Shown piece by piece: positions 1 to 64,000 of a stretch of DNA of 64,000 nt. The stretch comes from an uncultured Gammaproteobacteria bacterium. Its GTDB lineage: Bacteria; Pseudomonadota; Gammaproteobacteria; UBA9214. How positions within the stretch are numbered: the stretch's first letter is position 1; each line of letters begins with the position of its first letter. The position numbers and the translations under genes were made by a program. Under the pieces are notes generated by a model. That model ran no database searches. It saw only the letters and a list, made by a program, of their open reading frames with translations, and was not told where the DNA came from. The stretch is from positions 223,761-287,760 of the forward strand of contig CAVPAE010000007.1 in the NCBI GenBank assembly GCA_963701455.1, given 5' to 3'.

Positions 1-1741
1 CCTGACTGCCGTGCAGCATGCCATGCCCGGGCTGCTCAATCCGTATGGTGCCAATGCGCCGCAGGCGGTGCAGGAACACTACGACGACAAACCGTTTTTC
101 CTGGACTTCCCGTTTGGTTACGTGGCAGCGGACGTCAACTGGTTCGAGGGCGCGGGTATTCCGTTCGCGGCGTTTGACGATTCTGGCCGGGAAAACGCCT
201 ACCCGCTGGTGCGCGTGGCAGCGAAGAGCGGCGCAAACACGCTGGCGACGGTAGACACAGTGCTACCGATCTCCGGCGAGGCGAGTTGCACCAACTGCCA
301 TGCAGACCCGGCGGATGTGCAGAACAGCCGCAGCAGTGCGCCGACCAATGCGCTCAGCAATGCCGGACTGCCGGTGGCCACCAGCCTCGACGACCCGGAT
401 GCCAATCTGCCGACGAAGGTCAGCGTGGAGTATGCCGCCGACATCAACATCCTGCGGCTGCACGATCTGAAGCACGGGAACCGCTACGTGAGCACAGCGT
501 GTGACAATGTGCCGGCCGGAGAAAACTGCCTCAATACTGCGGCCGATCCCTGCACCATCAACAATGCCACCCCGAACGGGTCGAAGAGTTGCCTGACTAA
601 CAAGGCGCTGGTGCAACTGCAGCCGGTAGTCTGCCAGGTATGTCACTACACACCGGCGCTGGACCTGGCACAGGTCGGACCAATGGCCGGCGCTCCGGGT
701 ACCACCGCCAATGGCCGCAACCAGTTGGCAAACCAGAGCAACTCGCGGGTGATGCACAATCACCATGGGCAGTTTAACAACCTGTTCCCGGCCATTCCGG
801 CACCGACACAGGCCGCCAACGGCATCATCACCAACCAGGCCGCGCGACTGAGGGCGCTGGAAGACAACTGTTACCAGTGCCACCCGGGCTCGACAACCCA
901 GTGCCTGCGCGGTGCGATGTTTAATGCAGACATGCTGTGCAGTGACTGCCATGGCAGCCTGCTGCAGGTGGGCAACGACTTCTCGAAGAACGTCTCGCCG
1001 AGCAACCCGGGAGCCTTTATCCTGGCGGATGACTTCTACACCAATGCCAACACGCCGCGCGTGCCCTGGGCGAACGAACCAGGTTGCGGCTCCTGTCACA
1101 CCGGTGACGCCGACAGCAACCTGGCAGGCACGCCCAATACTATCGTCAACAAGGTCGACACCAACGGCAATACGGACGGTATCCGCCTGCGCCAGGCCTG
1201 GCTGAGTGGAGATGCGAAGGCGACGCCGATCGTGCCGGGTAACAAGCGTTTCGCTGAGCCCGTGGTACCGGCGAAGTTCAATGGCTTCAGCAATCCCGGC
1301 GCCGGCAACCCGCAGTTGTACCGGGTGAGCACCGGCCACGGCGGTGTGATGTGCGAAGGCTGCCACGGGGCCACGCATGCAGAATGGCCGAATGCCAACC
1401 CGAATGCCAACGACAATGTCACAGCCAGCCAGCTGCAGGGACACACCGGGACAATCGTCGAGTGCAGCACCTGCCATGGCACAACAATGAATAACCGCAA
1501 CACCCTGCTTGGGCCGCATGGCATGCACCCGGTTGGCGGCAATACCGGATTTGCCAGGGGCGGCCACGAGAACATGGACACCAGCGGCTGCCCGGCCTGT
1601 CACGGCCCCGGATCCAGATCGCAAAACGCCGGCACCGTACTCTCCCTTGCCAAGACGGACCGCATCCTGGATGGCACCCTGGTACACGAGGGTGAACCGG
1701 TCGGCTGCGCTATCTGTCATGACGGCGGCGATGATGATTAG
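1..1741 (+). CDS. multiheme c-type cytochrome (9 CxxCH motifs), 5'-truncated at window edge
   Basis: The frame is open to position 2 and no signal peptide is visible, so the N-terminus lies outside the window. Nine CxxCH motifs: CTNCH, CQVCH, CYQCH, CSDCH, CGSCH, CEGCH, CSTCH, CPACH, CAICH. The antisense 530-aa ORF has low-complexity R/G/A-rich content. Confidence 0.8.
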   Translation, partial: LTAVQHAMPGLLNPYGANAPQAVQEHYDDKPFFLDFPFGYVAADVNWFEGAGIPFAAFDDSGRENAYPLVRVAAKSGANTLATVDTVLPISGEASCTNCHADPADVQNSRSSAPTNALSNAGLPVATSLDDPDANLPTKVSVEYAADINILRLHDLKHGNRYVSTACDNVPAGENCLNTAADPCTINNATPNGSKSCLTNKALVQLQPVVCQVCHYTPALDLAQVGPMAGAPGTTANGRNQLANQSNSRVMHNHHGQFNNLFPAIPAPTQAANGIITNQAARLRALEDNCYQCHPGSTTQCLRGAMFNADMLCSDCHGSLLQVGNDFSKNVSPSNPGAFILADDFYTNANTPRVPWANEPGCGSCHTGDADSNLAGTPNTIVNKVDTNGNTDGIRLRQAWLSGDAKATPIVPGNKRFAEPVVPAKFNGFSNPGAGNPQLYRVSTGHGGVMCEGCHGATHAEWPNANPNANDNVTASQLQGHTGTIVECSTCHGTTMNNRNTLLGPHGMHPVGGNTGFARGGHENMDTSGCPACHGPGSRSQNAGTVLSLAKTDRILDGTLVHEGEPVGCAICHDGGDDD

Positions 1742-1935
1742 CGCGCAATATGCAGGAATAATGTGCTCTGACAAACGTCTCATACAGCGCTGATCACGCG
1801 CCCGGGACCCGGCCACATCCTGATTGTCTTTCTTTATGCACCTGTAATCCTGCATAATTCAGCCAGCCGGCTGATAACGGGTCGTACTTGCGGGTGTCGC
1901 AAAGCGCCTGCCCAACTCGGATAAAACCTCAGGAT

Positions 1936-3429
1936 ATGTTCACAATGTTGCGATTGATGACACTGTTGTTGTTTGTTTCGGTCCTGTCTGGATGTAATAA
2001 CGGGTCTTCTTCCGGTGGTATTGGTATTGGGGGTGGTGCTGGAGCCGCAAATTCCCGGCCAGTTGTCTACATCGCCGATGCGGATACTGACGGGATCAAC
2101 GAGCTGTACCTTGCGGACGCGACAATGCCCGGTGCTGCTGTCAAGCTGAATGCCGTGCTGGTTGCCGGCGGAAACGTAACCGATTACCGGGCAAACCCGG
2201 AAGGCACGCAGGTGCTGTACCTTGCTGATCAGGAGACGGATGATGTGTTCGAACTCTATCTTGTCGAACTTGCCACACCGGGTGTTGCAACAAAGATCAA
2301 CGGTCTGCTGGTTGGCGGCGGTAACGTAACCAGTGACTTCGCATTCTCACCGGACGGCACGCAGGTTGTCTACCGGGCGGATGAGCATGTCAACGGGGTA
2401 TTCGAACTGTTTCTCGTCAACCTGGCGGCACCCGGGTTTGCTGCGAACCTGAGTGGCCCGCTGACTGGCGGGGGTGATGTATTACCCGGGTTCGCGTTCA
2501 CGCCGGATGGCACCCGGGTCATCTATCATGCCGATGAACTGGCCGGCAATGTCAATGAACTGTTTGTGGTTGATCTTTCCCTGCCGGGAGTATCGACAGT
2601 ACTCAGTGCCCCCCTTGTCGGCGGCGGTGATGTCAATCCGGGATTTATCGTAACCCCCGACAGCTCACAGGTCATATATCGCGCCGACCAGACAGTTGAT
2701 AACCAGGTGGAACTGTATCTCGTTGACCTGGCCACACCCGGTGTTTCCATGACATTAAGCAGCCCGCTGGTTGCCGGGCGCGATGTCTCCGACGGGTTTA
2801 TTATCAGTCCCGATGGCAGCCTGGTTGCCTACCTTGCCGACCAGGACAGTAACGACGTATTCGAACTGTACGTGGTTGCGACAGCAACCCCGGGCGTATC
2901 CACCAGGATCAACCGCAACCCGACTTCCGGCGGTGATGTCCTGCAATCAGGATTCCGCTTCAGCCCTGACAGCAGTGCGCTGGCCTACGTTGCCGACGAG
3001 AATACCAATGACCTTGTCGAGTTTTTCCTGGTCGAGCTGGCAAGCCCGGCGGTCTCAATCAAGCTGAACGGCCCACTGGTAGCAGGCGGAGATATTTCGA
3101 CTGATTTTGCGTTTACCCCGGGAGGCACTGCGCTGATCTACGTTGCGGACCAGGATACTGACGACGTGTTCGAACTGTATCGCGTCGAACGCGCCACACC
3201 GGGCACGACAGTCAAGCTGAATGCCCCGCTGGTGGCCGGTGGCAATGTCCAGTCACCGGGCTTTGAGCAGTCAGATGACGGGGTAGACCTGTTTTATATT
3301 GCCGACCAGGCAATCGATGAGGATTTTGAGCTGTATGTTGTTGACCTGGCAACGCCGGGCGCTGCAACAGAAGTGGGGGTCCCGCCGACAGCCGGGGGGG
3401 ATGTGCTGGAGTTCTCGCTGATTCAATGA
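1936..3429 (+). CDS. lipoprotein with ~11 PD40/TolB-like beta-propeller repeats
   Basis: Signal peptide ends in a lipobox (LLFVSVLSGC). There are about 11 repeats of ~45 aa of the form ELYLVDLATPGV..LN.PLVAGGDV..FSPDG..V.Y.AD, which resembles PD40 repeats. Start chosen at ATG 1936 (MFTMLRLM); ATG 1945 is an alternative. Confidence 0.7.
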   Translation: MFTMLRLMTLLLFVSVLSGCNNGSSSGGIGIGGGAGAANSRPVVYIADADTDGINELYLADATMPGAAVKLNAVLVAGGNVTDYRANPEGTQVLYLADQETDDVFELYLVELATPGVATKINGLLVGGGNVTSDFAFSPDGTQVVYRADEHVNGVFELFLVNLAAPGFAANLSGPLTGGGDVLPGFAFTPDGTRVIYHADELAGNVNELFVVDLSLPGVSTVLSAPLVGGGDVNPGFIVTPDSSQVIYRADQTVDNQVELYLVDLATPGVSMTLSSPLVAGRDVSDGFIISPDGSLVAYLADQDSNDVFELYVVATATPGVSTRINRNPTSGGDVLQSGFRFSPDSSALAYVADENTNDLVEFFLVELASPAVSIKLNGPLVAGGDISTDFAFTPGGTALIYVADQDTDDVFELYRVERATPGTTVKLNAPLVAGGNVQSPGFEQSDDGVDLFYIADQAIDEDFELYVVDLATPGAATEVGVPPTAGGDVLEFSLIQ

Positions 3430-3470
3430 GCTGGACCCCGGCCTTCGCCGGGGTGACGACTTATTCAGGG
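3429..3470 (+). repeat. partial copy (3' 42 bp) of interspersed repeat family C (GC-rich hairpin ccccggccttcgccgggg)
   Basis: Near-identical to the 3' ends of the copies at 44743-44908 and 46618-46784. Lies immediately after the lipoprotein stop codon. Confidence 0.8.
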
Positions 3471-5527
3471 ATCCCCTGGTCTCTAACCTCACGCCTGTCG
3501 AGCAGTGATTCCCAGGCCAGCAAGCTATAGGGCATGGAACCAGGGGCATCGGCCAGTTGCGCGCCGGCCCAGGCCGCGGTTTCCCTGGCTCGTTGCTGAT
3601 ACAGGGTCTCGTTGCTGAATGCTGCCAGCTGCAGCAACACCTGCAACGCCACGCCGTTGGCCGACACGGCGGCACCATCAGCCAGCGGCTTTTCCCGTAG
3701 CCACAACTCCGTGTCAGCGCCGGTATTGAAAAACCCGCCATTCTTGCCGTCCCAGAACCGTGCCAGCATGGCATCGGTCAGGCTGCGCGCCTGCAGCAGC
3801 CAGTCGCGTTTACCGCTGACCTTGTACAACGCCAGCAGCGCCTCGGCCAGCGCGGCATAGTCCTCGCAAAATCCTGCCACGCCACGCACGCCATCACGCC
3901 AGTCCCGGTAGAGTAACTGCGTATCGTCATCCAGCAACCGACCCTCGATGAACTCCGCCGCCGCCACCGCGGCATCAAGATAACGCGGCTCATCCAGCAC
4001 CCGCCCGGCCAGCGCCAGCGTGGTGATCATGTAGCCGTTCCACGCCGTGACCACCTTGTCATCGACAGGGACTGCCGGGCGTTTGCCGCGCGCCGCCAGT
4101 AGTCGTTCATCTACCTGTGCAAGGCTGCTGCGCTGCGACGCCGGGTTCCACCTGGAAACGTGTCGGCCAGCGCGGCTGTGTCCAGTGCGCGGTACAGCAC
4201 GTTGCTGCCGGCGACCTCGCCGTGCGCCTCCCCCGCCTGCGTGATGCCGTAGCGGGCCACTGCCCAGTCACGCAGTTCCTTATCCGGCAGGGCTTCCATC
4301 AGCTGCGCCCAGCTCCAGGTGTAGTAGGCACCTTCCTGCAGGTGCGTCCTGTGCCTTGCCGGGAACCGGGCTGTCCGCACTCAGGGCCGAATAGAACCCG
4401 CCCTGCGGGTCGCGCATTTCAGCCAGCGTGAAATCCAGGATGGCGCGCGCGGTAGCGGCATAACGTGCAGCACCGGTGCGCCGGTAGGCAACCAGGCAGG
4501 CGCGTGCAATCAGCGCCTGGTCGTAAAGCATCTTTTCGAAGTGCGGCACATGCCAGTCAGGATCGGTGGCATAGCGGTGGAAGCCGCCTCCCAGCTGGTC
4601 GTGAATACCGCCGGCGATCATGCTGTCCAGGGTGTGCAGCGCCATCGCTGCACTGTCCGCGTCTGCATCCTGCAGCAGGAACAGCAGGCGTGCCGGTTGC
4701 GGAAACTTCGGTGCCGGGCCGAAGCCGCCCTGCAGTTCGTCATAAGACGCTGCGAACTGTTTGCGTGCCGTGAGCAGGGGCGCATTATCCAGCTGTGCCA
4801 GCGGCGTCGCGGATGCATCCATCCGGCGCAGGGTCGCCACGGCATTGTCCGCAACCCGGCGAATGCCGTCCGCATCCGACGCCCACGCCGCGGCCAGCTT
4901 CTCCAGCAACGGCCGGAAGCCGGGCCTACCCCGGCCTGCTTCCGGCGGATAATAGGTCCCGCCCAGAAACGGCTTGCCGTCCGGCGTCGTCCACACGGAC
5001 ATCGGCCAGCCGCCATGGCCACTGGTCAGGGTGACATAGCGCATGTAGGCGGCATCCACGTCGGGACGCTGCTCACGGTCCACCTTGATGGCGATGAAAT
5101 GCGCGTTCAGCAGCCTGGCGATGGTCGGGTCGCTGAACGATTCACGCGCCATGACGTGACACCAGTGACAGGTGAAATACCCGATGGAAATGAATACCGG
5201 CTTGTTTTCCCGGCGTGCCTGCGCGAACGCCGCCTCACCCCAGGGATGCCAGGCAACCGGGTTATCCGCATGCAGTCGCAGATAGGGGCTGGATTCATCC
5301 GCCAGGCGCCAGCCGCCGGCAGGTTGCGAGGATGCCGGAGTTTCAGCCTGAGCAGGCGCGCCCAGCAGCAGGAGGAGCGCCAGCAACGCAGTGAGGCATT
5401 GTCGCAGTCGCAGGTTGGGCTGAACAACGTGAAGCCCAACATGACGGGATAGACGGAACTCGCACTCGTTGGGCTTCGCAAGCTCAGCCCAACCTGCCTG
5501 CCTTTCCGGCAAAAGTGTCGTCAGCAA
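3461..5527 (-). pseudogene. thioredoxin-domain protein (YyaL/DUF255 family), split over three frames by two apparent frameshifts
   Basis: The N-terminal ORF 4280-5527 has the thioredoxin motif [14 protein letters not shown]. The middle piece 4111-4380 and the C-terminal piece 3461-4054 (six-hairpin glycosidase-like part) are in different frames. Intact homologs are about 680 aa. The 5' end overlaps repeat family A and no in-frame ATG follows the signal-like [17 protein letters not shown] segment, so the start is uncertain. Confidence 0.6.
5413..5494 (-). repeat. 82-bp interspersed repeat family A (nested inverted repeats ggttgggctga / gaagcccaac)
   Basis: The reverse complement aligns almost base for base with 16993-17074. 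Confidence 0.85.
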
Positions 5528-5587
5528 TGCCAGCCCCCTATCGCAAAGTATCAGGAACCATCAAGTCTCCCCTGCGTCATTCGACGG

Positions 5588-6379
5588 TCAGGAGCCCGCA
5601 GGGTTCCAGCTGTCGAGCCGCAGTACCTCCCTGGCATTTGCCGTCGTCCTGCGGGCCAGTTCCTCCACGGGTTCATCTCGGATCTCCGCCAGTGCGGCCA
5701 GGCAGTACGGCAGGTACTCCGGGCTGTTACGCTCACCGCGATGCTGCGCCACGGTCATGTCGGGCGCATCGGTTTCCAGCACCAGGTCCTCCAGCGGCAG
5801 CGCGCGCGCCAGCGCCCGCAGCTTGCTGGAACGTTCGAATGTCAGCATGCCGCCAAAACCGAACTTGAAGCCGAGATCGCGGTACTGCGCCGCCTGCTGC
5901 AGGCTGCCGTTGAAGGCATGCGCAATGCCGCCGCAAACACGAACCCGCTTCAGGGTCGCCAGCACCTGGTCATGCGCCTTGCGCACATGCAGCAGCACCG
6001 GCAAAGCGGCCGCCTGTGCCAGTTGCAGCTGCTGCTCGAACAGGACCTGCTGGCGCTGGTGATCCAGACCGTCCACGTAGTAGTCGAGCCCGATCTCGCC
6101 AACGGCCACGGCCGGCTCCCGCGCCAGCCAGGTTTCCAGGGCCTGCAGGTCTGCCGGCTGATGCAGTTCCAGATAGACCGGGTGCAGACCGTATGCCGGG
6201 TACAGGCGGCTGTCGCTGGCACAGAAGTCCCGCAGCCCGCTCCAGCCGGCAGCGGCAACACCGGGGATTACAATCCCGCAAACGCCCTGTTCAAGGGTGC
6301 GTCGCAGGACGGCCGGCCGGTCGGCGTCGAACTCGCTGACGTCCAGGTGGCAATGGGTGTCGATGATTTCCACAGTCAT
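5588..6379 (-). CDS. tatD: TatD-family metal-dependent DNase/hydrolase
   Basis: MTVEIIDTHCHLD ... LLHVRKA ... AHAFNG ... LETDAPDM, 264 aa. The upstream part of the long ORF 5588-7045 is read-through, antisense to tcdA. Confidence 0.85.
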   Translation of the reverse strand: MTVEIIDTHCHLDVSEFDADRPAVLRRTLEQGVCGIVIPGVAAAGWSGLRDFCASDSRLYPAYGLHPVYLELHQPADLQALETWLAREPAVAVGEIGLDYYVDGLDHQRQQVLFEQQLQLAQAAALPVLLHVRKAHDQVLATLKRVRVCGGIAHAFNGSLQQAAQYRDLGFKFGFGGMLTFERSSKLRALARALPLEDLVLETDAPDMTVAQHRGERNSPEYLPYCLAALAEIRDEPVEELARRTTANAREVLRLDSWNPAGS

Positions 6380-6526
6380 GATTGTAGGCGCTCGCGCACG
6401 GCAAACACAGTGGCCGGAAGTTCTGCCCGGAAAATCGGCGCTATGGCGTTCCCGGATTACGCTCCGCTTCATCCGGGCTACAATGATGGTTTTGCGGCCC
6501 GGGCCGCGCACGGGAGTTGTTGCACA

Positions 6527-7327
6527 GTGGTAAACGAAAACCAGGATACAGAGCGCCGCTTTGGCGGCATCCAGCGCCTTTACGGGGATGCCGCCCTGCA
6601 AGGATTCCGGCAGGCGCACGTCTGCGTGATCGGCATCGGCGGCGTCGGTTCCTGGGCGGCCGAGGCACTGGCGCGTTCGGCCATCGGCCACATCACGCTC
6701 ATCGATCTTGACCATGTCGCCGAGTCCAACATCAACCGCCAGCTGCCCGCCCTTACCGCCACCCTTGGCATGGCCAAGGTCCGGGTCATGGCGGAACGAA
6801 TTGCACAGATCAATCCGGACTGCGTTGTCACCACCGTCGAGGAATTCATTACCCCCGACAACCTGGAACAGCAACTCGACCGGGGCTTTGACTACGTCAT
6901 CGACTGCATCGACGGCTTTCGGACCAAGGCCAGGCTCATAGCCCATTGCCGCCGCAACCGCATTCCGGTGGTGACCGTGGGTGGCGCCGGTGGACAGAGC
7001 GATCCGACACGCATCCGGGTCGCCGACCTGAGCCGCACCGAGCACGATGCGCTGTTCTCCAAGACCCGCAAACTGCTGCGCACCGACTACGGCTTCACGA
7101 AAAATCCGCAGCGCCGTTTCGATGTCCCCTGCGTTTATTCACTGGAGCAGCCCGTGTTCGCCAGTGCTGACGGCTGCATCAGCCAGGAAAAACCGTCCGG
7201 CACCACCACGGGCGGGCTGACCTGCGCCGGCGGCCTGGGCTCTTGCATGCCGGTCACGGCCAGTTTCGGGCTGGCCGCGGCCGCCCATGTCCTCAAGAAA
7301 CTGCATCAGGCCAGCTCCCGCACCTGA
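6527..7327 (+). CDS. tcdA: tRNA threonylcarbamoyladenosine dehydratase (ThiF-family, TcdA/CsdL)
   Basis: RFGGIQRLYG..VCVIGIGGVGSWAAEALARSAIGHITLIDLDHV..NINRQ. Start taken at GTG 6527 (GGGAG lies 10 nt upstream). ATG 6443 is an alternative. The first ~260 aa of ORF 5741-7327 are antisense to tatD and not coding. Confidence 0.85.
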   Translation: MVNENQDTERRFGGIQRLYGDAALQGFRQAHVCVIGIGGVGSWAAEALARSAIGHITLIDLDHVAESNINRQLPALTATLGMAKVRVMAERIAQINPDCVVTTVEEFITPDNLEQQLDRGFDYVIDCIDGFRTKARLIAHCRRNRIPVVTVGGAGGQSDPTRIRVADLSRTEHDALFSKTRKLLRTDYGFTKNPQRRFDVPCVYSLEQPVFASADGCISQEKPSGTTTGGLTCAGGLGSCMPVTASFGLAAAAHVLKKLHQASSRT

Positions 7328-7339
7328 CGCGCAGGTATT

Positions 7340-8128
7340 TCAGCGCCGCCGCCAGGGAAACAGCCGCGGCACCGTCTGCTGATACTTCCGGTACGGCATA
7401 CCGAGGTAGCGCACCAGGTCGCGTTCCTCGAAGCCGATGCCGATCAGGATATAGGCAGTCAGCCCGAGCGCCAGCAGCAGGTGCCCCTGCGTCATCGTCG
7501 GGATCGACCAGACACCAAGCAGCACACCCAGCATCAGCGGATGGCGGACGTACCTGTATGCCCCGCGGGTAACGAAAGGCGAGTGGCTGTATTCGCGCCG
7601 GCGAAAATGCAGCCAGACCTGGCGCAGCCCGAACAGGTCGTAGTGGTCGATCATGTAGCTGGAGGCGAACAGCAGCAGCCAGCCGGCGGCACAGATTGTC
7701 CACAACAGTCCGGCGAGCAGTGTGGAGTCCACCTGCCAGACAATTTCGGGCAGCGGTCGCCAGTAGTAGCACAACGCACCCAGGATCAGTGACGTGGTCA
7801 ACACGAACGTGCTGCGCTCCGCGGCATCCGGAATATAGCGCGTCAGCCACTGCTTGAAACCACTGCGCGCCATGAGGGTATGTTGCACGGCAAACAGCAC
7901 TATCAGCGCCAGGTTCGTGATCGCCGCCAGCAACGGCGGCGCATCCGGCCCGCGATCGACGCTCCGCGGCACGAACAGGTCCGTCACGAAGGCGATGAAA
8001 TAAACGAACACGGCAAAAAAGATGGCATAGCTGAATACGCCGTAGGCCAGCACCAGGCTGCGGCACAGGAGACCGGGCGTCGCCACCGATGTGAAACGGG
8101 GCATACCTGGATTATCCATGGTGAGCAC
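7340..8128 (-). CDS. membrane methyltransferase of the isoprenylcysteine carboxyl methyltransferase (ICMT)/PEMT-like family
   Basis: Polytopic membrane protein. C-terminal region reads RGAYRYVRHPLMLG...FEERDLVRYLGMPYRKY. Confidence 0.7.
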   Translation of the reverse strand: MLTMDNPGMPRFTSVATPGLLCRSLVLAYGVFSYAIFFAVFVYFIAFVTDLFVPRSVDRGPDAPPLLAAITNLALIVLFAVQHTLMARSGFKQWLTRYIPDAAERSTFVLTTSLILGALCYYWRPLPEIVWQVDSTLLAGLLWTICAAGWLLLFASSYMIDHYDLFGLRQVWLHFRRREYSHSPFVTRGAYRYVRHPLMLGVLLGVWSIPTMTQGHLLLALGLTAYILIGIGFEERDLVRYLGMPYRKYQQTVPRLFPWRRR

Positions 8129-8178
8129 CTCCTGTCAGAACTGCAATGACCGCAGAGCCCGGCCATGCAGCGGAAAAG

Positions 8179-8550
8179 TCAGGCACCGGCATAGCCGAAC
8201 TCGGCCTGCCACTTGCCGCGGCGATAGTCGAGCCGCAGCCAGTGAGGGAAATAACGCTCGGGTCTGACAACGGGCATATCCACGAGCGGCGGCATTTCCC
8301 CGTCGCAGTCACTGATGGAACAGGTCCGGGTCGCGACCGGGCGGAACCGGACCAGCAAGCGGTCAGTCAGGGAAATATAGCCCTCCGCGGGCGGTGCTTC
8401 ACGCACGTAGACCCGCTTGCGGATCAGGCAGCTGAAATACAGTTCCAGCTCCAGGCACAGCGGCTGCGCACGCCGCTCGAGCTGTCGCCTCGCGGCATCG
8501 CTGATGTCGAGATGAAAGGACTTGCCCCGGATGCTGAGGGTCTCGCTCAT
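8179..8550 (-). CDS. hypothetical protein (124 aa)
   Basis: ORF starting at MSETLSIRGK, directly downstream of the TusE/DsrC-like gene on the same strand. I recognised no family. Confidence 0.4.
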   Translation of the reverse strand: MSETLSIRGKSFHLDISDAARRQLERRAQPLCLELELYFSCLIRKRVYVREAPPAEGYISLTDRLLVRFRPVATRTCSISDCDGEMPPLVDMPVVRPERYFPHWLRLDYRRGKWQAEFGYAGA

Positions 8551-8593
8551 GGTGCTGCCCGTCGGCTGCAGACGCAGACGACGGGACAAACGG

Positions 8594-8995
8594 CTATTGC
8601 ACGCTGCCGAATCCGGCGTCGGCACTGCCGGCGGGCGGCTCCAGCCCGGCCAGCCTGCAGCCCTGCGACACCGGGCCGCCGGGAAACAACCGGTACAGGA
8701 ATTTCATGCCGCCATGCGCATGGAAGCGTTCTTCAAGCGCGTCATGGAGTTCCCGGGTATTGATGGTCGGCCCGTCATGGCGGGCATAGAACTCCTGCAG
8801 GGCGCGCACGGCTGTCCAGTGATCTGCCTCTGCGGTAATGCCCTCGCCGGCCGCCACATCCAGGGCGGCTTGCCGGGACCAGCCGGTCGGTGCATGCGGA
8901 AAATCTTTCGGGTTGCTTGTCTCTGTCAAGGTCTGCTCCTCCGTTGCGGGTTGGAATAAACCCATTGCCCCCTGACTCTGACTGTAGTTTGCCAA
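8594..8995 (-). CDS. TusE/DsrC-family protein lacking the C-terminal penultimate Cys
   Basis: ...HWTAVRALQEFYARH...KFLYRLFPGGPVSQGCRLAGLEPP... aligns with the TusE/DsrC C-terminal region (LYRLFPxGPAKQAxKIAGLPKP). It ends ...GFGSVQ with no terminal Cys-Val. Confidence 0.65.
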   Translation of the reverse strand: MANYSQSQGAMGLFQPATEEQTLTETSNPKDFPHAPTGWSRQAALDVAAGEGITAEADHWTAVRALQEFYARHDGPTINTRELHDALEERFHAHGGMKFLYRLFPGGPVSQGCRLAGLEPPAGSADAGFGSVQ

Positions 8996-9067
8996 TCGCC
9001 TGCTGACAAGCCGCGCATGCGGCGAACGCCCTCCTCGCCCGGTCCGACCGTCTTTCAGCGGCAGCCC

Positions 9068-9529
9068 TCAGCCAATCAGGAAACGCCCACCCGACGCAAT
9101 TGCAACCACCACCAGACCGATCGCCAGATTGACACCGATCAGGACGCGTATCTGCGCCAGCGCCTTGCCGCCTGCCGGCCAGTCCTCCGCCGCCACTGCG
9201 CGCTTGAGGCGCGTGAATGGCGCAAAGAAGACATGCAGGAAGATCAGCATCATGACATAACCTGGCCAGACCATCAGGTGCACGTGCAGGCCAACGGCAT
9301 CGAAGCCGCCATAGAACGCCAGCACCATCCAGTAGCCGCTCGCCAGGAGTATCGCGATGGCGGCAAATACCCAGGGGAAAAATCTCCGGAACACTCCCGC
9401 CCACAGAGCCAGGCGCAGCGGTGGTTCCAGCTGTGCGACCGCAACCGGACGCAGCATCACGTGGCCAAAAAACATTCCACCGACCCAGACCACGGCGGAC
9501 AACAGATGCAACGTCAATGCGATTCCCAT
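9068..9529 (-). CDS. small integral membrane protein (CopD/DUF2214-like, 4 TM)
   Basis: MGIALTLHLLSAVVWVGGMFFGH... Four hydrophobic helices. Start set at the ATG ending at 9529. The longer upstream extension of ORF 9068-9919 is probably not coding. Confidence 0.55.
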   Translation of the reverse strand: MGIALTLHLLSAVVWVGGMFFGHVMLRPVAVAQLEPPLRLALWAGVFRRFFPWVFAAIAILLASGYWMVLAFYGGFDAVGLHVHLMVWPGYVMMLIFLHVFFAPFTRLKRAVAAEDWPAGGKALAQIRVLIGVNLAIGLVVVAIASGGRFLIG

Positions 9530-9689
9530 GACACTTCCCCTTCTATCCCGATTGAAAATTCCCGCCATTGTCGCACAAGCGGCGGCTGGAGAAATACGCG
9601 GCAACCTTCCCTGCGTACAGTGTTGCATGCAGGCCCGGCGGAAAAGCGTATGATGTCTCGCCGTCAATCCGACAAGCGGACAACCCGGC

Positions 9690-10223
9690 ATGAACCAGAC
9701 AACAAGTGACAACGTATTGATCAGCCAGTCGGTCGCCATCCTGGTCGACGGCAACAATATCGAGCGCAGCATCCACGCCGAAACCAACAAGCCGAATACC
9801 ATGCTGAACTTCGACACCCTGGTGCCGCGCCTGCTGGGCAATCGCGGCCTGAACCGGCTGGTGTACTTCCGCGAGGGCAAGCAGATTTCATCGAAACTCA
9901 GGGAACGCCTGCACGCCAATTACCACGGCTCGGTCCGCCCCTGCCACAAGAGCGCGGACATCCCGCTGTCCATCAAGGCCACCCAGCTCGCCAACAAGGT
10001 GGATACCATCATCATCATGTCCGGGGATTCCGACTATGTCGAGCTGGTGCGGCACCTGAAGGCCGAGGGCGTGCGCGTGGAAATCGCCGCCGTTCCCACC
10101 ACCACCTCGAGGCTGCTGATCGATGAGGCCGACTATTTCCACAAGATAACGAAGGATGACTGGTTCACCCTGGAACCCAAGAAGCCCGGCCGGAAAAATG
10201 CTTCAAAAGAGGCGCCGGAGTAG
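9690..10223 (+). CDS. NYN-domain (LabA-like) protein
   Basis: AILVDGNN...KSADIPLSIKA...DTIIIMSGDSDYVELVRHLKAEGVRVEIAAV. Confidence 0.8.
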   Translation: MNQTTSDNVLISQSVAILVDGNNIERSIHAETNKPNTMLNFDTLVPRLLGNRGLNRLVYFREGKQISSKLRERLHANYHGSVRPCHKSADIPLSIKATQLANKVDTIIIMSGDSDYVELVRHLKAEGVRVEIAAVPTTTSRLLIDEADYFHKITKDDWFTLEPKKPGRKNASKEAPE

Positions 10224-10259
10224 CCCTGGCGCAGCGCCGCCGCGGCGGTAATCGAAGCG

Positions 10260-10694
10260 TCAGCCAGCCGGGACCAGCACCAGCCGGGTATGGCCCGACA
10301 CCTTGTAGCTCAGGTTCCTGGAAACCGGGCAGTTTTCCATGCGCTCGACAATGTAGTCGAGGTCGCCCTGCGTTGGCGTGCCGGCGCGCAATTTACTGGT
10401 AAATTCAACCTGCAGGTCACTGAGCACCCAGTCTTCCGTGGTGGTGACATGGATATAACCCTCGGCGCTATCCAGCAGCAGGCCGCGCTCCGCACAATTC
10501 AATCGCATGTACATGTGCTGGCAGTTGAGTACGGCGTAGACGAAAATCAGGAAACCGGCCGAACCGGAATTCAGGTCGAATACCTGCCACTCCTCCTCGG
10601 CGAAGATCTCGACCCGCAGACTGGCAACGCTGTTTTCGGGTTCCTGGTACTGGCCATACAGGCGCAATTGAAAGTGACGCTCGTTCATACTCAC
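10260..10694 (-). CDS. OsmC/Ohr-family protein (probable)
   Basis: About 144 aa with two Cys-containing segments (AVLNCQHMYM and ERMENCPVSRNL) placed as in OsmC-family proteins. Confidence 0.45.
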   Translation of the reverse strand: MSMNERHFQLRLYGQYQEPENSVASLRVEIFAEEEWQVFDLNSGSAGFLIFVYAVLNCQHMYMRLNCAERGLLLDSAEGYIHVTTTEDWVLSDLQVEFTSKLRAGTPTQGDLDYIVERMENCPVSRNLSYKVSGHTRLVLVPAG

Positions 10695-10704
10695 AGCCCT
10701 TGCT

Positions 10705-10770
10705 TGAGGAATTCAGTTGTAGCCCGGATGGAGCGCAGCGGAATCCGGGGATGATGCGATGCACCCGTGC
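10705..10770 (+). repeat. ~65-bp interspersed repeat family B (core GTAGCCCGGATGGAGC..GCG.AATCCGGG hairpin)
   Basis: Second copy at 14845-14913. Both begin aggaattc.g and both are intergenic. Confidence 0.75.
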
Positions 10771-10836
10771 CCCGCGCACAAACCATGACAATGACTTTAC
10801 GTATCCGGCATATACCTGTAAAGCCCCGGCGGGCAC

Positions 10837-11118
10837 TCAGGATTCCGCCCGGATGCCCGCCATGCCATTCGTTTCAGAGGCAATCAGCTGGCACTTCTGC
10901 GCCCGGTTCAATTTCTTTATCGCCGCTTCGCGCCGGCTGGCGGTACTGCGGGTGTGCCCGCCCTCGAGGTAGACCACCCGCTGCGGGCGGCGTCCCCGGA
11001 AATAACGGGCGCCGCCGCGCCGGCCGCCATGCTGTGACAGGCGCCGCTCGATGTCGGTGGTGATTCCCGTGTACAGGGAGTCATCCGAACACAGAATGAT
11101 ATAGACCTGCCAGTTCAT
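10837..11118 (-). CDS. GIY-YIG nuclease superfamily protein (UPF0213/YhbQ-like)
   Basis: WQVYIILCSDDSLYTGITTDIERRLSQH...VVYLEGGHTRSTASRREAAIKKL. Confidence 0.85.
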   Translation of the reverse strand: MNWQVYIILCSDDSLYTGITTDIERRLSQHGGRRGGARYFRGRRPQRVVYLEGGHTRSTASRREAAIKKLNRAQKCQLIASETNGMAGIRAES

Positions 11119-11250
11119 AATCCCGTGGATTTTTCAAAAATACCCGGATAAATCAAGGCATTTAACACAAAAGCAAAATCCCTGTGTTAACATCCCCGCC
11201 TCACAATCAGGACAGAACATACCAGATCACCGCTTACCAGGAGCTATTTC

Positions 11251-11736
11251 ATGCAAATCGCAGACAACCACGTCGTAACCCTCGCGTACACCCTCAAAGA
11301 CAATGACGACAACATCATCGATAAATCCGACGACGGCAGTTTCTGCTATCTGCACGGGGCCAGTAATATCATCCCCGGACTGGAAAACGCCCTGACCGGC
11401 AAGACCGCCGGCGATGAGCTCAGCGTATCGATTCCGCCGGAGGAAGCCTACGGCTTGCGTGACGAGGCGCGCCAGCAGGAAGTGCCGCGCGAGATGTTCC
11501 CGGAAGATGTCGAAATCGAGGTCGGCATGCAGTTCCACGCCCAGAACCCGGAAGGTCATGCGGTCATGGTCAGCGTGATCAAGGTCGATGACGCCAGTGT
11601 CACGGTGGACGGCAACCACCCGCTGGCCGATGTGCACCTGAACTTCGACGTGCGCATCATGGACATCCGCGAGGCCACGGCCGAGGAACTTGAGCACGGC
11701 CATGTGCATGGACCGCACGGGCATCACCACGACTGA
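11251..11736 (+). CDS. slyD: FKBP-type peptidyl-prolyl cis-trans isomerase SlyD
   Basis: MQIADNHVVTLAYTLKD...YLHGASNIIPGLENAL..., IF-domain insertion, His-rich C-terminal tail (HGHVHGPHGHHHD). Confidence 0.9.
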   Translation: MQIADNHVVTLAYTLKDNDDNIIDKSDDGSFCYLHGASNIIPGLENALTGKTAGDELSVSIPPEEAYGLRDEARQQEVPREMFPEDVEIEVGMQFHAQNPEGHAVMVSVIKVDDASVTVDGNHPLADVHLNFDVRIMDIREATAEELEHGHVHGPHGHHHD

Positions 11737-11748
11737 GCTGCCGCCCGC

Positions 11749-12312
11749 ATGAAAGCCAGCGAACTCAAGAAGGGCCAGGTACTGGATATCGACGGCCGCC
11801 GCATCCTGGTCCGGGACCTCGAGGTGCAGAGTCCGTCATCGCGCAGCGGCAGCACGCTTTACAAGGTGCGCGGCTTCGACATTGTCACGCGGCAGAAATA
11901 CGAAAACCGCTTCAAGGGCGATGACAATCTCCAGGGTGTCGAATTCAACCGCCGTGCGGTGCAGTTCCTGTACCGCGACGCGGAGAGCTGTACCTTCATG
12001 GACAGGGAAAGCTATGAACAGTACACGCTGGACAGCGCGGACCTCGAAGCCGAATTGCAGTACCTCAGCGATGACCTTGACGGCATTATCGCCATGATCG
12101 CCGATGATGCCGTCATCGGCATCGAGCTGCCGGCCACCGTGGTGCTGGAGATCCTGGAAACCGCGCCCGGCATGAAGGCGGCCTCGGCCTCGGCGCGCAA
12201 CAAGCCCGCCACGCTGAGCACCGGCCTGGTCGTGCAGGTCCCCGAGTACCTCACGCCCGGCGAGCGCATCAAGGTCAACACCGGCAGCGGCGAGTACGTC
12301 TCAAGGGCCTGA
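11749..12312 (+). CDS. yeiP: elongation factor P-like protein (YeiP/EfpL)
   Basis: MKASELKKGQVLDIDGRRILV...TLYKVRGFDIVTRQKYENRF..., 187 aa, three OB-like domains. Confidence 0.85.
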   Translation: MKASELKKGQVLDIDGRRILVRDLEVQSPSSRSGSTLYKVRGFDIVTRQKYENRFKGDDNLQGVEFNRRAVQFLYRDAESCTFMDRESYEQYTLDSADLEAELQYLSDDLDGIIAMIADDAVIGIELPATVVLEILETAPGMKAASASARNKPATLSTGLVVQVPEYLTPGERIKVNTGSGEYVSRA

Positions 12313-12648
12313 TTATCCCTTCTTATCACGAAGTCCTCGTGTGATTTTGTCACCTTGGGGGAATGTAACAATCCACCTGAAGTAGAACTTACTGACTCTT
12401 CGATTAGAAGAGGCGGGAAAGCGGGCCCTGGCCGGACCAACAGAATTTATACTTGAACTTCCGGAAAGTACTGTGATGAGTCCATCCCGTTGGGCTCGAT
12501 CCTTTTCCTGCCATGCAGGATCCTGGTTCAAGCAGCGATGAGTGGGCAATATCCCTGCTCTTGTCGGTGTTGTGTACCAAATACTTGCCGGTCGTACAAT
12601 TGGGTTGGCAGCCAAGGGGATGTTCAATGCCGCCAGATCTCAGTGAGA

Positions 12649-13716
12649 TTATTTAATGTATTGTTCCCTGTTTTTGTCCGTCAAAGCCTTCAGGAAATCT
12701 ACAATATCACTTACCTGCTGAGATGTGAGTTCTTCGTCCAGTTGCAGTTTCCCCATCTTGCGCACAGCTTCATCGAGTGTTTTGATTTTTCCGTCATGAA
12801 AATACGGTGCTGTTAAGGCCACATTACGAAGAGCGGCCACCTTGAAAACCATGCGGTCACTTTCGTCCTTTGAGAGCGTGTATATACCCGGGTCAGACTG
12901 GTTTTCATAGGGGTTTTCCTTGCCGAGAGGTTCATATGTCTCGCCACCAACCAGCATTCCATCGTGGCATGATCTGCAATCAACCTTGATAAAGGTTTTC
13001 AGGCCTCGCTGCTCAGCCTCGCTTAAGGCATTAGCATCGCCATTCATGAAATCATCGAAACGGCTTGGTGTTATCAACGTGCGCTCAAAGGCCGCTATGG
13101 CTTCGGCAATATTCTGGTAGGTGATAGCAGGTTCATCGCCGGGGAATGCCGAAGCGAAAGCATCCCGGTATTCAGCGATGCCCCGTATCTTTTCTTCCAC
13201 CGTTTCCTCGTCGGGCATGCCCATTTCGATCGGATTTAGAATCGGTCCCTTTGCCTGCTCGACCAGGTCCTCGGCACGACCATCCCAGAACTGGCTGTCC
13301 TGCCAGCCCGCATTCAGTACCGTCGGGCTGTTGCGAGTTCCCGGTTCACCTTTTGCGCCAGGCGAAGTAGGGAGGTTATCGACGCCTGCAAAACCATCAT
13401 CGAGTCGGTGACAGGAAGCACAGGACTGGGTGTCATTGATAGACAGGCGGTTTTCAAAATATAGCTTCTTGCCCAGCGCAATGCGTTCCGACGTGTCGTT
13501 TTCTGATCCCGGCATGGCATTCGACAATGGTGAAAAATAGCGGTTTGCACTACGGATCAACAGGTCAGTATCTTCAGCGAAAACGGTGTTTGTCGCCAGC
13601 AACAGGGATGAAATAACGATCCAGGTGATGTGTTTCATGTCTGCTCTACTTTTATCTGTCAGGTTACACTGAGTAATATCAGGAATACCGGTATTATACT
13701 CCAGTCTTTTCTCCAT
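12649..13716 (-). CDS. di-heme cytochrome c peroxidase (CCP/MauG family)
   Basis: Signal peptide. Two CxxCH motifs (CASCH, CRSCH). Also has ...FWDGRA...GPILNP.EMG... and ...AALRNVALTAPYFHDGKIKTLDEAVRKM. Confidence 0.9.
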   Translation of the reverse strand: MEKRLEYNTGIPDITQCNLTDKSRADMKHITWIVISSLLLATNTVFAEDTDLLIRSANRYFSPLSNAMPGSENDTSERIALGKKLYFENRLSINDTQSCASCHRLDDGFAGVDNLPTSPGAKGEPGTRNSPTVLNAGWQDSQFWDGRAEDLVEQAKGPILNPIEMGMPDEETVEEKIRGIAEYRDAFASAFPGDEPAITYQNIAEAIAAFERTLITPSRFDDFMNGDANALSEAEQRGLKTFIKVDCRSCHDGMLVGGETYEPLGKENPYENQSDPGIYTLSKDESDRMVFKVAALRNVALTAPYFHDGKIKTLDEAVRKMGKLQLDEELTSQQVSDIVDFLKALTDKNREQYIK

Positions 13717-13833
13717 CTTCTGTTGCTGATTTCAGCTGCTTTAGAACCCAGATCACGTTGTGGCCGTCTGTTTTGCTCCTGCAAGCAGCCCTTTAGCGTG
13801 CGATAGATACTGACACCAACCCTCTGTCACGTA

Positions 13834-14712
13834 TCAATCAGCCCCGGCAGGTTCGATCACCCCCATCTTCCCCGACTGGAAGTCACTGATGGCGGCGGCG
13901 ATTTCGGCCTCGGTGTTCATGACGAATGGCCCATGCTGTACAACCGGCTCGTTGAGCGGGACGCCGCCCAGCAGCAGCACCTGCGTATCGACTGCATTGC
14001 CTGCAGCCGCCACCAGTTCCACCACATCCCCGGCACCGAGCACTCCCATCTGGCCATCCGCGATGCGGATACCGTTCGACTGCAACTCTCCTGCAAACAC
14101 GTACACCAGGCCGTTGTGATCCGGCCGCAAGGGCTGCTCGACACGGGCGCCGGGCGCTAGCGTCCAGTGCAGGTAGACAATCGGGGTATGGGTATCGATG
14201 CGCGCCGCGACACCCAGTGCCTCGCCGGCAATGACACGCACCCGCGCCAGGCCGTCTTCAGTTACGGCCTCGGGAATACCGCTGCCTGCCATTTCCTGGT
14301 AACGGGGTTGTGTCATTTTCAGGCGCGCCGGCAGGTTCACCCAGATCTGGAAGCCATGCACCCGACCGCCCTCCTCCAGGATGCGGGCCGAGGGCATCTC
14401 GGAATGCACCACCCCACTCCCGGCCGTCATCCACTGCACATCGCCCGGGCGCAGACTGCCGGCATGGCCGGCCGAATCCCGGTGCTCAAATTCACCTGCC
14501 AGCATGTAGGTCACCGTTTCGAAACCGCGATGCGGATGGTCCGGTGCGCCCACGGCCTCGCCGGGGGCATAGTCGGCCGGCCCCATTTCATCGATCATCA
14601 GGATGGGGTCTACCGTACGCACACCCGCTGCCGGCAGCGGCCGACGCACCGTGAACCCGCCACCTTCCCGCTGCCTGCGTGCCGTTGTCACGCGCTCGAC
14701 CGGTCTCAACAT
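13834..14712 (-). CDS. pirin-family protein
   Basis: HPHRGFETVTYMLAGEFEHRDSAGH...GDVQWMTAGSGVVHSEMP. RBS GGAGGTG precedes ATG 14712. The ORF extension to 14886 is unlikely to be coding. Confidence 0.85.
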   Translation of the reverse strand: MLRPVERVTTARRQREGGGFTVRRPLPAAGVRTVDPILMIDEMGPADYAPGEAVGAPDHPHRGFETVTYMLAGEFEHRDSAGHAGSLRPGDVQWMTAGSGVVHSEMPSARILEEGGRVHGFQIWVNLPARLKMTQPRYQEMAGSGIPEAVTEDGLARVRVIAGEALGVAARIDTHTPIVYLHWTLAPGARVEQPLRPDHNGLVYVFAGELQSNGIRIADGQMGVLGAGDVVELVAAAGNAVDTQVLLLGGVPLNEPVVQHGPFVMNTEAEIAAAISDFQSGKMGVIEPAGAD

Positions 14713-14844
14713 GATCACCTCCGTAATCGGGATATAGACCGCGATAAGCTGATATTGTTTTATCAATTCTTGCTTAAGGATGCTCTGAACAAGCCCCGCC
14801 CCCGGATTACGGCCTGTGGCCTGCATCCAGGCTACGGTATGTGG

Positions 14845-14913
14845 AAAGGAATTCGGAACAGGTAGCCCGGATGGAGCAACGCGCAATCCGGGAACGAGCG
14901 TGCATTTCCCGGC
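14845..14913 (+). repeat. second copy of interspersed repeat family B
   Basis: Matches 10705-10770. Intergenic, between the pirin gene and the SGNH/TPR gene. Confidence 0.75.
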
Positions 14914-15025
14914 TAGCGGACCTGCAGCCGGACGAATTACCGCTACCGGCTGGACCTGCAGCAGAGCACTGAGCTGGATATCCGGCGTACAGCTCGGCTA
15001 CAATTTTGTTAAAACAGGCTCTCGA

Positions 15026-17002
15026 ATGCGTATGTTTCTCAAGCACTCGCTATTCACAGTCATTATCGTGGCGGCGTTCTTCGGGGCCATGGAGGTCGTC
15101 CTTGCCGTGGCCGGCGTGCGCCCGCTGCTGCTGACCGAGGACCCCTTCGTCGGCTTCGCCGACAACGTGCCCCAGTTCGTCCCCGATACCCGGCCCGACG
15201 GCACCGCTATCCTCCGAACCGCCCGCAACAAGCGCGGCCTGTTCAATTACCAGGAATTCCCCCGGGCCAAGGGCGACAACAGCGTCCGCATCTTCTGCAT
15301 GGGCGGCTCCACCACCTACGGCCGCCCCTACTTCGACGAGGTCTCCTTCTGCGGCTGGCTGCGCGCCTACCTGCAGGCCGCCGACCCGAACCGCCACTGG
15401 GAGGTCATCAACGCCGGCGGCGTCAGCTTCGCCAGCTACCGGGTGACCCGCCTGATGGACGAACTCAGCCAGTACCAGCCGGACCTGTTCATCGTCTATT
15501 CCGGGCAGAACGAATTCCTCGAACAGCGCTCCTACGGCGGCCTGATCGACCAGCCCGACTGGCTCATCAACCTCAATGCCAGCCTCAGCGGCACCCGGGT
15601 CTATACCGCCCTGGCGCAGCTGATCGAGGCCGTGCAGCCCGACTCGCTGCAGCAGGCACAGGCCCGCAGCCAGCTGAACGGCGAGGTCGACGAGATCCTC
15701 AACCACACCATCGGCCCGCAAAGCTACCAGCGCGACGACACCCTGAAGCAGCAGATCCTGACCCACTACCGCCTTAACCTGGTACGCATGGTCGGGATCG
15801 CGCGCAGCGTGGATGCGGGCATCCTGTTCGTACAGCCCGCGATCAATCTCAAGGACATGTCGCCCTTCAAGAGCGCGCACCGCGAGGGGCTGGACGAAGC
15901 AGCGCTGCAGGCATGGCAGGCGCTGTATGACCGAGCCGGGGAACTGGCGGCCGCGGGCGATGCCGCTGGCGCACTGGCGCTGTACCGTGAGGCGCTGGCA
16001 CTCGATGACCGCTATGCGGAACTGCATTACCGGATGGGCCAGGCGCTGTTCAGCCTGGGGCACTACGCGGAGTCGGAGCAGGCCTTCCAGCAGGCGGTGG
16101 AGGAAGACATTGCGCCGCTGCGGATGCTGGGCGCGATGCAGCGCAGCGTGGCGGAGGTGGCGGCAGAGGCAGGCGTGCCGCTGGTGGATTTCCCGGAAAT
16201 CCTGCGCACGGCATATCGCGAGGACTACCCGCATGCGGTCTTCGGCAAGGAGTATTTTGTCGACCACGTGCATACCAGCATGGAGGGCTACCGGCGGCTG
16301 GGACTGGCGCTGTTCGACGAACTGGTCAGTCAGGGCATAGCCAGACCGGATGCCGGCTGGAATGCGGCACGCCGCGCGGCGGTCGAGCAGCAGGTGATCG
16401 CGGGCCTGGATCCCAGGAATGTGGGACGATCGCTGGTGAACCTGGGGAAAGTACTCGGCTGGGCCGGCAAGTTCCAGGAAGCCTACGACTCCTTCCAGCG
16501 GGCATTGGAAACCCTGGGACCGCATCCCGCCGTGTATTACGGACTCGCCTCGGCCCTGTATTCGCTGGGAAAACCCGAAGAAGCGGCGCAGTACTATCAG
16601 GCGACATTGATCCTCGCGCCCGACAGGCACGGCGTCCATGCGGAGCTGGCAAGAATTTTCGCTGAACAGGGCAAAACCAACGCAGCAATCGAACATTGCC
16701 AGGCGGAACTGAAGCTCGACCCCGATAACTATCACGTGCATGTGGCAGTTGCGGAACTTCTGGAAACACAGGGCGATCAGGCAACCGCGCTGCAGCACCT
16801 GCAAACAGCGTTACAGATCAACCCGCAGCAACACCGTGCCCACACGGCGCTTGGCCTGATCCTGAAACAACAGGGAGATGACCGGCAGGCCATCCAGCAT
16901 TTCTCGGAGGCCTTGCGGCTGGAACCGGGCGACAGAACCGCTGAGGAAAACCTGCGAGAACTGCAGGCGGAACATAACAAGACAGCAGGCAGGCTGGGCT
17001 GA
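15026..17002 (+). CDS. SGNH/GDSL-type hydrolase domain protein with C-terminal TPR repeats, N-terminal membrane anchor
   Basis: MRMFLKHSLFTVIIVAAFFGA (TM helix). RIFCMGGSTTYG ... VINAGGVSFASYRV ... YQPDLFIVYSGQNEF. Multiple TPR units in the C-terminal 300 aa. The 584-aa antisense ORF is low-complexity. Confidence 0.75.
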   Translation: MRMFLKHSLFTVIIVAAFFGAMEVVLAVAGVRPLLLTEDPFVGFADNVPQFVPDTRPDGTAILRTARNKRGLFNYQEFPRAKGDNSVRIFCMGGSTTYGRPYFDEVSFCGWLRAYLQAADPNRHWEVINAGGVSFASYRVTRLMDELSQYQPDLFIVYSGQNEFLEQRSYGGLIDQPDWLINLNASLSGTRVYTALAQLIEAVQPDSLQQAQARSQLNGEVDEILNHTIGPQSYQRDDTLKQQILTHYRLNLVRMVGIARSVDAGILFVQPAINLKDMSPFKSAHREGLDEAALQAWQALYDRAGELAAAGDAAGALALYREALALDDRYAELHYRMGQALFSLGHYAESEQAFQQAVEEDIAPLRMLGAMQRSVAEVAAEAGVPLVDFPEILRTAYREDYPHAVFGKEYFVDHVHTSMEGYRRLGLALFDELVSQGIARPDAGWNAARRAAVEQQVIAGLDPRNVGRSLVNLGKVLGWAGKFQEAYDSFQRALETLGPHPAVYYGLASALYSLGKPEEAAQYYQATLILAPDRHGVHAELARIFAEQGKTNAAIEHCQAELKLDPDNYHVHVAVAELLETQGDQATALQHLQTALQINPQQHRAHTALGLILKQQGDDRQAIQHFSEALRLEPGDRTAEENLRELQAEHNKTAGRLG

Positions 17003-17074
17003 GCCTGCGAAGCCCAACGAGCGGGATTCCCGTCGATCGTGCCATGTTGGGCTTCACCTTGTTCAACCCAACCT
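16993..17074 (+). repeat. 82-bp interspersed repeat family A, second copy (inverted relative to 5413-5494)
   Basis: ggctgggctgagcctgcgaagcccaacgag...catgttgggcttcaccttgttcaacccaacc. Confidence 0.85.
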
Positions 17075-17156
17075 ACGACCTTTTTCCAGGGCCCGCCCCC
17101 CCTGGTCTATGCAGGAGCGGTCATGGGTACTGGCAGCGATACCGCAGTGTGCCGGG

Positions 17157-17855
17157 TTATGAAATCTTCACGACGATGTCATGCAACACTTCGCCGGCGC
17201 GCGCCAGGCGGTCCGAGGCATTGGAAAGGTGACGATAGATTTCACGGTGCTTGAAGATGTCAAGAACCAGTTTGACGGCTGCCACCCTGGTATCCGTTTC
17301 ATGCTGGGCCAGTGCCTCGATATAGGCATCTTCCCGGAACAACTCGCCCAGCGCCCTGCGATAGACTTTTTCAGAGCTGCGTTCCGCCTTGCGCGCGGCC
17401 TGCGAGTCAACTTCCGCCTGATGCGGGTTGACCGAAAGCTTTTGGTAACCCCGCTGCAGCGCATACGCACCTTCTTTCAGCAGCACCGCAAGTTCCAGCA
17501 TGTACTTGTCAGGCTCCACCTGGAGCACTTCGATTTCGCGGGTCGTGGTCTTGGCATAATTGACGATGTGATCGATGGTGGTAATCGCGCGGTAGATATC
17601 CTCGCGATCCATGGGGGTGGAAAACGACTTGTTGAGAATATCGGTATTCCTCACCTTGAGTACATCGCCACGTTTTTCCAGTGCCCGCACCTGTTTGGCC
17701 AGAGCCTTGTCACCGTTTTCCATGAACTGGACAAAGACCTCCATCGCCTCGACAACGAGATCACATTGCTCATTGAGCAGTGAATAGAAATCCGGCATGC
17801 GGGGGAACACCCTGTCTACCAGGCGGGTTAATACAGAGTCTGTGCTACCATTCAT
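17157..17855 (-). CDS. DUF47/TIGR00153 PhoU-like accessory protein of PiT phosphate transporter
   Basis: About 230-aa helical protein immediately upstream of the PiT-family transporter on the same strand, a conserved pairing. Confidence 0.75.
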   Translation of the reverse strand: MNGSTDSVLTRLVDRVFPRMPDFYSLLNEQCDLVVEAMEVFVQFMENGDKALAKQVRALEKRGDVLKVRNTDILNKSFSTPMDREDIYRAITTIDHIVNYAKTTTREIEVLQVEPDKYMLELAVLLKEGAYALQRGYQKLSVNPHQAEVDSQAARKAERSSEKVYRRALGELFREDAYIEALAQHETDTRVAAVKLVLDIFKHREIYRHLSNASDRLARAGEVLHDIVVKIS

Positions 17856-17919
17856 TGTTGTCTTCTCCGTGCAATAAAGGCTGTCCTGCAGCCGGATTAT
17901 CGATACGTTCCGATGCAGC

Positions 17920-18960
17920 CTATGCCACGCCGGTTAGCAGGTGCACCAGGTAATAGCTGAGTATTGCTACCGTGGCGGCACCGGGAATTGTGATGATCCA
18001 TGTCTTGAGGATTTCGCGCGCCTTGCCCCAGCGCACCGCCTTGGGCCGTTCCGAAGCGCCGATTCCCATGATGGACGAACTCACCACGTGGGTGGTTGAT
18101 ACCGGTGCGCCGATCATCGATGCCGCAAAGATGACCGATGCAGAGGTTAGCTGGGCATCGAAGGCGTGCAGCGGCCGCACCTTGTAAATGCCAAAACCAA
18201 CGGTGCGCACAATGCGCCAGCCGCCGGACATAATACCCAGGGTAATCGCGCAGGCGCAGGCAAGAATCACCCAGAACGGCACTTCGAATTCCGTGATGAA
18301 TCCGCCCAGCAAGAGTACCAGCGTGATGATACCCATACTTTTCTGGGCGTCATTGGCACCATGCGAGAAGGCCAGACCAGCCGAAGTAACAAACTGGACG
18401 CGACGCAGGTACTTGTTGGCAACGGGCTTTGCCCCGCGCAACAGGAATTTCATCGACCGGTGGATCAGGAAACCCGCCCAGAAACCGATGATCGGCGAGA
18501 CCACCAGGGCAATGAGCACCTTGGTCACGCCGGTGAAGTGGCCCTGGGCAAGCTCGGTAAACCCCCATGCCACATGGCCAACACCGGCTGATACCACCAC
18601 CGCACCCACCAGACCGCCCACCAGGGCGTGCGATGATGAAGACGGTATCCCGAACCACCATGTCCCGAGGTTCCAGGTGATTGCCCCGACGATGCCGCAC
18701 AGGATGATTGTTACGGCGTCCAGCGATTGCAGATCGCTGATATCGATAAACTTGCCAATGGTGTTGGCTACCGCCGTGCCGCCAAGCATCGGCCCCAGGA
18801 ATTCAAACGTCGCGACGATGATGACGGCCTGCACCGGCGTCATTGCACGGGAGGCAATCACCGTGGCGATGATGTTGGAGGCATCATGGAAACCATTGGT
18901 GTAGTCGAATATCAATACGACGATGACCGCGATCACAGCGAGCGTCACCAGAGCATCCAT
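17920..18960 (-). CDS. inorganic phosphate transporter, PiT family
   Basis: Polytopic membrane protein with the characteristic GANDAQK motif, 346 aa. Confidence 0.85.
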   Translation of the reverse strand: MDALVTLAVIAVIVVLIFDYTNGFHDASNIIATVIASRAMTPVQAVIIVATFEFLGPMLGGTAVANTIGKFIDISDLQSLDAVTIILCGIVGAITWNLGTWWFGIPSSSSHALVGGLVGAVVVSAGVGHVAWGFTELAQGHFTGVTKVLIALVVSPIIGFWAGFLIHRSMKFLLRGAKPVANKYLRRVQFVTSAGLAFSHGANDAQKSMGIITLVLLLGGFITEFEVPFWVILACACAITLGIMSGGWRIVRTVGFGIYKVRPLHAFDAQLTSASVIFAASMIGAPVSTTHVVSSSIMGIGASERPKAVRWGKAREILKTWIITIPGAATVAILSYYLVHLLTGVA

Positions 18961-19229
18961 AGGTTCTCCAGAAATTGGTATTGTTATGGCAGTGGCAACT
19001 GCCCGCCGCCGGGCGGTAAACGTTTTGCTCCCGCATCAGATGGCCGGCGCATGATACACACAGCCGGAACAAAAATATCCAGTTTATTTCCAGCTTTTTC
19101 CTGGCGGCTAACCCGGTCTTTTACCCGCCATGATCAGTTCGGGAAAACGACGCACGTGCACAATAAAACCTGCATCCTGTTGCCTTATCACCGGTCCATG
19201 GTGATTCAGCGCCAGCCGGGAACGGCAAC

Positions 19230-20660
19230 TCAGAAATACGCGGCGTTAACCCACATGTGCGTCGCGATGCTGGCGGCATAACCCAGCGCGATCGCCGGCG
19301 TCCACTTCAGGTGACTGAAGAAGGTGTACTTGCCGCGCGCCTGCCCCATCAGTGCCACGCCGGCAGCCGAACCGATCGACAGCATGCTGCCACCCACACC
19401 GGCGGTCAGCGTGACCAGCAGCCACTGCCCGGTCGACATGTCAGGGTTCATGCTCAGCACCGCGAACATCACCGGGATGTTGTCCACGATGGCGGACATC
19501 ACGCCGACGGCGATGTTTGCATTCGTTGCACCCCAGCCGGTGTACATGGTTTCGGAAGCCATACCGAGATAGCCGATGAAACCCAGCCCGCCAACGCACA
19601 GCACCACGCCGTAGAAAAACAGCAGCGTGTCCCACTCGGCACGTGCGATGTGGTTGAAGATGTCGAATGGCACCACGTCGCCCATCTGGCCGTCGTGCTC
19701 GGCATCATCGGGATGACTCAGATCGCGCCCGGCCGTCTTCTTCAGGTAATAACCGAATACCTGCAGGAAACCCAGGCCGGTCAGCATGCCCAGCACCGGC
19801 GGCAGGCCGAGGAAGTTATGAAAGCTGACCGCTGTGGCGATAGTCAGCAGGAACAGGCCGATAACGCGCCGCGCCCCGCGTTGCAGGATCACGACTTCGC
19901 CACCCGCCTCCGGTTTGAGATCGGGCACTGCGAAGTGCATCAATGCGGCCGGCACCAGGAAATTGACCAGCGAGGGAATGAACAGCGCAAGGAATGTCCC
20001 GAAATCCACCATGCCCTTCTGCCAGACCATCAGCGTGGTGATATCGCCGAAGGGACTGAAGGCGCCGCCGGCGTTTGCGCCGACCACGATGTTGATGCAC
20101 GCCAGGCTGACAAACCGCAGGTTGTCCCCGCCGACTGCCATCACCACCGCGCACATCAGCAGTGCCGTGGTCAGGTTGTCCGCGATCGGTGAAATAAAGA
20201 AGGCCAGCAGGCCTGTCAGCCAGAACAGTTTGCGAAAACCGAATCCCTTGTAGATCAGCCAGGAACGCAGCGCGGTGAATACGCGCCGCTCATCCATGGT
20301 GTTGATGTAGGTCATGGCCACCAGCAGGAACAGCATCAGCTCCGCGTATTCCAGCAGGTTGTGGCGCATCGCGACTTCGGCTGTTTCCGACATGCCGTGG
20401 CTGCTATACAGCCAGCCAATCGCACCCCAGATCAGGCCCGCCGCGATGATCACCGGTTTTGACTTGCGCAGGTGAGTGAACTCCTCGGCCATGACCAGCA
20501 GGTATGCCAGCACAAATATCACCAGGGCGAATATGCCGACACCGTGACCGGTCAGGTCCAGCGTCTCGGCGGCAGCGCCTTCACTGGCCAGGACAACACC
20601 CGGCAACAAAACAACCAGCGGCAACCACAGGGCTGCCGTGTATTTCAGGAAATTGGGCAC
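19230..20660 (-). CDS. ArsB/NhaD-superfamily permease, NhaD-like Na+/H+ antiporter
   Basis: 476 aa, more than 10 TM helices, signal-like N-terminus. Size and topology are typical of NhaD. The family assignment comes from overall pattern only. Confidence 0.5.
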   Translation of the reverse strand: MPNFLKYTAALWLPLVVLLPGVVLASEGAAAETLDLTGHGVGIFALVIFVLAYLLVMAEEFTHLRKSKPVIIAAGLIWGAIGWLYSSHGMSETAEVAMRHNLLEYAELMLFLLVAMTYINTMDERRVFTALRSWLIYKGFGFRKLFWLTGLLAFFISPIADNLTTALLMCAVVMAVGGDNLRFVSLACINIVVGANAGGAFSPFGDITTLMVWQKGMVDFGTFLALFIPSLVNFLVPAALMHFAVPDLKPEAGGEVVILQRGARRVIGLFLLTIATAVSFHNFLGLPPVLGMLTGLGFLQVFGYYLKKTAGRDLSHPDDAEHDGQMGDVVPFDIFNHIARAEWDTLLFFYGVVLCVGGLGFIGYLGMASETMYTGWGATNANIAVGVMSAIVDNIPVMFAVLSMNPDMSTGQWLLVTLTAGVGGSMLSIGSAAGVALMGQARGKYTFFSHLKWTPAIALGYAASIATHMWVNAAYF

Positions 20661-20670
20661 GCAGGTCTCC

Positions 20671-22653
20671 TCAGAAAACCAGGTTGAGCATCAGTAGTGA
20701 CACCACCAGGAACAGCACCGTCATGATGCCGCCCGCTCGCAGAAAATCTGGCACGCGGTAGCCGCCAGGGCCCATGATAAGCGCATTTACCTGGTGCGTG
20801 GGAATCAGGAAGGAGTTCGAGGTGGCGATAGCGACCGTCAGCGCGAATATCGCCGGGTCGGCACCCACACCAATGGCAATGTTGACCGCCAGCGGCACCA
20901 GCAACACGGTGGCGCCGACGTTCGACATAACGAGAGTGAAGAAGGTTGCCAGCAGCGCGACGGCAGACTGGATCACCCACAACGGCATGTGGCCGACCAC
21001 GGCAAGCGTCTGCTCGGCAATCCACTTGGCGGTACCGGTGGTTTCCACGGCCAGGCCGAGCGGTATCAACGAGGCCAGCAGGAACACGGTCTTCCAGCTG
21101 ACCGCCTTGTAGGCCTCATCTATCGACAGCACGCCGGAGAGGATCATGCCCACGGCCCCGGTCAGCAGGGCAATCGACAGGCGGATATCGGTGAACAGCA
21201 CCAGGAACAGGGCAATGCCGAAAAACAGCCCGGCCCAGTAGACCTTTTTCGGGCGCATTTCCTCGTGCGGAAACTCGGTGGTGACCACCACGAAGTTGCG
21301 GTTCCGCTCCAGGCGCGCCAGTGCCTCCCAGGTCGTATGTACCACCAGGGTATCACCGGCCTGCAGCGGCAGGTCGCGGATGCCGTCACCCTCGCGCAGT
21401 GTTTCGGCATTGCGGTGCAGCGCGACCATGGCGATGCCGTAAGTCTTGCGCAGCCAGACGTCCCGGGCGCTCTTGCCCACGAGACTGGAACCGGGTGGAA
21501 TGACCACCTCGGCAATACCGGAGCGGGTGGCTGACAGCGCCTCGGTGAAGGTCTCGATGTCCCTGCGCAGTTGCAGGCCGTAGTGCTCGACAAAGGCCTT
21601 CAGGTTGTAGGGCGCCGCCAGGATACCCAGTACGGTGCCGGGTTCGATGCCGACATCACGTGCCAGGCTGCCCGGTCCGACGCACATTTCCTCGTGACAC
21701 AGCGCTGCGATCACGCGGATGCGCTCCTGCTGCTCGACATCATCCAGGTTCTTGCCCACCAGGCTGCTGTCCGCAGGCACTACCACCTCGAACAGGCTGT
21801 AGTTCAGGCCGTAAACGTCCTGGAAGTACTGCATGGTGTTGGCGGAAGTGGTGCCGTCGCCGCGCACGTCGCGGGGCAGTACAAAGCGGCCCGCCAGGAC
21901 GAAATAGAGGATACCGGTGGCCACCAGCGCCAGCCCGATCGGGGTCACCGAGAACAGTGACCAGGCATCCATGTGCTGCCCGGCCGGCAGTGCCTTGTTG
22001 GATGTCAGCATCAGGTCGTTCAGCAGAATCAGCGGACTGGAACCGACCATGGTGACCGTGCCGCCGAGGATGGCGCAGAAGCCCATGGGCATGAGCAGAC
22101 GCGACATCGGCAGACCGGAGCGCGCCGAGATGCGGCTGACCACCGGCAGAAACAGCGCGGCCGCTCCCACGTTCTGCATGAAACTGGAAATAATGCCGAC
22201 CGTACTGGAGATAATCGGGATGATGCGCTTCTCGCTGGTCCCGCCCACTCTCAGGATAAAGCCGGCGACCTTGCTCATGATGCCGGTCTTGTCGAGGCCG
22301 GCGCCAATGATCATGACGGCGATAATCGACATGACCGCGTTACTGGAAAAGCCGTCGAACAGGTGTTTGGTATCCACCAGCCCCTGCTCCAGCCCCATCC
22401 AGGGCGCCAGCAACGAGGATAGCCCCAGCAGCACCATGATCGTGACTGCAGCCAGGTCCACACTGACGACTTCAAAGGCAAACAGGTAAATGGTCAGCAG
22501 CAGCATGGCCGTGACCCAGGCGATTTCTATACTGGGCACCAGGGTCGAAAGGTACAGCGCGACCAGGACGAATATCACGGGGGCAACCCATAACTTGGGC
22601 CCCGAGAGTCGGGTCGGCGCGATCACGCTCTCTTCATCAGCTAATGTTGTCAC
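20671..22653 (-). CDS. SLC13/DASS-family anion transporter with two central TrkA-C domains
   Basis: Two TrkA_C-like segments (VVVPADSSLVGKNLDDV... and VVIPPGSSLVGKSARDV...) sit between two polytopic permease halves. Confidence 0.8.
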   Translation of the reverse strand: MTTLADEESVIAPTRLSGPKLWVAPVIFVLVALYLSTLVPSIEIAWVTAMLLLTIYLFAFEVVSVDLAAVTIMVLLGLSSLLAPWMGLEQGLVDTKHLFDGFSSNAVMSIIAVMIIGAGLDKTGIMSKVAGFILRVGGTSEKRIIPIISSTVGIISSFMQNVGAAALFLPVVSRISARSGLPMSRLLMPMGFCAILGGTVTMVGSSPLILLNDLMLTSNKALPAGQHMDAWSLFSVTPIGLALVATGILYFVLAGRFVLPRDVRGDGTTSANTMQYFQDVYGLNYSLFEVVVPADSSLVGKNLDDVEQQERIRVIAALCHEEMCVGPGSLARDVGIEPGTVLGILAAPYNLKAFVEHYGLQLRRDIETFTEALSATRSGIAEVVIPPGSSLVGKSARDVWLRKTYGIAMVALHRNAETLREGDGIRDLPLQAGDTLVVHTTWEALARLERNRNFVVVTTEFPHEEMRPKKVYWAGLFFGIALFLVLFTDIRLSIALLTGAVGMILSGVLSIDEAYKAVSWKTVFLLASLIPLGLAVETTGTAKWIAEQTLAVVGHMPLWVIQSAVALLATFFTLVMSNVGATVLLVPLAVNIAIGVGADPAIFALTVAIATSNSFLIPTHQVNALIMGPGGYRVPDFLRAGGIMTVLFLVVSLLMLNLVF

Positions 22654-22721
22654 GATGTCTGTCTCCTCAATTCAAGTTCCAGAAAATTCTTTAGCCGTCA
22701 GCAGCAACCCGCCAGACTGCG

Positions 22722-23270
22722 TCACATCGCACCGGCGGCAGCCAGCCGCTGCTCCGGTTTGTTTCCCACCAGTACCAGTGGCACGGGCAGATACTTGCGG
22801 CGTGTCGGCGGCGCTTCCTCGACCATCTCCGCGATGTCCGGATCATCCAGCGCGGCCACCATGTAGATCAGTGAGTGCTTCTGCCCTGCATAGTCAGCAA
22901 TCCCGCTGGCAACCGGGCCGGACAGGTAGATGGACTGAAATGCCACACCGGCACGCTGCACCGCGGCTTCCAGCTGCACCATCCGCTCCCGGCTGGACGG
23001 CCCACTCAGCAGCAGGTCCAGATGTGCTCCAAGGCGCTGGCAGGACTGGAGCGCATGTGCAAACGCGGCTTCCGTCGATCCCTTGTTGATGACAACGGCG
23101 ACGCGCCCGGGAGTCGCATGTGGTACAGCAGTCGTTGCAGCCACTGGTGAACCCGCCTGACCAGGACGGCCTATTTTCCGCAGTTTCTCGTCCATTGAGA
23201 GGTAATCACCGCCATCCTGAAAGGCAAGGCCGTCCAGCATACGTTTCAGATCTTCGGTCAGTTTTTTCAT
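22722..23270 (-). CDS. hypothetical protein
   Basis: ORF starting MKKLTEDLKRML. Same strand as, and upstream of, the SLC13 and NhaD-like transporters. Confidence 0.35.
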   Translation of the reverse strand: MKKLTEDLKRMLDGLAFQDGGDYLSMDEKLRKIGRPGQAGSPVAATTAVPHATPGRVAVVINKGSTEAAFAHALQSCQRLGAHLDLLLSGPSSRERMVQLEAAVQRAGVAFQSIYLSGPVASGIADYAGQKHSLIYMVAALDDPDIAEMVEEAPPTRRKYLPVPLVLVGNKPEQRLAAAGAM

Positions 23271-23519
23271 CGAACCACGCACTCCTGAGTATCACTGACC
23301 AAATTGAGTGCAAGCCTTATGCCAATAAAACAGGCTTGTAAGCTATTGATAAATAATAGCGTATAAGCAGTCCCTCATGAATCGCATGTTTCGTATTGCA
23401 ACAAACCGCATCCGGAGCTATATAAGCACTGCAGTATATACTGATTTGAGCGTATTTCCAGCGTGCGTTACACTATGCAACGCAATTTTGCAAATTGAAA
23501 CGCTCCAGCCAGTCCCGCC

Positions 23520-24989
23520 ATGCCCAGCCTCAGAGGCAAGATCCGTCTCGCCTACTCCAGCCTCGCGATCATCGTGATCACGCTCTGCGGGATTGCGGTC
23601 TTTGAGCTGATATTCCTGGAGCGCCAGGTACACGAGGGCGTGGCGGTCTCGGACCTGAACAACGCCGTGCTGGAAATGCGCCGCCAGGAGAAGAACCTGT
23701 TTCTTTATAAAGACCCCGACGCGCTGACGGATGCCGAGATGCATGCCGGGGCGGCCCTGGAAATCCTGCGCAGTGAACAGTCGGTATTGACCACTGTCTC
23801 GACCACCCACCTGCTGGCGAGCCTTGCGGACTCCATTGAGGCGTATCGCAGCATGCTTGGCGACTGGCGTACGGAGCAGGTGCCCCGCCACGACCTCGAA
23901 ACCGGACTGCGGGAACAGGGACAACAGATATCTTCCCTGGTAGACGGTATCGCTCGCAGCGAACGACTGGTGCTTGCCAGGGCGGTTCGCCAGTCCCGCG
24001 GGTGGCTGCTGCTCTCGATCGTGGTTGTCGGCGTGCTGGTGTTCCTGGTCGGCAGACACCTCGCCCTTGCCGTGGTCACCCCGCTGCGGCGCCTGGAACT
24101 GAACCTGGCACCGATCGCCGCCGGACGCTTCGACCACCTGGAGGCAGGCTCCAGCGACCGCGAGTTCGTTGCCTTTGCCGAGGCATTCAACCGCATGCTG
24201 CGGGAACTGGATACCCGCCGTCGCCGCATGCACCAGTCGGAAAAGCTGGCCTCCCTGGGTGTGCTGGTCGCGGGCGTGGCCCACGAGCTGAACAATCCCC
24301 TGGCCAACATTTCCTCATCCTGCCAACTACTGCTGGAGGAACTGGAGTCAGCCCACCCGGAACAACTCGCCACCTGGCTGCAACAAATCGACGGCGAAAC
24401 CGAACGCGCCCGGCGGATTGTGCTGGCACTGCTGGAATTCGGCAGGCAGCGCGAGCTGAACCTGGAACCCGTGCGCCTGGTGGACCTGTTCGAGAAGACG
24501 CGCATGCTGCTGGGCAACAACCTGCGCAGCAGCGCGGCACACCTCGAAATCGATGTACCCGACGACCTCGTGGTGCACGCGGACCCGCACCGCCTGCAGC
24601 AGGTCTTCATCAACTTGCTGCGCAATGCCCTGGATGCCGGCGGCGAGGGTGTGCAGATCCGCATCCTCGCCAGTGACTGCAACATTGCACACACCACGCT
24701 GCCTGCCGATGCCCAGGTGCTCGGCGAAGCGGACTGCACCCTGTCCGGCGACCGCTCCTGCGCCGAGATCCTGGTCGAGGACAACGGGCCCGGCATTCCC
24801 GCCGCGGTACTGCCGCAGGTCTTCGACCCGTTCTTCACCACCCGGGAACCCGGCAAGGGCATGGGCCTTGGCATGTACATCATTCAGGAAATCATTCTGG
24901 AACACGGCGGCTGCATCGCGGTCAACACGCGTCCCGCCAGCGGCACCCGCGTCACCATCCGGCTGCCACGCAAGGAGCGACAGACATGA
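23520..24989 (+). CDS. sensor histidine kinase (NtrB-like; TM, HAMP, HisKA, HATPase_c)
   Basis: H-box AHELNNPL, then N, G1 (DNGPGI) and G2 (GKGMGLGM) boxes. The stop overlaps the regulator start as ATGA at 24986-24989. Confidence 0.9.
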   Translation: MPSLRGKIRLAYSSLAIIVITLCGIAVFELIFLERQVHEGVAVSDLNNAVLEMRRQEKNLFLYKDPDALTDAEMHAGAALEILRSEQSVLTTVSTTHLLASLADSIEAYRSMLGDWRTEQVPRHDLETGLREQGQQISSLVDGIARSERLVLARAVRQSRGWLLLSIVVVGVLVFLVGRHLALAVVTPLRRLELNLAPIAAGRFDHLEAGSSDREFVAFAEAFNRMLRELDTRRRRMHQSEKLASLGVLVAGVAHELNNPLANISSSCQLLLEELESAHPEQLATWLQQIDGETERARRIVLALLEFGRQRELNLEPVRLVDLFEKTRMLLGNNLRSSAAHLEIDVPDDLVVHADPHRLQQVFINLLRNALDAGGEGVQIRILASDCNIAHTTLPADAQVLGEADCTLSGDRSCAEILVEDNGPGIPAAVLPQVFDPFFTTREPGKGMGLGMYIIQEIILEHGGCIAVNTRPASGTRVTIRLPRKERQT

Positions 24990-26356
24990 GTATCGATACC
25001 GGCAGCGGCGGCAGCCTGCTGATCGTCGATGACGAGGCAGTCGCCGTAGAAAACCTGGCCCATGCTTTTCGCAAGGCCGGTTACACGGTAACAACGCGCA
25101 CCACCGGCCCCGGCGGCATCGAGGCACTGGAAAATAACCGCTTCGACGTGGTGCTGACCGACGTGCGCATGGAACATATCGACGGCATGGCAATCCTGAA
25201 CCGCGCCCTGGAACTCGATCCGGATGCCGCGGTGGTACTGATCACCGGTCACGCCACCCTGGGCTCAGCGGTTGCCGCCATGCGCGCCGGCGCCTACCAC
25301 TACATCGCCAAGCCGTTTCGCCTGGACGAGGTCCGCAAGGTCGTCGCCAACGCCATGGAACGTGCACACCTGCGGCGTGAAAACCGGCAACTGCGCCACC
25401 AGGTGAATGACAGCCACAGTGGAACCCGCATCATCACCCAGGATGCCTCCATGCAACGACTGCTGGAGACGGCACGGCAGATTGCACCCACCGACTGCAA
25501 CGTCCTCATCGCCGGTGAAAGCGGCACCGGCAAGGAACTGCTCGCGCGCTATATCCACCTGCAAAGTGGACGCGCGGAAAAACCGTTCCTTGCCATCAAC
25601 TGCGGCGCCCTGCAGGAGGAATTGCTTGCCAATGAACTGTTCGGCCACGAGAAAGGTGCATTCACCGGCGCTGGCGAGAAACGCACCGGCCTGATCGAGG
25701 CCGCAGACGGCGGCACCCTGCTGCTGGACGAAATCGGCGACATGTCGCTGGCCATGCAGGTCAAGCTGTTGCGCGTGCTCCAGGAACGCGAAGTCCTGCA
25801 CCTCGGCAGCACCCGGCCGGTGCCGGTCGATGTGCGTTTTCTTGCCGCGACCAATCGCGACCTGCGCAACGAGGTCGATGCGGGACGTTTCCGCCACGAC
25901 CTCTACTTCCGCCTCGACGTCGTAACACTGGAACTACCGCCGCTGGCCGAGCGGCGCGACGATATCCCCCTGCTCGCCTACTATTTCCTCAAGAAAGTTG
26001 CGCATCGCATGGGACGGCCCGTGGCGGATATCGAACCCGAGGCCATGTCCCTGCTGCGCGACTATGACTACCCGGGAAACGTCCGCGAACTGGAAAATGT
26101 GATCGAACGCGGCGTAGCCCTGGCCACCGGTCGCAAACTTACACCCACGCAGCTGCCCCCGTCACTGGTAGACCAGGCGGTGCACGTCGTGCGCACCACA
26201 GGAGACCAGCTGCCCACACTGGAAGAGCGGGAGACGCAATATATTCGCTGGGTGCTGAAACGCACCGGCGGCAATCGCACCAGGGCGGCGGAAATCCTCG
26301 GAATCGACCGCGTGTCACTGTGGAGAAAGCTGAAAAACCTCGATACCACCGAGTAA
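24986..26356 (+). CDS. sigma-54-dependent response regulator (NtrC family: REC, AAA+, HTH)
   Basis: Receiver Asp region VVLTDVRM. Walker [15 protein letters not shown] motif present. C-terminal HTH. Confidence 0.9.
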
Positions 26357-26763
26357 ACCCGACAGTTGCATAAATTTCGGCCTGACAATTCATTTCACCC
26401 CCCTGATTTACAGGATGCAATGACTATTTCATGCTATTTCCGGAATTCACACCTGGCGAGCTTCTGGTCCGATCTTGCAGGAGCACCGTGAATACTCCAC
26501 CAGCTAAAGCCGGTGGCTTCGGGTTACGGCTAAAAGCCGGATTGATCGGCCCTTCGGCCGATTGCCTCGATATCCACCGCCGATGGCATTCCACGCTCCC
26601 TGTGCACTGCTCTCGCCGATACACGATCTACTGACCTCGTCATTGCGGCGCAGGCCGCAATCCAGATTCACCCGTGGACTGATTTCTCTGGATGCCGGCC
26701 TGCGCCGGCATGACGACTTTCCGTCTGAAGGCGGGGGGGGTGTACTGATCCCCTGTTCGAGAC

Positions 26764-26831
26764 TCTAAAGGGCATAAACGGTTTTCATGCGCGAATCACG
26801 GCTGTAAGCCGTTTATGCCCTTTAGGGTGCT
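26764..26831. other. perfect 17-bp inverted repeat (ctaaagggcataaacgg ... ccgtttatgccctttag) with 33-nt loop, within a 580-bp structured non-coding gap
   Basis: Read directly from the sequence. Additional hairpins at 26644-26661 (ttgcggc gcag gccgcaa) and 26693-26712 (atgccggc ctgc gccggcat). Confidence 0.7.
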
Positions 26832-26937
26832 CCTACAGCAAGAATTTTTGCAATGATCGGGTAAAGTCTACCCCGACAATCTCGCGACAGAGTGTCAATC
26901 AGCGGCCGAATCACGCGCCAGGCGTAACCCCGGACAC

Positions 26938-28553
26938 TCAGAAGTCAGCCCGGTAGCCCAGGTTAATAAAATAGCTGTTGCTCTCTTCAGAGCCATCAAC
27001 AATTTCGCGGTCCGAATATTCCCCCCCGATTTCGGCTTCCAGGCGCAGCCTGCGCTTGATCCGATAGTCCAGCCGCAGTGACGGGCGGTAGGTGATCTGG
27101 TCCGTGCCGTCATCCCGGTTATTGCTGTAATCCATTCTGAAGCGTGGGTTGACCCGAAATTCACTGGTGACGGGATATCGCGTATTTAAATTCAGGGAAT
27201 AGATATCCCTGTTGCCCGCATCGGAATAACGCAGACCTGCTATCGTAATATCACCCGGCTTTACCAGATTGCTTCCGACGAGTTGCAGGTTGTAAACAAA
27301 ATCGGTGCCTGTTCCATCCGTCGCCGCAACACCACCTGAAGCGCTGGTACCAGAAAGGTTAAATGCCGTGACATCACCGCTTACCTGCAGTTTTTCGGTT
27401 ATTGGATGCGACACGCCCAGGGTCGCAAGCTTGCTGGTTGCCGTGCGATCACGCGCCAGATCCTGAATTTCACTGGCTGCAAGGCTGTTCTGCAGCTCAT
27501 CGATTGAGCTGACAGCCTGGCCCACCAGCGCATTCCGGCTCGTAAGGATCGGACTCCTTCTGTAATCTGCGACCACGTTGACCGTGGTCTTGTCCGAGAA
27601 TGTCCAGTTCCCGAGCAGCTGCCCGATATTCAGTTCGTTGTAATGTATGTCGTAGTCGACGAGACTGAAAAACGAACGAGCGGCGTCAAAATATCTGAGC
27701 TCACCACCAACCGCACGACGATCTGTGATTCCATCCACCTGCTGCTCGATAACAAAGGCATTTGCATCCCACCCCTTCGCAAACCCTTCAGTCTCGAGAG
27801 TCAACCCATAGAAGTATCTGTCCGTACCTTCGAAAGCATCAGTCGATGATTCTACCGGGAATCCGCCAACCGCACTCACCGAGAACTTTTTGCCCAAAGG
27901 GACCCCCAGCAACAGGCCGTCAAAGCGCCCCAATACTCCTCCGGTACTGCGGGACTGTCGTCCGATTCGCATGGACATGTCGCTCTGTGTTGAGCTGGCA
28001 TCAAAGTACAGTCGAACTCACAGTGGTATCAGTGTTAGCACCGTCATCAATAAAGTCATGCAAATAGCCACCGGTAAAGCGGGCCTGTAGATTGTAGTCG
28101 CTACCGCGCAGCCGGGCAGTGACATCCATATTGCTGTCCAGAGATGACTGGGTCAGCGTCGTGAGTTCATTGTCATCATCAATATTGGTTGTATTCTCAT
28201 TACGCCGGTAGTACTGGGAAACTCCACCGAACACATCCCACTGCGACTCCGCTTCATTACGCGACTTGCTCCGGGTTGTGCCCAGTTTCTCCCTGGGCTG
28301 TTTTCTGGCAGTCATCAGGGCCGCAAAACGTTGTTTGACACGTTCAGCACCCTCTCCTTCCGGGTAACGCTCAAGATAAGTCCTGTATACCAGTTCTCGC
28401 CTGCGCCAGCTGGTCGTTGCGTTCACGGGCCAGTCCCAGGTATTCCAGGGAATCCTGGCTGTACTGGTTATCGGGCTGCTCCAGAATCTTGGTATATAGC
28501 CTGATTGCCCCGGCATAGTCCTTGTCGGTCATATTGTTACGCGCCTCCTGCAC
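26938..28553 (-). pseudogene. TPR-domain + outer-membrane beta-barrel protein, interrupted by at least 2 frameshifts (may merge with the upstream SPOR-like ORF)
   Basis: C-terminus ends ...GYRADF, an aromatic terminal residue typical of OM beta-barrels. Alternating beta-strand pattern throughout 26938-28516. A one-base shift near 28003-28020 joins ...SSTVL to FDASSTQSDMSMRIG.... A shift near 28385 joins ...LGLARERNDQLAQAR to RELVYRTYLERYPEG... (TPR). Confidence 0.55.
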
Positions 28554-29572
28554 CAGGGAAGCAAGTCGCTCCGGCGTGACAACATTGCCCGCAGCAACTT
28601 CACGCGGAACAACGACTGCAGACGCGTAGTCGCCTCTGGTTGGGCTGTTGTGCCCGCACCGGATCCGGACAGGTTACCGGCGAGCATGGATTCACCGGAA
28701 CGGGTCCTTTCTGCTACTGATGCTTTGGCAACCCAGGAATCCGGGTAATAGGCCTTGAGTTCTTCCCTGACAATATCTGCTTGCTGCACCTTCCTGAAAA
28801 ACCCGAATCGCAGCCGGTACCATGTCTTGCCGTCCTTGACAAAGGTGGTGGTGTAAACGCGATATGCCTGGGATTCACCAGGATCTGGCAAATCCATGAA
28901 TACTTCCGGATCAGGCAAATCATTTACCTCGAACGGCGTGACTGATGAGGCCAGATTAATAACATAAGGATAGAGCGTGGCAGTGGTCGCCGCCTCCACC
29001 GGGACTTCCGTATTGGCAGCAGTCGCTTCAGTCATGATCGCGACAGGTGTTGTCGAATCGCTATCAGGCCGGTTTCCCGGCCCCGCGTGAAGTACGTCTT
29101 CCACTGCAGACGCACCCGGATTTCCCCTGCTTTGCGGATGCTTTACAACTACATCGATGGTCCTGAAATCTCCTGAACGAGGTATCTCGAATTCCACCTC
29201 CTTCTGAAAGCGCAAGGTAATGCTTGTATTCGCGAATCCGGCGCCTTCGTAGGTCACGTCGTACAATGGCATATCTCTGTCCGGACTCCACTGTATCGTC
29301 TGCTCCCCCAGCAATGTATCCCCGGCAGAGCCGAGTGACGGGGCCGGTTCCACAAAGATGCGCAGCAGATCACCGGATCGTTCCGGCGCATGTGATTTGT
29401 AGCTCACCGGAATGGTAAGCCTGATATGGATAGTCGACTGATCCCGGCCAGGTGTGATATCGATGCTGTCGATAACATCAATGGCGGCCTGCGCTCCCGT
29501 AGTAACCGGCACACAACATATAACGCATAACAGCCGCGCGAACCTCGCCATGCCGTGAAATATATTTTTCAT
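28529..29572 (-). CDS. periplasmic protein with SPOR-like domain; 3' end uncertain (probable frameshift into TPR frame near 28640-28680)
   Basis: Signal peptide MKNIFHGMARFARLLCVICCVPVTTGAQA. SPOR-like segment KTWYRLRFGFFRKVQQADIVREELKAYYPDSWV. The alternative frame past 28680 reads protein-like (...VVVPREVAAGNVVTPERLASLVQEARNNMTDKDYAG...). Confidence 0.5.
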   Translation of the reverse strand: MKNIFHGMARFARLLCVICCVPVTTGAQAAIDVIDSIDITPGRDQSTIHIRLTIPVSYKSHAPERSGDLLRIFVEPAPSLGSAGDTLLGEQTIQWSPDRDMPLYDVTYEGAGFANTSITLRFQKEVEFEIPRSGDFRTIDVVVKHPQSRGNPGASAVEDVLHAGPGNRPDSDSTTPVAIMTEATAANTEVPVEAATTATLYPYVINLASSVTPFEVNDLPDPEVFMDLPDPGESQAYRVYTTTFVKDGKTWYRLRFGFFRKVQQADIVREELKAYYPDSWVAKASVAERTRSGESMLAGNLSGSGAGTTAQPEATTRLQSLFRVKLLRAMLSRRSDLLPWCRRRVTI

Positions 29573-30060
29573 TCGCTGACAGGGTCCACAACCGGTTGCT
29601 GCTGGACTTCCGGCGCAACCTCGTCCACATAAACCACGATACTGCGAGAATCCCTGCCCTGTTCCACCCAGAAATCGACACAACGATTGAAGAACAGGGT
29701 CAGATACGGACCACCTTCGATATCTCCCTCATAAACCACCTCGTCGAGCGGCAGGTTTTCATAGTCGAAGGGAACGAGAGTTTCCCGCTTGTGCAAGGCA
29801 TTCAGGTCATCCGCGCTGATCCCAAAAGGCCTGATCCTGATACGCAGTTCCTTGCCAGACTCATACGGGAAGTGGCTGTCATACCTTACCCGCGTTGTCA
29901 GACTGACCTGCACTGTCGTCACAGCATCGGTCTCGTACACATCCAGGGTATCGAGTATTTTCTTTCTGACCGGCTCGGAATCCACCAGCTGCGTGAATAG
30001 GAGCACGCCAAGCGCCAGCAAGATTCCGGCTCGTGCTTTTCGTCCAGGCATCTGCATCAC
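29569..30060 (-). CDS. secreted hypothetical protein (163 aa)
   Basis: Signal peptide (MMQMPGRKARAGILLALGVLLFT). Its stop overlaps the downstream start as ATGA at 29569-29572. Confidence 0.5.
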   Translation of the reverse strand: MMQMPGRKARAGILLALGVLLFTQLVDSEPVRKKILDTLDVYETDAVTTVQVSLTTRVRYDSHFPYESGKELRIRIRPFGISADDLNALHKRETLVPFDYENLPLDEVVYEGDIEGGPYLTLFFNRCVDFWVEQGRDSRSIVVYVDEVAPEVQQQPVVDPVSE

Positions 30061-30070
30061 TGCACCTCCG

Positions 30071-33000
30071 TCAGAAATCGCTACTGGTTGTACGGTGCTC
30101 AGGCCCGGGGCGACGGTCCTTGATCGTCGTCATGCTGCTGTCCGTATACATATGACAGCTTCCCGAACAGTCCCTCAACTCGCTGACACTGTAGGTCGTA
30201 TCGGGATTCTCGTATTTCTTGTGTGCGCTCTGCTTGAAATCATTCGCATGACACGCTGCACAATCCGGCACATACGCAGGTGCCGACCAGTTCACTACCT
30301 CACTGTTTGCCTGGTGACACGCAGTACAGAGAAGATTACTTCTGTGGTCTCCCGGATATGACGCCGAGGTATGCTGGAAATCCAGTGGCACCCAGTAAGA
30401 CGTCGTATGACATGCGTCGCACTGTAAACTGGTGACGAAGTGCCCGCCGGGCTTGCCGGTTGCCGTTGTACCGTTATGACAATTCGAGCATGAACCCGTG
30501 ACTTGGTCGTGATTAAAGCTGGCCGGCAGCCATGCGATAGTCGAATGGCATTCATCGCATTGCGCCGACGTGATGACATGTCCGGATGGCTTTCCGGTTG
30601 AGGTAACCCCGTTGTGGCAGGTAGTACATGTTCCGGGGGTCACATTGGCATGATCGAATACCGCCGGCAGCCAGGCGCTCGTGCTGTGACAGTCATCGCA
30701 GGTGTTGTTGCTGGCGATGTGGTTGACCGACTTGCCGGGCGCCGTGCTGCCATCGTGGCAGCTGAAGCAGGTCCCCAGCACGTCGGCATGGTCCACCCGG
30801 GTCACCGGTAGCCAGGCGCTCGTGCTGTGACAGTCATCGCACAGCGCCGTGGTCTGGATATGGGTACTGTTCTTGCCCGTGGCCGTGGTGCCGTCGTGGC
30901 AGCTCGCGCAGTTGCCGCTCACCGTGCTGTGATCGAAGGTCGCCGGTAGCCAGGCGCTCGTGCTGTGACAGTCATCGCAGGTGTTGTTGCTGGCGATGTG
31001 ATTGGCCGTCTTGCCGGGCGCCGTGCTGCCATCGTGGCAGCTGAAGCAGGTCCCCAGCACGTCGGCATGGTCCACCCGGGTCACCGGCAGCCAGCTACTG
31101 GTGCCGTGGCAGTCCTCGCACAACGCCGTGGTCTGGATGTGGGTCGGGTTCTTGCCCGTGGCCGTGGCACCGTCATGACAGCTCGCGCAGTTGCCGCTCA
31201 CCGTGCTGTGATCGAAGGTCGCCGGCAGCCAGGCACTCGTGCTGTGACAGTCATCGCAGGTGTTGTTGCTGGCGATGTGGTTGACCGACTTGCCGGGCGC
31301 CGTGCTGCCGTCGTGGCAGCTGAAGCAGGTCCCCAGCACGTCGGCATGGTCCACCCGGATCACCGGCAGCCAGCTACTGGTGCCGTGGCAGTCCTCGCAC
31401 AACGCCGTGGTCTGGATGTGGGTCGGGTTCTTGCCCGTGGCCGTGGCACCGTCATGACAGCTCGCGCAGTTGCCGCTCACCGTGCTGTGATCGAAGGTCG
31501 CCGGCAGCCAGGCACTCGTGCTGTGACAGTCATCGCAGGTGTTGTTGCTGGCGATGTGGTTGACCGACTTGCCGGGCGCCGTGCTGCCATCGTGGCAGCT
31601 GAAGCAGGTCCCCAGCACGTCGGCATGGTCCACCCGGGTCACCGGGATCCAGCTGCTGGTGCCGTGGCAGTCCTCGCACAGCGCCGTGGTCTGGATATGG
31701 GTACTGTTCTTGCCCGTGGCCGTGGTGCCGTCGTGGCAGCTCGCGCAGTTGCCGCTCACCGTGCTGTGATCGAAGGTCGCCGGTAGCCAGGCGCTCGTGC
31801 TGTGACAGTCATCGCAGGTGTTGTTGCTGGCGATGTGGTTGGCCGTCTTGCCGGGCGCCGTGCTGCCATCGTGGCAGCTGAAGCAGGTCCCCAGCACGTC
31901 GGCATGGTCCACCCGGGTCACCGGCAGCCAGCTACTGGTGCCGTGGCAGTCCTCGCACAACGCCGTGGTCTGGATGTGGGTCGGGTTCTTGCCCGTGGCC
32001 GTGGCACCGTCGTGACAGCTCGCGCAGTTGCCGCTCACCGTGCTGTGATCGAAGGTCGCCGGTAGCCAGGCGCTCGTGCTGTGACAGTCATCGCAGGTGT
32101 TGTTGCTGGCGATGTGATTGGCCGTCTTGCCGGGCGCCGTGCTGCCATCGTGGCAGCTGAAGCAGGTCCCCAGCACGTCGGCATGGTCCACCCGGGTCAC
32201 CGGCAGCCAGCTACTGGTGCCGTGGCAGTCCTCGCACAGCGCCGTGGTCTGGATATGGGTACTGTTCTTGCCCGTGGCCGTGGTGCCGTCGTGGCAGCTC
32301 GCGCAGTTGCCGCTCACCGTGCTGTGATCGAAGGTCGCCGGCAGCCAGGCGGTGGTGCTGTGACAGTCCTCGCAGGTCGCGGCACTGGGGATGTGGTTCG
32401 TACTCTTGCCGATGGCGGTGGCACCGTCGTGGCAGCTCACGCAGGTCCCCAGTACCTCGGCATGATCGACCTGGATCGCCGGCAGCCAGGCCGTCGTCTG
32501 GTGGCAGGCCTCGCAGATCGTCGTGGTCTGGATGTGGGTCGGATTCTTGCCGGTGGCCGCGGTGCCGTCGTGACAGCTCGCGCAGTTGCCGCTCACCGTG
32601 CTGTGATCGAAGGTCGCCGGTAGCCAGGCGCTCGTGCTGTGACAGTCATCGCAGGTGTTGTTGCTGGCGATGTGGTTCGCACTCTTGCCGATGGCGGTGG
32701 CACCGTCGTGGCAGCTCACGCAGGTCCCCAGCACCTCGGCATGATCGACCTGGATCGCCGGCAGCCAGGCCGTCGTCAGGTGGCAGGCCTCGCAGATCGT
32801 CGTGGTCTGGATGTGGGTACTGTTCTTGCCGGTGGCCGCGGTGCCGTCGTGGCAGCTCGCACAGTTACCGGTGACGTTGCTGTGGTCGAAGGTCGCCGGC
32901 AGCCAGGCGGTGGTGCTGTGACAATCCTCGCAGGTCGCGGCACTGGGGATGTGGTTCGTACTCTTGCCGATGGCGGTGGCACCGTCGTGGCAACTCACGC

Positions 33001-33808
33001 AGGTCCCCAGTACCTCGGCATGATCGACCTGGATCGCCGGCAGCCACGCCGTCGTCAGGTGGCAGGCCTCGCAGACCGTGCTGGTCTGGATGTGTGAGCG
33101 GCGCTTGCCCGTGGCAACGATGCCGTCATGGCAGCTCGAACAGGCACCAGTGATATTGGCATGGTCGAAACTCGCATTCGCCCAGGCGATGGTGGTATGG
33201 CAATCCTCGCAGGTATCGGCACTCGGAACGTGGTGATTCGACTTACCTGTGGCCGTAGCACCATCATGGCAACTTGAGCATGTAGCGGTAACATTACTGT
33301 GATCGAAGGTCGCAGTTGTCCAGGCAGTTGTGGTATGGCAGTCCTCGCAAGTATCGGCACTTGAGATATGATTGGTGGTCTTGCCGGTCGATGTTGATCC
33401 ATCATGACAAGTTGCGCAGGATCCAATAACTGCATCGTGACTCATGTTAGCCAGTGGTTTCCAGTACGCATCCGTATGACATTCTTCACAAACAAGGTTC
33501 GTCTGGATATGATCAGACGGCATCTTGTCTGCCGGCATCGAGCTGGCCTGGTTGTGACAAACCCCGCATTCAACCGGTGTTCCCTCAAATATTCCACGCA
33601 GGTGACAACTCGTACAGGGTGCATTTTTATGCGCGCCTTCAAGCGGGAATCCTGTAGAAAAATGATCAAACCCGGCATTGGTTCCGAGCGCCATCACACC
33701 ATGTGACAGCAAGAACAGGAAACAGACAAACAGGAACATAACAGTCGCAGGCCGGCGGATTTCCCTCGACCCGGCCATTGACATGGTGACTTGTTGTTTA
33801 GGCTTCAT
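30071..33808 (-). CDS. giant c-type cytochrome with about 50 heme-binding motifs (49 CxxCH + 1 CX3CH)
   Basis: Signal peptide ...FLFLLSHGVMA. My hand count gives 49 CxxCH plus CSGSCH near the C-terminus. About nine tandem 93-aa tetraheme modules, with one extra His per heme (FDHS, THIQ, VDHA, NHIA). Start taken at ATG 33808 (MKPKQQ); ORF ATG 33847 is an alternative. Confidence 0.85.
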   Translation of the reverse strand: MKPKQQVTMSMAGSREIRRPATVMFLFVCFLFLLSHGVMALGTNAGFDHFSTGFPLEGAHKNAPCTSCHLRGIFEGTPVECGVCHNQASSMPADKMPSDHIQTNLVCEECHTDAYWKPLANMSHDAVIGSCATCHDGSTSTGKTTNHISSADTCEDCHTTTAWTTATFDHSNVTATCSSCHDGATATGKSNHHVPSADTCEDCHTTIAWANASFDHANITGACSSCHDGIVATGKRRSHIQTSTVCEACHLTTAWLPAIQVDHAEVLGTCVSCHDGATAIGKSTNHIPSAATCEDCHSTTAWLPATFDHSNVTGNCASCHDGTAATGKNSTHIQTTTICEACHLTTAWLPAIQVDHAEVLGTCVSCHDGATAIGKSANHIASNNTCDDCHSTSAWLPATFDHSTVSGNCASCHDGTAATGKNPTHIQTTTICEACHQTTAWLPAIQVDHAEVLGTCVSCHDGATAIGKSTNHIPSAATCEDCHSTTAWLPATFDHSTVSGNCASCHDGTTATGKNSTHIQTTALCEDCHGTSSWLPVTRVDHADVLGTCFSCHDGSTAPGKTANHIASNNTCDDCHSTSAWLPATFDHSTVSGNCASCHDGATATGKNPTHIQTTALCEDCHGTSSWLPVTRVDHADVLGTCFSCHDGSTAPGKTANHIASNNTCDDCHSTSAWLPATFDHSTVSGNCASCHDGTTATGKNSTHIQTTALCEDCHGTSSWIPVTRVDHADVLGTCFSCHDGSTAPGKSVNHIASNNTCDDCHSTSAWLPATFDHSTVSGNCASCHDGATATGKNPTHIQTTALCEDCHGTSSWLPVIRVDHADVLGTCFSCHDGSTAPGKSVNHIASNNTCDDCHSTSAWLPATFDHSTVSGNCASCHDGATATGKNPTHIQTTALCEDCHGTSSWLPVTRVDHADVLGTCFSCHDGSTAPGKTANHIASNNTCDDCHSTSAWLPATFDHSTVSGNCASCHDGTTATGKNSTHIQTTALCDDCHSTSAWLPVTRVDHADVLGTCFSCHDGSTAPGKSVNHIASNNTCDDCHSTSAWLPAVFDHANVTPGTCTTCHNGVTSTGKPSGHVITSAQCDECHSTIAWLPASFNHDQVTGSCSNCHNGTTATGKPGGHFVTSLQCDACHTTSYWVPLDFQHTSASYPGDHRSNLLCTACHQANSEVVNWSAPAYVPDCAACHANDFKQSAHKKYENPDTTYSVSELRDCSGSCHMYTDSSMTTIKDRRPGPEHRTTSSDF
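30500..33050. repeat. tandem array of about nine 279-bp units (93-aa tetraheme modules) inside the 50-heme cytochrome gene, several copies near-identical at DNA level
   Basis: Identical antisense ORF peptides recur at 31260, 31539 and 31818 (279-bp spacing). 30965 and 32081 share peptide text 1116 bp (4 x 279) apart. This is coding, not a CRISPR array. Confidence 0.85.
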
Positions 33809-33861
33809 ATGCTGTTCTGTTTCCTGAATTAGCAATACCCGGAACACCGGAAATAGCGCCC

Positions 33862-35445
33862 TTACCTGATTTCCACCACGTCAAACGATTCCGTCGTGTG
33901 GCAACGATCGCAATACTTCCCAAACTCTCCGTCATGCACATCCTCCTGGCGATGACAGGAAACACAGGTACCTGGCAGCCTGATTTCTCCTGTTATTTCC
34001 TCAACGTGACAGGACAGACAATCAATATCCTGATGCGCACCATCCAGTTCGTAATTCGTGTGAACGTTGTGTTCAAACTCCCACAAAGACCAGTCATTCG
34101 GGTTATGACACGACTCACAGCGCGGGCCCAAGCGGCGTTCATGCACATCATCCGGCTGATGACAAACATTGCATTCACGTGCCGCCTGTTTGTATGCCGA
34201 TGTCAGATGGCACTCCTCGCACGGGGTAACCGCATGCAAACCGAGAAGCGGGAAATCGGTCATATCGTGTTCGAAACGCACCTTCCCGCCCCAGCCATCC
34301 TCGTCATGGCATTTCTCACAACGCTTGCCCTCCTGGCCCTCGTGCACATCATCCGCTCCATGACAACTGAAACATTCCGTTGCAAGTTTTTCCTCGTAAA
34401 CCTCACCCCTGTGACAGGATGAGCAACTGGCTTCCTGATGCTTCCCGCGCAATGGAAACTCCGTTTCCCGATCATGCTCGTACTTCACCTTGTCCCAGCC
34501 ACGCGTGCTGTGGCAGGCCTGGCATTTATTCCCGTATCGGCCAGCGTGCTTGTCGTCACCGCGATGACAGTCGATACATTCCGTGCCCAGTGCCGTGTCA
34601 TACAGTTTCCCCACATGGCAGACATCGCACTTCACTTCCCGGTGACTTCCGGAAAGCGAATATCCCGTATCACGATCATGATCGAACCGGGAGCGGTCCC
34701 AGCCTGCCTCTGAATGACAGTCTTTGCATTTCTGCCCGTAACGACCGGCATGCACATCATTCAGCCTGTGGCAGGTATGGCATTCCCCGGGGATATCCTT
34801 GTATTTGTGATTGACGTGGCAACTGTCACAGGCCAGTTCTGCATGCTTTTCCCGAAGCACGAAATCCGTGTCGTCGTGGTTGAATTCCTGGCTGGTCCAA
34901 CTGCGCTCGGCATGGCAATCCGCACACTGCTCACCAAGCCTGCCTGCATGAATGTCGTCTCCCTCATGGCATGAGACGCACTCCTGCGGCGCATCGCGGA
35001 ATTTTTTCCCTTCAGCGTGGCAGGCTGCACAACGCGTCGCAATATGCGCACCCTTTAGCAAGTAATCCGTTTCATCATGTGCAAAGGTTTCAACATCCAG
35101 CTGGACTACGTCTGCATCGCGACCCTTGTGATCGCTATGGCAATGACTGCACTCTGCATTCCTTGCCACTCCCAACCCGTGGAAACCTGTCTGCTGCCGA
35201 ATATCTGCATCGACTTCCTCGTGACAGTCCCGGCACAGCATGCTTTGGCTCTCCTTGCTGAAGGGCTTGTGGCACTTTTCACACTCTTCCTCGTATTTCA
35301 TGTGCCCCTCTATCACCTGCCCCGGTTTGACCAGTGATTCGATTCCTGCAAACACAGTCGAACCGAAGCACATAGCCGCCACAAAGAGGGTGGCGGCAAT
35401 ACAAATCCGGTACCGTTTCACAGTGACTTTTCTTGCATGGGCCAT
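33862..35445 (-). CDS. 21-heme c-type cytochrome (7 x tri-heme repeat)
   Basis: Signal peptide MAHARKVTVKRYRICIAATLFVAAMCFGSTVFA. 21 CxxCH motifs in a repeating CxxCH-x~15-CxxCH-xxDDxHxGxxGxxCxxCH-x4-W-x5-FxH pattern. Its start shares one nucleotide with the upstream stop (TGATG at 35443-35447). Confidence 0.85.
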   Translation of the reverse strand: MAHARKVTVKRYRICIAATLFVAAMCFGSTVFAGIESLVKPGQVIEGHMKYEEECEKCHKPFSKESQSMLCRDCHEEVDADIRQQTGFHGLGVARNAECSHCHSDHKGRDADVVQLDVETFAHDETDYLLKGAHIATRCAACHAEGKKFRDAPQECVSCHEGDDIHAGRLGEQCADCHAERSWTSQEFNHDDTDFVLREKHAELACDSCHVNHKYKDIPGECHTCHRLNDVHAGRYGQKCKDCHSEAGWDRSRFDHDRDTGYSLSGSHREVKCDVCHVGKLYDTALGTECIDCHRGDDKHAGRYGNKCQACHSTRGWDKVKYEHDRETEFPLRGKHQEASCSSCHRGEVYEEKLATECFSCHGADDVHEGQEGKRCEKCHDEDGWGGKVRFEHDMTDFPLLGLHAVTPCEECHLTSAYKQAARECNVCHQPDDVHERRLGPRCESCHNPNDWSLWEFEHNVHTNYELDGAHQDIDCLSCHVEEITGEIRLPGTCVSCHRQEDVHDGEFGKYCDRCHTTESFDVVEIR

Positions 35446-36413
35446 CAGTACATGTGCACGGCATACACATGGACAAGACCGGCAATCAAAAGCATGATGA
35501 AGAGAGGCAGATGGAGAACGTGCCACATGGAAAACAACCGCTCGAAGAATGAAAAGCCGGCCACCTTGCGGACCGTATACAGGTATGTGCGCAGGTAATA
35601 CCCTGCCTTGCGGTAATAATAGCGGCGTTGCTCTCGAGTCAGTCTCTCGCGAACAATCGGTGTCCTGAAGAATCGGCGCAACTCCAGCAGGGATACCAGC
35701 AGGCACCAGCGTGATCTGATGTTGATCACCAGCATACTGACCAGGCAAGAGAGAAAGCCGTTTTGGGTTGCCACCGCCTTGTCTTCAATACGCTGCAGCC
35801 GGACCTTCATTCCCGGCATTTCCTTGAAGACGGGTCCGAGTTCCGCCATGGCCATTGCTGTATCGCTGCCCAGATCCTCAAGATCTGCTTTTCGGCCATA
35901 CAGACCGTAGTGGACTTTTGAATATATAAATCTGCCGATCAGGCCACTGCCGGCAACCAGCAGCATACTGAACAGGGCGACATTCCCGTTTATGGAACCG
36001 AGCTGGAAGTTACAATGCAGGAGAATACAAACAGGCCCCAGGATACCCAGCAACATGTGCCCCCTGAACCAGTGGCGCACCGGTCCGAAGCCCTGTGCCC
36101 AGCGCGCATGCTTGCGTAGCGGATACAGCATGAGCAACAGCATCATCGTGCCTCCTGTTATACCAAGGGCATAACCGATACCTAGCTCCGGTGTGAGATA
36201 AAGGTAACTGCCATACTTCCATCCGCAATACACAAGCAGCAGGACCAACAGGTGGAAGACCGGTAACTCCGGAACCCGGGAAGACCTCTCACGTCCCTCA
36301 TTATCCCGTTTGATAATGGGTTCATTTGCAGGGTCCTGAGGGTATCCCGCGACGCCTGCGGCTTGAGTTATCGAGTTCTTGTCAATATCAAAAACAGTCT
36401 GTACTTCACTCAT
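35445..36413 (-). CDS. polytopic membrane protein with conserved His in TM helices; putative b-type cytochrome / quinol-interacting subunit
   Basis: About 6 TM helices. His residues sit in TM1 (FHLL), TM3 (HWFRGHMLLG...LLHCNF) and TM6 (MWHVLHLP...LVHVYAVHMY). Translationally coupled to the 21-heme gene. Start at MSEVQ (36413); ATG 36503 is an alternative. Confidence 0.5.
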   Translation of the reverse strand: MSEVQTVFDIDKNSITQAAGVAGYPQDPANEPIIKRDNEGRERSSRVPELPVFHLLVLLLVYCGWKYGSYLYLTPELGIGYALGITGGTMMLLLMLYPLRKHARWAQGFGPVRHWFRGHMLLGILGPVCILLHCNFQLGSINGNVALFSMLLVAGSGLIGRFIYSKVHYGLYGRKADLEDLGSDTAMAMAELGPVFKEMPGMKVRLQRIEDKAVATQNGFLSCLVSMLVINIRSRWCLLVSLLELRRFFRTPIVRERLTREQRRYYYRKAGYYLRTYLYTVRKVAGFSFFERLFSMWHVLHLPLFIMLLIAGLVHVYAVHMY

Positions 36414-36766
36414 TACCGCCCCCGTTCCCCAGGATGTACAAACACCGCAATATCTGTACCTGCATATCGGACCTGCAGCGAAAGTTCTCAACCAGCCAGG
36501 CAACCCAGAAATACGTATCCGGAGGGGCTCTCATGCTTGAGAAATTCCATAACCCACTGCTTTTACTAGTGAATACACTGCACCACAGAACATAAACACA
36601 GAATCACACAAATGTGACGGACTTCACTATTTGGGAGGATATTCCCATTTGTTGATATACTATGCAACATTCAATTACAGGATTGCCGATGCAGTCACAC
36701 AACAGAAAAGCTTTCAGAAAACATAATTCACATGCGAGCACAGAACCCGCGTACAGGTAGACACCG

Positions 36767-38068
36767 ATGACCGATACCGCACTTTATTTCTATCTGACCC
36801 CGATGCTGTTCATCTGGGGCATTTACTATGGATTTCGCACCAGGAGGCATCGCCGCGCCACCCGCTTGCGCGATGACGCACAAAAGTCCGGTCTTCTGGC
36901 TCCGGCATCACTCCACCCCGTGATAGATTCATGCCGCTGCCTGGGTTGTCGGTCCTGCGTAAGCGCCTGCCCGGAAAAATCAGTACTGGGAATTATTGAT
37001 AGCAAATCCGTGCTGGTCAGCCCTGCCAACTGCATCGGGCACGGCGCATGCAAAACCGCCTGCCCGATGAACGCAATCACACTGGTGTTTGGCACATCCG
37101 AACGCGGCGTCGATATTCCACTGGTTGCTCCCGACTACGAGACCAATGTTCCCGGTCTTTTTATTGCCGGAGAACTGGGCGGGATGGGGCTGATTCGCAA
37201 CGCCGTTGAACAGGGCCGTCAGGCAATGGCATCCATCATCGAGCACTGTCGGAAGGGAAACAGGCAGGAACTGGATGTCGTAATCGTCGGCGCCGGACCC
37301 GCGGGTCTTTCAGCCAGCCTGGCCGCACAGGAAAGCGGCCTGCGCTACGCAACACTCGAACAGGATTCTCTCGGGGGAACGGTATCCCATTTCCCGCGAG
37401 GAAAAATTGTCATGACAGCTCCTGTAAAGCTACCCCAGGTCGGCACAGTTAAATTCAGGGAGATATCCAAGGAAGCACTGCTGGAATTCTGGGAGGACGT
37501 CATCAGGAAGACAGGCGTGCAGATCATATTCAGGGAACGCGTTGAAGCCATCACGCCTCTTGCAGGAGGACTAGAAGTCAGGACTCCCGGGAATGTCTAT
37601 CGCACCAAATGCGTCCTGCTCGCGATTGGCCGGCGCGGCACACCGCGCAAGCTGGATGTGCCTGGCGAAGAATCAACAAAAGTCGTCTACCGGCTGATAG
37701 ATCCAGAGCAATACCGCAATCAGAAAGTACTGGTTGTCGGGGGTGGAGACAGCGCCCTGGAGGCCGCGATAAGTATTGCCGAGCAGCCCGGCACGGATGT
37801 CAGCCTGTCTTATCGCAGCGCTGCATTTTCCCGCGCCAAGGAAAAGAACCGGCAGAAGATTGATGACTTGAACAATTCAGGCCGCTTGAAAGTCTTCCTG
37901 AATTCCACGGTCAGCGAAATACATGAGAACAGGGTAGAAATAGACCAGCAAGGCAACATGATTGATATCGGGAATGATGCCGTGATCGTCTGTGCCGGTG
38001 GCATTTTACCTACACCCTTCCTGAAAGAAATCGGCGTCGAGGTGGAAACAAAATATGGCACGCAGTAA
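36767..38068 (+). CDS. membrane-anchored 4Fe-4S ferredoxin-domain + FAD/NAD(P)-binding pyridine nucleotide-disulfide oxidoreductase-like protein
   Basis: N-terminal TM helix. Two Cys clusters (CRCLGCRSCVSACP and CIGHGACKTACP). Two Rossmann GxGxxG motifs (VVIVGAGPAG, VLVVGGGDSA). Confidence 0.7.
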   Translation: MTDTALYFYLTPMLFIWGIYYGFRTRRHRRATRLRDDAQKSGLLAPASLHPVIDSCRCLGCRSCVSACPEKSVLGIIDSKSVLVSPANCIGHGACKTACPMNAITLVFGTSERGVDIPLVAPDYETNVPGLFIAGELGGMGLIRNAVEQGRQAMASIIEHCRKGNRQELDVVIVGAGPAGLSASLAAQESGLRYATLEQDSLGGTVSHFPRGKIVMTAPVKLPQVGTVKFREISKEALLEFWEDVIRKTGVQIIFRERVEAITPLAGGLEVRTPGNVYRTKCVLLAIGRRGTPRKLDVPGEESTKVVYRLIDPEQYRNQKVLVVGGGDSALEAAISIAEQPGTDVSLSYRSAAFSRAKEKNRQKIDDLNNSGRLKVFLNSTVSEIHENRVEIDQQGNMIDIGNDAVIVCAGGILPTPFLKEIGVEVETKYGTQ

Positions 38069-40145
38069 GACGATTACCGGATTCTGCAGCCACGGACCGT
38101 TATTACGCTCCTGTTCAGCCATTGCTGCATGTCTGCTGTTTGCCTGCCTCTTCGCACCATCTGCCGCCGCCACCGGGGAGTTTGATGAAATACGCGCCGC
38201 CATCCGGGTGCGTGACTTTGGAAAGGCCATCCCCCTGCTTGAAACCCTGGCAAGCTCGGGCAACCCCGACGCCCAGTATCAACTTGCCGCCTTGTATCGC
38301 GCAGGCTCCGGCGTTGCAAAGGATCACGAAACCGCATTTTACTGGCTGGACAAGGCCGCACACCGGAATCACAGGCAGGCCCAGTACAACCTGGGCGTTA
38401 TGTATGAATATGGATGGGGAACGCTGGCAAGCGCGGCAGCTGCAGCCGACTGGTATGAAAAGGCCGCCGCACAGGGCCACCCGATGGCGCAGGAAAAGCT
38501 TAACGAGAGTGATATAGCCGCACGCCGCACAAGAGATAATACGCGGCCTGGCGAAGCACCCGACCCGGACCTGTTACTGCGGCGGGCCGTGACAAGGGGC
38601 GATGCGCGGTCGGCCAGTGAAGCCATCAAGGCCGGCGCCAATGTGGATGCAACTGACAAATACGGCAGAACCGCGCTCATTGATGCCGCCGAACAGGGAT
38701 TTACTGAAATCGTCGAGCTGTTGATAAGCAATAATGCCGACATCAACCACGAGGATGCCTATCGCAACAGCGCACTGCTCCTGGCAACCGGCAATGGCCA
38801 TTCCGATACGGTCAGGAAACTGCTCACTGCCAATGCAGACAGCAACGCCACGGACACAAATGGCAACACCCCGTTGATGATCGCGAGTGGAAGGAATGAT
38901 GTAGAGATTGTCCGGGCATTGATAGCACAGGGCGCACGCCTTTACGGGAAAAACACCACGGGTGATTCTGCCGCTGATATCGCGGCCCGCAAGCGGCATG
39001 CTGAGATACTGAAAATCCTGCAGGCGCGTGGCGCCAATCCTGAAAAGCATTTTGCCCAGAAGAAGGCGACGATCGCCAAACGCCTTGCCATGCAGAATCC
39101 TGACCCGGCATCCGGATCCGGTGGCAAGGAATCATCACAGCCATATGCAGGCTGGTCAGCGCTGATGGAGTCTGCCTGGCGCGGCCAGGAAGAAATCGTC
39201 CGGGAACTGCTGGACCGGGGCGTCGATATCAATAGCAGGGATGATCAGGGCCACACTGCCCTGACGCGCGCAGCCAGCAAGGGGAACAGCAAGATTGTGC
39301 AGCTGTTACTGGAAGCCGGCGCCGATACCGGTGTCACCCGTGACGATGGCATGACCTTGCTCATGCTGGGCACTGCATCGGGTGATGCCGACACGGTCAC
39401 GTTGCTGCTTGCAAGGGAGCGCAATATCAACGCAAGGGATACCGATGGTTGCACTGCCCTCTGCTACTCGGTCCGCAACGGTGACACGGATATTGCCAGC
39501 CTGCTGTTGCAGCATGGTGCCGACAGCAACCTGGCTCTGAATGACGGCAGGACGGTCCTGATGCTGGCGGCTGAAATGGACACACCGGAGATACTGGCTC
39601 TGCTGCTCGCAAACGCACCCGCGGTCAACCAGCCGGACAAGACCGGCCTGACTGCCTTGTCATACGCGGTTATCAAGGGACACGAAAAGAATGCGCGCAT
39701 GCTGCTGGAGCATGGCGCGAAGCCAAACATCAGCGACTCGAAAAAGCGCACCCCGCTTACGCTTGCCGCCACGGGTAAAAACACAAATATTGTCGACCTG
39801 CTGATCAAGCACCGGGCTGACATCGCAACAAGCACCAGCGATGGTAATACGCCGCTTATTCTTGCAGCCAATTCCGGGAATACTGCCATCGCCGGCCGTC
39901 TGATAAAAGCAGGAGCAGATATCAATGTGCGCAACAATAATGGAAACACAGCCCTGATGCTTGCTGCCGCAAACAATCATGTCGACATCGTCAGGATCCT
40001 GCTGGAAACCGGCGCCAGGGCGGGAATCAGGAACAACAATCGCAAAAGCGCCAGCGACCTGGCCGAGGCCTCGGGAAATACGGAAACACTTGCCGTCCTT
40101 GAAAAGCACCGCAGTAGCGGGCTATGGTCATCCAGCTGGTTCTGA
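38055..40145 (+). CDS. secreted Sel1-repeat + ankyrin-repeat (about 15 ANK) protein
   Basis: Signal peptide. Sel1-like units (AQYQLAALYRAGSGVAKD, AQYNLGVMYEYGWG). Then repeated G.TALM.AA..G...IV..LL..GA..N units through the C-terminus. Overlaps the upstream gene by 14 nt. Confidence 0.8.
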   Translation: MARSKTITGFCSHGPLLRSCSAIAACLLFACLFAPSAAATGEFDEIRAAIRVRDFGKAIPLLETLASSGNPDAQYQLAALYRAGSGVAKDHETAFYWLDKAAHRNHRQAQYNLGVMYEYGWGTLASAAAAADWYEKAAAQGHPMAQEKLNESDIAARRTRDNTRPGEAPDPDLLLRRAVTRGDARSASEAIKAGANVDATDKYGRTALIDAAEQGFTEIVELLISNNADINHEDAYRNSALLLATGNGHSDTVRKLLTANADSNATDTNGNTPLMIASGRNDVEIVRALIAQGARLYGKNTTGDSAADIAARKRHAEILKILQARGANPEKHFAQKKATIAKRLAMQNPDPASGSGGKESSQPYAGWSALMESAWRGQEEIVRELLDRGVDINSRDDQGHTALTRAASKGNSKIVQLLLEAGADTGVTRDDGMTLLMLGTASGDADTVTLLLARERNINARDTDGCTALCYSVRNGDTDIASLLLQHGADSNLALNDGRTVLMLAAEMDTPEILALLLANAPAVNQPDKTGLTALSYAVIKGHEKNARMLLEHGAKPNISDSKKRTPLTLAATGKNTNIVDLLIKHRADIATSTSDGNTPLILAANSGNTAIAGRLIKAGADINVRNNNGNTALMLAAANNHVDIVRILLETGARAGIRNNNRKSASDLAEASGNTETLAVLEKHRSSGLWSSSWF

Positions 40146-40247
40146 ATCCCGCATCAAGTCACACCGCTTGTTCCCGACGGATTACGTTCCGGAGACGAAC
40201 ATGAAAAGCCTTGCTGACCCGGACTGTTGCAGGTTCATGAAACGGAA

Positions 40248-41318
40248 TTATGCTGGCTGAAGCTGCGCGATCGGCATGGAAGCGCGAATTGTTGTCCCTT
40301 CTCCATCTCCACTGGACATGGATATTTTCCCATCGACGAGTTCAATTCGTTCCCTCATACCACCGAGCCCCGCTCCCCTGAGAGAATCGTCTACAGACAG
40401 AGCGTCCTCAAGACTGAACCCGACCCCGTTATCCTGCACGGTCAATTCCAGAAAGTCGTTTATCCTGTGCAGACTGATGAGGACCTGATCTGCCTTGCTG
40501 TGCCGGGCCACATTGTTAAGTGCTTCCTGCACTACCCTGTAGACCACGACCTTCAGATTGTCCGCTATCTCGTCATCAGTTATTACAATGTCGCTGTGAA
40601 CCTGGATACCCGGATTGGCATCCTGAAAATCGCGCCGTAACCAGGTAAGTGTCGCCGAAAGGCCCAGATCATCCAGCATGGATGGCCGCAATCGCATGTA
40701 GATATTACGTACTTCCTCAATAGTCTCCTGAACAACAGGAACAAGAATCCTCGACATTTCAGCAGGGTTCAATGCTTCGTCAACCGATTCGTGCAGGGCG
40801 TGCTCAATCCTGAACTTCATCGCAACCAGTGTCTGGCTTACATTGTCATGGAGATCCTTCGCGATCCTGCGTCTTTCATTTTCCTGTGCGGCCAGCAATT
40901 GCGCCGAGAGCAGGCGCAGTTCTTTATCGGATTTACGTAACGCCTCTTCTGTTTGAGCCTGTTCTGCAATTGCATTTTCAAGTTTCTTGTTGGTATCAAG
41001 CAATTCCCGGGTACGATCCTGCACTCGATGTTCAAGATTGTCGTATGCCCGGGTCAAGGCCTCTCTTGCCTGATCGGCGTCGTTCATACTGACAAAAGCC
41101 AACCTGGCTGGAATTATCAGCGCGACCGTTGTGAAAATCAGTGTAGTGACAACATATTCCCAGCGCTCGTATAACGGCTCTGGGTGATAAAACTCGTAAA
41201 TGTGTGGTACCACCAGATCCTCAAGGTAAAACTCCCAGAAAGCACACAGCAACGTCACTCCTGCCAGGATCAGCAGAAACAGCAACATGAGGCCTCCAAG
41301 GCGACTTCTCACTGCCAC
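40248..41318 (-). CDS. membrane sensor histidine kinase, HisKA_3 (NarX/DesK-like) type
   Basis: Two N-terminal TM helices. H-box LHDNVSQTL after LAAQENERRRIAKD. HATPase_c at the C-terminus. No response regulator is adjacent. Confidence 0.8.
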   Translation of the reverse strand: MAVRSRLGGLMLLFLLILAGVTLLCAFWEFYLEDLVVPHIYEFYHPEPLYERWEYVVTTLIFTTVALIIPARLAFVSMNDADQAREALTRAYDNLEHRVQDRTRELLDTNKKLENAIAEQAQTEEALRKSDKELRLLSAQLLAAQENERRRIAKDLHDNVSQTLVAMKFRIEHALHESVDEALNPAEMSRILVPVVQETIEEVRNIYMRLRPSMLDDLGLSATLTWLRRDFQDANPGIQVHSDIVITDDEIADNLKVVVYRVVQEALNNVARHSKADQVLISLHRINDFLELTVQDNGVGFSLEDALSVDDSLRGAGLGGMRERIELVDGKISMSSGDGEGTTIRASMPIAQLQPA

Positions 41319-41590
41319 TCAACCCCTGCCTGCCGGTAAACCCCATTACCATCAAGAACCATCTGCAGCCCCCCTCCCTCGAATTGCTCAACTTTTCAGA
41401 GTGAAAACAGACAATACCATTCATGCGAATGCGAATCAATCTCATTAATCATCAGTTACCAGGAATGCCATCCAGATAATTTGAAAATGCATATCCAGGG
41501 AAGTGGATTTGTGAATCAGGGCATGGAGCTGCCACCAGCGTATTGATAACGGCGCCTGACGGTCAGTTCAGGAATTGCCCCACTCCGGTT

Positions 41591-42073
41591 TCATGGCACC
41601 AGCCAGACGGGCTCACGGTGACCAGAGAGGTCGACGAGATACCCACCTCTTGAGAGAACCCGCTGACCGGGTGTGATACCGGCGCGGAGATACAGGGGCA
41701 GATAGGCGGTGAGTGTTGACGAGTGGTTGAGCAGGTCCAGGAGGTAGTCGCGGGAAATGTAGAGACCCATGTGTTTCGCGCCATCGGCAAAAGCGAGGCA
41801 GGCAAAATAGGCCAGCGCCTGATGCCGTTCTTCCCGGATCGGTATACCTCTTGCCCGGGTCCAGGCGCGGAAGCGCTGCAGCGACGGGTCGGGCTCACCG
41901 GGAAGCGCGGAGAGGTGAACCACCGGTGTCCGTGCCCGCAAGGCGTCGGGCACATCTACCCACGTCGCACCGAGCAGGGTCGGTGACAGAAATACCGGCG
42001 CCTCCCCGTTACTGAAACCCGGTTCTGCCGCCATGCGTCGGACACCAGCTGCCCTTCTCGGCAAGTGCTCCAT
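41591..42073 (-). CDS. truncated paralog (C-terminal ~150 aa) of the cytochrome-c/periplasmic-binding-protein fusion at 42986-44707; possible gene remnant
   Basis: WTRARGIPIREERHQALAYFACLAFADGAKHMGLYISRDYL...GGYLVDLSGHREPVWLV aligns with WLKVRGIPATNLAIQSRMYFLGWMLPDAIKHMRGEFYRDYF...GCYIVQLSGDENPELIKV in the larger gene. Confidence 0.5.
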   Translation of the reverse strand: MEHLPRRAAGVRRMAAEPGFSNGEAPVFLSPTLLGATWVDVPDALRARTPVVHLSALPGEPDPSLQRFRAWTRARGIPIREERHQALAYFACLAFADGAKHMGLYISRDYLLDLLNHSSTLTAYLPLYLRAGITPGQRVLSRGGYLVDLSGHREPVWLVP

Positions 42074-42233
42074 GCTTTGCCCTACCGCCTGCGTCCATGC
42101 AGGCGTCCCGGAGGGAGAAGGAACTCTTATTCGAAAGGCGCATAAGTGCTCGACAGAACATCATTTCCATGCAACCTGATCCATCGCCTAAAGGCGAGGG
42201 GTTTACGGATCCCCTATCGGTGACTCTAAATGG

Positions 42234-42917
42234 TCAAAGTAAAGAAGGATCTCTCCGGGGATCGGTCTGTCTTGTCAATGCCTGGTATTCACGCACCAGG
42301 TCACCGGCACTCGCAAAACCCTCCATGCGAACCCAGCCTGTTTGCGGTGCAGCATGCATGAATGTCAACGGTATGTGATTCATCTTGTCGCGCCGGTATG
42401 CATCAAAAGCTTTCAGCACCGCCACGATGTCTTCACGATCCCCGGTCAGAAACGTCCAGCCTGTGCTGGCCTGGAAACGCTGCGCATATTCCCGAAGTTT
42501 TGCCGGAGTATCATGCTCAGGATCGATGGTAACTGAGATCATTCGAACATTATCCGCTTCAGGACCAAGGGCCTTCCGGGTCTGGGTAAAGCTGGCACTC
42601 AGGACCGGACAGATAGTTGTGCACGTGGTAAATATAAAATTCAGCATCACCGGCTCATTACCCTCCAGCATGTCGTGCAGGGAAACCTTCCTGCCGTCCT
42701 GATCGGTCAGTACGACATCGGGCACCTGGTATTCCTGTTCCTTGCGGACATAGCCCTTTTGCTGCAGCATCTGCCTGTGCTGCGAATGATCAACTCCATG
42801 CTGGTGCATATGGTGGGCAGCATCTCCGTCATCCAGGGCATGACCGGACGATGCCATGCCGAACGTAACCAGCAGGCCCATCATCCTGCCCGCAAACCTT
42901 ATTTTGTTATTCAGCAT
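42234..42917 (-). CDS. SCO1/SenC-family thioredoxin-like copper chaperone
   Basis: Membrane anchor, His-rich stretch (HHMHQHGVDHSQH), CxxxCP motif (FTTCTTICP), DPEHDT motif. Start at MLNNKIRF (42917). Confidence 0.8.
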   Translation of the reverse strand: MLNNKIRFAGRMMGLLVTFGMASSGHALDDGDAAHHMHQHGVDHSQHRQMLQQKGYVRKEQEYQVPDVVLTDQDGRKVSLHDMLEGNEPVMLNFIFTTCTTICPVLSASFTQTRKALGPEADNVRMISVTIDPEHDTPAKLREYAQRFQASTGWTFLTGDREDIVAVLKAFDAYRRDKMNHIPLTFMHAAPQTGWVRMEGFASAGDLVREYQALTRQTDPRRDPSLL

Positions 42918-42985
42918 GTCGTATTCTCCTTTTGTAATAACGTCCCTGCTTGTTGATATTCCCCGCGGCAGAGCCACAGCCGCTT

Positions 42986-44707
42986 CTAGTTGACGACCCA
43001 GTCACTCACTTTTATCAGCTCCGGATTTTCATCACCGCTGAGTTGCACGATATAACAACCTTTTGATGCATAGCGCTGACCAGGGCCAAAACTCAGCCGG
43101 GGAAACACGGCAATTGCTGCATCCTGATCTGTCATCATGTCGAAAGATTCCAGGAAATAGTCCCGGTAGAACTCGCCACGCATATGTTTTATGGCGTCCG
43201 GCAACATCCAGCCAAGAAAATACATCCTCGACTGGATTGCCAGATTGGTAGCCGGAATACCCCGCACCTTGAGCCATTGCTGCAGCGCCATCTGCCTGTA
43301 TTTATTTTCTTCGGGAAGGCTTTCCGGATAAGTCAGATAGAGAATGTTGCGCATCCCGGCGGGAACAAGATCCAGCCTCCCTTCCAGCAGGCTCGCAGAG
43401 GCAAACAGCATGGCGTCCCTCTCCTGATTCACAACCTGGCTACGCAGAGCTTCGGTGAGATCTTCCGCAGCAAGCCACAGCAGCACCACTGGCGCAGCTT
43501 GTTCATCCTCTCCTCGCCACCATGTCGCCGGCAGGGCACCGTTATCTTCGGGCTGCCGGAACTCCGGGACACCTCCTCCATATTCAGCCCAGGCATCCTG
43601 GAACCCTCGCGCAAGCATCTCCCCCTCGCTCCCCGGCCGGTACACCTGAATGACCCGGGTATCCGGCCCGACCTTCCCGGATGCCTGCAGAAACTTGGCC
43701 GCGGTTTCTCCCTCCTGGTAGAGCCCCCTGGAGAAATACAAGGTATACCAGTCGGATTTTGAAACTACCGGCTGATCAGTCACCGGGAAGATATTGGGTA
43801 TTTCATTGTCCTCGCAGAAGTCATGAATTGGCGCCCATCTGCCGGAACCAATCCCGCCAAGCAGGGCAAACACAGGTCGCAACCGGTAATAGGATTCAAG
43901 CTGCTCGCGCCAGGTTTCAGGCGGGCCGGTCAACTCCCACACATCGAGTGCGAGCTTGCGATAGGAACCGTACTGTTCGGTCTTGTAGAAAGGGCCCTGA
44001 CTGGCCCGGCGCAGATGAGGCCGGGTCTGGGTATTGCGCGCATCGATGTGCGCCTGCAGCACCGAAAGCATGGCATCACGATCAGTAGGGGACACACCAT
44101 CGGTCACCACGGTTGCAAAGCGCAGCGTCTCCCCGTCGAGCCCCGGAGCGTTGTTGACGGAAAGGTTTTTCAGGTAATGGATGAGGATCTCCATATCCCC
44201 CTCCTCCAGATCATAACGGGGCATTGCCTGGCTCAGCACCCTACCGTCCGCAGCCACACCGGTGCGCATAGCCCTGGCCAGGGTTTCTGCCGTATAGGGC
44301 GGACGGGCATCAACAGCCCGATTCTGGGACGGCAGCGACCAGCGCTCCGCAGCGCCCGGCCCGTGACCTTCGGCGGCAGGACTCCAGGCACCGGTACGCC
44401 GTCTCGGGACAAACAATTCCTTGCCATTGATCGGCCAGGTGACGATCGAACCCTCCACCGAGCCCAGTCCGCTGCGCTGGTGGCAGTTAATACAGGTAAA
44501 CATACGTCCATCCACGAATATATCCCCTGCGATGAGGGCCTGTACCGGTTCCCCGTCGGAGAGAATTCCTTCCCGGTAGAGACGCTCTCCCAACTGTAAG
44601 GTCGCATCCTCCTGAAGGCCCGCAGCCACAGCTGGACCCGGAACAAACGCGGTCCCTCCAACTACGCCGAGGAACAATAAACACCGGGTTATGTACCGTG
44701 GCATCAT
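42986..44707 (-). CDS. fusion of mono-heme cytochrome c domain (CINCH) with a type-I periplasmic-binding-protein (LivK-like) domain
   Basis: Signal peptide. A single CxxCH with a downstream Met-rich cytochrome c fold region. The C-terminal ~350 aa has the PBP-like alternating alpha/beta pattern. Confidence 0.65.
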   Translation of the reverse strand: MMPRYITRCLLFLGVVGGTAFVPGPAVAAGLQEDATLQLGERLYREGILSDGEPVQALIAGDIFVDGRMFTCINCHQRSGLGSVEGSIVTWPINGKELFVPRRRTGAWSPAAEGHGPGAAERWSLPSQNRAVDARPPYTAETLARAMRTGVAADGRVLSQAMPRYDLEEGDMEILIHYLKNLSVNNAPGLDGETLRFATVVTDGVSPTDRDAMLSVLQAHIDARNTQTRPHLRRASQGPFYKTEQYGSYRKLALDVWELTGPPETWREQLESYYRLRPVFALLGGIGSGRWAPIHDFCEDNEIPNIFPVTDQPVVSKSDWYTLYFSRGLYQEGETAAKFLQASGKVGPDTRVIQVYRPGSEGEMLARGFQDAWAEYGGGVPEFRQPEDNGALPATWWRGEDEQAAPVVLLWLAAEDLTEALRSQVVNQERDAMLFASASLLEGRLDLVPAGMRNILYLTYPESLPEENKYRQMALQQWLKVRGIPATNLAIQSRMYFLGWMLPDAIKHMRGEFYRDYFLESFDMMTDQDAAIAVFPRLSFGPGQRYASKGCYIVQLSGDENPELIKVSDWVVN

Positions 44708-44742
44708 TAATCGCCTGAGCAGTTACCTGTATTCTAGGAGTC

Positions 44743-44908
44743 TCTGAACAAGTCCCGACTCGTCATTCCGGCGCATGCCGGACAAAAGCGCAAGGCGCGT
44801 TGAACGCCCGGAGGGCGGCCCGCAGGGTGAGCGAAGCGAAGCATCCTGGAAATCAACAAGCTGGACCCCGGCTTTCGCCGGGGTGACGACTTATTCAGGA
44901 TTTCCTTG
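44743..44908 (+). repeat. ~167-bp interspersed repeat family C, full copy
   Basis: About 90% identical to 46618-46784. Contains the hairpins cattccggcgcatgccgg and ccccggctttcgccgggg. Confidence 0.85.
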
Positions 44909-44919
44909 ATTCATTATCG

Positions 44920-46596
44920 CTAGCGACACGCCCGGTTCTTGCGGCAGCCTGAATCAAGACAATCGACAAGCCCGTCACCGTCGTTGTCGAGACTGTCAGA
45001 GCATGTGCCGCCCTTGCCTTCCACACCACCGCCAGTGCCACCCCCACCGGTGTCACCGCCTCCGTCACCTCCGGGGACCGGGCAGGACTTACCTTTCAGT
45101 CTGTCCTTACCGTCGCAGTCCTGGTCGATGCCGTCCCGCTTGATATCGCAGGCATCGGGGTTGATAGCGGCGTTGCTGTCATCACAGTCCGGTAACGTTC
45201 CGCAGTTTAACTCGGCATAGAAATTATCACTGTCGTTATCCGTACATGGGGGGGGCGGCGGATTGCTCAGCAGAGCGGATGCCGCGACCACGTCGACCAG
45301 TCCGAAACCGGAGTCGTTATCCGCACCGGCCTGGCCGATGTCCATGGCTGAATCCTGCAGGGATTGTTCGAGTTCGGCCACGCTGACACCGGGAAAGGCA
45401 CCGCGCAGCAGTGCCAGCGCGCCCGCGACATGCGGCGCGGCGGCTGAAGTGCCGCTCACGGACACATAGGAATCCGGGAACAGTCCACCGGAGGTCAGGT
45501 CCGCTGTCCTGACGTTCACACCGGGCGCGACCACTTCCGGATACAGGGTCCCGCTACAGGCCGATGGTCCGCGCCCGCTGGTCGAGGCGATGTTCAGCGC
45601 AGCGTCTACGGCGCCAACCGCGAAACCATCTGGATTATTGGCCGGGCTTTCACTGGATGACCCTGACGGCCCCTTGTTACCGGCGGAAAATGCCACGGCA
45701 ATACCGGCAGCCTTGAGTACCTGAATATCTGTCTCGAATTCCAGGTAACACTGATCCAGCAGTTGCGGGAATCCCCAGGAATTATTGACCACGTGCGGCG
45801 CATCATCACTCGCCGGGTTGCCGTCGGGATCCAGCAGCCATTGGAACCCCTGGTGAATGCCGCTCAGCGAGGCTGTCCCGCTGTCGTCAAAGATCTTCAC
45901 CGCGATCCACTGCGCGCCGGGCGCCACGCCGATTGCCGTACCCCCGGCATCTCCACCAACCGCCAGTCCCATGACCTGGGTTCCATGACCATTCCTGTCA
46001 TGGGGTGAGGCATGCTCGCCATTGGGATCGAACCAGCTGTTGTTACCGCCACGCCAGCGAGGAGCCAGGTCCGGATGGTTCACATCAACCCCGGTGTCCA
46101 TACCCGCCACAACCATACCGGTTCCGGTGTAGCCCAGCCCCCAGAACTCCGGTGCACGTATTGCATCGAGATTCCACTCCGATGTCGTGGCGGTCGCCGC
46201 TGCCGGCGCCGGAGCCTGGACACTGGCATCAAGCGTAATACTGTCCACCCCCGGAAGTCCGAGTAACGGCTGAATGACATCCGCCCTGGCCGTCACAGCA
46301 AGGGCATTGATCGACCATAACTGAATGAGCCGTTTTGCCCCGTTCCCCTGCAGGAAGGCGATGGCTGGTCCCTGGCTGGCATTCGCCGTATTCCGCAAGG
46401 CCTGGATCAGCGCTGCCAGTTCGACACCCCTGCCCTGCCCCTTCCCTGGGAATGCCTCCAGATCCACACGTTCGGAAAATCTGACAATGAATGCCACATC
46501 TTTCCCGTCCTGGATGGCTTGTTGCACTTCCGCTGTCATGGTGGCGGCCTGCACTCCTGGCCCCCATGCGGAAACGCAGACCATGCCAAACAGCAG
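44920..46596 (-). CDS. subtilisin-like serine protease (S8) with C-terminal Cys/Asp-rich DxDxDG module
   Basis: Catalytic triad contexts: VAGMDTGVD (Asp), HGTQVMG (His), GTSAAAPHVAGA (Ser). The C-terminus has ...DIKRDGIDQDCDGKD..., a Gly-rich run and further Cys. The start is uncertain: the ORF 5' end (MRRNDGSGLVQ) is encoded by repeat C, so GTG about 46596 or ATG 46575 are more likely. Confidence 0.8.
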   Translation of the reverse strand: MLFGMVCVSAWGPGVQAATMTAEVQQAIQDGKDVAFIVRFSERVDLEAFPGKGQGRGVELAALIQALRNTANASQGPAIAFLQGNGAKRLIQLWSINALAVTARADVIQPLLGLPGVDSITLDASVQAPAPAAATATTSEWNLDAIRAPEFWGLGYTGTGMVVAGMDTGVDVNHPDLAPRWRGGNNSWFDPNGEHASPHDRNGHGTQVMGLAVGGDAGGTAIGVAPGAQWIAVKIFDDSGTASLSGIHQGFQWLLDPDGNPASDDAPHVVNNSWGFPQLLDQCYLEFETDIQVLKAAGIAVAFSAGNKGPSGSSSESPANNPDGFAVGAVDAALNIASTSGRGPSACSGTLYPEVVAPGVNVRTADLTSGGLFPDSYVSVSGTSAAAPHVAGALALLRGAFPGVSVAELEQSLQDSAMDIGQAGADNDSGFGLVDVVAASALLSNPPPPPCTDNDSDNFYAELNCGTLPDCDDSNAAINPDACDIKRDGIDQDCDGKDRLKGKSCPVPGGDGGGDTGGGGTGGGVEGKGGTCSDSLDNDGDGLVDCLDSGCRKNRACR

Positions 46597-46617
46597 CAGA
46601 ATCACCTTGAGGAGAAA

Positions 46618-46784
46618 CTGAACAAGTCCTGATCCGTCATTCCGGCGCATGCCGGACAAAAGTGCATGGCGCGTTGAACGCCCGGAGGGCGGCCCGCAGG
46701 GCGAGCGAAGCGAGTCATCCAGGGAAATCAACAAGCTGGACCCCGGCCTTCGCCGGGGTGACGACTTATTCAGGGTTTCCTTGA
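46618..46784 (+). repeat. ~167-bp interspersed repeat family C, full copy
   Basis: Direct repeat of 44743-44908. The two copies flank the protease gene. Confidence 0.85.
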
Positions 46785-46804
46785 GCTTCAGGCTTTTCAT
46801 GGCA

Positions 46805-47308
46805 TCACTCCACAACGATGTGCTCTTGCCTGAAGTCACCGATCACCAGGGTGACCTGATCTCCAGCCTTGACGGCACGGCCGGGATTGGCAAAGAACAT
46901 AAAATAGTTCCGGTCCACCTTGGCAAACTTCGGTGCCTGGCGCAGCGGCCCGATCTTGGCCGAGACCGGCACCTGCAGCTTGTGGCCGTTTTTTTCCACG
47001 ATCAGCTGCGGTTTAATCTTGCGGTCCATGATGGCAGCGGCCTTTTCCGGGTCCAGCATCCGGAACCGGAAATCCAGCATGTAATCAGCCGCGGTCCGGC
47101 GGATCCCGATGACACGTATCCCCCAGGGATCTCCGGGGTCTGCCTGTTCCTGCTCAGCAACGTTCGGCACTGCGACACTTGTTGCAAAGACCAGCTGTCC
47201 TGGCATAAACATGAACGCAAGCCCCAGCACCACCAGCAGGGCTACCGCGATTTGTACGGTATGGACGCATACCCCCAAGGTGATCCGCCTGGTCTGAGTC
47301 TGTTGCAT
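46805..47308 (-). CDS. membrane-anchored periplasmic hypothetical protein (167 aa)
   Basis: A single TM helix (IAVALLVVLGLAFMF) then a soluble domain. Lies between the MCO-like triad and the protease. Confidence 0.45.
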   Translation of the reverse strand: MQQTQTRRITLGVCVHTVQIAVALLVVLGLAFMFMPGQLVFATSVAVPNVAEQEQADPGDPWGIRVIGIRRTAADYMLDFRFRMLDPEKAAAIMDRKIKPQLIVEKNGHKLQVPVSAKIGPLRQAPKFAKVDRNYFMFFANPGRAVKAGDQVTLVIGDFRQEHIVVE

Positions 47309-47420
47309 GGTTTTATTCCCCTTCAGTCGTGATCAAACAATAGTCCGATCTCTCTACCAGTTCGTCAGTCATTGCAAGCAGTGGCGGGTACCTCCCCCAC
47401 TGGAGAGGTACCCGGAGCAC

Positions 47421-49244
47421 TTATTTCAGGATATCCACCCGGACGGTAGCCTCATTCGAGGTCGCGTCGAGATCATCCATGACGGTGTAGCCGAGCGCAT
47501 CCGAGCCGCGCTTGCCGGCGGTCGGCGTGTAGGTGATTGTGCCGTTACCGTTGTTCACCGCAGCGCCCTTGCGCGGGTTGCTGGTGATGATCACGGTATT
47601 GGCGACAACCGTACCGTCGTCGGTGTCATTGGCGACCACATTGATGGTCACGGAGTTGGTGCTGGCACCGGTATTACGCATCACCGTGGCGTAGTCGTCG
47701 TTGGCTACCGGAGACTGATTACCTGGCGCCGCATTGACCGTGACTGTGACCGTCGCGGAGTCGACACCACCATTGCTATCAGAGATGTCATAGGTGAAGG
47801 TTTCGTCACCGGAGAATCCCGCCAGCGGGCTGTAGGTCACGGTATTGCCATCCGTCGTGGCCGTTCCACCATTATCCGTTGCACCTACCGCAGTTATCGT
47901 CAGCGCATCGCCATCCACGTCGGTATCGTTGGCCAGCACGTCGAGACTGTTGTTGATCGAATCCTGGGCTACGCCAAAGGGATCGTCGACTGCAACCGGA
48001 TCATCGTTGAGCGGCGTTACCGTTACGCTCACGGTCGCGGCATTGGAAATATTCCCTGCCGTATCACGAACCGTGTAGGTGAAACCGTCCGCCCCGCTGA
48101 AATCGGGACTCGGGGTATAGGACACGGTACCGTCGTTAATCGCAACAGCCTGACCGTTGACCGCCGGACTGGCGATCGCCACTGTTGCCAGATCAATCGG
48201 ATTCCCGACAGGCGTATCGTTTGCCAGGACGCTGATGCTGCTGCCTGTCGAATCCTCCGCCACGGACGACACATCATCGACCGCCGTTGGCCCGGGTACC
48301 GCCGCGGCCACCGACAGATTGGTGAGCATCCCGCTACGCAGACGCCGGTCATACACGGGGTAGGTACCATTGGCGGCCGGCGTGAAGATCGCATCCTTTG
48401 TCTTGCCAGCGGCCATCAACACCGTGTGCTGCACGCGCGGGAAGGGATAGACATTGCCGTCCTCTGCAACCAGGGTCATGTGCTGGCCCTGCAATACCAT
48501 GGCATGGTCTTCCAGGCCTGCATTGAGCAAGCGGACCAGTGTATTGCTGCCTGCTGTACCGGCAGGCAAAGGCGCATCACCGGGCACAAAGGGGGCGCCA
48601 TTGACCAGGAAATATTTCGGTGCATAGTTGATCGTGCTGGGATAGCTTGCTGTCCCGTAGGTGCCACCGGCCACGGCTGCGTGCAGGGCCGGATCGATCT
48701 CGCTGTACAACAGCGACACCTCGCTATCATAGGAAATACCCGCATAGGCCTCTCCGGTCTGCGCATCGTGCGTCACCGCGCCGTACAGGCCCATCTGCAC
48801 CTGCACCGCCGGGTGTGTACCACTCGAATACAGGAAGGTCCCCGGTTTGAGGTTGCTCCATGCATAGATCCCGGTGGCTGCAGGGAGCGTCTCGTGGGTA
48901 AACGAACGCACCCGCTGCCGGCCCTGGTCATCGGTAAAAAACACCGGTGTCATTGCCGCCTGCTGGCCGGAGATCACGATCGACACCGGACTGGCGAGTT
49001 CATTACGCAGGTTGACCGTGAGCGTAGTGTCACCTACCGGCACCGTCAGCTGCGGGCCCGGTACGGTTGGCGTGCATGGCACACCCGTGTCCAGCCCGTA
49101 GCCCCACATGGTTATCACTGTGCTATCCGGCATGGTCAGGGTCGTCGTGCCGGCGCAGAGATCGTAAGTCACCGCACCGGCCTGGCCGGCAGCCGTCAGC
49201 AGGGCGGTGAGTGCCACACCTTGTTTGATTGATCTTATGTTCAT
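47421..49244 (-). CDS. secreted cupredoxin/multicopper-oxidase-like protein with degenerate Cu sites + C-terminal tandem Ig-like (cadherin/VCBS-like) domains
   Basis: Signal peptide. N-terminal ~330 aa are paralogous to the 49266 and 50569 genes (MWGYG..PGP.L.V; LEDHAMVLQGQHMTLVAEDGN aligns with HPFHFHGNHVTLIGRDGR). There is no HCH motif. Three Ig-like repeats (VAEDSTGSSISVLANDT..., ...LDVLANDTDVDGDALTI...). The 641-aa antisense ORF is R/G/H-rich junk. Confidence 0.7.
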   Translation of the reverse strand: MNIRSIKQGVALTALLTAAGQAGAVTYDLCAGTTTLTMPDSTVITMWGYGLDTGVPCTPTVPGPQLTVPVGDTTLTVNLRNELASPVSIVISGQQAAMTPVFFTDDQGRQRVRSFTHETLPAATGIYAWSNLKPGTFLYSSGTHPAVQVQMGLYGAVTHDAQTGEAYAGISYDSEVSLLYSEIDPALHAAVAGGTYGTASYPSTINYAPKYFLVNGAPFVPGDAPLPAGTAGSNTLVRLLNAGLEDHAMVLQGQHMTLVAEDGNVYPFPRVQHTVLMAAGKTKDAIFTPAANGTYPVYDRRLRSGMLTNLSVAAAVPGPTAVDDVSSVAEDSTGSSISVLANDTPVGNPIDLATVAIASPAVNGQAVAINDGTVSYTPSPDFSGADGFTYTVRDTAGNISNAATVSVTVTPLNDDPVAVDDPFGVAQDSINNSLDVLANDTDVDGDALTITAVGATDNGGTATTDGNTVTYSPLAGFSGDETFTYDISDSNGGVDSATVTVTVNAAPGNQSPVANDDYATVMRNTGASTNSVTINVVANDTDDGTVVANTVIITSNPRKGAAVNNGNGTITYTPTAGKRGSDALGYTVMDDLDATSNEATVRVDILK

Positions 49245-49265
49245 GTCTATTCCCCCGCCCTGCGT

Positions 49266-50540
49266 TTATGGAATCGGAACACCGTTGGGCTCGACGATCA
49301 TCATGGTCATCATGCCGCCCGGAAAGATGTCGTTGTTGGCAAGTTCTTTCTCTGCATGGGAATGCCACATGAAGAACATGCCCCCGTCCAGGTTCAGACC
49401 GCCCTCGCCCGGCGGCAGGTCACCAAACTGACCCAGGAACGGGCTGCCGCGGTAGAAGCCACCAAAGGTCATGTCCTGGATCGCCGGCAGTACCACCGGT
49501 AACTTCTTGCCGTGATCCGGCGCGTATTCGTTGGGTTCCAGCGGGTCGCCGTTTTTGTGGCCGTAGATGTCCCAGCCGAGCTTGTAACCGGTCCAGCTCC
49601 ACAGGGCATCATAGGTCGAGCCCGGCACCGCCTGCAGGGTGAAGTCGACACGCGCCAGGTCAGGTCCCGCTCCGGGCGTGCTCTCCAGCATGCGACCGTC
49701 GCGACCGATGAGGGTGACGTGATTACCGTGGAAGTGGAAGGGATGCAAGTCCCGTCCGGCGCTGATCACCCGCGCCAGTACTGTCTCACCGACATGCGTC
49801 CGCGGCAGGATGTTGTAGGGCTGGTTCGGCAGCCACGGGGCATATGCATCCGCCATGGTATCCGGACCATTGCGGCCGTTGATGAACCACAGCACCGCCT
49901 TGTGTTCGCTGTTGTCGATGACATCGTACAGTTCCAGCGAGGCGTAGTAATGGACCATCGGGTCCATTTCGGTGAGCAGGAACAGGTATTCCTGGTCGAA
50001 CGCCGTGTCCGGATGATTGTAGGCCTGGTTAGCAGCAGCAGGCCGGACGATGATGGCGCCCAGCAGGCCCATCTCGACCTGCAACTCCGGGCGCGTGCCG
50101 CTGTTGTACAGGTAGGTTCCGGGATTACTGGCGGTAAAGGTGTAGGTCACCTTGTCCGCTAGCGCGGGCCCGGTACTCTCCTGGGTCAACAGTCCCGCTG
50201 AGCCGCCGGTTGCACTCACCCCCTCCTGACCGGGAAATACCAGCGACACCGGCATGTTCGGCACGCCGAGCGCATTGGTCAGGTTGATGGTAATGGTATC
50301 GCCCTGGTCGACGATCAGCGTCGGCCCGGGATACTGCATTTCGCCGTCATCCAGCGCGTAACCCCAGACCAGCAGGCTGTCACCGTCCGGCGTGGAGATA
50401 ATGGCCGGTTTTGCAGTGAAGTCGAAGTTCGTTCCGGTGACGCCGTCGATGGCCGCCTCGGTCCTGGCACCCGCCAGGGACATCAGCAGCAGGGCAAATC
50501 CCGCCAGCCAGTGTCCGGTTTGCAGTGTTTTCGTATTCAT
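49266..50540 (-). CDS. multicopper-oxidase-like protein lacking the type-1 Cu cysteine (HSH instead of HCH)
   Basis: Signal peptide. HPFHFHGNH fits the HxxHxH motif. FMWHSHAE occupies the position of the HCH motif with Ser replacing Cys. Confidence 0.7.
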   Translation of the reverse strand: MNTKTLQTGHWLAGFALLLMSLAGARTEAAIDGVTGTNFDFTAKPAIISTPDGDSLLVWGYALDDGEMQYPGPTLIVDQGDTITINLTNALGVPNMPVSLVFPGQEGVSATGGSAGLLTQESTGPALADKVTYTFTASNPGTYLYNSGTRPELQVEMGLLGAIIVRPAAANQAYNHPDTAFDQEYLFLLTEMDPMVHYYASLELYDVIDNSEHKAVLWFINGRNGPDTMADAYAPWLPNQPYNILPRTHVGETVLARVISAGRDLHPFHFHGNHVTLIGRDGRMLESTPGAGPDLARVDFTLQAVPGSTYDALWSWTGYKLGWDIYGHKNGDPLEPNEYAPDHGKKLPVVLPAIQDMTFGGFYRGSPFLGQFGDLPPGEGGLNLDGGMFFMWHSHAEKELANNDIFPGGMMTMMIVEPNGVPIP

Positions 50541-50568
50541 GGACTTATCCCCCGGTTCCGGTCTGTTG

Positions 50569-51828
50569 TCATAACCCGATGTGGATTTCGGTCATCATGC
50601 CGCCGAAATCCTCGTCGTTGTTGCTGAGATAATTCAGGTTGGTGGTGTAGAGGAAGTAGGTCCCCGGCGCCACGCCCGCTGTATCGATAATTGCGTCAAC
50701 CGACTCGCCCCCGCCCAGCGTCACCGAAGCGGTGTCGTAGTACAGTTCCTCGCCGCTGGCCACGCCGCCGCCTTTCAGGATGCGCGCGCCGGTGCCCACC
50801 ACCTTCATGGTCAGCCCCAGGGTAGTCAGGGTGTAGTAGCGGGTGACGTTCAGGTTGGAGATGCGCAGCAGGATCTTTTGCCCGGCAGTGGCCTCAATCC
50901 GTGAACTGACCGGCTGGGAGGTGCTGAGCGGGCTAACAGCAGTTGGGAAATCCCCAGCTCTGACAGGATTGGCGCCACTCTCCAGTGTGTGCGGAAAGTC
51001 GAAGGTACTGGCATCGGCGGTATCAGGGTAGCCGCGGCCGTTCAGCATGGCATAGCGGTCGGTCATGTTGGCAAACGGCAGCGGCTGGGTATTCATGCTG
51101 GCATCGTGAAAGTCCGGATCGAAGGAACCGATCTGGATGGGAAACTCGACGTCATAGCCGGTTGAACCGTCGGTGTCGTTGTACACAAACTTGTTATAGC
51201 CACCAATGGTGGTCCCGTTCTGTGCCGGCCTGACATAGAGGTTGCCCAGCATGCCCATCTGCATGTGCTCGGTAGCCTCGACATGACAGTGATACATGTA
51301 GGTGCCGGGCTCCGCGAGATTGTAGTAATAGGTCACGCTGGCCCCCATGTTGATGGAGATGGTGGCATCCGGCACCCCGTCGAAGATATCCGAGGCGTTC
51401 GGGAAACCGTGGAAATGCACGGTATGCGGATCGGCCAGATCCGGACGCATCAACATGCCGTAGTTGGTCAGCGTCAGGTAGAATTCCTTGCCCTCGTCCA
51501 GCACGATGGTCGGCGCTGGAAAGTTTGCTGCCAGAATGCTCGCATCGAGTGCCTGGTCATGGGGCACACCCGTCAGGTCGACGAAGCTGAACATGTACTG
51601 CAGCCTGCGGATGTCATCGGACATGCTGACAAAACCGTCCCCGGCGCCCAGGTGCATGCACCTCACATTCGCGGTTGACTGTCCCTTGTGCATCGCCTTG
51701 TCAACTACGGCATCGCCATCGGTATCACCGGGACACTGCACCAGGGCCGCGGCACCTGCCAGGCCCGGCAATCCCGTCAACAGCAACAGGAGTGCAGCGG
51801 CAAGTGGATTTACGTGGTTGTCTTTCAT
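50569..51828 (-). CDS. multicopper oxidase with intact type-1 copper motif
   Basis: RBS GGAGGA lies 7 nt before ATG 51828. Signal peptide MKDNHVNPLAAALLLLLTGLPGLAGAAA. HTVHFHG, then YMYHCHVEATEHMQMGM (HCHxxxxHxxxxM). C-terminal cupredoxin domain ends FGGMMTEIHIG. Confidence 0.75.
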   Translation of the reverse strand: MKDNHVNPLAAALLLLLTGLPGLAGAAALVQCPGDTDGDAVVDKAMHKGQSTANVRCMHLGAGDGFVSMSDDIRRLQYMFSFVDLTGVPHDQALDASILAANFPAPTIVLDEGKEFYLTLTNYGMLMRPDLADPHTVHFHGFPNASDIFDGVPDATISINMGASVTYYYNLAEPGTYMYHCHVEATEHMQMGMLGNLYVRPAQNGTTIGGYNKFVYNDTDGSTGYDVEFPIQIGSFDPDFHDASMNTQPLPFANMTDRYAMLNGRGYPDTADASTFDFPHTLESGANPVRAGDFPTAVSPLSTSQPVSSRIEATAGQKILLRISNLNVTRYYTLTTLGLTMKVVGTGARILKGGGVASGEELYYDTASVTLGGGESVDAIIDTAGVAPGTYFLYTTNLNYLSNNDEDFGGMMTEIHIGL

Positions 51829-51889
51829 TGGTCTATCCTCCTGTGTGCCCCGGGGTGGAGGCATCCCACCCCGGAACGCTAGCCCTTGG

Positions 51890-54800
51890 TTACGGCGTGA
51901 ACTCATCAGCCCCGATGTCGTCACGGTTCCGCCAGACCGTCGTCGGCCGGGTATCGCCGTCAATATCAACAGCCGGTGCATTATCATTGTTGTTACCTGC
52001 GCCCCTGTCGATTGCGGCCAGCCTTGAGACTGACGTATCGACAAGGTGGTAATCACCCGTCGGTGCCAGCGGGCCAAAGCGGACCTGGATGAAGTTGCCA
52101 CCCTCGTCGAAGGCCGGTTGCGTGGCGATGGTGGTGGTGAGTTCCACCTGCTGGATGGTCTCGCCGTTGTCGGTATTGACGTATGGCAGAACAAACAGGT
52201 CCAGTGGATCGGTGATACCGCTGCCGTCACGGTTGTTGTTGTGGTAACCAGTAGTATCAGTCAGCAGGTTGAAACGCGGGTCCAGCGAACCGGTCGCACC
52301 GAGCACTGCCAGGTCCTGGTAGGGCGTGGCGGCACTGTTCAGACCGTACACCGCAGGTTCCACCGTCGTATCGATCTCGAAGAAGAACGACCGGTTGCGC
52401 CAGACAATGTTGTTCAGCAGCAACGGCTTGGAGAACACACCGTATTGATTTTGCCGGTTATTGGGTATTTCGCCGTTCAGTGCCGAGCTGTGCGCACGCG
52501 AGACGATACCCGCCGGTTGCGCCGTAGACTGGTTCGGACTGCCGGGTGCAAATGCCTCACCCGCCGTGGCCGTGGAGTCATTGTGGGCAACGGTGTTGTT
52601 GACGATGTTCACTCTCACCGTATCCTGCAGGGCGATACCGCCGGCAGCCATGCCCGCCATGTTGTTGACGACGATGTTGTTGACAATATCCAGCGGATAC
52701 CAGCCGTTTGGATTGTTTGATGCTTGCACATCTGTGCCGTTGACAGCCGCGGCCGCGATACCGCCACCGTCACCGGCACCGGCCTGGTTACCCTGGATGA
52801 CGTTGGACAGGATCTGTACCGGACCGGACCCCGGGCTCAGTGCGCCGGGATTCAGGGCCGCAGCGCCGCCGATGAAGATGCCACCGCCGTTGCGTGCCTG
52901 CCCCTGGTTAAAGGACTGGTTGAACATGATGGTGTTGTTGGCGATGAGACCCGAGAGCACCGTATTTCCGGATCCAAAGCCGCCACTGCGGCCATAGTGG
53001 CCGATGCCGCCGCCGTCACCCTGGGTGAAGTTACCGCAGATGGTGTTGTCCGTTACCTGGTAACTGTCACTGCCGTGATACAGGCTGACACCGCCACCGG
53101 CACCATTGCCGCTGCCGTTCCCGGCAATCAGATTATGGTGGATACGGATGTTGTCATTGAAGCCGTCCTGGTAGACCAGATTGGCGCCCTGTTCAAGGGC
53201 CAGGAACGGATGACCGACGCGGATACCGCCGCCGTAGATGCCATGATTGCCGAAGATACGGTTATTAGACATTTCCAGGTTTTCGGCATAGCCGTTGACC
53301 ACGATACCGCCGGCACTGTCCGACCCGGTAATGCTGAGGCCGTCGATACGTGACACATTTTTACCGAAAGTGTCGTCCTGCGTACTCCCTGTACCATCCA
53401 GGCCCAGCACGATGATGCCGGGGCCTTCCTCGGTGAACAGGACGTCCGGTTCACCGGCCACGCCGAACCCGACCTCCTGGGCCGGCAGCAGGTGATACTT
53501 GCCCTGGGTGTGCAATGTCTCGACATCCTGGCGCCAGGCGGTGATTTTCTCGCCCGGCGACTTGATGGCGCTGATGGTGGTGGAAGCGCCCGAGCCCTGC
53601 AGGCGCACCGGCTTGTGCATGATGACCAGTTCCTCGTACTCGCCCGGCGGCACCAGTATCAGGTCACCGGGACTGGCCACATCGATGGCAGCCTGGATGG
53701 AGCCGCCCGGGGCCACCTGTATTGCACCGCCACCCACCGTCACGGTGATACCCGCGACAGTCGACCGACCGTTGTCACCCCGGGTGATCTGCAACTGACC
53801 GGTGGTGGTACCGGCGGTCACCGTGCCGCTGATGGAACCGTTCGACCAGCTGACGTTCGTCAGTGGAACGCCGCTGATAGTGACGCTACCCGTCCCCTGG
53901 GAAGCGCCGAAGCCATAGTCGCGGCCGCCGGGGTCCTGGGCTGCCGTGATCGTGATTGACTGCGTGCCGTCGGCAACATACGGATTGTTGCCGTTGGGTG
54001 CCGGTGCGTCGACGTATGGTCCGCTCAGTGAGCCGACTACCGACCAGATTACCGGCGTACCATCCTGGTCCCGGCAGTCCAGCGGCTGCTGGTTCGGGCC
54101 CGTAAAGGCTGCGACGGGTACCACCGGTGTATCCAGGAAGGTGGTCACGCCCGGCATGTACTGGAAGGTGTAGCAGAACTGGCTGTACTGCGAGTTATAG
54201 TTCGGATCCGTGACGAAACCACCGGCACCATCGGGAATGGGGCCCGGATCATTCATGCAGGTGGTGACCATGTTCGGCGAAGTGCCACTGGCACTTGCAT
54301 TGCTGTTGGTAAACATGGAGGGCAATACCGCATTGAACGTGCCCCAGCGGTCGGAGTAGGTGCGCGCATACTCCCGCCCCTTCCAGTCGCGAATCGACAC
54401 CGGCAGGTAGGGCGGCGAGTACTTCTCGCCGAAGGTCGGTGAATTGGGGTCAAACTCGTTCGACAGATCGTCGAGAATGAACCCTGTTACCTTCGCCGCC
54501 ACCGGCACCTGGGTGAACATGAAGAAGTCGGCCGCCGCGTTCTTGCCATCGGTCAACAGGACCTGCTTGCGGTCGCACAACGGGGTATCGGTGCCGGCCA
54601 GGAATGGTGATTCTCCTGGAATCGGGAATAGCGAGAAATCATCGGGCACCAGGTGCAGGTCACCGACACAGACCGGTGGCAACAGTTCAGGCGCCGGCAC
54701 GAACTCATCACCGAAGTCCACGTTGCGGTCTTCTTCCTTGAGTGTCTGGTAGACCGGGTGCTCACCGGTAGCGACGATGTAGATGCCCTTGGGCAAGGAA

Positions 54801-57022
54801 TCCACCTCGGCAGCGCCCGAATCGACGCCACCCGGCACGTAGGAATCGAAGGCATAACCACCGTCGAACACCGCCGGGCGTACCTGGTTGTAGTTACGTA
54901 TGCCGTCGTAGCAATCCGTCGGTACCGAACCATTGACCATGAAAACGTCACCCTGGCAGCCGGTCGGGATGTTGTCGTCCCAGCTGTCAGTGGTGCTTAT
55001 CTGGATGGCATCACCGCCGTCGAAGCTGCCGTTTTCCGAATCGGCCAGCGGCGCACAACCGTTGAGCGGATCCAGCGCAGGGTAGTCGAAGTCCTCGGCG
55101 CCCGGGAAGTTGCCAAATGGATAGTTATCCACATCCGCCAGTGTCTGGCAGCCATCGCCGTTGAGGTCGTCAATCACGCCATCGCCACCGGGGGGAATAT
55201 TATCCTCGTACAGGACCACCTGGATGCGCGGTATACCCGGCTCCCACAACTCGGCGCCGGCATAGGCCGGATCGTCCTCGGCGCGGGTCACGGCATAAAA
55301 GACGATTCCCGAAATGCCGCCGTTCTCACCGATCACGTAGGGTTTCTTGCCCCACTGGATGACATTGGTCTGGCCGAGGAAGGCCTGTACGCCCTGGGTC
55401 AGCACCGGCCCGGTCTCGGTACGGTAGGAAGCGCCACCGTTCTCTGACTGGGGCTGGGGATTGAGCACGCCATCAAATGACCAGGGATCATTGGGGTCGA
55501 CCGGCCCGCCGTCATCCACGATGATGGTTGCACCGGTTGCCTTGTAGCGGGTAAAGCCGACTTCCGCGACCAGCCAACTGAAGAAGGGGAATACCTCGTC
55601 ATAGGGCGCGGCCCCGCCAAGGTCCGTGGGGAATCCCTGGTAGATGGTGCCATCACGCCAGCGCAGCGCGGTGCCCTCTTCGAACATCGGCGCCTCTCCG
55701 GCGTCCCAGAAGCCGTTTTCGTTCTGGTCGTTGAATACGTGTTGTTCGACACGGCCAAACCAGGCAAACACCGGCACATCCAGCAGGCTGCAGCTGCCAC
55801 CATTACACTGGCCGTTCAGAACGGTGACACCCTGGGAACCGAAGATGTAATCCAGATTCTTGTCCCAGATCGCCAGCTGGTAATTGCCATCGGGCACGCC
55901 GGAAATAGAGAACTTGCTGTCCTCGTCACAGGGGACCGCGATGACACCCTGGCCGATATTGACTGCCAGGTCGTTGAGACCAACCCAGCAGCCGGGTACG
56001 GGTGCCCCGGTATGAAAAGCAAAATCCGGCGGGCGCGAGTTATGGATACTGCGCACCTGGCCGGTGATAGTGACACCACCGCCGAGTGTGGCACCATTCT
56101 GGAGTCCTTCCCTGACGAAACCCATAAACACGTGCGGGCCTGGCGGGCCGAACTCGGTGAAGAACGGCGGTTCATTAGCCTTCACCCAGGCATCGATAAT
56201 CTTCTTGCCCTCGAGGGTGGTGGTCTGTGACCAGCTGGTCGGATCGCCATTTGCATCGGTGGTTGGTGGAACTGCCTGGATGCCATACTTGGCCGGGACG
56301 AGGTTCTTGATCAGGGCGATACCGTTCGCATCGGTCGTGACGGTGCCATCCCCCAGGCTGACAACATTGCCGGCATTGCCATAGGTGGTGCCGAGCGGGT
56401 TGCCGAAGGCATCCGTGGTGATCTGCTGGCCGGAGATACCGTAGCGACCACCGGCATCCTCGAGCAGGATATTGAATCCGCCCAGCCCGACTTCTTCCGG
56501 GGTATCCGGTGCACCGTTGATAGGCCAGTTATCCTCGAAGATGAAGATACGGATCTGCGCCGTGGGAACAGGATGCTCATTGACGCTGATCGGGACAATG
56601 ACCTGACCCGCCGCGATCTGCGCACCGCCCATGCTGAAGCCTGAATCGGGCAGTATGGACACATAGTAGCGCTTGTTGTCATCCAGGGCTGGCAGGGAGG
56701 AAGGATCACTGGAATGACCTTCCGCGACGACCGGCAGGTAGCTCTTGTGGAAGTTCACCGACAGGCAGTCAGCCTCAAAATCAGGCTGGCAGGTCTCCCC
56801 CGGCACGATGTCGTAGGTGACATCCTCTTCAATCAGCCAGCGATAAGCCGGAACAGGTACCGAGCCGCCATTGGCGTCAACGCCGGTTACATTCAGGACA
56901 GGCACTGCAGCCGCCACAGGCCAGGCAATCAGCACGCAGGTGAGCAACGCCACAAGACCTGAGTAGCGGCTGACAAGCAATTCCCCCCAACTCTTTTCCC
57001 AATGAATAGTGATTGCGTTCAT
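51890..57022 (-). CDS. giant (about 1700 aa) secreted/surface protein: N-terminal signal-anchor, SdrD-B/carboxypeptidase-regulatory-like region, C-terminal right-handed parallel beta-helix repeats
   Basis: TM/signal segment LVALLTCVLIAWPVAAA. The C-terminal ~500 aa have repeated beta-helix rungs (NNRIFGNHGIYGGGIRVGH; NLIAGNGSGNGAGGGVSLYHG; NTICGNFTQGDGGGIGHYG; NNTIMFNQSF; NVIQGNQAGAGDGGGIAA; NNIVVNNMAGMAAGGIALQD). The antisense ORFs are low-complexity. Confidence 0.7.
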   Translation of the reverse strand: MNAITIHWEKSWGELLVSRYSGLVALLTCVLIAWPVAAAVPVLNVTGVDANGGSVPVPAYRWLIEEDVTYDIVPGETCQPDFEADCLSVNFHKSYLPVVAEGHSSDPSSLPALDDNKRYYVSILPDSGFSMGGAQIAAGQVIVPISVNEHPVPTAQIRIFIFEDNWPINGAPDTPEEVGLGGFNILLEDAGGRYGISGQQITTDAFGNPLGTTYGNAGNVVSLGDGTVTTDANGIALIKNLVPAKYGIQAVPPTTDANGDPTSWSQTTTLEGKKIIDAWVKANEPPFFTEFGPPGPHVFMGFVREGLQNGATLGGGVTITGQVRSIHNSRPPDFAFHTGAPVPGCWVGLNDLAVNIGQGVIAVPCDEDSKFSISGVPDGNYQLAIWDKNLDYIFGSQGVTVLNGQCNGGSCSLLDVPVFAWFGRVEQHVFNDQNENGFWDAGEAPMFEEGTALRWRDGTIYQGFPTDLGGAAPYDEVFPFFSWLVAEVGFTRYKATGATIIVDDGGPVDPNDPWSFDGVLNPQPQSENGGASYRTETGPVLTQGVQAFLGQTNVIQWGKKPYVIGENGGISGIVFYAVTRAEDDPAYAGAELWEPGIPRIQVVLYEDNIPPGGDGVIDDLNGDGCQTLADVDNYPFGNFPGAEDFDYPALDPLNGCAPLADSENGSFDGGDAIQISTTDSWDDNIPTGCQGDVFMVNGSVPTDCYDGIRNYNQVRPAVFDGGYAFDSYVPGGVDSGAAEVDSLPKGIYIVATGEHPVYQTLKEEDRNVDFGDEFVPAPELLPPVCVGDLHLVPDDFSLFPIPGESPFLAGTDTPLCDRKQVLLTDGKNAAADFFMFTQVPVAAKVTGFILDDLSNEFDPNSPTFGEKYSPPYLPVSIRDWKGREYARTYSDRWGTFNAVLPSMFTNSNASASGTSPNMVTTCMNDPGPIPDGAGGFVTDPNYNSQYSQFCYTFQYMPGVTTFLDTPVVPVAAFTGPNQQPLDCRDQDGTPVIWSVVGSLSGPYVDAPAPNGNNPYVADGTQSITITAAQDPGGRDYGFGASQGTGSVTISGVPLTNVSWSNGSISGTVTAGTTTGQLQITRGDNGRSTVAGITVTVGGGAIQVAPGGSIQAAIDVASPGDLILVPPGEYEELVIMHKPVRLQGSGASTTISAIKSPGEKITAWRQDVETLHTQGKYHLLPAQEVGFGVAGEPDVLFTEEGPGIIVLGLDGTGSTQDDTFGKNVSRIDGLSITGSDSAGGIVVNGYAENLEMSNNRIFGNHGIYGGGIRVGHPFLALEQGANLVYQDGFNDNIRIHHNLIAGNGSGNGAGGGVSLYHGSDSYQVTDNTICGNFTQGDGGGIGHYGRSGGFGSGNTVLSGLIANNTIMFNQSFNQGQARNGGGIFIGGAAALNPGALSPGSGPVQILSNVIQGNQAGAGDGGGIAAAAVNGTDVQASNNPNGWYPLDIVNNIVVNNMAGMAAGGIALQDTVRVNIVNNTVAHNDSTATAGEAFAPGSPNQSTAQPAGIVSRAHSSALNGEIPNNRQNQYGVFSKPLLLNNIVWRNRSFFFEIDTTVEPAVYGLNSAATPYQDLAVLGATGSLDPRFNLLTDTTGYHNNNRDGSGITDPLDLFVLPYVNTDNGETIQQVELTTTIATQPAFDEGGNFIQVRFGPLAPTGDYHLVDTSVSRLAAIDRGAGNNNDNAPAVDIDGDTRPTTVWRNRDDIGADEFTP

Positions 57023-57516
57023 CAGCGTTCCCCCAATCTGTTTTTCGGTTTTTCTGGCTGGCCACCACACGGCGACGCTACAGATCCATATTCCCTACAC
57101 ATCAGTCAGTTACTGCACAGATTCCGCAACATTCGATCACTACAGGTACTGTGACAAAACCAACTACTCCGGCAGCACTACAACACTTGTGGGGTAACTG
57201 TAGGCGGATTGAGTCTCAAAGAGAGGTAGTTCAACACCGTATTTCACGGCACCAATGCACGATAAATCAGGTAGGGTATTCCGGTAGCTTCAGGCTACTG
57301 CACCGGGTTTCTGCGCCTGGAATTCAGCCCGGATAAATGGCACGGACCAACCCGGCAAGGGACAGAACAAGGGACGAGTAAACGCCATGCGCCTGGCCAC
57401 CGATAATCAGGGGGATATATTTGCAGGAATGGAACGACAAGCGTCGTTAATGAAAGCGCACTGCTACTAGAGGTAAAAGAAACAGCCCTGCCAGGCCGAA
57501 ACGGAACGATCCCGAA

Positions 57517-57924
57517 TCAGTGGCGCAGGCTTTTGCTTATGGTCCCCTCGACACGGGCCAGTATATCTTCTATGCAGGAGTCGTCTCCCTTTGAGAGAAA
57601 ACAGTCCGCGCCGTTCCGGAAGGCCTCCTGACGATACTCGGGCAGATCGTAGCTGGTAAGAATAACGATCACAATGTAGTCATACACCAGCTTTATCTTT
57701 TTGGTCACCTCCAGTCCATTTTCTCCAGGTAACTGGATATCCATAAAGATAATATCCGGACGCAGATACTCAACCTTACTCAAGGCCTCTCCTCCATCTC
57801 CAGCCTCGTCAACACCAATCAACGGGAAGTACGAGAGCAATATATCCGAGAGTGAATTTCGGAATGTGACATTGTCTTCAACAAGCAGCGCATGGAACAT
57901 TGATGCCTCCTCAGCCGAATGCAT
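57517..57924 (-). CDS. single-domain response regulator (CheY-like receiver)
   Basis: LLVEDN...DIIFMDIQLPGENGLEV...ILTSY...K. Start is either ATG 57924 or 57900. Confidence 0.75.
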   Translation of the reverse strand: MHSAEEASMFHALLVEDNVTFRNSLSDILLSYFPLIGVDEAGDGGEALSKVEYLRPDIIFMDIQLPGENGLEVTKKIKLVYDYIVIVILTSYDLPEYRQEAFRNGADCFLSKGDDSCIEDILARVEGTISKSLRH

Positions 57925-58173
57925 ATGCCACCATTAATAGCATCCGTTGCTAACATCATAAGGAGATAACTGCCGTTTAATAGGTAGGCAAACACCCCAT
58001 ATTGCTCCACCAGGCACCGTATTCTTGTGGCTGCTGATATCAGGGTTATGCTGCAGCGTCGGCGTCATGCAGACGCCAGGGCCATGCCATTGCCCCGGCA
58101 ACAAGTGGAGTCTTTCTGCCAGTCCGGCACAGACAGGGATAAATGCAGACGGTGTCTGAATAATAGCCGCCTG

Positions 58174-60264
58174 TTAACCAGTGAATCCCGGGCACTTGTT
58201 GTAGCGCCTGCGAAATAACTGACCCACCAGTGATATCAGCAGCAGGACATACAAAGTCGGATCAAGCACGGCACCGGGCCTGACACTGCAGCCACCGCCC
58301 CCACCCCCTCCGCCGTTATTTACCAACGCATTTGCATTTGCATTGTCAGTGGTAACTGACACCGTGTCGGGCGCACTGCCCACCATCCCGTCGTTGACGA
58401 TCAACTGCGCCACATAGGTACCGGGCAGATCTGCCACAAAAGCAGGATTGACTGTTGTTGCATTCGACAGCGTCGCTGTGCTGCCCGCCGGCACACTCGC
58501 CAGCGACCAGGCATAAGTCAGTCCATCACCGTCCGCATCATACGAGCCACTGCCGTCCAGCGTCACGGTATCGCCCACCAGCACCGACTGGTCCGCACCG
58601 GCAGCGGCCACCGGCGCGGAATTATCGGTGCTGATACTCACGCTGTCAGGCGCACTGCCCACCATCCCGTCGTTGACGATCAACTGCGCCACATAGGTAC
58701 CGGGCAGGTCTACCACGAAGGTGGGCTTGACTGCCGCGGCATTGGACAGCATGGCCGCGCTGCCCGCCGGCACACTCGCCAGTGACCAGGCATAGGTCAG
58801 TCCATCACCGTCCGCATCATGCGAGCCACTGCCGTCCAGCGTCACGGTATCGCCCACCAGCACCGACTGGTCCGCACCGGCAGCGGCCACCGGCGCGGAA
58901 TTATCGGTGCTGATACTCACGCTGTCAGGCGCACTGCCCACCATCCCGTCGTTGACGATCAACTGCGCCACATAGGTACCGGGCAGGTCTACCACGAAGG
59001 TGGGCTTGACTGCCGCGGCATTGGACAGCATGGCCGCGCTGCCCGCCGGCACACTCGCCAGTGACCAGGCATAGGTCAGTCCATCACCGTCCGCATCATG
59101 CGAGCCACTGCCGTCCAGCGTCACGGTATCGCCCACCAGCACCGACTGGTCCGCACCGGCAGCGGCCACCGGCGCGGAATTATCGGTGCTGATACTCACG
59201 CTGTCAGGCGCACTGTCCATCTTCCCGTCGTTGACAACCAGCTGCGCCACATAGGTACCGGGCAGGTCTACCACGAAGGTGGGCTTGACTGCCGCGGCAT
59301 TGGACAGCATGGCCGCGCTGCCCGCCGGCACACTCGCCAGTGACCAGGCATAGGTCAGTCCATCACCGTCCGCATCATACGAGCCACTGCCGTCCAGCGT
59401 CACGGTATCGCCCACCAGCACCGACTGGTCCGCACCGGCAGCGGCCACCGGCGCGGAATTATCGGTGCTGATACTCACGCTGTCAGGCGCACTGTCCACC
59501 TTCCCGTCGTTGACAACCAGCTGCGCCACATAGGTACCGGGCAGGTCTACCACGAAGGTGGGCTTGACTGCCGCGGCATTGGACAGCATGGCCGCGCTGC
59601 CCGCCGGCACACTCGCCAGTGACCAGGCATAGGTCAGTCCATCACCGTCCGCATCATGCGAGCCACTGCCGTCCAGCGTCACGGTATCGCCCACCAGCAC
59701 CGACTGGTCCGCACCGGCAGCGGCCACCGGTGGATTATTGCCCTGACTAACCAGCTGGATTTCAGGCGTGTAGGCCCACAGGGTGGCATCCTCGCCACCT
59801 GGTGGATTCCTGTACGTCACAACGATATTACCGTCAGCACCCGGCGCAACTGGCGACCCATCGATAAACGTGCCGCTGAACAGATAGGCAGCGCGATAAG
59901 TCAACACCACGGAATTGACACGCGACGGCGGGTTGCCACCCTCGTACTTTAACTGCAATACGCTCTCGACATTCCCTCCCCCGGCGTCGAAGATGCTGTA
60001 TTCCGTCAAGCCGGCGCTGACTACACACCCGTTACATAACGAGGTGGCTGGAAACAGCGGCTGGCCTATATCGACCTGCTCATAGTCGCCAGCAAGGTTG
60101 GTGAAATCCCAATCATAGGTTACCGTCCGCTGAACCGTATCTACCGTCGTCGTGATCGTCACACCATTCGACATCATCGCGGTCATGGCCGCGGCCGATG
60201 CAGCACCAGCCAATCCTACACATAGCAATAACAGTAATAGTTGAACTCTTGTTATTAGCCTCAT
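58174..60264 (-). CDS. secreted protein with 5-6 tandem PKD domains and a C-terminal GlyGly-CTERM/PEP-CTERM-like sorting tail
   Basis: Signal peptide MRLITRVQLLLLLLCVGLAGAASA. Repeated 93-aa unit APVAAAGADQSVLVGDTVTLDGSGSHDADGDGLTYAWSL... (PKD signature). C-terminus reads NNGGGGGGGGCSVRPGAVLDPTLYVLLLISLVGQLFRRRYNK. Confidence 0.8.
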   Translation of the reverse strand: MRLITRVQLLLLLLCVGLAGAASAAAMTAMMSNGVTITTTVDTVQRTVTYDWDFTNLAGDYEQVDIGQPLFPATSLCNGCVVSAGLTEYSIFDAGGGNVESVLQLKYEGGNPPSRVNSVVLTYRAAYLFSGTFIDGSPVAPGADGNIVVTYRNPPGGEDATLWAYTPEIQLVSQGNNPPVAAAGADQSVLVGDTVTLDGSGSHDADGDGLTYAWSLASVPAGSAAMLSNAAAVKPTFVVDLPGTYVAQLVVNDGKVDSAPDSVSISTDNSAPVAAAGADQSVLVGDTVTLDGSGSYDADGDGLTYAWSLASVPAGSAAMLSNAAAVKPTFVVDLPGTYVAQLVVNDGKMDSAPDSVSISTDNSAPVAAAGADQSVLVGDTVTLDGSGSHDADGDGLTYAWSLASVPAGSAAMLSNAAAVKPTFVVDLPGTYVAQLIVNDGMVGSAPDSVSISTDNSAPVAAAGADQSVLVGDTVTLDGSGSHDADGDGLTYAWSLASVPAGSAAMLSNAAAVKPTFVVDLPGTYVAQLIVNDGMVGSAPDSVSISTDNSAPVAAAGADQSVLVGDTVTLDGSGSYDADGDGLTYAWSLASVPAGSTATLSNATTVNPAFVADLPGTYVAQLIVNDGMVGSAPDTVSVTTDNANANALVNNGGGGGGGGCSVRPGAVLDPTLYVLLLISLVGQLFRRRYNKCPGFTG
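58310..59700. repeat. tandem array of five near-identical 279-bp units (PKD modules) inside the CDS
   Basis: Antisense ORFs 58819-59064 and 59098-59343 give 80 of 81 identical residues (one HPVVDDQ/LPVVDNQ-region difference) 279 bp apart. The coding repeat is 93 aa. Confidence 0.85.
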
Positions 60265-60616
60265 CCCCCTCTCCCCGAAAGTCAGTGTTCTTGCGTGAGA
60301 CCGAATTGCGACTTGTCACGCTTGAGCCTAAAGGAATCGTCTCTATGGAAAAGGTAGGGAAACACCCCAGAATCGATCTTAAAACACTCTATTTTCATGC
60401 CTGCAGACGTAACAAATGCGGCTATTAAGTACAACTTACTGAATCTAAGTATATTTACGGATTGCCAATATTCCGGCTGTTGACTAGCATGATAAGGTAA
60501 TCCTGATTAACTCATGCGTCTCGTCCCTCACCATGAGGCTTTAACCAGTAGGTTCTAAATAATGCCTGTTACGTAATACGGTAGTAAAGAATTAGAATCA
60601 ACCTTAGGGAGAAAAG

Positions 60617-61273
60617 GTGATGCTAAAACAAAAAGTCCTCCTCGCCGAGGATCATGCAATATTACGGGAAGGCCTGCGAGCCTTGCTTTCAAGTACACCT
60701 GAGCTGGAAATCATCGGAGAAGCCGAGGATGGACAGGAAGCTATCAACCTGGCCAGACAACTCGAACCAGACCTTATCCTGATGGACCTCACCATGCCGA
60801 ACATCAACGGCACAGAGGCCATGCGCACGATAAAGCGCAACAGTCCCGACATCAAAATCATTGTGCTGACCGTTCACAAGTCAGAAGAGTATGTCCGGGC
60901 CACTCTGGATGCGGGTGCGAATGGTTATGTCCTCAAGGACGATACACATAGCGACCTGTTAACTGCCATTCTGAACGTGCAGAAGGGTAATGTGTATTTG
61001 AGTCCCGGCATCTGTGACAAAGTAATCAACGGCTACCTTGACACCTCCACTCGCGACACTTTCTCTATACCTTGGAACCAGCTCACTGTACGTGAACGCG
61101 AGGTAACAAAACTCATAGCCGAAGGCAAAAAGAGTCGGGAAGTTGCCGATTACCTTTCGGTGAGTCTCAAGACTGTGGAAAAGCACCGTTCCAACCTCAT
61201 GAGGAAACTTGATCTCCACAATGTTTCGGCAATAACCAAGTACGCCATTGAAAACAAGCTGGTGCAGCTATAG
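60617..61273 (+). CDS. LuxR/NarL-family response regulator (REC + HTH_LuxR)
   Basis: VLLAEDH...LILMDLTMPNINGTEA...IIVLT...K, then a C-terminal HTH (EREVTKLIAEGKKSREVADYLSVSLKTVEKHRSNLMRKL). Confidence 0.9.
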   Translation: MMLKQKVLLAEDHAILREGLRALLSSTPELEIIGEAEDGQEAINLARQLEPDLILMDLTMPNINGTEAMRTIKRNSPDIKIIVLTVHKSEEYVRATLDAGANGYVLKDDTHSDLLTAILNVQKGNVYLSPGICDKVINGYLDTSTRDTFSIPWNQLTVREREVTKLIAEGKKSREVADYLSVSLKTVEKHRSNLMRKLDLHNVSAITKYAIENKLVQL

Positions 61274-61339
61274 GCGTAATAGCGCACAGAGGCATGCCTG
61301 CCCAGGACAGCCTCGACAAATAAACGTTCCGGAGGCATA

Positions 61340-63609
61340 TCAAGTCCCCACGATAGCCGGCCATGCGGCACGGATGAGCGTGCCAGCTCCTGGCACTGAT
61401 TCAAGATCGAACTCCCCGCCCGAAAGCTCCACCCTGTTACGCATGCCGCTTAGCCCGAAACCATGCACCGGGCATAAGGTTTCCGGCATAATTCCCTTGC
61501 CGTCGTCTTTAACCGACAGGGTGAGCATGCCGCCTGTATTCAGCAACTCGACTGATATGCTACCTGCTTCCGCGTGCTTGCCCGTATTATTCAGTGACTC
61601 CTGAACAACCCTGAATATCACGATTTTCTGAAGATCTGACAGATCACTTTCCGCAACATCAATCTGCAAATCCACAGAGATCGACGGAAAGTGAGTAATA
61701 AATTCCCTGATGAACCATTTAACCGTTGCCTTCAATCCCAGGTCATCGAGAATTGACGGTCTGAGGTTCATGGAAATATTTCGTACTTCATCAATAGTGT
61801 CACGCAGTTTCTCGATAATACCGCGCAGGTATAGCTTACCCGAACCCGGCAAGCTGCTCTCATATTCCCGCATGGCATTTTCCATACCGAATTTGATCGC
61901 ACTGATACTTTGACCGACGCTGTCATGCAGCTCCGACGCAATCCGCTTCCTTTCCGCTTCCTGGGCTTCCATGAGTTTTCCCGAGAGAATCTTGAGCTCG
62001 CACTGAGAGCGGCGCAGGGCATCCTCGGTATTTTTCTGCGCTGTGATATCTATGATGTTCCCCATAATCATGAATTCGTTCGCGCAACCAACCCTGGTCA
62101 GATTTCTTTGCAACCAGAGCGCCCTCCCGTCCCGGGTCACACCCTTGATAATTCGTTCTTCAGATGCCCACTCCTCTTCCGCAATCGTGCCATTCATGTC
62201 TGCACTGCTTCTGCTTCTGCACGAGGAAACAAAACCTGCATATCCAATGTGGCGACTTCTTCCTGCGTGTATCCGAATATTTCCGCAAACCGGTTATTGC
62301 AGAAAACAATACGCTTGTCTTGCATAACGTAGAGCCCGGTCAGCGTGGTCTCCACGAGGCAGGTGTATTTTTTTTCTGATTCTCTCAGCGCTTCCCCATC
62401 ACGCATGTGGTCCTGGATTTCTCCCCTCAATGCTGCATTCGCCTTTGTGAGGTCTATCGTTCTTTCTTGCAGTCGCTTCTCCAGTTCCTCGTTGTAATCC
62501 TGCATGACCCGTTCAGCCCGCTTCTGCAGGCTGATGTCCTCAATGACCAGGAATGCAAAACCTTCCTCCTCTATACCATCCTCATATTGAGACTTTTTGC
62601 ATTTGTTAATGGAACATCGCAGGTCCTGTCCCGGGGTTGCATTATGGTATTCACATGTCACGAAGTCGGTATTCAGCAGTTGTTGCCACATGTCATAGAA
62701 TTTTGTTTTCAGCGCGCAACGCCAGTTGCTGCATCCGGGATGGATGACATCGTGCACATGTTTCCCTCTCACCGAGGTAACATCACCCAGCCCCCATGTC
62801 TCCAGCGTCCGGTTGGACCTGATTACATGTCCGTTCTCGTCTATCAGGCACACCAGTTGCGGCAGGGCATCCAGCGTGCTTTCCCACTGGTGTTTTGCCT
62901 GAATAACCTGCTGCATATTGCGGGTATGCGCCAATTCCGCATGTTCACTTTCGACGGTCAGGCTCAACATGTTCATCATTGCACGCAGAAACACGGCATC
63001 CTGCCCTGAAAATACAACACCGGATTCCGAACTACCGGCAAACGCCGCCAGGTTGCCATCCCTGCAGGGCACCATAACGAATATGCCGGCGCCAAGCGTG
63101 TATTTCTCCAGGATCGCGACTGAAGGAATATAGATGTTTCCCTGCAGTTGACCAGGACCAGGGCTAACATCCACCACCTCTGCGCAGCCGGGCTGTTGCG
63201 ACAATTCGGCAAGCGCATGCGCGAATCCCGCGGCAGTGGCCCGGTCCCAGCCGATGCTCGAGTTAAAGCGCGAGTCGGTATCAACAGCGCCGAGATCCTG
63301 AATCAGGATATGATCCGCAGGCAGCCCTGCAGCGATAACCTCGATTGCCCGACGCAACAGATTATTTATTTCCGTAGTGGAAAGTGCGTCGTAAACAGCC
63401 GAGATCATCTGTCTGCACCCGACAGTCCCGACATACCGCACGGACCCTGGTACTGCAGCCCCGGGACACTGCCTGTTTAGATCGATTTTAATTTTTTCCG
63501 GACAAGGGTAATCGGCAAACAACAGAAAATCACTCCCGGCACTCCCGTGCGGATTGGCAGAACGCTGGCCTTCAGAAACCGTAAGCATAATATTGGCGTT
63601 AGAATGCAT
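61340..63609 (-). pseudogene. GAF-PAS-PAS-HisKA_3-HATPase sensor kinase split by a frameshift inside a PAS domain (~62195)
   Basis: ORF 62194-63609 ends mid-PAS (...YVMQDKRIVFCNNRFAEIFGYTQEEVATLDMQVLFPRAEAEAV). ORF 61340-62197 begins with the rest of the same PAS domain (EEWASEERIIKGVTRDGRALWLQRNLTRV...NIIDITAQK), then the H-box ELHDSVGQS and HATPase_c. It is convergent with the LuxR-type regulator. Confidence 0.6.
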
Positions 63610-64000
63610 GTTTATGATCGCCTATAATGAAGACTGGACTACTCTTTGAATACACAGATATTTATACCAACGATATCACTTGCTGGATATAAGTAGAAAT
63701 ACTTACCAGCAGAGGGCCTTAAATAAGGACACTTCACCTGTACCGTGTAAAATATTGTAGCCAATGATTCGGTTGCTGTCTTGAACCCGACTGGTCAGAT
63801 GATGCGCGTAGTTGCTGCTTCCGTGAAAATACGCCGTCAGGGTCGGACCTCTCCAGCACAACGTGTCGCAGCACATCCCTGTGCCGCGAACCATGCGATA
63901 ACCGTTACCTGATCTTGTTGTCGTGTCACAGGGTGCAGTTCACCTCGGCGTCCTCGGTTACGAAGATCACGTTCTCGCCGTTCAACCTACCGCCACACTT

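Follow-up and report, generated by a model that had tools for sequence, protein, structure and literature searches.

What is the repeat that brackets a subtilisin-like protease gene in this uncultured gammaproteobacterium, and how did one of its copies come to lie inside the annotated 5′ end of that gene? The window, that is, the whole stretch of 64,000 nucleotides (64 kb) analysed here, carries two copies of the repeat in the same orientation, each with two GC hairpins. This had been reported in a first-pass annotation of the sequence and is confirmed by our analysis. With boundaries refined from the family alignment and the target duplications, the two copies, named A and B, are identical at 155 of 170 positions (91.2%). 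A 40-nt probe from the right end of the repeat found three matches in the 64-kb window and a 28-nt probe from the left hairpin found two, where none was expected in either case (100 shuffles). The features of the copies are given below in window coordinates.

46611..46780, plus strand: MITE copy B, long form of 170 bp, within the part of the protease gene (minus strand) that encodes the signal peptide (from the family alignment and from filled versus empty sites)
46607..46610, unstranded: left target-site duplication of copy B, TTGA (TTGA on both sides)
46781..46784, unstranded: right target-site duplication of copy B, TTGA (TTGA on both sides)
46611..46628, plus strand: left terminal inverted repeat of copy B, GGAGAAACTGAACAAGTC, IS5 IRR-like and followed by CCTGAT
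46763..46780, plus strand: right terminal inverted repeat of copy B, GACTTATTCAGGGTTTCC (reverse complement GGAAACCCTGAATAAGTC), IS5 IRL-like
46639..46656, plus strand: hairpin 1 of copy B (ATTCCGGC GCAT GCCGGA)
46657..46716, plus strand: 60-nt inner module of copy B
46736..46760, plus strand: hairpin 2 of copy B (CTGGACCCCGGC CTTC GCCGGGGTG), inverted partner of hairpin 1
44737..44905, plus strand: MITE copy A, a long form that has lost 1 nt (169 bp), in the intergenic region downstream of the protease gene
44783..44842, plus strand: 60-nt inner module of copy A
about 3420..3475, plus strand: truncated MITE copy, right end only (hairpin 2 and right terminal inverted repeat), containing the TGA stop of a PD40-repeat gene

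The core of the element is an inverted pair of GC hairpins, and the long form carries an extra, hairpin-rich module of 60 nt within the stem of hairpin 1. This module is present in the 170-bp forms and missing from the 110-bp forms, including the one that occupies the site of copy B in a related locus (L007). In the 110-bp form, hairpin 1 is a complete 20-bp palindrome, ATTCCGGCGCATGCCGGAAT. Copy A lies between genes, 14 nt past the stop codon of the protease (44920-44922) and 29 nt ahead of the following gene, which starts at 44707, and copy B is inside the longest protease ORF, in agreement with the initial description of copies just outside the stop and within the annotated 5′ end. The partial third copy mentioned there is real and consists of the right end only; it does not follow the stop codon of the PD40-repeat gene, but overlaps this TGA at 3427-3429.

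Comparison with other genomes identifies the repeat as a MITE, a non-autonomous element of a kind already known and not a new kind of element. It was found at about 20 distinct loci in MAGs of Gammaproteobacteria and Thiobacillus and in sediment metagenomes, in two canonical sizes of 110 bp and 170 bp, which fall below the approximate MITE limit of 300 bp and are too small for a transposase gene. All full copies end in terminal inverted repeats (TIRs) of 18 nt, GGAGNNNCTGAACAAGTC and GGAAACCCTGAATAAGTC, and these ends pair with each other in the consensus fold. A 4-bp target duplication is perfect at 12 of the 20 distinct full-length loci, copy B included, and matches at three of four positions at four more. 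Among the perfect duplications, seven read TTAA; TTAG, TAAA and TCAA were also found, and copy B has TTGA. A 5-bp (Tn3-like) or 7-bp duplication, which copy B by itself (CTCAAGG) had suggested, was rejected, the 20 loci giving a consistent 4 bp outside the GG...CC ends. Orthologous sites are polymorphic for the element, being filled in the window and L007 and empty in L008 and L009, where the codons corresponding to the duplication of copy B are present once. The earlier suggestion of a MITE-like, multicopy unit is borne out by the many loci outside the window. These loci, together with the absence of the element from the coding sequences of most homologues, are at odds with a unit that occurs at three sites only and belongs to conserved coding sequence.

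A REP-like nature, which the first-pass annotation had considered as well, is argued against by the IS5-like terminal inverted repeats and the 4-bp target duplications. In its elaborated form, this explanation takes the repeat as a REP- or REPIN-type inverted doublet spread by a RAYT (Y1/HuH) transposase and the IS5-like ends as incidental. The core of the element does resemble REPs and REPINs in being an inverted doublet of GC-rich imperfect palindromes: its hairpin units of about 27 nt, GTCATTCCGGCGCATGCCGGAATCCAG and the reverse complement of CTGGACCCCGGCCTTCGCCGGGGTGAC, differ by compensatory stem changes (TT/AA versus CC/GG), and bare doublets of the same unit type occur at 26637-26716 of the window and in a Sphingomonas plasmid. 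However, the element has 18-nt TIRs outside the hairpins and 4-bp duplications at most loci, whereas RAYT/REP systems have neither. Its hairpin units begin with GTCA and lack the GTAG/GTGG head, the conserved REP head being GT(A/G)G in an imperfect palindrome of 20-40 nt. In the comparison of filled and empty sites, moreover, the inserted unit is the whole 170 bp including the TIRs, and spread by a RAYT transposase is accordingly improbable. Separate palindromes of the GTAG type are present elsewhere in the window.

The ends of the element suggest an origin in the IS5 group. Compared with the verified ends of IS5, GGAAGGTGCGAATAAG and GGAAGGTGCGAACAAGTCCCTGAT, the window copies match at 10-12 of 17 positions; a variant within the family (L033) reaches 15 of 17. 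When the subterminal IRR region is included, 19 of 27 positions match, and the subterminal GAACAAGTCC(C)GAT of the element also agrees with the IRR of IS5. With respect to the IS5-group terminal repeat used for comparison, GGAAGGTGCGAA(T/C)AAG, the resemblance is clear and identity is lacking. The ends of the element start with GGA and have the block GAA(T/C)AAG(TCC) in common with IS5, and the T/C difference between its two ends is that of IS5. In contrast, positions 4-9 of the ends are unlike IS5 itself, and the interior is made up of hairpin modules unrelated to IS5. The target of IS5 is 5′-YTAR-3′, duplicated over 4 bp (PMC5009759). The duplications of the element, mostly TTAA or TTAG and dominated overall by TTAA, TTAG, CTAA and CTAG, fall inside this target, whereas TTGA, TCAA and TAAA go beyond strict YTAR as near-cognate exceptions.

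A tblastn search with the IS5 transposase, covering the 64-kb window and 229 kb of related loci, gave no match; the absence of a DDE_Tnp_1-type transposase is expected of a non-autonomous element. Exact-match scans of genomes and metagenomes with a 20-mer from the right end detected no autonomous element with these ends, only MITE copies and chance coding matches (L004, L018/L027, L021). Two scans of viral contigs with TIR probes yielded one chance coding match and nothing further.

The gene interrupted by copy B can be described by three features.

44920..46800, minus strand: S8 (subtilase) protease gene from the ancestral ATG through copy B, 626 aa including 58 element-derived residues (from Pfam, orthologue N-termini and the junction alignment)
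46808..46811, minus strand: Shine-Dalgarno sequence GGAG, 7 nt upstream of ATG 46800
46648..46650, minus strand: internal ATG in the loop of hairpin 1 (MRRNDGSGLVQ...), the start chosen by the first ORF caller, without a Shine-Dalgarno sequence upstream

At its C-terminus, the protease carries a MopE-type metal-binding motif (Pfam). Its formerly annotated N-terminus, MRRNDGSGLVQ (ATG 46650), is encoded by the repeat, as the first-pass annotation had recognised. The true start had been presumed to lie downstream; the evidence places the ancestral start in the opposite direction. Element-free orthologues begin with MKILKLKVVLLLYGMVC... (P0002/L008, 89% identical; P0003 and P0004 alike). In addition, the GGAG, the TGA stop of the upstream gene (46805-46807, 4 nt before ATG 46800) and the ATG form a block that is invariant across four aligned loci. 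Judged from these starts and this block, the ancestral start of the protease is 46800, upstream of the element. The internal ATG at 46650 could nevertheless serve as an alternative start, which would give a signal peptide of normal length.

In the DNA alignment of filled and empty sites, the insertion is exact and follows CTGAAGC-TCAA. Copy B and its TTGA comprise 174 nt, that is, 58 codons without a stop, and are an in-frame insertion in the n-region of the signal peptide. Since 170 and 4 nt add up to 174 and the relevant frame is stop-free, 58 residues are added and the remaining gene is left untouched. The related genome P0001/L007 (93% identical) has the 110-bp form with identical arms at the same site, again in frame and read through by the gene caller, and also has copy A at the same downstream site. 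More generally, size plus duplication amounts to 114 and 174 nt in the two forms. Both numbers are divisible by three, and two reading frames contain no stop. The element-derived peptide has a surplus of basic residues (10 K/R versus 4 D/E) and lacks a hydrophobic stretch. In the protease that bears copy B, neither the original h-region nor the AxA-type site VQA has been disrupted. With a signal peptide of 85 residues, which would be unusually long, export of the protein is putative; the closest element-free homologues have a standard signal peptide of 27 residues, and the leader of the 110-bp allele would have 65. Both genomes that carry the element have an uninterrupted protease ORF, and dN/dS is 0.10. 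This value is a weak argument for continued function, because the window and L007 diverge as a mosaic produced by recombination: they differ by 0-1% near the two MITE copies but by 10-20% within the body of the gene.

The frame that stays open through the element, and the gene caller's passage through it in P0001, could also be taken to mean that the residues encoded by the repeat form a true, conserved domain at the N-terminus of the protease. The empty sites refute such a domain, and the element is present in only one of the 11 homologues read. Moreover, the same DNA is intergenic at about 20 other loci, and a search with the 58-aa element-encoded peptide matched two short orphan ORFs only, so that the probability of a conserved domain is virtually negligible. 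Intragenic insertion is convincing at one of about 20 loci, namely at the protease. Long ORFs that span the copies in L034 and L036 were considered as further cases and set aside, as they look like antisense artefacts.

Two direct copies on either side of a gene may also have moved it, either as a composite MITE-flanked unit that brought the protease in or as a pair that mediates excision or duplication of the gene. Pairs of MITEs can mobilise the DNA between them, as in TIME composites (PMC4133298). The outer ends at this locus, the left TIR of copy A and the right TIR of copy B, make up a correctly oriented pair of transposon ends, and with 1.7 kb between them in a 64-kb window the copies are somewhat closer than by random placement. 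On the other hand, relatives without either copy have the protease gene between the same 167/168-aa upstream and 578-aa downstream genes. Copy B has a duplication of its own (TTGA/TTGA), and the sequences that flank the pair on the outside (TCTA and TTGA) are different from each other; for copy A, the flanks TCTA and TTGA include no recognisable target duplication. One end of the composite 'cargo' would, furthermore, sever the signal peptide from the protease gene. Copies A and B are 91% identical and each is 89-93% identical to copies in unrelated contigs, so neither resembles the other more than it resembles copies elsewhere, in keeping with two separate insertions that drew on a common source. 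Taken together, transport or rearrangement of the gene by the pair is very improbable. Excision or duplication through the direct repeats, as raised in the first-pass annotation, is possible in principle, but the data contain no sign of it, the element-free relatives having the same neighbours. Recent gene conversion of copy B by copy A was likewise considered and discarded, as the 60-nt modules differ at five positions.

On the transcript-sense strand, the predicted structure of the copies is a long stem that includes two GC hairpins (-73 and -77 kcal/mol; z = -2.3 and -3.6), and copy A is located between two cistrons. Transcripts of Correia elements are substrates of RNase III and are processed by it, while ERIC elements are processed by RNase E (PMC10969869). 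By analogy, the copies might be kept as regulators at the RNA level, i.e. as terminators, stabilisers or RNase III sites, an added function that is compatible with a MITE origin. The role of terminator, already proposed for the repeat, finds no support: a hairpin plus T-run was found within neither copy in either orientation, and copy B is part of the reading frame, so that a terminator there would prevent the protease from being made. Searches against Rfam gave no match at gathering thresholds, and in E-value mode only sub-threshold noise from the GC hairpins. Covariation was detected as one compensatory pair among 43 predicted pairs, with a probe that fixed half of hairpin 2; few compensatory changes are expected because the family, at 89-93% identity, is too young. 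All in all, we consider retention for an RNA-level function unlikely.

Among known repeat systems, the Correia elements (CREE/nemis) of Neisseria are similar in being short, TIR-bearing MITEs with a long-stem fold that are located beside and occasionally inside genes. Like the 110-bp and 170-bp forms described here, they also occur in two lengths, one with and one without an internal block. In contrast, their TIR sequence is unrelated and their hosts are different, and Correia elements duplicate TA, whereas the present element duplicates 4 bp of TTAA-like sequence. No promoter-like site was found in the element, which is another difference from Correia. Rickettsia palindromic elements (RPEs) and other intragenic MITEs (ERIC, BOX, QMITE1) are known for in-frame fusions that leave the host ORF intact (PMC10969869), and copy B resembles them in its in-frame insertion at the protease site. 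Their sequences are unrelated, however, and intragenic insertion is the rule for RPEs but exceptional for this element, at one of about 20 loci. In addition, the element sits in a cleaved signal peptide and not in the mature protein. Hairpin 1 of the short form is a 20-bp ATTCCG(N8)CGGAAT and thus has the same format as the neisserial repeat dRS3, whose pattern is ATTCCC(N8)GGGAAT (PMC3898611), and the family is mosaic and modular like dRS3/NIME. The arms differ at one position, no dRS3/RS arrays are present, and the hairpin is inside a TIR-bounded transposable unit.

The history that we propose for the locus starts from a non-coding derivative of an IS5-group insertion sequence, 110 or 170 bp in length. 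A DDE transposase acting in trans would bind the 18-nt TIRs and insert the element at TTAA-like (YTAR) sites with duplication of 4 bp. Copies A and B would represent two independent insertions into a pre-existing, conserved gene cluster related to copper, copy A having entered the short intergenic stretch behind the protease gene and copy B the signal-peptide sequence of the protease at codon 7/8. The latter would separate MKSLKLK from the hydrophobic core VILLLFGMVCVSAW by 58 residues that are hydrophilic and carry a net positive charge. Translation would most likely begin at the conserved, translationally coupled ATG 46800 and read through the element. As a whole, this account of an IS5-group MITE, of copies A and B as independent insertions into an existing cluster and of copy B in frame in the signal peptide is in our view highly probable.

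A more far-reaching proposal, to which we give only a slim chance, is that the element is built for tolerated insertion into coding sequences and that its 60-nt module is precisely gained or lost by a dedicated mechanism. The idea of tolerance rests on sizes that with the duplication are multiples of three and on a stop-free frame. If true, a positively charged, unstructured peptide with Met-Arg-Arg just before its exit would extend or re-prime the Sec signal without killing the gene. The 60-nt inner module differs in presence between two otherwise identical orthologous copies, those of the window and L007. It may be subject to dedicated gain and loss inside the hairpin stem instead of random deletion.

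For the annotation of such genomes, the start of the protease is corrected from the element-encoded ATG 46650 to 46800, and the read-through precursor would begin with MKSLKLKETLNK... In sediment Gammaproteobacteria and Thiobacillus, the finding makes known a MITE family that is otherwise translated by gene callers or used by them as a false start. With its filled, empty and size-variant alleles, the locus provides a natural example of an in-frame MITE in a secretion signal, which could serve for studying the limits of N-terminal extension in Sec signal peptides. Finally, hairpin doublets of a widespread type within IS5-like ends could represent one route by which palindromes gain mobility through a DDE transposase.

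The two repeats in the same orientation around the S8 protease gene (44920-46800, minus strand), described in the first-pass annotation, were recovered by MAFFT alignment and repeat finding at about 44736-44909 and 46610-46784. For short probes from both repeat ends, zero matches are expected by chance. The boundaries listed here were refined by aligning the family and by the target duplications:

44737-44905: copy A, 169 bp, downstream of the protease gene
46611-46780: copy B, 170 bp, within the signal-peptide coding region of the protease
about 3420-3475: third copy, right end only, taking in the TGA stop of the PD40-repeat gene

The partial third copy had been placed after the PD40 stop codon; it exists, but consists of a right end that includes this stop. 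The last codons and the TGA (3427-3429) come from the truncated element, which may have altered the C-terminus of the protein.

Copies A and B are identical at 155 of 170 positions (91%). Each starts with GGAG...CTGAACAAGTC and finishes with GACTTATTCAGG(G/A)TTTCC, an 18-nt terminal inverted repeat (TIR). Hairpin 1 (ATTCCGGC-GCAT-GCCGGA) and hairpin 2 (GGACCCCGGC-CTTC-GCCGGGGT) are inverted versions of one unit of about 27 nt (GTCA-stem-loop-stem-TCCAG), one stem having TT/AA where the other has CC/GG, and a 60-nt module sits between GCCGGA and ATCCAG. In the single-stranded copies the left half folds onto the right half, and RNA in the sense of the protease reaches -73 and -77 kcal/mol (z = -2.3 and -3.6), in a family too uniform in sequence for structure conservation to show. 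A role as terminators had been suggested, but no hairpin followed by a T-run was found in the copies, nor was a known RNA family found for the repeat. Hairpin 1 follows the neisserial dRS3 format but differs from dRS3 in sequence (PMC3898611).

The exact right-end 20-mer was searched against one genome per species and the JGI metagenomes. It matched Gammaproteobacteria and Thiobacillus MAGs and many sediment contigs, leaving about 20 distinct full-length loci after removal of duplicates and chance matches. Their lengths cluster at 110 bp (five loci) and 170 bp (eight loci), the difference being exactly the 60-nt module, which was never seen outside the element in this data set; in further variants the hairpin 2 loop holds an additional insertion or the interior is different. 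The 4-bp flanks are identical at 12 of the 20 loci and match at three of four positions in four more. Perfect duplications are TTAA in seven cases, besides TTAG, TAAA and TCAA, and TTGA for copy B. On one metagenome contig (L036, Ga0316198_10005901) two members lie 2 kb apart, near 1944 and at 3890-4022, the module being shortened in one of them and missing from the other, so clustering of copies is not unique to the window.

IS5 ends were checked with a 302-nt left-end sequence, which matched loci annotated as "IS5-like element IS5 family transposase" at 100%; one 1195-bp copy provided IRL GGAAGGTGCGAATAAG and IRR GGAAGGTGCGAACAAGTCCCTGAT. With these the element shares the GGA tip, the block GAA(T/C)AAG, in which its two ends show the same T-versus-C difference as the IS5 ends, and a subterminal GTCC(C)GAT at the left end. 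Of 17 positions, the window copies match 10-12 and the variant at locus L033 matches 15. IS5 duplicates 4 bp at 5'-YTAR-3' (PMC5009759), a set of exactly TTAA, TTAG, CTAA and CTAG, and these are targets of the present element. From the shared end features and YTAR-type duplications, the element is read as a MITE, a small transposase-less mobile element, derived from an IS5-group insertion sequence; a transposase partner was not found in the window or related loci.

This bears out the MITE-like option of the first-pass annotation. The alternative it offered, a REP element of the RAYT type, draws on the hairpin doublet, which resembles a REPIN, and on bare doublets of the same hairpin unit at 26637-26716 and in a Sphingomonas plasmid (L040), but the TIRs and target duplications point to a DDE mechanism. 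The window doublet (GTCATTGCGGCGCAGGCCGCAATCCAG / CTGGATGCCGGCCTGCGCCGGCATGAC) is inverted, has only vestigial likeness to the MITE ends and adjoins a palindrome with 33-nt arms (26762-26828). A better candidate for a RAYT-associated REP is a distinct set of intergenic, GTAG-headed palindromes (GTAGCCCGGATGGAGCGCAGCGGAATCCGGG) at 6447-6483, 10717-10754 and 14862-14897. At 14774-14897, two GTAG-type palindromes in inverted arrangement (GTAGCCYGGATG...ATCCGGG) come after an IS5-like left end that stands alone (TTAA, then GGATGCTCTGAACAAGCCCCG), its matching right end not having been found. This suggests that the same ends can enclose different hairpin cargo. About 30 nt of the module (GCCCGCAGGGCGAGCGAAGCGAGTCATCC; 46689-46716 and 44815-44842) are nearly identical to part of a repeated unit beside the RtT sRNA downstream of tyrT in E. 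coli (L042) and to a similar repeat in Serratia (L041). An Rfam scan gave no RtT match, and the likeness may have arisen by convergence on a GCGAAGC hairpin.

The window holds other repeats as well. One of about 95 nt, present as two copies in opposite orientations (5407-5501 and 16985-17079, 86%), has its own inverted ends (AGGTTGGGCTGA...TCAGCCCAACCT) and probably represents another MITE or REPIN family. Long 279-bp tandem arrays (30452-33420 and 58342-59757) in very large minus-strand ORFs (1258 and 696 aa) probably encode repeated Ig/cadherin-like domains.

Copy B and one TTGA were excised in silico and the resulting protein was used as a query. Those closest homologues that lack the element align over 100% of its length, with N-termini MKILKLKVVLLLYGMVCTFAWGPGVQA (P0002, 89%), MKSLKVKLVLLLYGML... 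(P0003) and MKSLKPKVILLLYAMV... (P0004). In the DNA alignment of the loci, the GGAG, the ATG and the TGA of the upstream gene 4 nt before it are all invariant, and the insertion point on the coding strand lies exactly between ...CTGAAGC-TCAA and GGTGATT.... The ancestral start deduced from these alignments is thus the ATG at 46800, upstream of the repeat, and not downstream of it as had been proposed. Copy B with its duplication comprises 174 nt, or 58 codons without a stop, and adds a peptide (ETLNK...VQFLLK; 10 K/R, 4 D/E) that lacks a hydrophobic stretch. This peptide follows the n-region MKSLKLK and precedes the h-region and VQA-A cleavage motif, both of which are unchanged. Initiation at the ATG at 46650 (MRRNDG...), in the loop of hairpin 1 and without a Shine-Dalgarno sequence, could give a 35-residue signal peptide. 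The other family copies are intergenic and the encoded peptide is nearly absent from predicted proteins, so the family does not habitually insert within genes.

The protease belongs to a conserved cluster:

42234-57070: minus strand, several multicopper-oxidase genes, Big_9/cadherin-repeat proteins, the S8 protease, a Peripla_BP_6-like protein and SCO1/SenC

The protease carries a MopE-type copper-binding motif, and a 167-aa protein of the cluster has no Pfam match. Contigs L007 and L009, which are related, show the same gene order, and this suggests a copper-handling surface system. MITE pairs can mobilise cargo (PMC4133298), and delivery of the protease by a composite transposon was considered. 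It was rejected: copies on unrelated contigs match A or B as well (89-93%) as these two match each other (91%), copy B is flanked by a target duplication of its own, the outer flanks differ (TCTA versus TTGA), and relatives that lack the element have the protease next to the same genes on both sides. Judged by these comparisons, A and B are two independent hits in a conserved cluster; recombination could in principle occur between them.

A second allele was found in L007, an ENA contig whose protease (P0001) is 93% identical. It has the 110-bp form at the copy B site, with arms identical to those of the window including substitutions unique to copy B, and copy A at the same downstream position; both insertions are therefore common to the two genomes. 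They are absent from L008 and L009, where the spacer after the protease is at most 37 nt. The L007 insertion (114 nt) is in frame and read through by that contig's gene caller. The 60-nt difference arose in situ. Because the module of copy B carries private substitutions and departs from the copy A module at 5 of 60 positions, a recent conversion of copy B from copy A seems less likely to us than either a precise loss of the module in the lineage of L007 or conversion by a short paralogue.

The protease ORF is intact in both element-bearing genomes, with a dN/dS of 0.10 between them. Their divergence (43059-48000) is sharply mosaic. Each MITE copy lies in a tract hundreds of bases long that differs by 0-1%, and such tracts alternate with others of 10-20% divergence (the protease body, 43750-44050 and the sequence beyond 47850). 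Over one segment L008 resembles the window more closely than L007 does. The pattern points either to lineages that have recombined or to a chimeric metagenome assembly, and with alleles so shuffled the dN/dS cannot date selection to after the insertion. Intergenic copy A has a 1-nt deletion, whereas intragenic copy B is canonical in length in both genomes, a small hint of constraint.

Insertion of MITEs in frame within genes is documented for RPEs, ERIC, BOX and QMITE1 (PMC10969869), and the present insertion is not surprising in kind. The element at the protease site is useful for annotation and provides a natural experiment on the tolerance of signal peptides.

Follow-up and report, generated by a model that had tools for sequence, protein, structure and literature searches.

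Genes at the locus

The window, a stretch of 64,000 nucleotides from an uncultured Gammaproteobacteria bacterium, carries three consecutive minus-strand genes, here called B, C, and D, whose products are paralogs with two cupredoxin domains each (Table 1). They are separate ORFs, each with its own stop, ribosome-binding site (RBS), and signal peptide, and the gaps between them are 28 and 21 nt. The start of B is the ATG at 51828, with AGGAGG 7 nt 5' of it.

Pfam analysis identified cupredoxin domains of the multicopper oxidase (MCO) superfamily, the Cu-oxidase families, in all three proteins. B matched Cu-oxidase_3 (1.5e-15), Cu-oxidase_2 (1.2e-12), and Cu-oxidase (2e-6), and C matched Cu-oxidase_3 (6.3e-12) and Cu-oxidase_2 (4.8e-6); the two matches of D (Cu-oxidase, 1.6e-5, and Cu-oxidase_3, 1.9e-4) were both barely over the gathering score. 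Pairwise BLASTP gave 30% identity between C and D, spanning both domains (E=3e-29), 29% between B and C (E=8e-11), and 25% between B and D (E=5e-5). The predicted structures of B and C (pTM 0.80 each) matched those of MCOs. The best scores against the NCBIfam equivalogs for CopA/PcoA, CueO, laccase, and ascorbate oxidase were 43-48 bits, for cut-offs of 479-615 bits, and those against NirK were 31-35 bits, for a cut-off of 296 bits. Fusions of B, C, and D into a single six-cupredoxin polypeptide were absent among the homolog matches, as were B-C or C-D fusions of the kind that would show direct contact.

The first-pass annotation had described three paralogous MCO-like genes on one strand, and the ORFs, Pfam, and BLASTP results agree with this. 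It had also seen no Tat signal; RR motifs were indeed essentially missing from the orthologs of B, C, and D, whose signal peptides are of the Sec type. Its description of D as a protein stripped of most His ligands and extended by three Ig-like domains was confirmed by the ortholog alignment and by Pfam, which identified three Big_9/cadherin-like domains (2.7e-45), and the giant beta-helix protein that it placed beside the triad is the product of the upstream gene, 1726 aa of beta-sandwich domains and right-handed beta-helix. For this protein, called Giant here, a profile comparison with PDB sequences gave no match, and the Pfam domains were generic beta-sandwich and beta-helix types. The small membrane-anchored protein E167 belongs to no known family, and no Pfam or PDB relative of it was found.

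Table 1. Features of the B-C-D locus and copper-ligand motifs, in window coordinates (T1, type 1; TNC, trinuclear cluster)
Feature	Position	Strand	Evidence or remark
SCO1/SenC copper chaperone (CTTIC...H)	42234..42977	-	Domain matches
HisKA_3 histidine kinase	40248..41318	-	Often adjoins the cluster elsewhere
MofC-like protein: monohaem cytochrome c domain (CINCH) fused to a periplasmic-binding-protein-like domain	42986..44707	-	Domain matches; analogy with PMC5566968
S8 subtilase with C-terminal Cys-rich repeats (MopE-type, acidic double-disulfide)	44920..46839	-	Domain matches
E167, conserved membrane-anchored protein of ~165 aa	46805..47308	-	Recurs at orthologous loci
D appendage, three Big_9/cadherin-like Ig domains	47421..48299	-	Pfam
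D core, two cupredoxin domains, zero copper ligands	48300..49244	-	Proposed third, ring-closing subunit
C, 424-aa two-cupredoxin subunit with Sec signal peptide	49266..50540	-	Pfam, ortholog alignment, predicted structure
C motif WHSH	49356..49367	-	H393, H395 TNC; translation-verified
C motif HPFHFHG	49725..49745	-	H269, H271 TNC; H266 vestigial T1 position; translation-verified
B, 419-aa two-cupredoxin subunit with Sec signal peptide	50569..51828	-	Pfam, ortholog alignment, predicted structure, AGGAGG RBS
B motif HCHVEATEHMQMGM	51250..51291	-	H180, H182 TNC; C181, H188 T1; M191 or M193 axial; translation-verified
B motif HTVHFHG	51406..51426	-	H135 T1 ligand; H138, H140 TNC ligands; translation-verified
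Giant, 1726-aa secreted protein, SdrD_B/CarboxypepD_reg/SpaA/TIG beta-sandwiches and right-handed beta-helix	51890..57070	-	Pfam; fusions to B and D
Terminator-like site	57483-57498		Beside the receiver gene
Stand-alone response-regulator receiver protein, upstream of Giant	57517..57924	-	Neighbourhood comparison

Distribution of the copper ligands

The closest relatives of B and C in both sequence and fold are the homotrimeric type-C two-domain MCOs: the Nitrosomonas europaea blue copper oxidase (3G5W), the metagenomic mgLAC (2ZWN), and an Arthrobacter enzyme (3GDC), to which the models of B and C gave TM scores of 0.70-0.73 (target-normalised). Sequence alignment located a full type-1 (T1) copper site and four of the eight trinuclear-cluster (TNC) histidines in domain 1 of B. 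The T1 site was found in B only and, like the ligand motifs of B as a whole, is kept in 80-81 of the 81 orthologs. The remaining four TNC histidines are in domain 2 of C, as an HxH and a canonical WHSH, with HPFHFHG invariant in 76 of 76 orthologs and WHSH in 75 of 76. There were no copper ligands in domain 2 of B, in domain 1 of C, where the ligand positions read SLVFPGQ and NSGT, or anywhere in D. The motifs of B thus sit in the N-terminal cupredoxin domain and those of C in the C-terminal one, which also has a conserved insertion of ~66 aa. No single chain has the complete set of cluster histidines, while H138, H140, H180, and H182 of B together with H269, H271, H393, and H395 of C make up the full set, and the ligand total of B and C is exactly 10 His and 1 Cys. 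The HCH motif of B aligns with HCHVNVNEH of 3G5W and 2ZWN; in C, HPFHFHG aligns with HAMHSHG of 2ZWN and HAIHTHG of 3G5W, and WHSH with FHDH and IHDH, respectively.

These alignments support part of the ligand assignment made in the first-pass annotation and overturn another part. The intact T1 site that it saw in B stands, and so does its suspicion that the trinuclear site of B is incomplete, making B a two-domain type or one that needs a partner. Both motifs that it named in B, HTVHFHG and HCHxxxxHxxxxM, are present, but the second has five rather than four residues after HCH, the spacing HCH-x5-H-x4-M being that of type-C two-domain MCOs. The HSH of C had been taken for an HCH without its T1 Cys; it corresponds instead to the HDH that ligates the cluster in domain 2 of 2ZWN and 3G5W. 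Stepwise loss of ligands along the three genes is not what the alignment indicates either, since domain 2 of C holds exactly the four histidines missing from B, and the ligand set is split and complementary rather than decaying. The three proteins are not three canonical MCOs, and the combined set of B and C is a complete trinuclear complement.

The earlier proposal was one catalytic oxidase accompanied by two degenerate paralogs that are retained as scaffold or binding subunits; B would then be the only active protein, perhaps forming a homotrimer. This fits the presence of the sole T1 site and sole Cys ligand in B and the absence of ligands from domain 1 of C and from D, but is improbable. 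B would be non-catalytic alone because it has just four of the eight cluster histidines, all in domain 1, and neither a monomer nor a homotrimer of B could form a trinuclear site because domain 2 lacks cluster histidines in all 81 orthologs. The four histidines of C are also invariant and align with genuine domain-2 ligands, which a scaffold would not need.

D would be the only true copper-free subunit of the triad. It appears to be under selection, because it is 40-55% conserved among orthologs and has conserved degenerate motifs of its own. A further metal site at the conserved Cys32 and Cys57 of B was considered and rejected; a disulfide is likelier, and the variants P0380 and P0384 lose both Cys together.

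Conservation of the gene cluster

The module was found in at least 338 genomes (one representative genome per species, 185,579 species) and spans 276 protein clusters at 50% identity. In ~80 orthologous loci, which represent more than 8 phyla, its ligands are invariant. Orthologs occur in Gamma- and Betaproteobacteria, Desulfobacterota, Nitrospirota, Myxococcota, Planctomycetota, Acidobacteriota, and Bdellovibrionota, and among the hosts are oxidisers of iron, sulfur, and methane as well as sulfate reducers, Nitrospira, myxobacteria, and Burkholderiales associated with plants. Thiohalomonadales MAGs related to the host of the window have ~76% identity. C adjoined B in 74 of 75 loci, the sole exception being frameshifted, and D was adjoining in all 69 of 69.

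The order of the wider cluster is also conserved, as Giant-B-C-D-E167-S8 protease, often with SCO1 and the MofC-like cytochrome added. The protease was downstream in 44 of 53 loci, and SCO1 (25 loci) and the MofC-like protein with its CxxCH and periplasmic-binding domains (24 loci) recur near orthologous triads. Type II secretion system (T2SS) genes and multihaem cytochromes were near the cluster in a minority of loci only; the T2SS genes are directly upstream of it in Cupriavidus metallidurans CH34 and near it in five other loci.

Giant was fused to members of the triad in two ways. In at least 17 of the best 150 representatives full-length Giant, a linker, and mature B form one protein, while in C. 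metallidurans CH34 D, its Ig domains, and Giant are a single 2698-aa ORF; the fusion partner is B in some lineages and D in Burkholderiales. Because these are two independent fusions, to B and to D, Giant appears to be part of the oxidase complex. The appendage of D differs by lineage, being absent, dockerin-type, or fused to Giant. The C. metallidurans variant has the same B-C-D logic as the triad in the window and keeps the ligands of both B and C, though it is just ~38% identical, and there was no S8 protease within the stretch of it that was seen.

The three proteins might instead act separately, for example as three homotrimers, with B a blue-copper carrier that has a vestigial half-site, C a non-blue copper binder, and D an adhesin. 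This would suit the separate signal peptides and RBSs and the assorted adhesin-type appendages on D homologs. It is nevertheless unlikely, given that the adjacency of the three genes is near-perfect across phyla, that the ligand counts are exactly complementary, and that the Giant fusions place at least B and D in one assembly; conservation of eight histidines that never meet would be left unexplained.

Several genes of the cluster could also be taken to indicate copper handling, in which the cupredoxins would store copper or pass it to Giant or other targets, in sequestration, delivery, or resistance rather than oxidation. These are the genes for the SCO1 chaperone, for the protease with its Cys-rich MopE-type motif, and for Giant, which weakly matches NosD; a variant is also present in the metal-resistant C. 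metallidurans. This reading appears very unlikely. The full T1 site, the HCH wiring, and the set of eight His mark catalytic MCOs rather than chaperones, and most hosts are not metal-resistance specialists; the NosD match is short and weak (45 aa), and Giant was rejected as a NosD homolog.

Comparison with characterised enzymes

In type-C MCOs there are two cupredoxin domains per chain, as in B, C, and D, and T1 copper is in domain 1, as in B, which has the same HCH-x5-H spacing. The active site is at the interface of two monomers (PMC3192119; PMC11761707). The cluster is formed from the HxH and HCH of domain 1 and the HxH and HxH of domain 2 of the neighbouring chain, and the motifs of B and C align accordingly. 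However, a type-C chain has all four motifs, and the homotrimer has three T1 sites and three clusters. In the triad the motifs are divided over two chains and the third has none: across ~80 orthologs of each protein, B was without the domain-2 motifs, C without the domain-1 motifs, and D without any, so that a trimer could contain no more than one T1 site and one cluster. Such a distribution favours a single-site heterotrimer over a homotrimer with three sites. The family also differs from type-C MCOs in its Sec rather than Tat signals, in extra insertions (N-terminal in B, domain-2 in C), and in having a giant partner protein.

The copper nitrite reductase NirK is likewise a trimer of two-cupredoxin chains, with T1 in domain 1 and the catalytic copper at the interface of domain 1 and domain 2', and its trimers rank with the best fold matches to B and C; N-oxides are the substrates of type-C relatives in nitrifiers (PMC11761707). 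A NirK-like nitrite reductase, or an enzyme handling hydroxylamine or NO, is nonetheless the least probable of the alternatives, and very remote. B has the MCO pattern of HxxHxH and HCH, not the H-x4-H and HC of NirK, and C contributes four histidines, not one. The T2 site of NirK takes its ligands from H-x4-H and HC in domain 1 and one His in domain 2', next to a catalytic Asp/His, and B and C do not conform to it. Three His form this mononuclear site, whereas the eight His in four HxH motifs of the triad point to a trinuclear cluster. Nitrifiers are also a minority of hosts, and a NirK identity for the triad was ruled out on the ligand patterns.

In ceruloplasmin, hephaestin, and Bacillus MnxG, six cupredoxin domains are arranged as a ring, and the only trinuclear cluster lies where two of the domains meet. 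The triad would resemble this ring in unfused form, with the difference that those enzymes are one polypeptide with three T1 sites and the triad is three polypeptides with one. It appears to have arisen from a type-C ancestor by gene triplication without fusion.

A literature search for heterotrimeric, heteromeric, or split-site MCOs found nothing relevant; the "heterotrimer" of Nmar_1354 is a proteolytic alpha-alpha-alpha' form of one gene product (PMC11761707). A cluster in Sideroxydans lithotrophicus ES-1 (Slit_1812-1818) has been described as "three tandem MCO genes" (He et al. 2017, PMC5566968), and the proteins of this cluster showed higher abundance with magnetite than with Fe(II)-citrate, with the counterpart of D detected as protein (proteomics, 10.1101/2024.09.20.614158). 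Like the triad, it encodes three cupredoxin proteins in tandem; MCO motifs occur in two of them but not in the third, which is larger. It also includes small hypothetical proteins, SCO1, and a MofC-like cytochrome. Judged by the descriptions in those papers, it is very probably a distant variant of the triad, and the magnetite response would thus belong to a type just ~38% identical to the triad in the window. In neither paper was a function settled or a split active site suggested (PMC5566968; 10.1101/2024.09.20.614158).

The MofA-MofC genes of Leptothrix and the OmpB-MofC-like-SCO1 genes of Geobacter similarly pair an extracellular MCO gene with a cytochrome-c/periplasmic-binding-domain protein, in Geobacter along with SCO1, as at the locus in the window (PMC5566968). 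MofA and OmpB are large single-chain MCOs stated to be non-homologous to the tandem triad (PMC5566968), and they lack both the split site proposed for the triad and a partner like Giant.

A proposed split-site oxidase

The distribution of ligands and the comparison with type-C MCOs suggest that B, C, and D are, with fair probability, subunits of one obligate heterotrimeric two-domain MCO, a ring of six cupredoxin domains. The ligand pattern was read from the sequences themselves; the geometry of B domain 1 and C domain 2 and the ring position of D are inferred by homology. In this enzyme the single T1 (blue) copper would be bound by domain 1 of B, whose HCH and HxH motifs would also form half of the trinuclear cluster that reduces O2. 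The remaining half would come from the HxH and WHSH in domain 2 of the adjacent C subunit. The copper-free paralog D would close the ring, and its Ig-like domains, which vary, would serve as tethers. The T1 site of B would take up electrons and pass them over the Cys-His bridge to the cluster at the B/C interface, where O2 would be reduced to water, and each heterotrimer would hold at most one T1 copper and one TNC.

The genomic context suggests that B, C, and D would be exported unfolded by Sec, loaded with copper outside the cytoplasm with the aid of the SCO1 protein, and tethered to Giant, the adhesin/beta-helix protein; the S8 protease and E167 would take part in their maturation or assembly. 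The T2SS may, in some lineages at least, move the oxidase to the cell surface. The likely substrate gives up single electrons and is located at the outer membrane or beyond it. Candidates are Fe(II), mineral-bound Fe(II) included, and Mn(II); alternatively, the co-encoded MofC-like cytochrome c may be the electron donor. A role for the module in cell-surface metal oxidation is plausible. Many hosts are anaerobes (Desulfobulbaceae, Desulfuromonas) with no obvious need for an O2-dependent metal oxidase, which counts against the metal-oxidase reading.

To our knowledge, the catalytic cluster of characterised MCOs always belongs to a single chain or to the interface of identical ones. Division of the cluster over two gene products, together with a dedicated copper-free third paralog, would if true be a new quaternary solution, and the triad would be a concrete example of the proposed route from trimeric two-domain to six-domain oxidases. 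It is a tentative and rather doubtful extension that the module is a widespread, unrecognised class of MCO, in which an obligate heterotrimer with a cluster from two polypeptides and a copper-free third subunit, a living unfused intermediate toward the ceruloplasmin type, is mounted on the surface protein Giant and oxidises Fe(II) or Mn(II) that is sorbed or part of a solid phase. Because the module is widespread and its hosts include iron, sulfur, and methane oxidisers and sulfate reducers, its function is relevant to metal cycling in sediment and groundwater. A split site would also explain the inactive protein expected when any one gene of the triad is expressed alone, and for the magnetite-induced cluster of Sideroxydans it would mean that B, C, and D, and probably Giant and SCO1, need to be co-expressed.

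Gene organization

Three adjacent cupredoxin genes, here called B, C and D, lie in a tight run of minus-strand genes extending from a response-regulator receiver gene to a HisKA_3 histidine kinase. The run also encodes Giant, a large neighbouring protein, and E167, a small membrane-anchored protein with no family match. The intergenic gaps are 61 nt (Giant-B), 28 nt (B-C) and 21 nt (C-D), and a scan for terminator-like sites found none on the minus strand within Giant-B-C-D and one immediately upstream of Giant.

Features of the gene run and other genes in the window
Feature	Position	Strand	Length (aa)	Remarks
MtrC/MtrF-like cytochrome	11-1741	+		at window start
Multihaem cytochrome	30071-33847	-	1258	49 CxxCH; MtrC/MtrF-like and cytochrome c7 repeats
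Multihaem cytochrome	33862-35748	-	628	21 CxxCH
Secreted protein	38055-40145	+	696	Sel1 repeats and long ankyrin-repeat array; unusual in a bacterium
HisKA_3 histidine kinase	40248-41318	-
ORF	41591-42073	-	160	no Pfam match
SCO1/SenC chaperone	42234-42977	-
Cytochrome-c/periplasmic-binding-domain fusion	42986-44707	-
S8 subtilase	44920-46839	-		C-terminal Cys-rich repeats
E167	46805-47308	-
D	47421-49244	-	607
C	49266-50540	-	424
B	50569-51828	-	419	counted from ATG; AGGAGG 7 nt upstream
Giant	51890-57070	-	1726
Terminator-like site	57483-57498	-
Response-regulator receiver gene	57517-57924	-
Repeat protein	58174-60264	-	696	five near-identical PKD/K319L-like repeats, ~93 aa each; C-terminal Gly run, hydrophobic helix and RRR, sorting-signal-like

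All three cupredoxin proteins matched Pfam multicopper-oxidase (MCO) families, D barely above threshold. By BLASTP, C and D were 30% identical spanning both domains (E=3e-29), B and C 29% (E=8e-11), and B and D 25% (E=5e-5), so the shared cupredoxin sequence reported in the first-pass annotation reflects real paralogy. The motifs quoted there were present on translation, those of B in its first cupredoxin domain and those of C in its second, although the B spacing is HCH-x5-H-x4-M rather than HCH-x4-H as claimed. The Ig-like domains described for D were detected as three Big_9/cadherin-like Ig domains, and the neighbour described as a beta-helix protein, Giant, does carry a right-handed beta-helix.

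Copper ligands of B and C

In PDB sequence searches the nearest matches of both B and C were the type-C two-domain MCOs 3G5W, 2ZWN and 3GDC. HTVHFHG and HCHVEATEH of B align to HTIHWHG and HCHVNVNEH of type-C domain 1, and HPFHFHG and MWHSH of C align to HAMHSHG/HAIHTHG and FHDH/IHDH of type-C domain 2. The HSH of C, which had been read as an HCH without its Cys, is therefore a normal domain-2 motif of the trinuclear copper cluster; we know of no type-C two-domain MCO with a Cys in domain 2. When the three families were aligned together, each protein was collinear over two domains, with conserved non-ligand substitutes (for example, pvSivFPGq and Y.SGT..LQvEMGL) in B domain 2, C domain 1 and both D domains.

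The ligands of B are six His, one Cys and a Met: H135, C181, H188 and the Met at the type-1 (T1) copper site, and H138, H140, H180 and H182 at the cluster. Those of C are four His (H269, H271, H393 and H395). B and C together hold the canonical 10 His and 1 Cys of a complete MCO, and no chain is complete alone, as had been suspected for B. Each B ligand was invariant in 80-81 of 81 orthologs and each C ligand in 75-76 of 76; no conserved ligand pattern was found in D orthologs. The observation behind the first-pass annotation was thus confirmed, and its interpretation, one catalytic oxidase with two degenerate paralogs, was partly right: the ligands of B and C are complementary, not lost stepwise.

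Predicted structure, assembly and export

AlphaFold2 prediction, a check suggested at first pass, modelled B (pLDDT 78.7, pTM 0.80) and C (pLDDT 80.8, pTM 0.80) as proteins of two cupredoxin domains. Two-domain laccases are homotrimers whose active site is formed where two monomers meet (PMC3192119; see also the description of 9CCK, PMC11761707). The best whole-chain Foldseek matches of B and C were trimeric two-domain MCOs (3G5W, 2ZWN, 3GDC and 7RAB) and NirK trimers, with TM 0.70-0.73 (normalised to the target).

Around the trimer ring of two-domain MCOs, each chain presents its domain 1 to domain 2 of its neighbour, and neither a B nor a C homotrimer would therefore contain a cluster; the same geometry would allow one to be built where B domain 1 meets C domain 2. 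Two subunit types cannot alternate around a ring of three, and D, the always-present third paralog, would naturally take the remaining place. The ligand pattern and the type-C homology together make such a split-site B-C-D heterotrimer reasonably likely, and literature searches found no proposal of an active site split between subunits or of a B-C-D heterotrimer. We class the finding as a new quaternary variant among the two-domain MCOs.

Each of the three subunits has a conserved (D)PxxH His in the helix that links its two domains (B 241, C 197 and D 188; window positions about 51106, 49950 and 48681), kept in 81/81 B, 76/76 C and 73/77 D orthologs. To our knowledge it is no MCO ligand; the three His, related by pseudo-symmetry, could build an additional metal site along the axis of the ring. 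C domain 2 has a strongly conserved insertion of ~66 aa (WDiYG...DHGK...LPPGeGGLN, with invariant H343) at residues about 320-388 (window about 49377-49583). It was modelled at pLDDT <50, probably becomes ordered only on assembly of the complex, and may act as an interface or as a lid over the substrate.

No Tat motif was found in B, C or D, in agreement with the first-pass annotation, and such motifs are essentially absent from their orthologs. Their Sec signal peptides imply that they would be exported unfolded, with copper inserted outside the cytoplasm, and the conserved SCO1 (CxxxC...H) fits such insertion. There is some evidence that the folded complex is secreted across the outer membrane. 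In Cupriavidus metallidurans CH34 (locus L081, NC_007974.2, 3616-11700), T2SS genes (GspE ATPase, secretin with STN/TPR, and pseudopilin) lie directly upstream of a B-like gene, and GspE or secretin homologs occur near the cluster in five other loci (GspE-like in L023, L047, L071 and L077; secretin in L012).

Conservation of the gene cluster

B relatives turned up in 338 genomes when one genome per species was scanned, and a full-library HMMER search (E<=1e-30) gave 276 clusters at 50% identity. The 80 loci kept for conservation analysis (B 56-77% identical) came from Gammaproteobacteria (Thiohalomonadales, Methylococcales, Sedimenticola, Thioploca and Amphritea), Betaproteobacteria (Thiobacillus, Gallionella and Rhodoferax), Desulfobacterota, Nitrospirota, Myxococcota, Phycisphaerales, Acidobacteriota, Bdellovibrionota and Binatia. 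Among loci whose contig extends far enough, B was followed by C in 74 of 75, the lone exception being a frameshifted C, and C by D in all 69. Giant was 5' of B in 64 of 66; in at least one of the two exceptions, the acidobacterial locus L049, it sits after D, as it does in L061, also acidobacterial. E167 was downstream in 57 of 59 loci and the S8 protease in 44 of 53, and SCO1 and the cytochrome fusion were within 10 kb in about 25.

Giant as a probable partner of the oxidase

Among the best 150 representatives of the full-library search were at least 17 proteins of 1750-2800 aa. Ten matches were fetched and checked by BLASTP, and eight consisted of a Giant homolog, 300-700 aa of linker domains and mature B, which begins near residue 26-35 (residue 54 in P0414) and so lacks the signal peptide. 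In P0364 the Giant part gives way to a Cys/Gly-rich motif, a TM helix, basic residues and, next, a B-signal-peptide-like segment, so this protein, in contrast to P0367, P0369, P0373 and P0379, may be a read-through of two genes and not a true fusion.

A second arrangement was found on the CH34 chromid, where the B-like gene (38% identity, HTVHFHG and HCH retained) and a C-like gene (37%, HPFHEHGNH and MWHSH retained) are followed by a single 2698-aa ORF combining D-like, Ig and Giant parts (the last 32% identical over residues 71-1726), and then by an E167-like gene; Ralstonia and Paraburkholderia have the same arrangement by similarity. From these two independent fusions we infer that Giant is part of the oxidase complex. 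Giant orthologs contain SdrD_B, CarboxypepD_reg, SpaA and TIG beta-sandwiches besides the beta-helix, with conserved Cys pairs, a make-up that on sequence grounds is that of a secreted adhesin-type protein. The NosD match was weak, and no PDB sequence relative was found.

Residues 30-70 of B (window about 51619-51741) form a conserved N-terminal extension (vQCPGDxNGDA...kCMHLxAGDGF) in which C32, C57 and H59 are invariant; in the Giant-B fusions, Giant is joined to this end of B. Both Cys are lost together in the variants P0380 and P0384, suggesting a disulfide.

Possible function

The triad is embedded in a conserved module of 6-10 genes that has been noticed before but not explained. He et al. 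(PMC5566968) predicted the products of three tandem MCO genes in Sideroxydans to be extracellular but did not suggest what they do. In a 2024-25 preprint, Slit_1812-1818 of Sideroxydans lithotrophicus ES-1 showed higher abundance on magnetite than with Fe(II)-citrate; they include two proteins with MCO motifs and a larger third with adhesin- and polysaccharide-lyase-like domains, and similar clusters were noted in Paraburkholderia and Ralstonia (10.1101/2024.09.20.614158). The latter fit the D-Giant fusion variant, and the Sideroxydans genes, going by their published description, probably belong to it as well.

The T1-Cys-His-cluster wiring implies that B-C-D would take electrons one at a time from a donor and use them to reduce O2. 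Several features point to a putative oxidase at the cell surface with Fe(II) or Mn(II), possibly bound in minerals, as its substrate: Giant resembles an adhesin, D homologs bear Ig or dockerin appendages, T2SS genes lie nearby in some loci, and the variant is induced on magnetite. We hold this metal or mineral role only tentatively. Many of the hosts are anaerobes, so the enzyme may instead protect the cell by scavenging O2 or oxidise matrix material in general. The co-encoded MofC-like cytochrome, the cytochrome-c/periplasmic-binding-domain fusion, could be an alternative or additional electron donor to the oxidase.

The C-terminus of the 160-aa ORF (…GITPGQRVLSRGGYLVDL…VWLVP) resembles the C-terminal end of the MofC-like protein (…PGQRYASKGCYIVQL…DWVVN), of which it may be a truncated paralog. 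L070, L071, L077 and L080 also have giant multihaem cytochromes, similar to those in the window, no more than 10 kb from the MCO cluster, a recurrent and not universal association.

Follow-up and report, generated by a model that had tools for sequence, protein, structure and literature searches.

A giant exported beta-helix protein consistently encoded with a heteromeric multicopper oxidase: a candidate scaffold subunit

Bacterial electron exchange with solid minerals is still explained largely by multihaem cytochromes. Copper-based routes, represented by OmpB, MofA and the cupredoxin cluster of strain ES-1, have been suspected, but to our knowledge have never been worked out. The 64,000-nucleotide stretch of DNA analysed here (the window), from an uncultured gammaproteobacterium, carries a triad of multicopper oxidase (MCO) genes and, directly upstream of them, a giant gene whose product is unnamed so far; clusters of this giant-bearing type have been noted before and never characterised. 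What kind of protein is the giant, and what role does it play beside the oxidase?

According to the open reading frame list and the translation, the giant gene occupies positions 51890..57022 and is the first of its operon, its assignment to the minus strand being a correction to an earlier sequence-only reading of this DNA. The frame ending at the stop at 51890 opens with a GTG at 57070 and spans 1726 aa, while the ATG at 57022 gives a protein of 1710 aa plus stop, and the length of 1701 aa reported earlier was a small miscount. The giant has more than 1700 homologs, the best 120 of which are all near full length (52-90% identity), and the frame is therefore no chance feature. Its N-terminus (MNAIT...LIAWPVAAA, followed by VP) forms a Sec-type signal peptide (residues 1-39; 56906..57022, minus strand), in which a hydrophobic core precedes a putative cleavage site between AAA and VP, and similar signal peptides are present in all 24 listed homologs. 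The protein is very acidic (189 Asp and Glu residues versus 74 Lys and Arg residues) and rich in Gly, Asp, and Asn.

Structure prediction, performed on the giant as two separate halves, and structure comparison divide the exported protein into three parts. The N-terminal body (residues 40-991; 54050..56905, minus strand) comprises several beta-sandwiches resembling transthyretin, CnaB, and SdrD-B domains, with long Asp/Gly/Asn-rich insertions and conserved Cys pairs at 689/704, 785/816, and 922/950. It is followed by an IPT/TIG-like Ig domain (approximately residues 992-1097; 53732..54049, minus strand) and by a right-handed parallel beta-helix of the pectate-lyase-like fold (approximately residues 1098-1710; 51893..53731, minus strand), which is capped N-terminally by a NosD-like segment (1109-1153) and C-terminally by a sequence of the form DIDGDxRP...DIGADE. 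Both the C-terminal helix and the sandwich-like N-terminal part had been proposed from the letters of the sequence, and the predicted folds bear them out. The rung motifs described in the same reading are likewise real, and they are localised to residues 1254-1538: nine of ten matches to N-x-[IVLT]-x-x-N fall inside this segment, and five of six matches to G[GA]G[IV] lie within residues 1264-1419. On the helix, H1271, H1342, H1511, and C1329 are nearly invariant and may constitute a catalytic or metal site, so that a non-catalytic nature of the giant is unproven.

The giant belongs to no curated family, in keeping with the lack of a family assignment in the sequence-only reading: scans against Pfam, NCBIfam, and PHROGs returned nothing above threshold, and sequence searches of the PDB, with the single sequence or with a 60-sequence profile, gave chance-level matches only. 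SdrD_B scored 13 bits against a Pfam cut-off of 29.7, and an SdrD/MSCRAMM-type adhesin was rejected, the likeness being confined to the fold of single domains and the translation containing no LPXTG. A GlyGly-CTERM/rhombosortase substrate was also rejected, as the giant ends in ...DIGADEFTP. Two homologs (P0006 and P0010) show, by eye, a tail of GGGGGG, WWLP, a hydrophobic stretch, and basic residues, and no NCBIfam model reports GlyGly-CTERM in them. The family itself is large: at least 664 clusters (50% identity) match the giant's N-terminal part with E<=1e-30, and a one-genome-per-species collection contains 377 stretches that match. Members from distant phyla share 50-60% identity over approximately 1700 residues, and conservation that high across phyla exceeds that of typical adhesins. 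Even if the mechanism proposed below is wrong, the giant warrants its own curated family, and the labels 'SdrD B-like' and 'choice-of-anchor Q domain-containing protein' should give way to a more apt name.

The operon runs, on the minus strand, from the giant through MCO1, MCO2, MCO3, a small protein, an S8 protease, and a MofC-like cytochrome c to SCO1. The giant lies on the same strand as the MCO genes, as had been noted, with 61 nt rather than the stated 60 separating it from MCO1. This gap contains a GC-rich hairpin of 13 consecutive base pairs (51846..51879, minus strand), whose RNA fold has an energy of -30.6 kcal/mol and a z-score of -1.9; it was rejected as a terminator, since no U-tract (T-tract in the DNA) follows it, the terminator scan did not flag it, and its stability is not significant against shuffled sequences. 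MCO1 (419 aa; 50569..51828, minus strand, ATG at 51828; Pfam Cu-oxidase_3/_2) carries a T1 copper site and half of the ligands of a trinuclear cluster (H135/H138/H140, H180-C181-H182, H188, M193), which are invariant across 73-75 orthologs. MCO2 (424 aa; 49266..50540, minus strand) lacks the T1 cysteine according to Pfam and ligand conservation, and its HxxHxH (266-271) and H-S-H (393-395) motifs could contribute the four remaining histidines of the trinuclear cluster. Among solved structures, two-domain MCOs and the nitrite reductase NirK are closest to MCO1 and MCO2. These solved enzymes are trimeric, with copper sites at subunit interfaces. MCO3 (607 aa; 47421..49244, minus strand) combines two cupredoxin domains, in which no copper ligands are conserved, with three cadherin/Big_9 repeats C-terminal to them.

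Downstream of the triad lie a conserved small protein without family match (167 aa; 46805..47308, minus strand), found at 56 of 85 loci and also in the Cupriavidus cluster, and an S8 subtilase that bears a MopE-like, acidic double-disulfide motif at its C-terminus (44920..46839, minus strand), found at 50 of 85 loci, the true start of which probably lies downstream of the listed GTG. The MofC-like protein (42986..44707, minus strand) is a monohaem cytochrome c, whose CxxCH (residues 72-76) is invariant, fused to a periplasmic-binding-protein-like domain (Peripla_BP_6); this architecture agrees with MofC-like proteins as described in PMC5566968. The last gene encodes a SCO1/SenC copper chaperone (42234..42977, minus strand), found at 35 of 85 loci, a count limited by contig ends. 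Just upstream of the giant, a stand-alone response regulator (57517..57924, minus strand) is followed by a terminator-like site (57498-57483), and a homolog is present at 29 of 85 loci, mostly upstream of the giant. No type II secretion system (T2SS) genes were detected among the scanned window ORFs.

Comparison of 85 giant loci, 68 of which were informative (at least 1.5 kb of downstream sequence), reveals linkage of the giant to MCO genes at all 68. At 67 of them, MCO1 is either fused to the giant or encoded downstream of it on the same strand, including one locus (L044) where it is located approximately 5.6 kb farther downstream; at the remaining locus (L045), the giant has the MCO genes on its upstream side. 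The conserved operon was recovered from Methylocaldum, from a complete 4-Mb contig, and from others, and its carriers span several phyla, including organisms annotated as Desulfobacterota as well as the heterotrophs Ralstonia and Paraburkholderia. The giant and the enzymes are similarly well conserved: across loci, identities are 44-80% for the N-terminal part of the giant and 48-76% for MCO1, and the two are correlated (r=0.65).

In addition, the giant and MCO1 are fused in frame through cadherin-type linkers in at least six genomes (L004/5, L026, L041, L042, L070, and L076), and the same fusion occurs in proteins P0064, P0068, P0071, P0083, and P0091. The association with the MCO that had been suspected from gene proximity is therefore upheld by gene order at every informative locus and by in-frame fusions. 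A second clade (clade B), including Cupriavidus metallidurans CH34, Ralstonia, and Paraburkholderia, encodes MCO3::giant fusions of approximately 2700 aa within a colinear cluster, in which the CH34 proteins share 38% (MCO1), 37% (MCO2), 35% (MCO3), 31-32% (giant), 38% (small protein), and 34% (cytochrome) identity with those of the window. Extra T2SS genes or a secretin adjoin these clusters, which recalls the T2SS need of OmpB (PMC5566968). When the CH34 fusion protein was used as the query, the best 120 matches contained a Gallionellaceae protein (P0362) and no named ES-1 entry. The giant family thus comprises two architectures linked through independent gene fusions.

Linkage, fusions, conservation, the export signal, the splitting of copper ligands, the absence of a catalytic family, the charge, and the ES-1 literature all argue for the giant being an exported, non-redox structural subunit (scaffold or anchor) of a secreted heteromeric MCO, a reading that we regard, on balance, as slightly more probable than its negation. 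The giant probably holds the oxidase at the cell surface, and the label 'surface protein' given to it earlier is a presumptive one. The options offered by the sequence-only reading (adhesin, S-layer component, or polysaccharide-active enzyme) were too broad, given evidence that favours an oxidase-system subunit. In such a complex, MCO1, MCO2, and MCO3 would form a trimer like known two-domain MCOs, in which MCO1 would hold a single T1 copper and a single trinuclear cluster would sit at the interface of MCO1 with MCO2; copper would be supplied by SCO1, the complex would be matured by the S8 protease, and the trimer would be docked by the giant. The acidic giant could attach to polymers of the cell envelope, to a solid or cationic substrate, or to both, and keep the oxidase on the outer surface by means of a rigid beta-sandwich body and a glycan-binding-type beta-helix. 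The electrons of an insoluble donor would then pass to the T1 copper and O2, or would be exchanged between the oxidase and the MofC-like cytochrome. Of the candidate donors, mineral Fe(II) has the best support; because the operon also occurs in Desulfobacterota-annotated organisms and in heterotrophs, the oxidation of mineral Fe(II) is not its universal role.

A bolder version of the scaffold reading is advanced tentatively, and we consider it less probable than not. The giant may represent a new class of docking subunit that turns a heterotrimeric two-domain MCO into a surface machine for electron exchange with solid phases, its acidic sandwich body binding minerals or cations and its beta-helix binding the envelope. 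Such solid phases could be, for example, Fe(II)- or Mn(II)-bearing minerals or other insoluble reductants, and the conserved His/Cys patch on the helix might serve as an extra metal-relay or copper-delivery site. If true, this would be a copper-based counterpart of porin-cytochrome systems, widespread in sulfur and iron lithotrophs, methanotrophs, and soil Burkholderiales.

Among the alternatives to a structural subunit, the one that survives best, although we judge it unlikely, is that the beta-helix is a polysaccharide-active enzyme (epimerase, lyase, or hydrolase) that remodels the cell's own exopolymer or sheath, with the MCO cross-linking or oxidising the polymer. The best structural neighbours of the helix are indeed enzymes (AlgE epimerases, lyases, and GH87). 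However, identity to such enzymes is only 14-18% (17-18% for AlgE/AlgG epimerases and PL6 lyases), Pfam and NCBIfam give no above-threshold match to any Beta_helix, Pectate_lyase, or PL family, and many non-enzymatic adhesins, as well as NosD, share this fold. DPH is absent from the window giant, and a regular-expression search located DPH[DE], which we take to be the catalytic motif of AlgE/AlgG mannuronan C5-epimerases, in the last 650 residues of none of 120 homologs; an alginate epimerase or lyase was downgraded because of this missing motif. Alginate gene context is lacking as well, and the conserved operon contained no polysaccharide synthesis or export genes in the operons examined.

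Somewhat less probable still is a NosD-like module for copper-centre maturation, in which the beta-helix would pass copper or another ligand to the MCO subunits. NosD, which acts in N2O-reductase maturation as part of NosDFY, shares with the giant a right-handed beta-helix, a similar N-terminal cap, and an association with a copper enzyme. However, membership in the NosD family (TIGR04247) was rejected, as the giant scores 27.6 bits against a cut-off of 300 and matches only profile positions 1-44 of 377, and its homologs score similarly. Neither NosF/NosY-type ABC partners nor nosZ were found in the window operon or the homologous operons examined, approximately 1100 additional N-terminal residues have no NosD counterpart, and covalent, stoichiometric fusion to enzyme subunits is not what an assembly factor usually shows.

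That the giant is an adhesin or S-layer-type protein of the cell surface, independent of the MCO genes and only adjacent to them, is, in our estimate, very improbable. In favour of it stand the CnaB-, SdrD-B-, and IPT-type sandwiches and the beta-helix, parts from which many adhesins are built, and the acidic, Gly-, Asp-, and Asn-rich composition, but synteny at all informative loci in many phyla, two independent kinds of fusion to oxidase subunits, and the strong full-length conservation between distant phyla largely refute this possibility. A phage-derived tailspike or depolymerase has a negligible probability and is for practical purposes refuted: tailspikes are among the fold matches of the giant, but it has no PHROG match, no phage genes occur among the scanned window ORFs, its neighbours are cellular genes, and its context is a conserved chromosomal operon, so that neither a prophage tailspike nor a well-characterised unrelated family, which the sequence-only reading had named as grounds for abandoning its view, was encountered.

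Collectively, the unexplained 'large subunit' of the ES-1-type system emerges as a discrete protein family with an obligate link to a heteromeric oxidase whose copper ligands are split between subunits. Because the family is tied to the oxidase and its two architectures are joined by fusions, the hypothesis of a physical complex is directly testable, and tractable carriers include Cupriavidus metallidurans CH34, Ralstonia, Paraburkholderia, Amphritea atlantica DSM 18887, and Methylocaldum GT1BB. Literature searches for beta-helix or SdrD-type proteins paired with multicopper oxidases, or for 'choice-of-anchor Q', returned nothing relevant, and PMC6769254 and a Ferrigenium preprint do not treat the window-type cluster.

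The closest published system is Slit_1812-1818 of Sideroxydans lithotrophicus ES-1, which has the gene order of the CH34 cluster; the published account names the clade of CH34 as similar. Like the window, it contains two MCOs with copper motifs and a third without, small hypothetical proteins, SCO1, a cytochrome, and a very large component (PMC5566968, PMC12016527). PMC12016527 (AEM 2025) reports that its products are enriched on solid magnetite relative to Fe(II)-citrate and that Slit_1816, the large subunit, to which domains resembling adhesins and polysaccharide lyases are ascribed, shows the strongest differential expression; in He et al. 2017 (PMC5566968), the three MCOs are predicted to be extracellular. 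As bearing on the giant's role, these observations come from the other clade, at 31-32% identity, and concern differential expression only. The window shares the three tandem cupredoxin genes, two with copper motifs and one without (Pfam, ligand conservation; PMC12016527), and the combination of MofC-like cytochrome, periplasmic-binding domain, and SCO1/SenC in one cluster (PMC5566968). However, its ligand-less third cupredoxin protein lacks the adhesin/lyase-like portion: in the second clade, the giant part stands behind MCO3, third in the operon, whereas the window encodes it as a gene of its own at the head of the operon, which makes the window a variant architecture. The window operon also adds the S8 subtilase, and the clades are only approximately 31% identical. 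The giant is assumed to be equivalent to Slit_1816 on the basis of cluster order and the published description.

Like the window system, OmpB (GSU1394) of Geobacter sulfurreducens and MofA of Leptothrix are large, secreted, multicopper systems; they join oxidase domains to modules of the adhesion type and have a MofC-like protein (cytochrome c/periplasmic-binding domain) and SCO1 encoded alongside. All of these systems have been linked to redox chemistry with insoluble phases of Fe or Mn. Compared by description, however, OmpB and MofA are single polypeptides for which no giant beta-helix/sandwich protein has been described. He et al. (PMC5566968) state that OmpB requires a dedicated atypical T2SS and that ES-1-type MCOs are not homologous to OmpB or MofA. 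The closest solved relatives of the giant's partners MCO1 and MCO2 are NirK and the homotrimeric two-domain MCOs (PDB 3g5w, 2zwn, 3gdc), from which the window system differs in splitting its copper ligands among three different paralogs and in adding an obligately linked accessory protein of 1710 aa.

The giant gene, at 51890-57022 on the minus strand, is a real gene whose product carries an export signal. The ORF ends with a stop at 51890, and its longest form, from a GTG at 57070, encodes 1726 aa; translation from the ATG at 57022, for which the sequence-only reading had given 1701 aa, yields 1710 aa. The N-terminus (MNAIT...LIAWPVAAA, followed by VPVLNV) resembles a Sec signal peptide, and a comparable N-terminal start is present in 24 of 24 homologs inspected. 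The protein is strongly acidic (189 D+E versus 74 K+R) and, in homolog comparison, contains near-invariant Cys pairs (689/704, 785/816, and 922/950), consistent with an extracytoplasmic location, along with near-invariant H297, H327, H1271, H1342, H1511, and C1329. The beta-helix rung motifs previously read in the C-terminal third are genuine and restricted to that part of the protein: of ten N-x-[IVLT]-x-x-N matches, nine fall at residues 1254-1538, and of six G[GA]G[IV] matches, five fall at residues 1264-1419.

The giant was modelled with AlphaFold2 as two halves, using 60-sequence alignments. Residues 1000-1710 (pLDDT 88, pTM 0.91) comprise an Ig/IPT-like domain, a helix-capped beta-helix ending at approximately residue 1612, a low-confidence loop (1624-1644), and a short C-terminal cap that closes with DIDGDxRP...DIGADE. 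The high pTM of the 1061-residue part suggests that its domains may be packed into a compact body and not strung out like beads. These fold assignments stand, and the giant has no match to a known enzyme family. No curated family covers it: Pfam returned only sub-threshold fn3_3, SpaA, and SdrD_B matches, NCBIfam nothing beyond a NosD match limited to profile positions 1-44 (27.6 bits versus a cut-off of 300), PHROGs zero matches, and PDB sequence searches no meaningful match, in agreement with the earlier statement, which gave no family assignment. A role as a polysaccharide-active enzyme, to which the fold neighbours and conserved His and Cys residues could point, is unlikely, as the DPH[DE] motif is missing and no polysaccharide genes lie alongside. 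Two homologs, P0006 (74% identical) and P0010 (71%), carry a GGGGGG-WWLP-hydrophobic-basic tail in place of the usual DIGADE end, which looks like a GlyGly-CTERM/rhombosortase sorting signal; NCBIfam reports no GlyGly-CTERM-type signal in these tails.

The giant family is widespread and unnamed. More than 1700 homologs were found in a large protein collection, and the best 120 of these are nearly all full length (~1600-1800 aa, 52-90% identity); source names are few ('hypothetical', 'SdrD B-like domain-containing', and 'right-handed parallel beta-helix repeat-containing'). When the N-terminal part was searched with HMMER against all 1.84 billion cluster representatives, 664 clusters matched at E<=1e-30, a number that rises to 1265 at E<=1e-10. 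Among one-genome-per-species contigs, 377 stretches encode a relative, the closest being in one Thiohalomonadales MAG and one Pseudomonadota MAG (78-80%). Carriers include Thiohalomonas denitrificans, Methylocaldum (including isolate GT1BB), Hydrogenophilus, Sulfuricella, Thiobacillus denitrificans, Gallionella, Sideroxydans, Sideroxyarcus, Sedimenticola, and Amphritea atlantica DSM 18887, as well as Desulfobacterota, Acidobacteriota, Nitrospirota, Myxococcota, Anaerolineaceae, and Hydrogenedentes.

Operon linkage between the giant and the multicopper oxidase (MCO) genes is obligate. MCO1 (ATG 51828) is the next gene on the same strand, 61 nt past the giant stop. This gap contains a GC-rich hairpin of 13 consecutive base pairs with no U-tract, which is not significant against shuffles (z = -1.9) and was not called by the terminator scan; the scan placed a terminator-like site 3' of the upstream response-regulator gene, which together fits the giant as the first gene of the transcript. 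Homologous loci show a near-constant order of giant, MCO1, MCO2, MCO3, and a 160-200 aa protein without a family, followed usually by an S8 subtilase and then by SCO1/SenC and a ~570-aa cytochrome-c/periplasmic-binding-like protein, the last two lying on the other side of the giant in some loci. Where at least 1.5 kb is available beyond the giant stop, MCO1 lies downstream on the same strand or is fused to the giant in 67 of 68 loci, counting one (L044) in which it comes only ~5.6 kb later; the remaining locus (L045) has its MCO genes upstream of the giant. The median distance from the giant stop to the MCO1 alignment start is 97 nt, indicating short intergenic gaps, and identity to the window is correlated between the giant N-terminal part and MCO1 across loci (r=0.65, n=70). 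The stand-alone response regulator gene upstream of the giant has a homolog in 29 loci, mostly upstream of the giant. Both in the window and in Methylocaldum, the operon has genes for NarL-type regulators and HisKA_3 kinases at its flanks. One Acidobacteriota contig (CAYPNP010000001.1, 2882-47079; loci L023 and L051) carries two complete giant/MCO operons in tandem.

Several other genes surround the operon. A 696-aa protein with five PKD/K319L-like repeats and Sde0182_C segments (58174-60264, minus strand) is encoded just upstream of the response regulator preceding the giant. The NarL-type regulator (60617-61273, plus strand) adjoins a HisKA_3/HATPase kinase core (61340-62197, minus strand) and a PAS-domain protein (62194-63609, minus strand), two ORFs with a 4-nt overlap; another HisKA_3 kinase is encoded at 40248-41318. 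A secreted 696-aa protein (38055-40145, plus strand), whose gene separates the cytochrome genes from the oxidase operon, contains, as read from its translation, Sel1-like repeats and then a long ankyrin-repeat array. The S8 subtilase (44920-46839, minus strand), kept in 50 of 85 related operons, has a C-terminal MopE-like metal-binding motif/acidic double-disulfide repeat, and its true start is probably downstream of the listed GTG, which overlaps the 167-aa gene by 35 nt. A 641-aa ORF antisense to MCO3 (47307-49232, plus strand) appears, from its Arg/Gly/His-rich translation, to be a shadow of the G+C-rich coding strand and not a gene.

The invariant residues of MCO1 (H135-x-x-H138-x-H140 and H180-C181-H182...H188...M193) account for the T1 site and four trinuclear-cluster histidines. 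MCO2 retains H266-x-x-H269-x-H271 and H393-S-H395, with no cysteine and a Ser where the T1 Cys is expected, and its histidines could supply the other four trinuclear-cluster ligands; MCO3 has zero conserved copper ligands. Among solved structures, MCO1 and MCO2 are most closely related to two-domain MCOs (3g5w, 2zwn, and 3gdc) and NirK. Those proteins are trimeric and carry their copper sites where subunits meet, pointing to a putative heterotrimer with a single catalytic interface. Division of the ligands between the MCO1 and MCO2 paralogs (49266-51828, minus strand) would thus imply a heterotrimeric two-domain MCO with one trinuclear site, and we know of no such arrangement among solved structures. 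The signals read on MCO1, MCO2, MCO3, and the giant are of the Sec rather than twin-arginine type, consistent with copper loading by the SCO1 protein outside the cytoplasm.

Fused forms of the giant exist as well, with either MCO1 or MCO3 as the partner. In five protein clusters (P0064, P0068, P0071, P0083, and P0091; 2244-2393 aa), a linker of ~140-330 residues joins a complete giant to MCO1, with cadherin-type domains in three of the five according to precomputed Pfam, and in-frame giant::MCO1 fusions are also present in loci L026, L041, L042, L070, and L076 (Deltaproteobacteria-, Hydrogenedentes-, Acidobacteria-, and Gallionella-labelled contigs). In addition, tblastn against plasmids and chromids revealed a second, more distant clade (clade B), which aligns with residues 128-1710 at 31-32% identity and is carried by Cupriavidus metallidurans CH34, Ralstonia, and Paraburkholderia. 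The CH34 cluster encodes, in order, MCO1 (661 aa, 38% identity to the window), MCO2 (543 aa, 37%), a 2698-aa fusion (MCO3-type cupredoxin part 14-398, cadherin repeats, and giant 637-2696), a small protein (38%) followed by two further ORFs, and finally the cytochrome/binding protein (34%). A search with the CH34 fusion protein showed clade B to be frequent in Burkholderiales, Gallionellaceae, and some Acidobacteria, with members named 'choice-of-anchor Q domain-containing' or 'Ig-like domain-containing' by NCBI.

The strongest argument that the giant and MCO proteins may work as one physical unit comes from the two independent fusion types, each of which involves a different oxidase subunit. 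The beta-helix as a NosD-like copper-delivery module, suggested by a similar cap and the copper context, is improbable, as its score is low, ABC partners are missing, and it is covalently joined to the enzyme. An unrelated adhesin is scarcely credible, being contradicted by synteny and the fusions, and a tailspike is all but ruled out by PHROGs and gene context. The giant would be a stoichiometric subunit of a secreted heterotrimeric MCO, acting as its scaffold or anchor and displaying the oxidase on the cell surface for a substrate that is insoluble or surface-bound. The initial observation is confirmed and its interpretation supported with corrections; the hypothesis of a giant-MCO complex is now sharply testable.

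Two giant multihaem cytochromes are encoded ~8 kb beyond the SCO1 gene. One (30071-33847, minus strand; 1258 aa) has domains like those of MtrC/MtrF and 49 CxxCH motifs, and the adjacent one (33862-35748, minus strand; 628 aa) has 21. These fit a host equipped for extracellular electron transfer and by themselves provide no tie to the oxidase operon; they resemble the very-many-haem 'PCC3'-type clusters of Fe(II) oxidisers (PMC5566968), although no porin partner was found. The product of 42986-44707 has the same domain architecture as MofC-like proteins, which combine cytochrome c and a periplasmic binding domain (PMC5566968). T2SS-type genes beside clade-B clusters, namely a secretin gene upstream in CH34 (L086:35-1615) and an extra gspG/gspF/gspE set downstream in Paraburkholderia (L087:28931-32366), are reminiscent of the dedicated atypical T2SS secreting Geobacter OmpB. 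He et al. described the products of clusters of the Sideroxydans lithotrophicus ES-1 type as predicted extracellular, not homologous to OmpB/MofA, and offering 'fewer clues' to function (PMC5566968). In a 2025 proteomics study, ES-1 Slit_1812-1818 was enriched on solid magnetite relative to Fe(II)-citrate, and the authors noted similar clusters in Paraburkholderia and Ralstonia (PMC12016527). Solid Fe(II) is the sole candidate substrate for which there is any hint from experiment. Occurrence in Desulfobacterota and heterotrophic Burkholderiales cautions that mineral iron may not be the physiological substrate in every carrier. Since gene order and published descriptions agree between Slit_1812-1818 and the CH34/Paraburkholderia clade, Slit_1816 is very probably an MCO3::giant fusion. 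The giant family represents, as a gene of its own, the large subunit of this already noticed, uncharacterised extracellular multicopper-oxidase cluster.

Follow-up and report, generated by a model that had tools for sequence, protein, structure and literature searches.

The 64-kb stretch of DNA analysed here (the window) was found to carry a gene for a secreted surface protein which, as judged from its amino acid sequence, ends in a JDVT-CTERM sorting signal. Its processing partner is predicted to be MrtJ, a CPBP/Rce1-type glutamic intramembrane protease (NF033192), and not a rhombosortase or an exosortase. The product is likely to be a cell-envelope display protein, composed of a head domain and a spacer of PKD domains, with the JDVT-CTERM signal processed by a MrtJ-family protease encoded outside the window. 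As such, it is a fairly ordinary addition to the known JDVT-CTERM class.

The C-terminal tail (...NNGGGGGGGG-C-SVRPGAVL-DP-TLYVLLLISLVGQLF-RRR-YNKCPGFTG) matched the NCBIfam model NF033191 (JDVT-CTERM) with 37.7 bits on the whole protein and 38.1 and 41.1 bits on the isolated tail, against a curated cutoff of 27 bits; as the tail passes this model, MrtJ is the partner to be expected. Cys659 is the sole cysteine of the matched domain and is followed at +9 by Asp668 and then by Pro669, a spacing equal to that of the family description and the same in a 66% identical metagenomic relative (P0023). The segment TLYVLLLISLVGQLF is Leu-rich and hydrophobic, and leads into RRR and nine non-conserved residues. 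These include a second cysteine (Cys691), located past the domain and its Arg cluster and absent at that place in P0023; P0023 and P0028 carry unrelated residues after RRR (SSQRLGYVK and SSQRLEFEK, respectively). One JDVT-CTERM protein was found within the window. The class is typically represented by one protein per proteome and has a beta- and gammaproteobacterial range (Haft 2023, bioRxiv 10.1101/2023.06.07.544157).

A sequence-only reading of this DNA had described PKD repeats at a 279-bp period, a run of eight glycines, a hydrophobic helix and RRR, and this architecture was seen as claimed in an open reading frame spanning exactly 58174-60264 on the minus strand (Table 1). Its view of the C-terminus as a tripartite sorting signal (motif, transmembrane helix and Arg cluster), of the type that predicts a dedicated processing enzyme elsewhere, also held. 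The class it named, GlyGly-CTERM or PEP-CTERM, had to be replaced: neither TIGR03501 nor TIGR02595 was reported at E ≤ 10 for the protein in full or for its tail alone, with the proviso for TIGR03501 that HMMER's filters can hide very weak matches, and NF033191 passes. The rule proposed with it, that a genome lacking a rhombosortase or exosortase together with a tail below threshold for both models points to a plain C-terminal transmembrane anchor, would give a false negative because a third, Cys-type class was left out.

Table 1 Features of the JDVT-CTERM protein gene and its surroundings, numbered from the first nucleotide of the window.
Feature	Position	Strand	Basis or remark
Whole gene, 696-aa secreted surface protein	58174..60264	-	ORF list; stop codon 58174-58176
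Sec-type signal peptide, residues 1-24, MRLITRVQLLLLLLCVGLAGAASA then AAMTAMM	60193..60264	-	Read from sequence
Head domain, residues 24-171, all-beta	59752..60195	-	Without Pfam or NCBIfam model
Array of five 279-bp / 93-aa K319L-like PKD modules	58336..59730	-	TRF, Pfam, pairwise differences, tblastn of module 1
PKD module M1, residues 179-271	59452..59730	-	In register
PKD module M2, residues 272-364	59173..59451	-	In register
PKD module M3, residues 365-457	58894..59172	-	In register
PKD module M4, residues 458-550	58615..58893	-	In register
PKD module M5, residues 551-643	58336..58614	-	In register
Linker ANALVNN + G8 run, residues 644-658	58291..58335	-	Read from sequence; G8 run 58291-58314
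JDVT-CTERM sorting domain, residues 654-687	58204..58305	-	NF033191 match
Cys659	58288..58290	-	
Asp668-Pro669	58258..58263	-	
Hydrophobic helix, residues 670-684	58213..58257	-	
RRR, residues 685-687	58204..58212	-	
Post-Arg nine residues YNKCPGFTG	58177..58203	-	Predicted cytoplasmic, not conserved; outside HMM match
NarL/LuxR-type response regulator, divergent	60620..61273	+	NCBIfam; same position in L004, L005, L020
Divergent intergenic region, target to LuxR-type regulator, presumed promoter/operator	60265..60616	.	Alignment with L005, L004
Single-domain receiver response regulator, immediately downstream	57517..57900	-	NCBIfam
Linked operon	42234..57022	-	Gene order same in L088/L089

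The GC content of the frame by codon position (0.63/0.52/0.69) is coding-like. All homologues share a hydrophobic leader ending in A-S/x-A, followed by the conserved start of the head, (A)TITATM, and at the place of the ANALVNN and G8 linker P0023 has GSGGGGGSSGGGG. Plus-strand frames within the PKD array (58819-59064, 59098-59343 and 59656-59952) were rejected as genes, being antisense frames generated by the repeats.

In the stalk, the K319L-like PKD and PKD_4 families (PF22352 and PF18911) were recognized with 210.1 and 180.5 bits, each over five stretches and above the Pfam gathering score, and TRF reported a 279-bp period at 58365-59730 with 4.9 copies and 97% matches. The sequence-only reading had called all five modules near-identical at the DNA level, which is correct for modules 1-4, differing at no more than 7 of 279 nt (2 between modules 1 and 2, 0 between 3 and 4), and incorrect for module 5, where 35-40 of 279 nt depart from the other four (about 86% identity), with nearly all changes beyond its first 72 nt. 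The four near-identical modules are best explained by tandem amplification in the recent past, which would set the length of the stalk, and a variable copy number is plausible. It is rather doubtful that the count of five is an assembly artefact, produced by collapse or expansion of near-identical 279-bp units so that the true number differs. Such an error would be favoured by the complete identity of modules 3 and 4 and the closeness of modules 1-4; furthermore, the sole related contig, that of the relative with the same tail, ends inside the PKD array, and a nearby sensor-kinase gene shows a frame change that may be a sequencing error. However, the frame stays open across all five modules, and these display a consistent mosaic of variants (position 73, for example, reads C/T/C/C/T) and not a featureless collapse. 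An artefact of this kind would touch the number of modules and leave the nature of the protein unaffected.

The head belongs to a tiny and undescribed family, with 17 clusters among 1.84 billion representatives, and no relatives of it were found among 185,579 species genomes. AlphaFold2 gave a cohesin-like beta-sandwich with pLDDT 91 from an alignment that included distant members collected by profile search, the confident model appearing only once these were added (pLDDT 36 with a shallow alignment of 7 sequences). When PDB sequences were searched with a profile of the head, nothing significant emerged (best E 0.064), and Foldseek of the model against the PDB gave no match at E ≤ 0.001. The likeness to cohesin modules (PDB 2vo8, 2jh2) and to the copper-binding YcnI (7me6) is at the level of fold only, with 5-15% identity and non-significant Foldseek E values of 0.045 or above. 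No conserved set of His, Cys or Met suggestive of a metal site was found in the head. Members of the family carry other C-terminal ends, namely PEP-CTERM-like, dockerin-like or cytochrome c. PEP-CTERM or VPLPA-like tails occur in P0009, P0010, P0014, P0016 and P0004-6, a single gene slot in L005 holds paralogues of the head + dockerin-like and head + PEP-CTERM-like types side by side, and at another locus the head and PKD stalk are fused to a cytochrome c domain (P0007).

With respect to the tail, the closest comparison is P0023, which scored 40.5-44.9 bits against NF033191 and is adjoined downstream by the same receiver response regulator. It retains C, DP and RRR, and adjacent positions and post-RRR residues vary. 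This sole relative with a JDVT-type tail lies on a contig that breaks within the PKD array; in the JGI annotation, P0023 is labelled a MYXO-CTERM protein. A regular-expression search for Cys...DP...RR tails in 1.8 Mb of related loci and 30 metagenome loci returned the window's own gene alone, and a metagenome scan with the tail gave mostly PKD-only matches, plus one GlyGly-type tail. Look-ups for exact copies of the target and of the two regulators flanking it, with alternative start codons allowed for each, gave no match.

As the sequence-only reading had stated, a sortase-like partner is missing from the window. Pfam and/or NCBIfam scans of every substantial ORF disclosed no CPBP/Rce1-like protease, exosortase, rhomboid or sortase in the 64 kb, no window ORF matched NF033192 or PF02517, and a six-frame scan found no multi-TM frame with CPBP motifs. 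Two ORFs with five TM segments each were considered as the missing protease and rejected, that at 9068-9919 being CopD-like and that at 35445-36503 lacking both a family match and CPBP motifs. Likewise, neither MrtJ nor any CPBP protease was found over the 1.8 kb lying downstream of the relative in L124. In the published set, MrtJ was tied to JDVT-CTERM by phylogenetic profiling and by gene adjacency (16 of the 17 nearby cases), and was within 4 kb of 17 of 36 JDVT genes (Haft 2023). The absence of MrtJ from the window is thus nothing out of the ordinary, given that roughly one in two of the published JDVT genes lies near it. In the published cases the two genes often form an adjacent pair, and the lack of adjacency at this locus counts against MrtJ as the partner.

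The target resembles the JDVT-CTERM proteins served by MrtJ (NF033191, NF033192) in its tripartite tail, single Cys, DP at +9, Leu-rich helix and Arg cluster, and differs in that MrtJ is neither adjacent nor in the 64 kb and in the nine additional residues past the Arg cluster. No named JDVT-CTERM passenger combining this novel head with five PKD modules was found in the searches made. The MYXO-CTERM proteins processed by MrtX (TIGR03901; Guo, Haft and Wall 2025, PMC11980579) likewise combine an invariant Cys with a TM helix and an Arg cluster, and the logic of that system, in which a CPBP protease cleaves and adhesin-like proteins are displayed on the surface, is the one proposed here. Unlike MYXO-CTERM, the target has its DP within the helix region and a single Cys in the motif, and its neighbourhood points to a gammaproteobacterium and not to a myxobacterium; TIGR03901 gave 13.6 bits on the trimmed tail, below its cutoff of 20. 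The M36 metallopeptidases NF038112 (myxosortase-dependent) and NF038111 (rhombosortase-dependent) share with the target a K319L-like PKD stalk and a C-terminal sorting tail, and as a pair are a precedent for a single passenger family with different tails. The PKD region and tail of the target align to positions 1187-1602 of the 1604 in the NF038112 profile with 350 bits, so that the architecture of a stalk plus a Cys-type tail has a precedent, although the target is far below the 1500-bit cutoff, lacks the M36 peptidase domain and has an unrelated beta-sandwich head.

On this basis, the Sec signal peptide would direct export, the beta-sandwich head of about 150 aa would be the working end, and the five PKD domains with the Gly8 hinge would serve as spacer, while the last ~35 residues ahead of the non-conserved nine-residue end would be the JDVT-CTERM sorting signal. 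By analogy, the C-terminal helix may keep the protein, once exported, in the inner membrane with RRR left in the cytoplasm, and Cys659 would be modified, probably lipidated, by some enzyme, as in the JDVT/MYXO-CTERM model. A MrtJ-family CPBP/Rce1-type protease would cut directly after the Cys, shedding the helix and RRR, and the lipid-anchored protein would then move to the cell surface, probably through a type II secretion system. Both lipidation and this secretion step are extrapolated from MYXO-CTERM, and the processing of JDVT-CTERM is itself a prediction. For MrtX, the sister enzyme, Cys-dependent cleavage of MYXO-CTERM was demonstrated experimentally, and surface display needs this protease (PMC11980579).

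Two other readings of the tail were weighed. That it makes the protein cargo of a rhombosortase (GlyGly-CTERM) or an exosortase (PEP-CTERM), as initially proposed, appears very improbable. The glycine run ahead of the tail agrees with it, as do the GlyGly-type tail on a related PKD protein (L100/P0088) and the PEP-CTERM or VPLPA-like tails within the head family (18.1 bits for P0010, cutoff 16, and 24.9 for P0016, cutoff 25.35), but the tail of the target itself gave no match to either model, CSVRPGAVLDP intervenes between the G8 run and the helix, the PEP motif is absent, and the window has neither exosortase nor rhomboid. It is unlikely, if less so, that the tail, a relic or look-alike, acts as a plain C-terminal membrane anchor, with the uncleaved protein tethered to the inner membrane and projecting into the periplasm. 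A tail exceeding the curated cutoff by 11-14 bits with the exact Cys-to-DP spacing argues against this, and the periplasm would be an odd place for a stalk of five PKD domains. Moreover, the motif residues are kept in the 66% identical relative while the flanks drift, which points to selection on a recognition motif and not merely on hydrophobicity. A plain anchor would agree with the lack of a processing enzyme in the window and around the relative, with the nine extra residues beyond the Arg cluster, and with the absence of the gene from the closest Thiohalomonadales locus, so that the partner may have been left behind when the gene was acquired. Processing of a JDVT-CTERM signal by a MrtJ-family protease is preferred over both.

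The gene order around the target gives a context for the head. The divergent intergenic region contains long blocks conserved with L005 and L004, and no Rfam family was found in or around the gene, this region included. An orthologue of the receiver regulator follows a head gene or a JDVT-tailed gene in L005, L006, L007 and L124, and the sole terminator-like site (57483-57498) lies past the receiver regulator gene. The linked operon encodes a giant 1710-aa protein, three multicopper-oxidase-like proteins, a 167-aa ORF, an S8 subtilase with a MopE-like motif, a periplasmic-binding-like protein and SCO1/SenC; it is next to multihaem cytochromes. In L088/L089 the operon is closed by a head-PKDx7-cytochrome c protein, and in L001 a head gene lies between the binding-protein gene and SCO1. 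Close relatives of the head (54-81% identity) occupy three different positions, each beside or within an operon of this giant-protein/multicopper-oxidase type, in contrast to distant members of the family (for example P0010), which are not beside one. The best matches of the giant neighbour come from a MAG of the Thiohalomonadales (75%) and from Thiohalomonas denitrificans (57%), an indirect sign that the host is probably among the Gammaproteobacteria; this affinity falls within the range reported for JDVT-CTERM. A literature search on the giant-protein/multicopper-oxidase operon found nothing.

From the gene neighbourhood and the fold-level resemblance, the most likely role of the head is binding or docking for the adjacent operon. 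The narrower proposal, that it is a docking module of cohesin type in the surface scaffold of a Gram-negative cell, is a long shot. Were it true, the family could, given the paired dockerin-like and PEP-CTERM-like paralogues in L005 and the cytochrome c fusion in P0007, tether or chain giant-protein/multicopper-oxidase components on the cell surface, and the version in the window would be JDVT-CTERM-anchored and held about five PKD domains off the membrane.

The locus is a further case of JDVT-CTERM cargo without an adjacent MrtJ. Where a tail consists of a glycine run, a helix and RRR, it should be compared with Cys-type signals (JDVT, MYXO, Synerg, CGP) besides GlyGly-CTERM and PEP-CTERM, because the predicted enzyme and chemistry differ, with a CPBP protease acting after Cys modification in place of a rhombosortase or exosortase. 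The operon with the giant protein, multicopper oxidases and SCO1 is widespread and apparently uncharacterised, and may merit a study of its own. The locus draws attention to a small, confidently foldable head domain genetically tied to this operon, and the head family, a single passenger seen with four or more kinds of C-terminal end, offers a clear-cut instance of anchors being swapped in nature.

The gene of the PKD-stalk surface protein appears in the ORF listing of the window as a single ORF, and the distribution of its GC over the codon positions has a coding character. Pfam recognised five K319L-like PKD/PKD_4 domains (210 and 180 bits), and Tandem Repeats Finder reported 4.9 copies at a period of 279 bp, with matches of 97%. 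ORF, repeat, Pfam and register data agree with the layout of gene and protein described in the sequence-only reading. Its claim of five near-identical PKD modules holds for modules 1-4, any two of which have 0-7 differences in 279 nt (none between modules 3 and 4), but not for module 5, where comparison with the others gives 35-40 nt differences, nearly all past its first 72 nt. At position 73 the five modules have C/T/C/C/T, a mosaic that suggests exchange between PKD units, and from the anatomy the four near-identical modules would have arisen by recent amplification. Three similar antisense ORFs were rejected as independent genes, being products of the repeat itself, and promoter-like matches within the array were discounted as simply the repeat at 279-bp spacing.

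Features of the surface protein gene, its surroundings and related loci (window coordinates unless a contig is named)
Feature	Location	Strand	Remarks
Surface protein gene	58174-60264	-	696 aa
Signal peptide	residues 1-24		from sequence register
Head (N-terminal region)	residues ~24-171		150 aa, without family match
PKD modules	residues 179-643		five of 93 aa, from register
Linker			ANALVNN and eight glycines, between modules and tail
Tail			C659, SVRPGAVL, D668-P669, TLYVLLLISLVGQLF, R685-R687, nine further residues
Tandem repeat	58365-59730		
Antisense ORFs	58819-59064, 59098-59343, 59656-59952	+	81-98 aa
Upstream region	60265-60616		~350 bp
Single-domain receiver regulator	57517-57900		one flank of the gene
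NarL/LuxR-type regulator	60620-61273		other flank, divergent
PAS sensor kinase	61340-63609	-	two ORFs, frame change -2 to -1, junction near 62203-62215
Operon	42234-57022	-	downstream of receiver regulator
MddA	7340-8128	-	methanethiol S-methyltransferase
Five-TM ORF	35445-36503		no family assigned
DUF255/thioredoxin-domain ORFs	3461-4054, 4280-5527	-	consecutive, 225-bp gap
Multihaem c-type cytochromes	11-1741	+	
Multihaem c-type cytochromes	30071-33847, 33862-35748	-	
Candidate outer-membrane barrel	26938-27978		
Slot genes in relatives	L005, 8395-11449; L006, 313-3361		three consecutive genes each
P0007 gene	L088, 10001-12544		last gene of multicopper-oxidase operon

The tail was found to match the JDVT-CTERM model NF033191 (curated cutoff 27 bits) with 37.7 bits in the whole protein (NCBIfam, domain-level) and with 38.1 and 41.1 bits when isolated. 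The hallmarks of this family are one invariant Cys, an almost invariant DP nine positions after it, a Leu-rich helix and an Arg cluster (Haft 2023, bioRxiv 10.1101/2023.06.07.544157); all four are present in the tail, with exact spacing. The sequence-only reading had foreseen a C-terminal sorting signal needing a dedicated enzyme, which stands in kind, but had placed it in the GlyGly-CTERM or PEP-CTERM class; cargo of either class should match TIGR03501 or TIGR02595, and neither model matched the protein even at E<=10. The MYXO-CTERM model gave 13.6 bits, below its cutoff of 20. The protein is a new JDVT-CTERM cargo with an undescribed head, the cargo class itself being already known.

With module 5 and the tail as query, two metagenomic fragments, P0023 and P0028, were recovered, which cover 99% of it at 66% identity; their N-terminus is cut off, so that the head lies outside the recovered sequence. 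Their tail, GGGGCSVRTGAAPDPTLHLLMLLSLLGYLYRRR, scores 40.5-44.9 bits with NF033191 and shares with the window protein the C, SVR, G-A, DPTL, the L/S/L/G pattern and RRR, but differs from it at the remaining positions and throughout the stretch after RRR. As the contig of P0023 (L124) runs on into an orthologue of the receiver regulator, P0023 is taken as a second instance of the gene. Among the recovered head-bearing proteins, the JDVT tail occurs in the window protein only.

The cognate enzyme of JDVT-CTERM is MrtJ (NF033192), a CPBP/Rce1-type glutamic intramembrane protease; of 36 JDVT genes, 17 had its gene no more than 4 kb away, 16 of them as the immediate neighbour, and an overwhelming phylogenetic-profile score was the second line of evidence (bioRxiv 10.1101/2023.06.07.544157). 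For its sister MrtX, experiments showed that it cleaves MYXO-CTERM, that this cleavage depends on the Cys and that the enzyme is needed for surface anchoring (PMC11980579). By tail class, the predicted partner is an MrtJ-type CPBP protease, different from the rhombosortase or exosortase proposed earlier. Essentially every plausible ORF of the window was compared with Pfam and/or NCBIfam, and all six frames were scanned for multi-TM segments with CPBP motifs; these scans of the 64 kb revealed neither a CPBP protease nor an exosortase, rhomboid or sortase, confirming the earlier remark that a sortase-like partner is missing there. The only multi-TM ORFs encode MddA (279 bits, equivalog cutoff 270), a CopD-like protein, a PHO4 phosphate transporter, NhaD, a DASS transporter and one further five-TM protein, which was rejected as a CPBP protease, having no CPBP motifs.

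The mechanism proposed here starts from what was observed, namely the domain architecture, the tail class and its conservation in a relative, the lack of a processing enzyme in the window and the operon linkage of close relatives. By analogy with the JDVT/MYXO-CTERM literature, the protein would be exported by Sec and retained in the inner membrane by its C-terminal helix, Cys659 would be modified, a putative MrtJ encoded outside the window would cut just past this Cys, and the product would be moved to the cell surface, probably via type II secretion. Judging by the anatomy, the five PKD domains would form, with the Gly8 hinge, a spacer keeping the head off the membrane. Were the genome without MrtJ, the tail would be an uncleaved C-terminal anchor, a reading disfavoured by the motif-specific conservation of the tail. 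A miscounted repeat array is improbable and would bear on module number only. Processed JDVT-CTERM cargo is the reading preferred.

The head has no Pfam or NCBIfam match. Homologues form only six clusters among 5.8 billion proteins and are absent from 185,579 species genomes; searching 1.84 billion representatives with a profile brought up 17. AlphaFold2 gave a confident all-beta sandwich (pLDDT 91.2, pTM 0.87) with an alignment enlarged by these hits, A3, of 20 sequences; a shallow alignment gave pLDDT 36. The invariant columns are T, D, Y, P and P, with a few near-invariant residues; no set of His, Cys or Met hinting at a metal site is among them. On gene neighbourhood and fold, it is hypothesised that the head serves the copper-oxidase system next to it as a module for binding or docking.

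The giant protein of the operon has 1710 aa and weakly matches a NosD-like beta-helix; encoded with it are three multicopper-oxidase-like proteins, one of which contains cadherin/Big_9 repeats, a 167-aa ORF, an S8 subtilase whose sequence includes a MopE-like copper motif, a periplasmic-binding-like protein and SCO1/SenC. A search of the literature for a description of this operon gave no result; 182 relatives of the giant protein occur in genomes from Gammaproteobacteria, Desulfobacterota, Acidobacteriota and other groups. The close relatives of the head, at 54-81% identity, occupy three positions relative to the operon: the same slot between the two regulators (L005, L006, L004), between the binding-protein gene and SCO1 (L001), and past SCO1 at the operon end (L088, L089, with unchanged gene order). 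The nearest genome locus, in a Thiohalomonadales MAG (L020, giant protein 75% identical), has the same order of kinase, regulator, regulator and giant protein with the slot empty. The slot is thus home to variable accessory surface proteins. In L005 and L006 it holds genes for head plus dockerin-like repeats, head plus a VPLPA/PEP-CTERM-like tail, and an unrelated 247-aa protein with a VPLPA-like tail, versus the single JDVT-tailed gene of the window. The distant member P0010 has no such operon adjoining, which limits the link to the close head subfamily.

The region upstream of the gene is conserved with L005 and L004 roughly on a par with coding sequence and matched no Rfam family; it could contain operators for the LuxR-type regulator next to it, or else a structured leader. 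The receiver, LuxR-type regulator and sensor kinase genes (48-52% GC) contrast markedly with the whole window (58.7%) and the PKD array (64.7%). The L005 orthologue of the split kinase is one intact 689-aa protein, and the split is either a real frameshift/pseudogene or a sequencing error; the seemingly split DUF255/thioredoxin-domain gene could likewise have a frameshift, or be truncated. Elsewhere in the window, the large multihaem cytochromes (one MtrC-like, one of 628 aa, and one of 1258 aa in which decahaem units of the DmsE/MtrA family are repeated, 243 bits), together with the possible barrel, suggest an extracellular electron-transfer module near the copper-oxidase operon.

Across the family the head is joined to differing C-terminal ends: PEP-CTERM in P0010 (18.1 bits, cutoff 16), a PEP-CTERM-like end slightly under that cutoff in P0009 (15.8 bits), VPLPA-like ends in P0016 (24.9 bits, cutoff 25.35) and, resembling it, P0004-6 and P0017, dockerin-like repeats in P0002, P0003, P0010, P0013 and P0014, and a single PKD domain in P0001 and P0019. 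In P0007 the head is followed by seven PKD domains and a C-terminal mono-haem cytochrome c domain (CAHCH), a fusion that hints at a link of the head family to electron transfer. The PKD region and tail of the window protein can be aligned with the final stretch of the model for myxosortase-dependent M36 peptidases; this model has a rhombosortase-dependent twin, a precedent for such tail exchange. More unusual than the protein itself are its head family, the interchangeable anchors and the uncharacterised operon that accompanies them.
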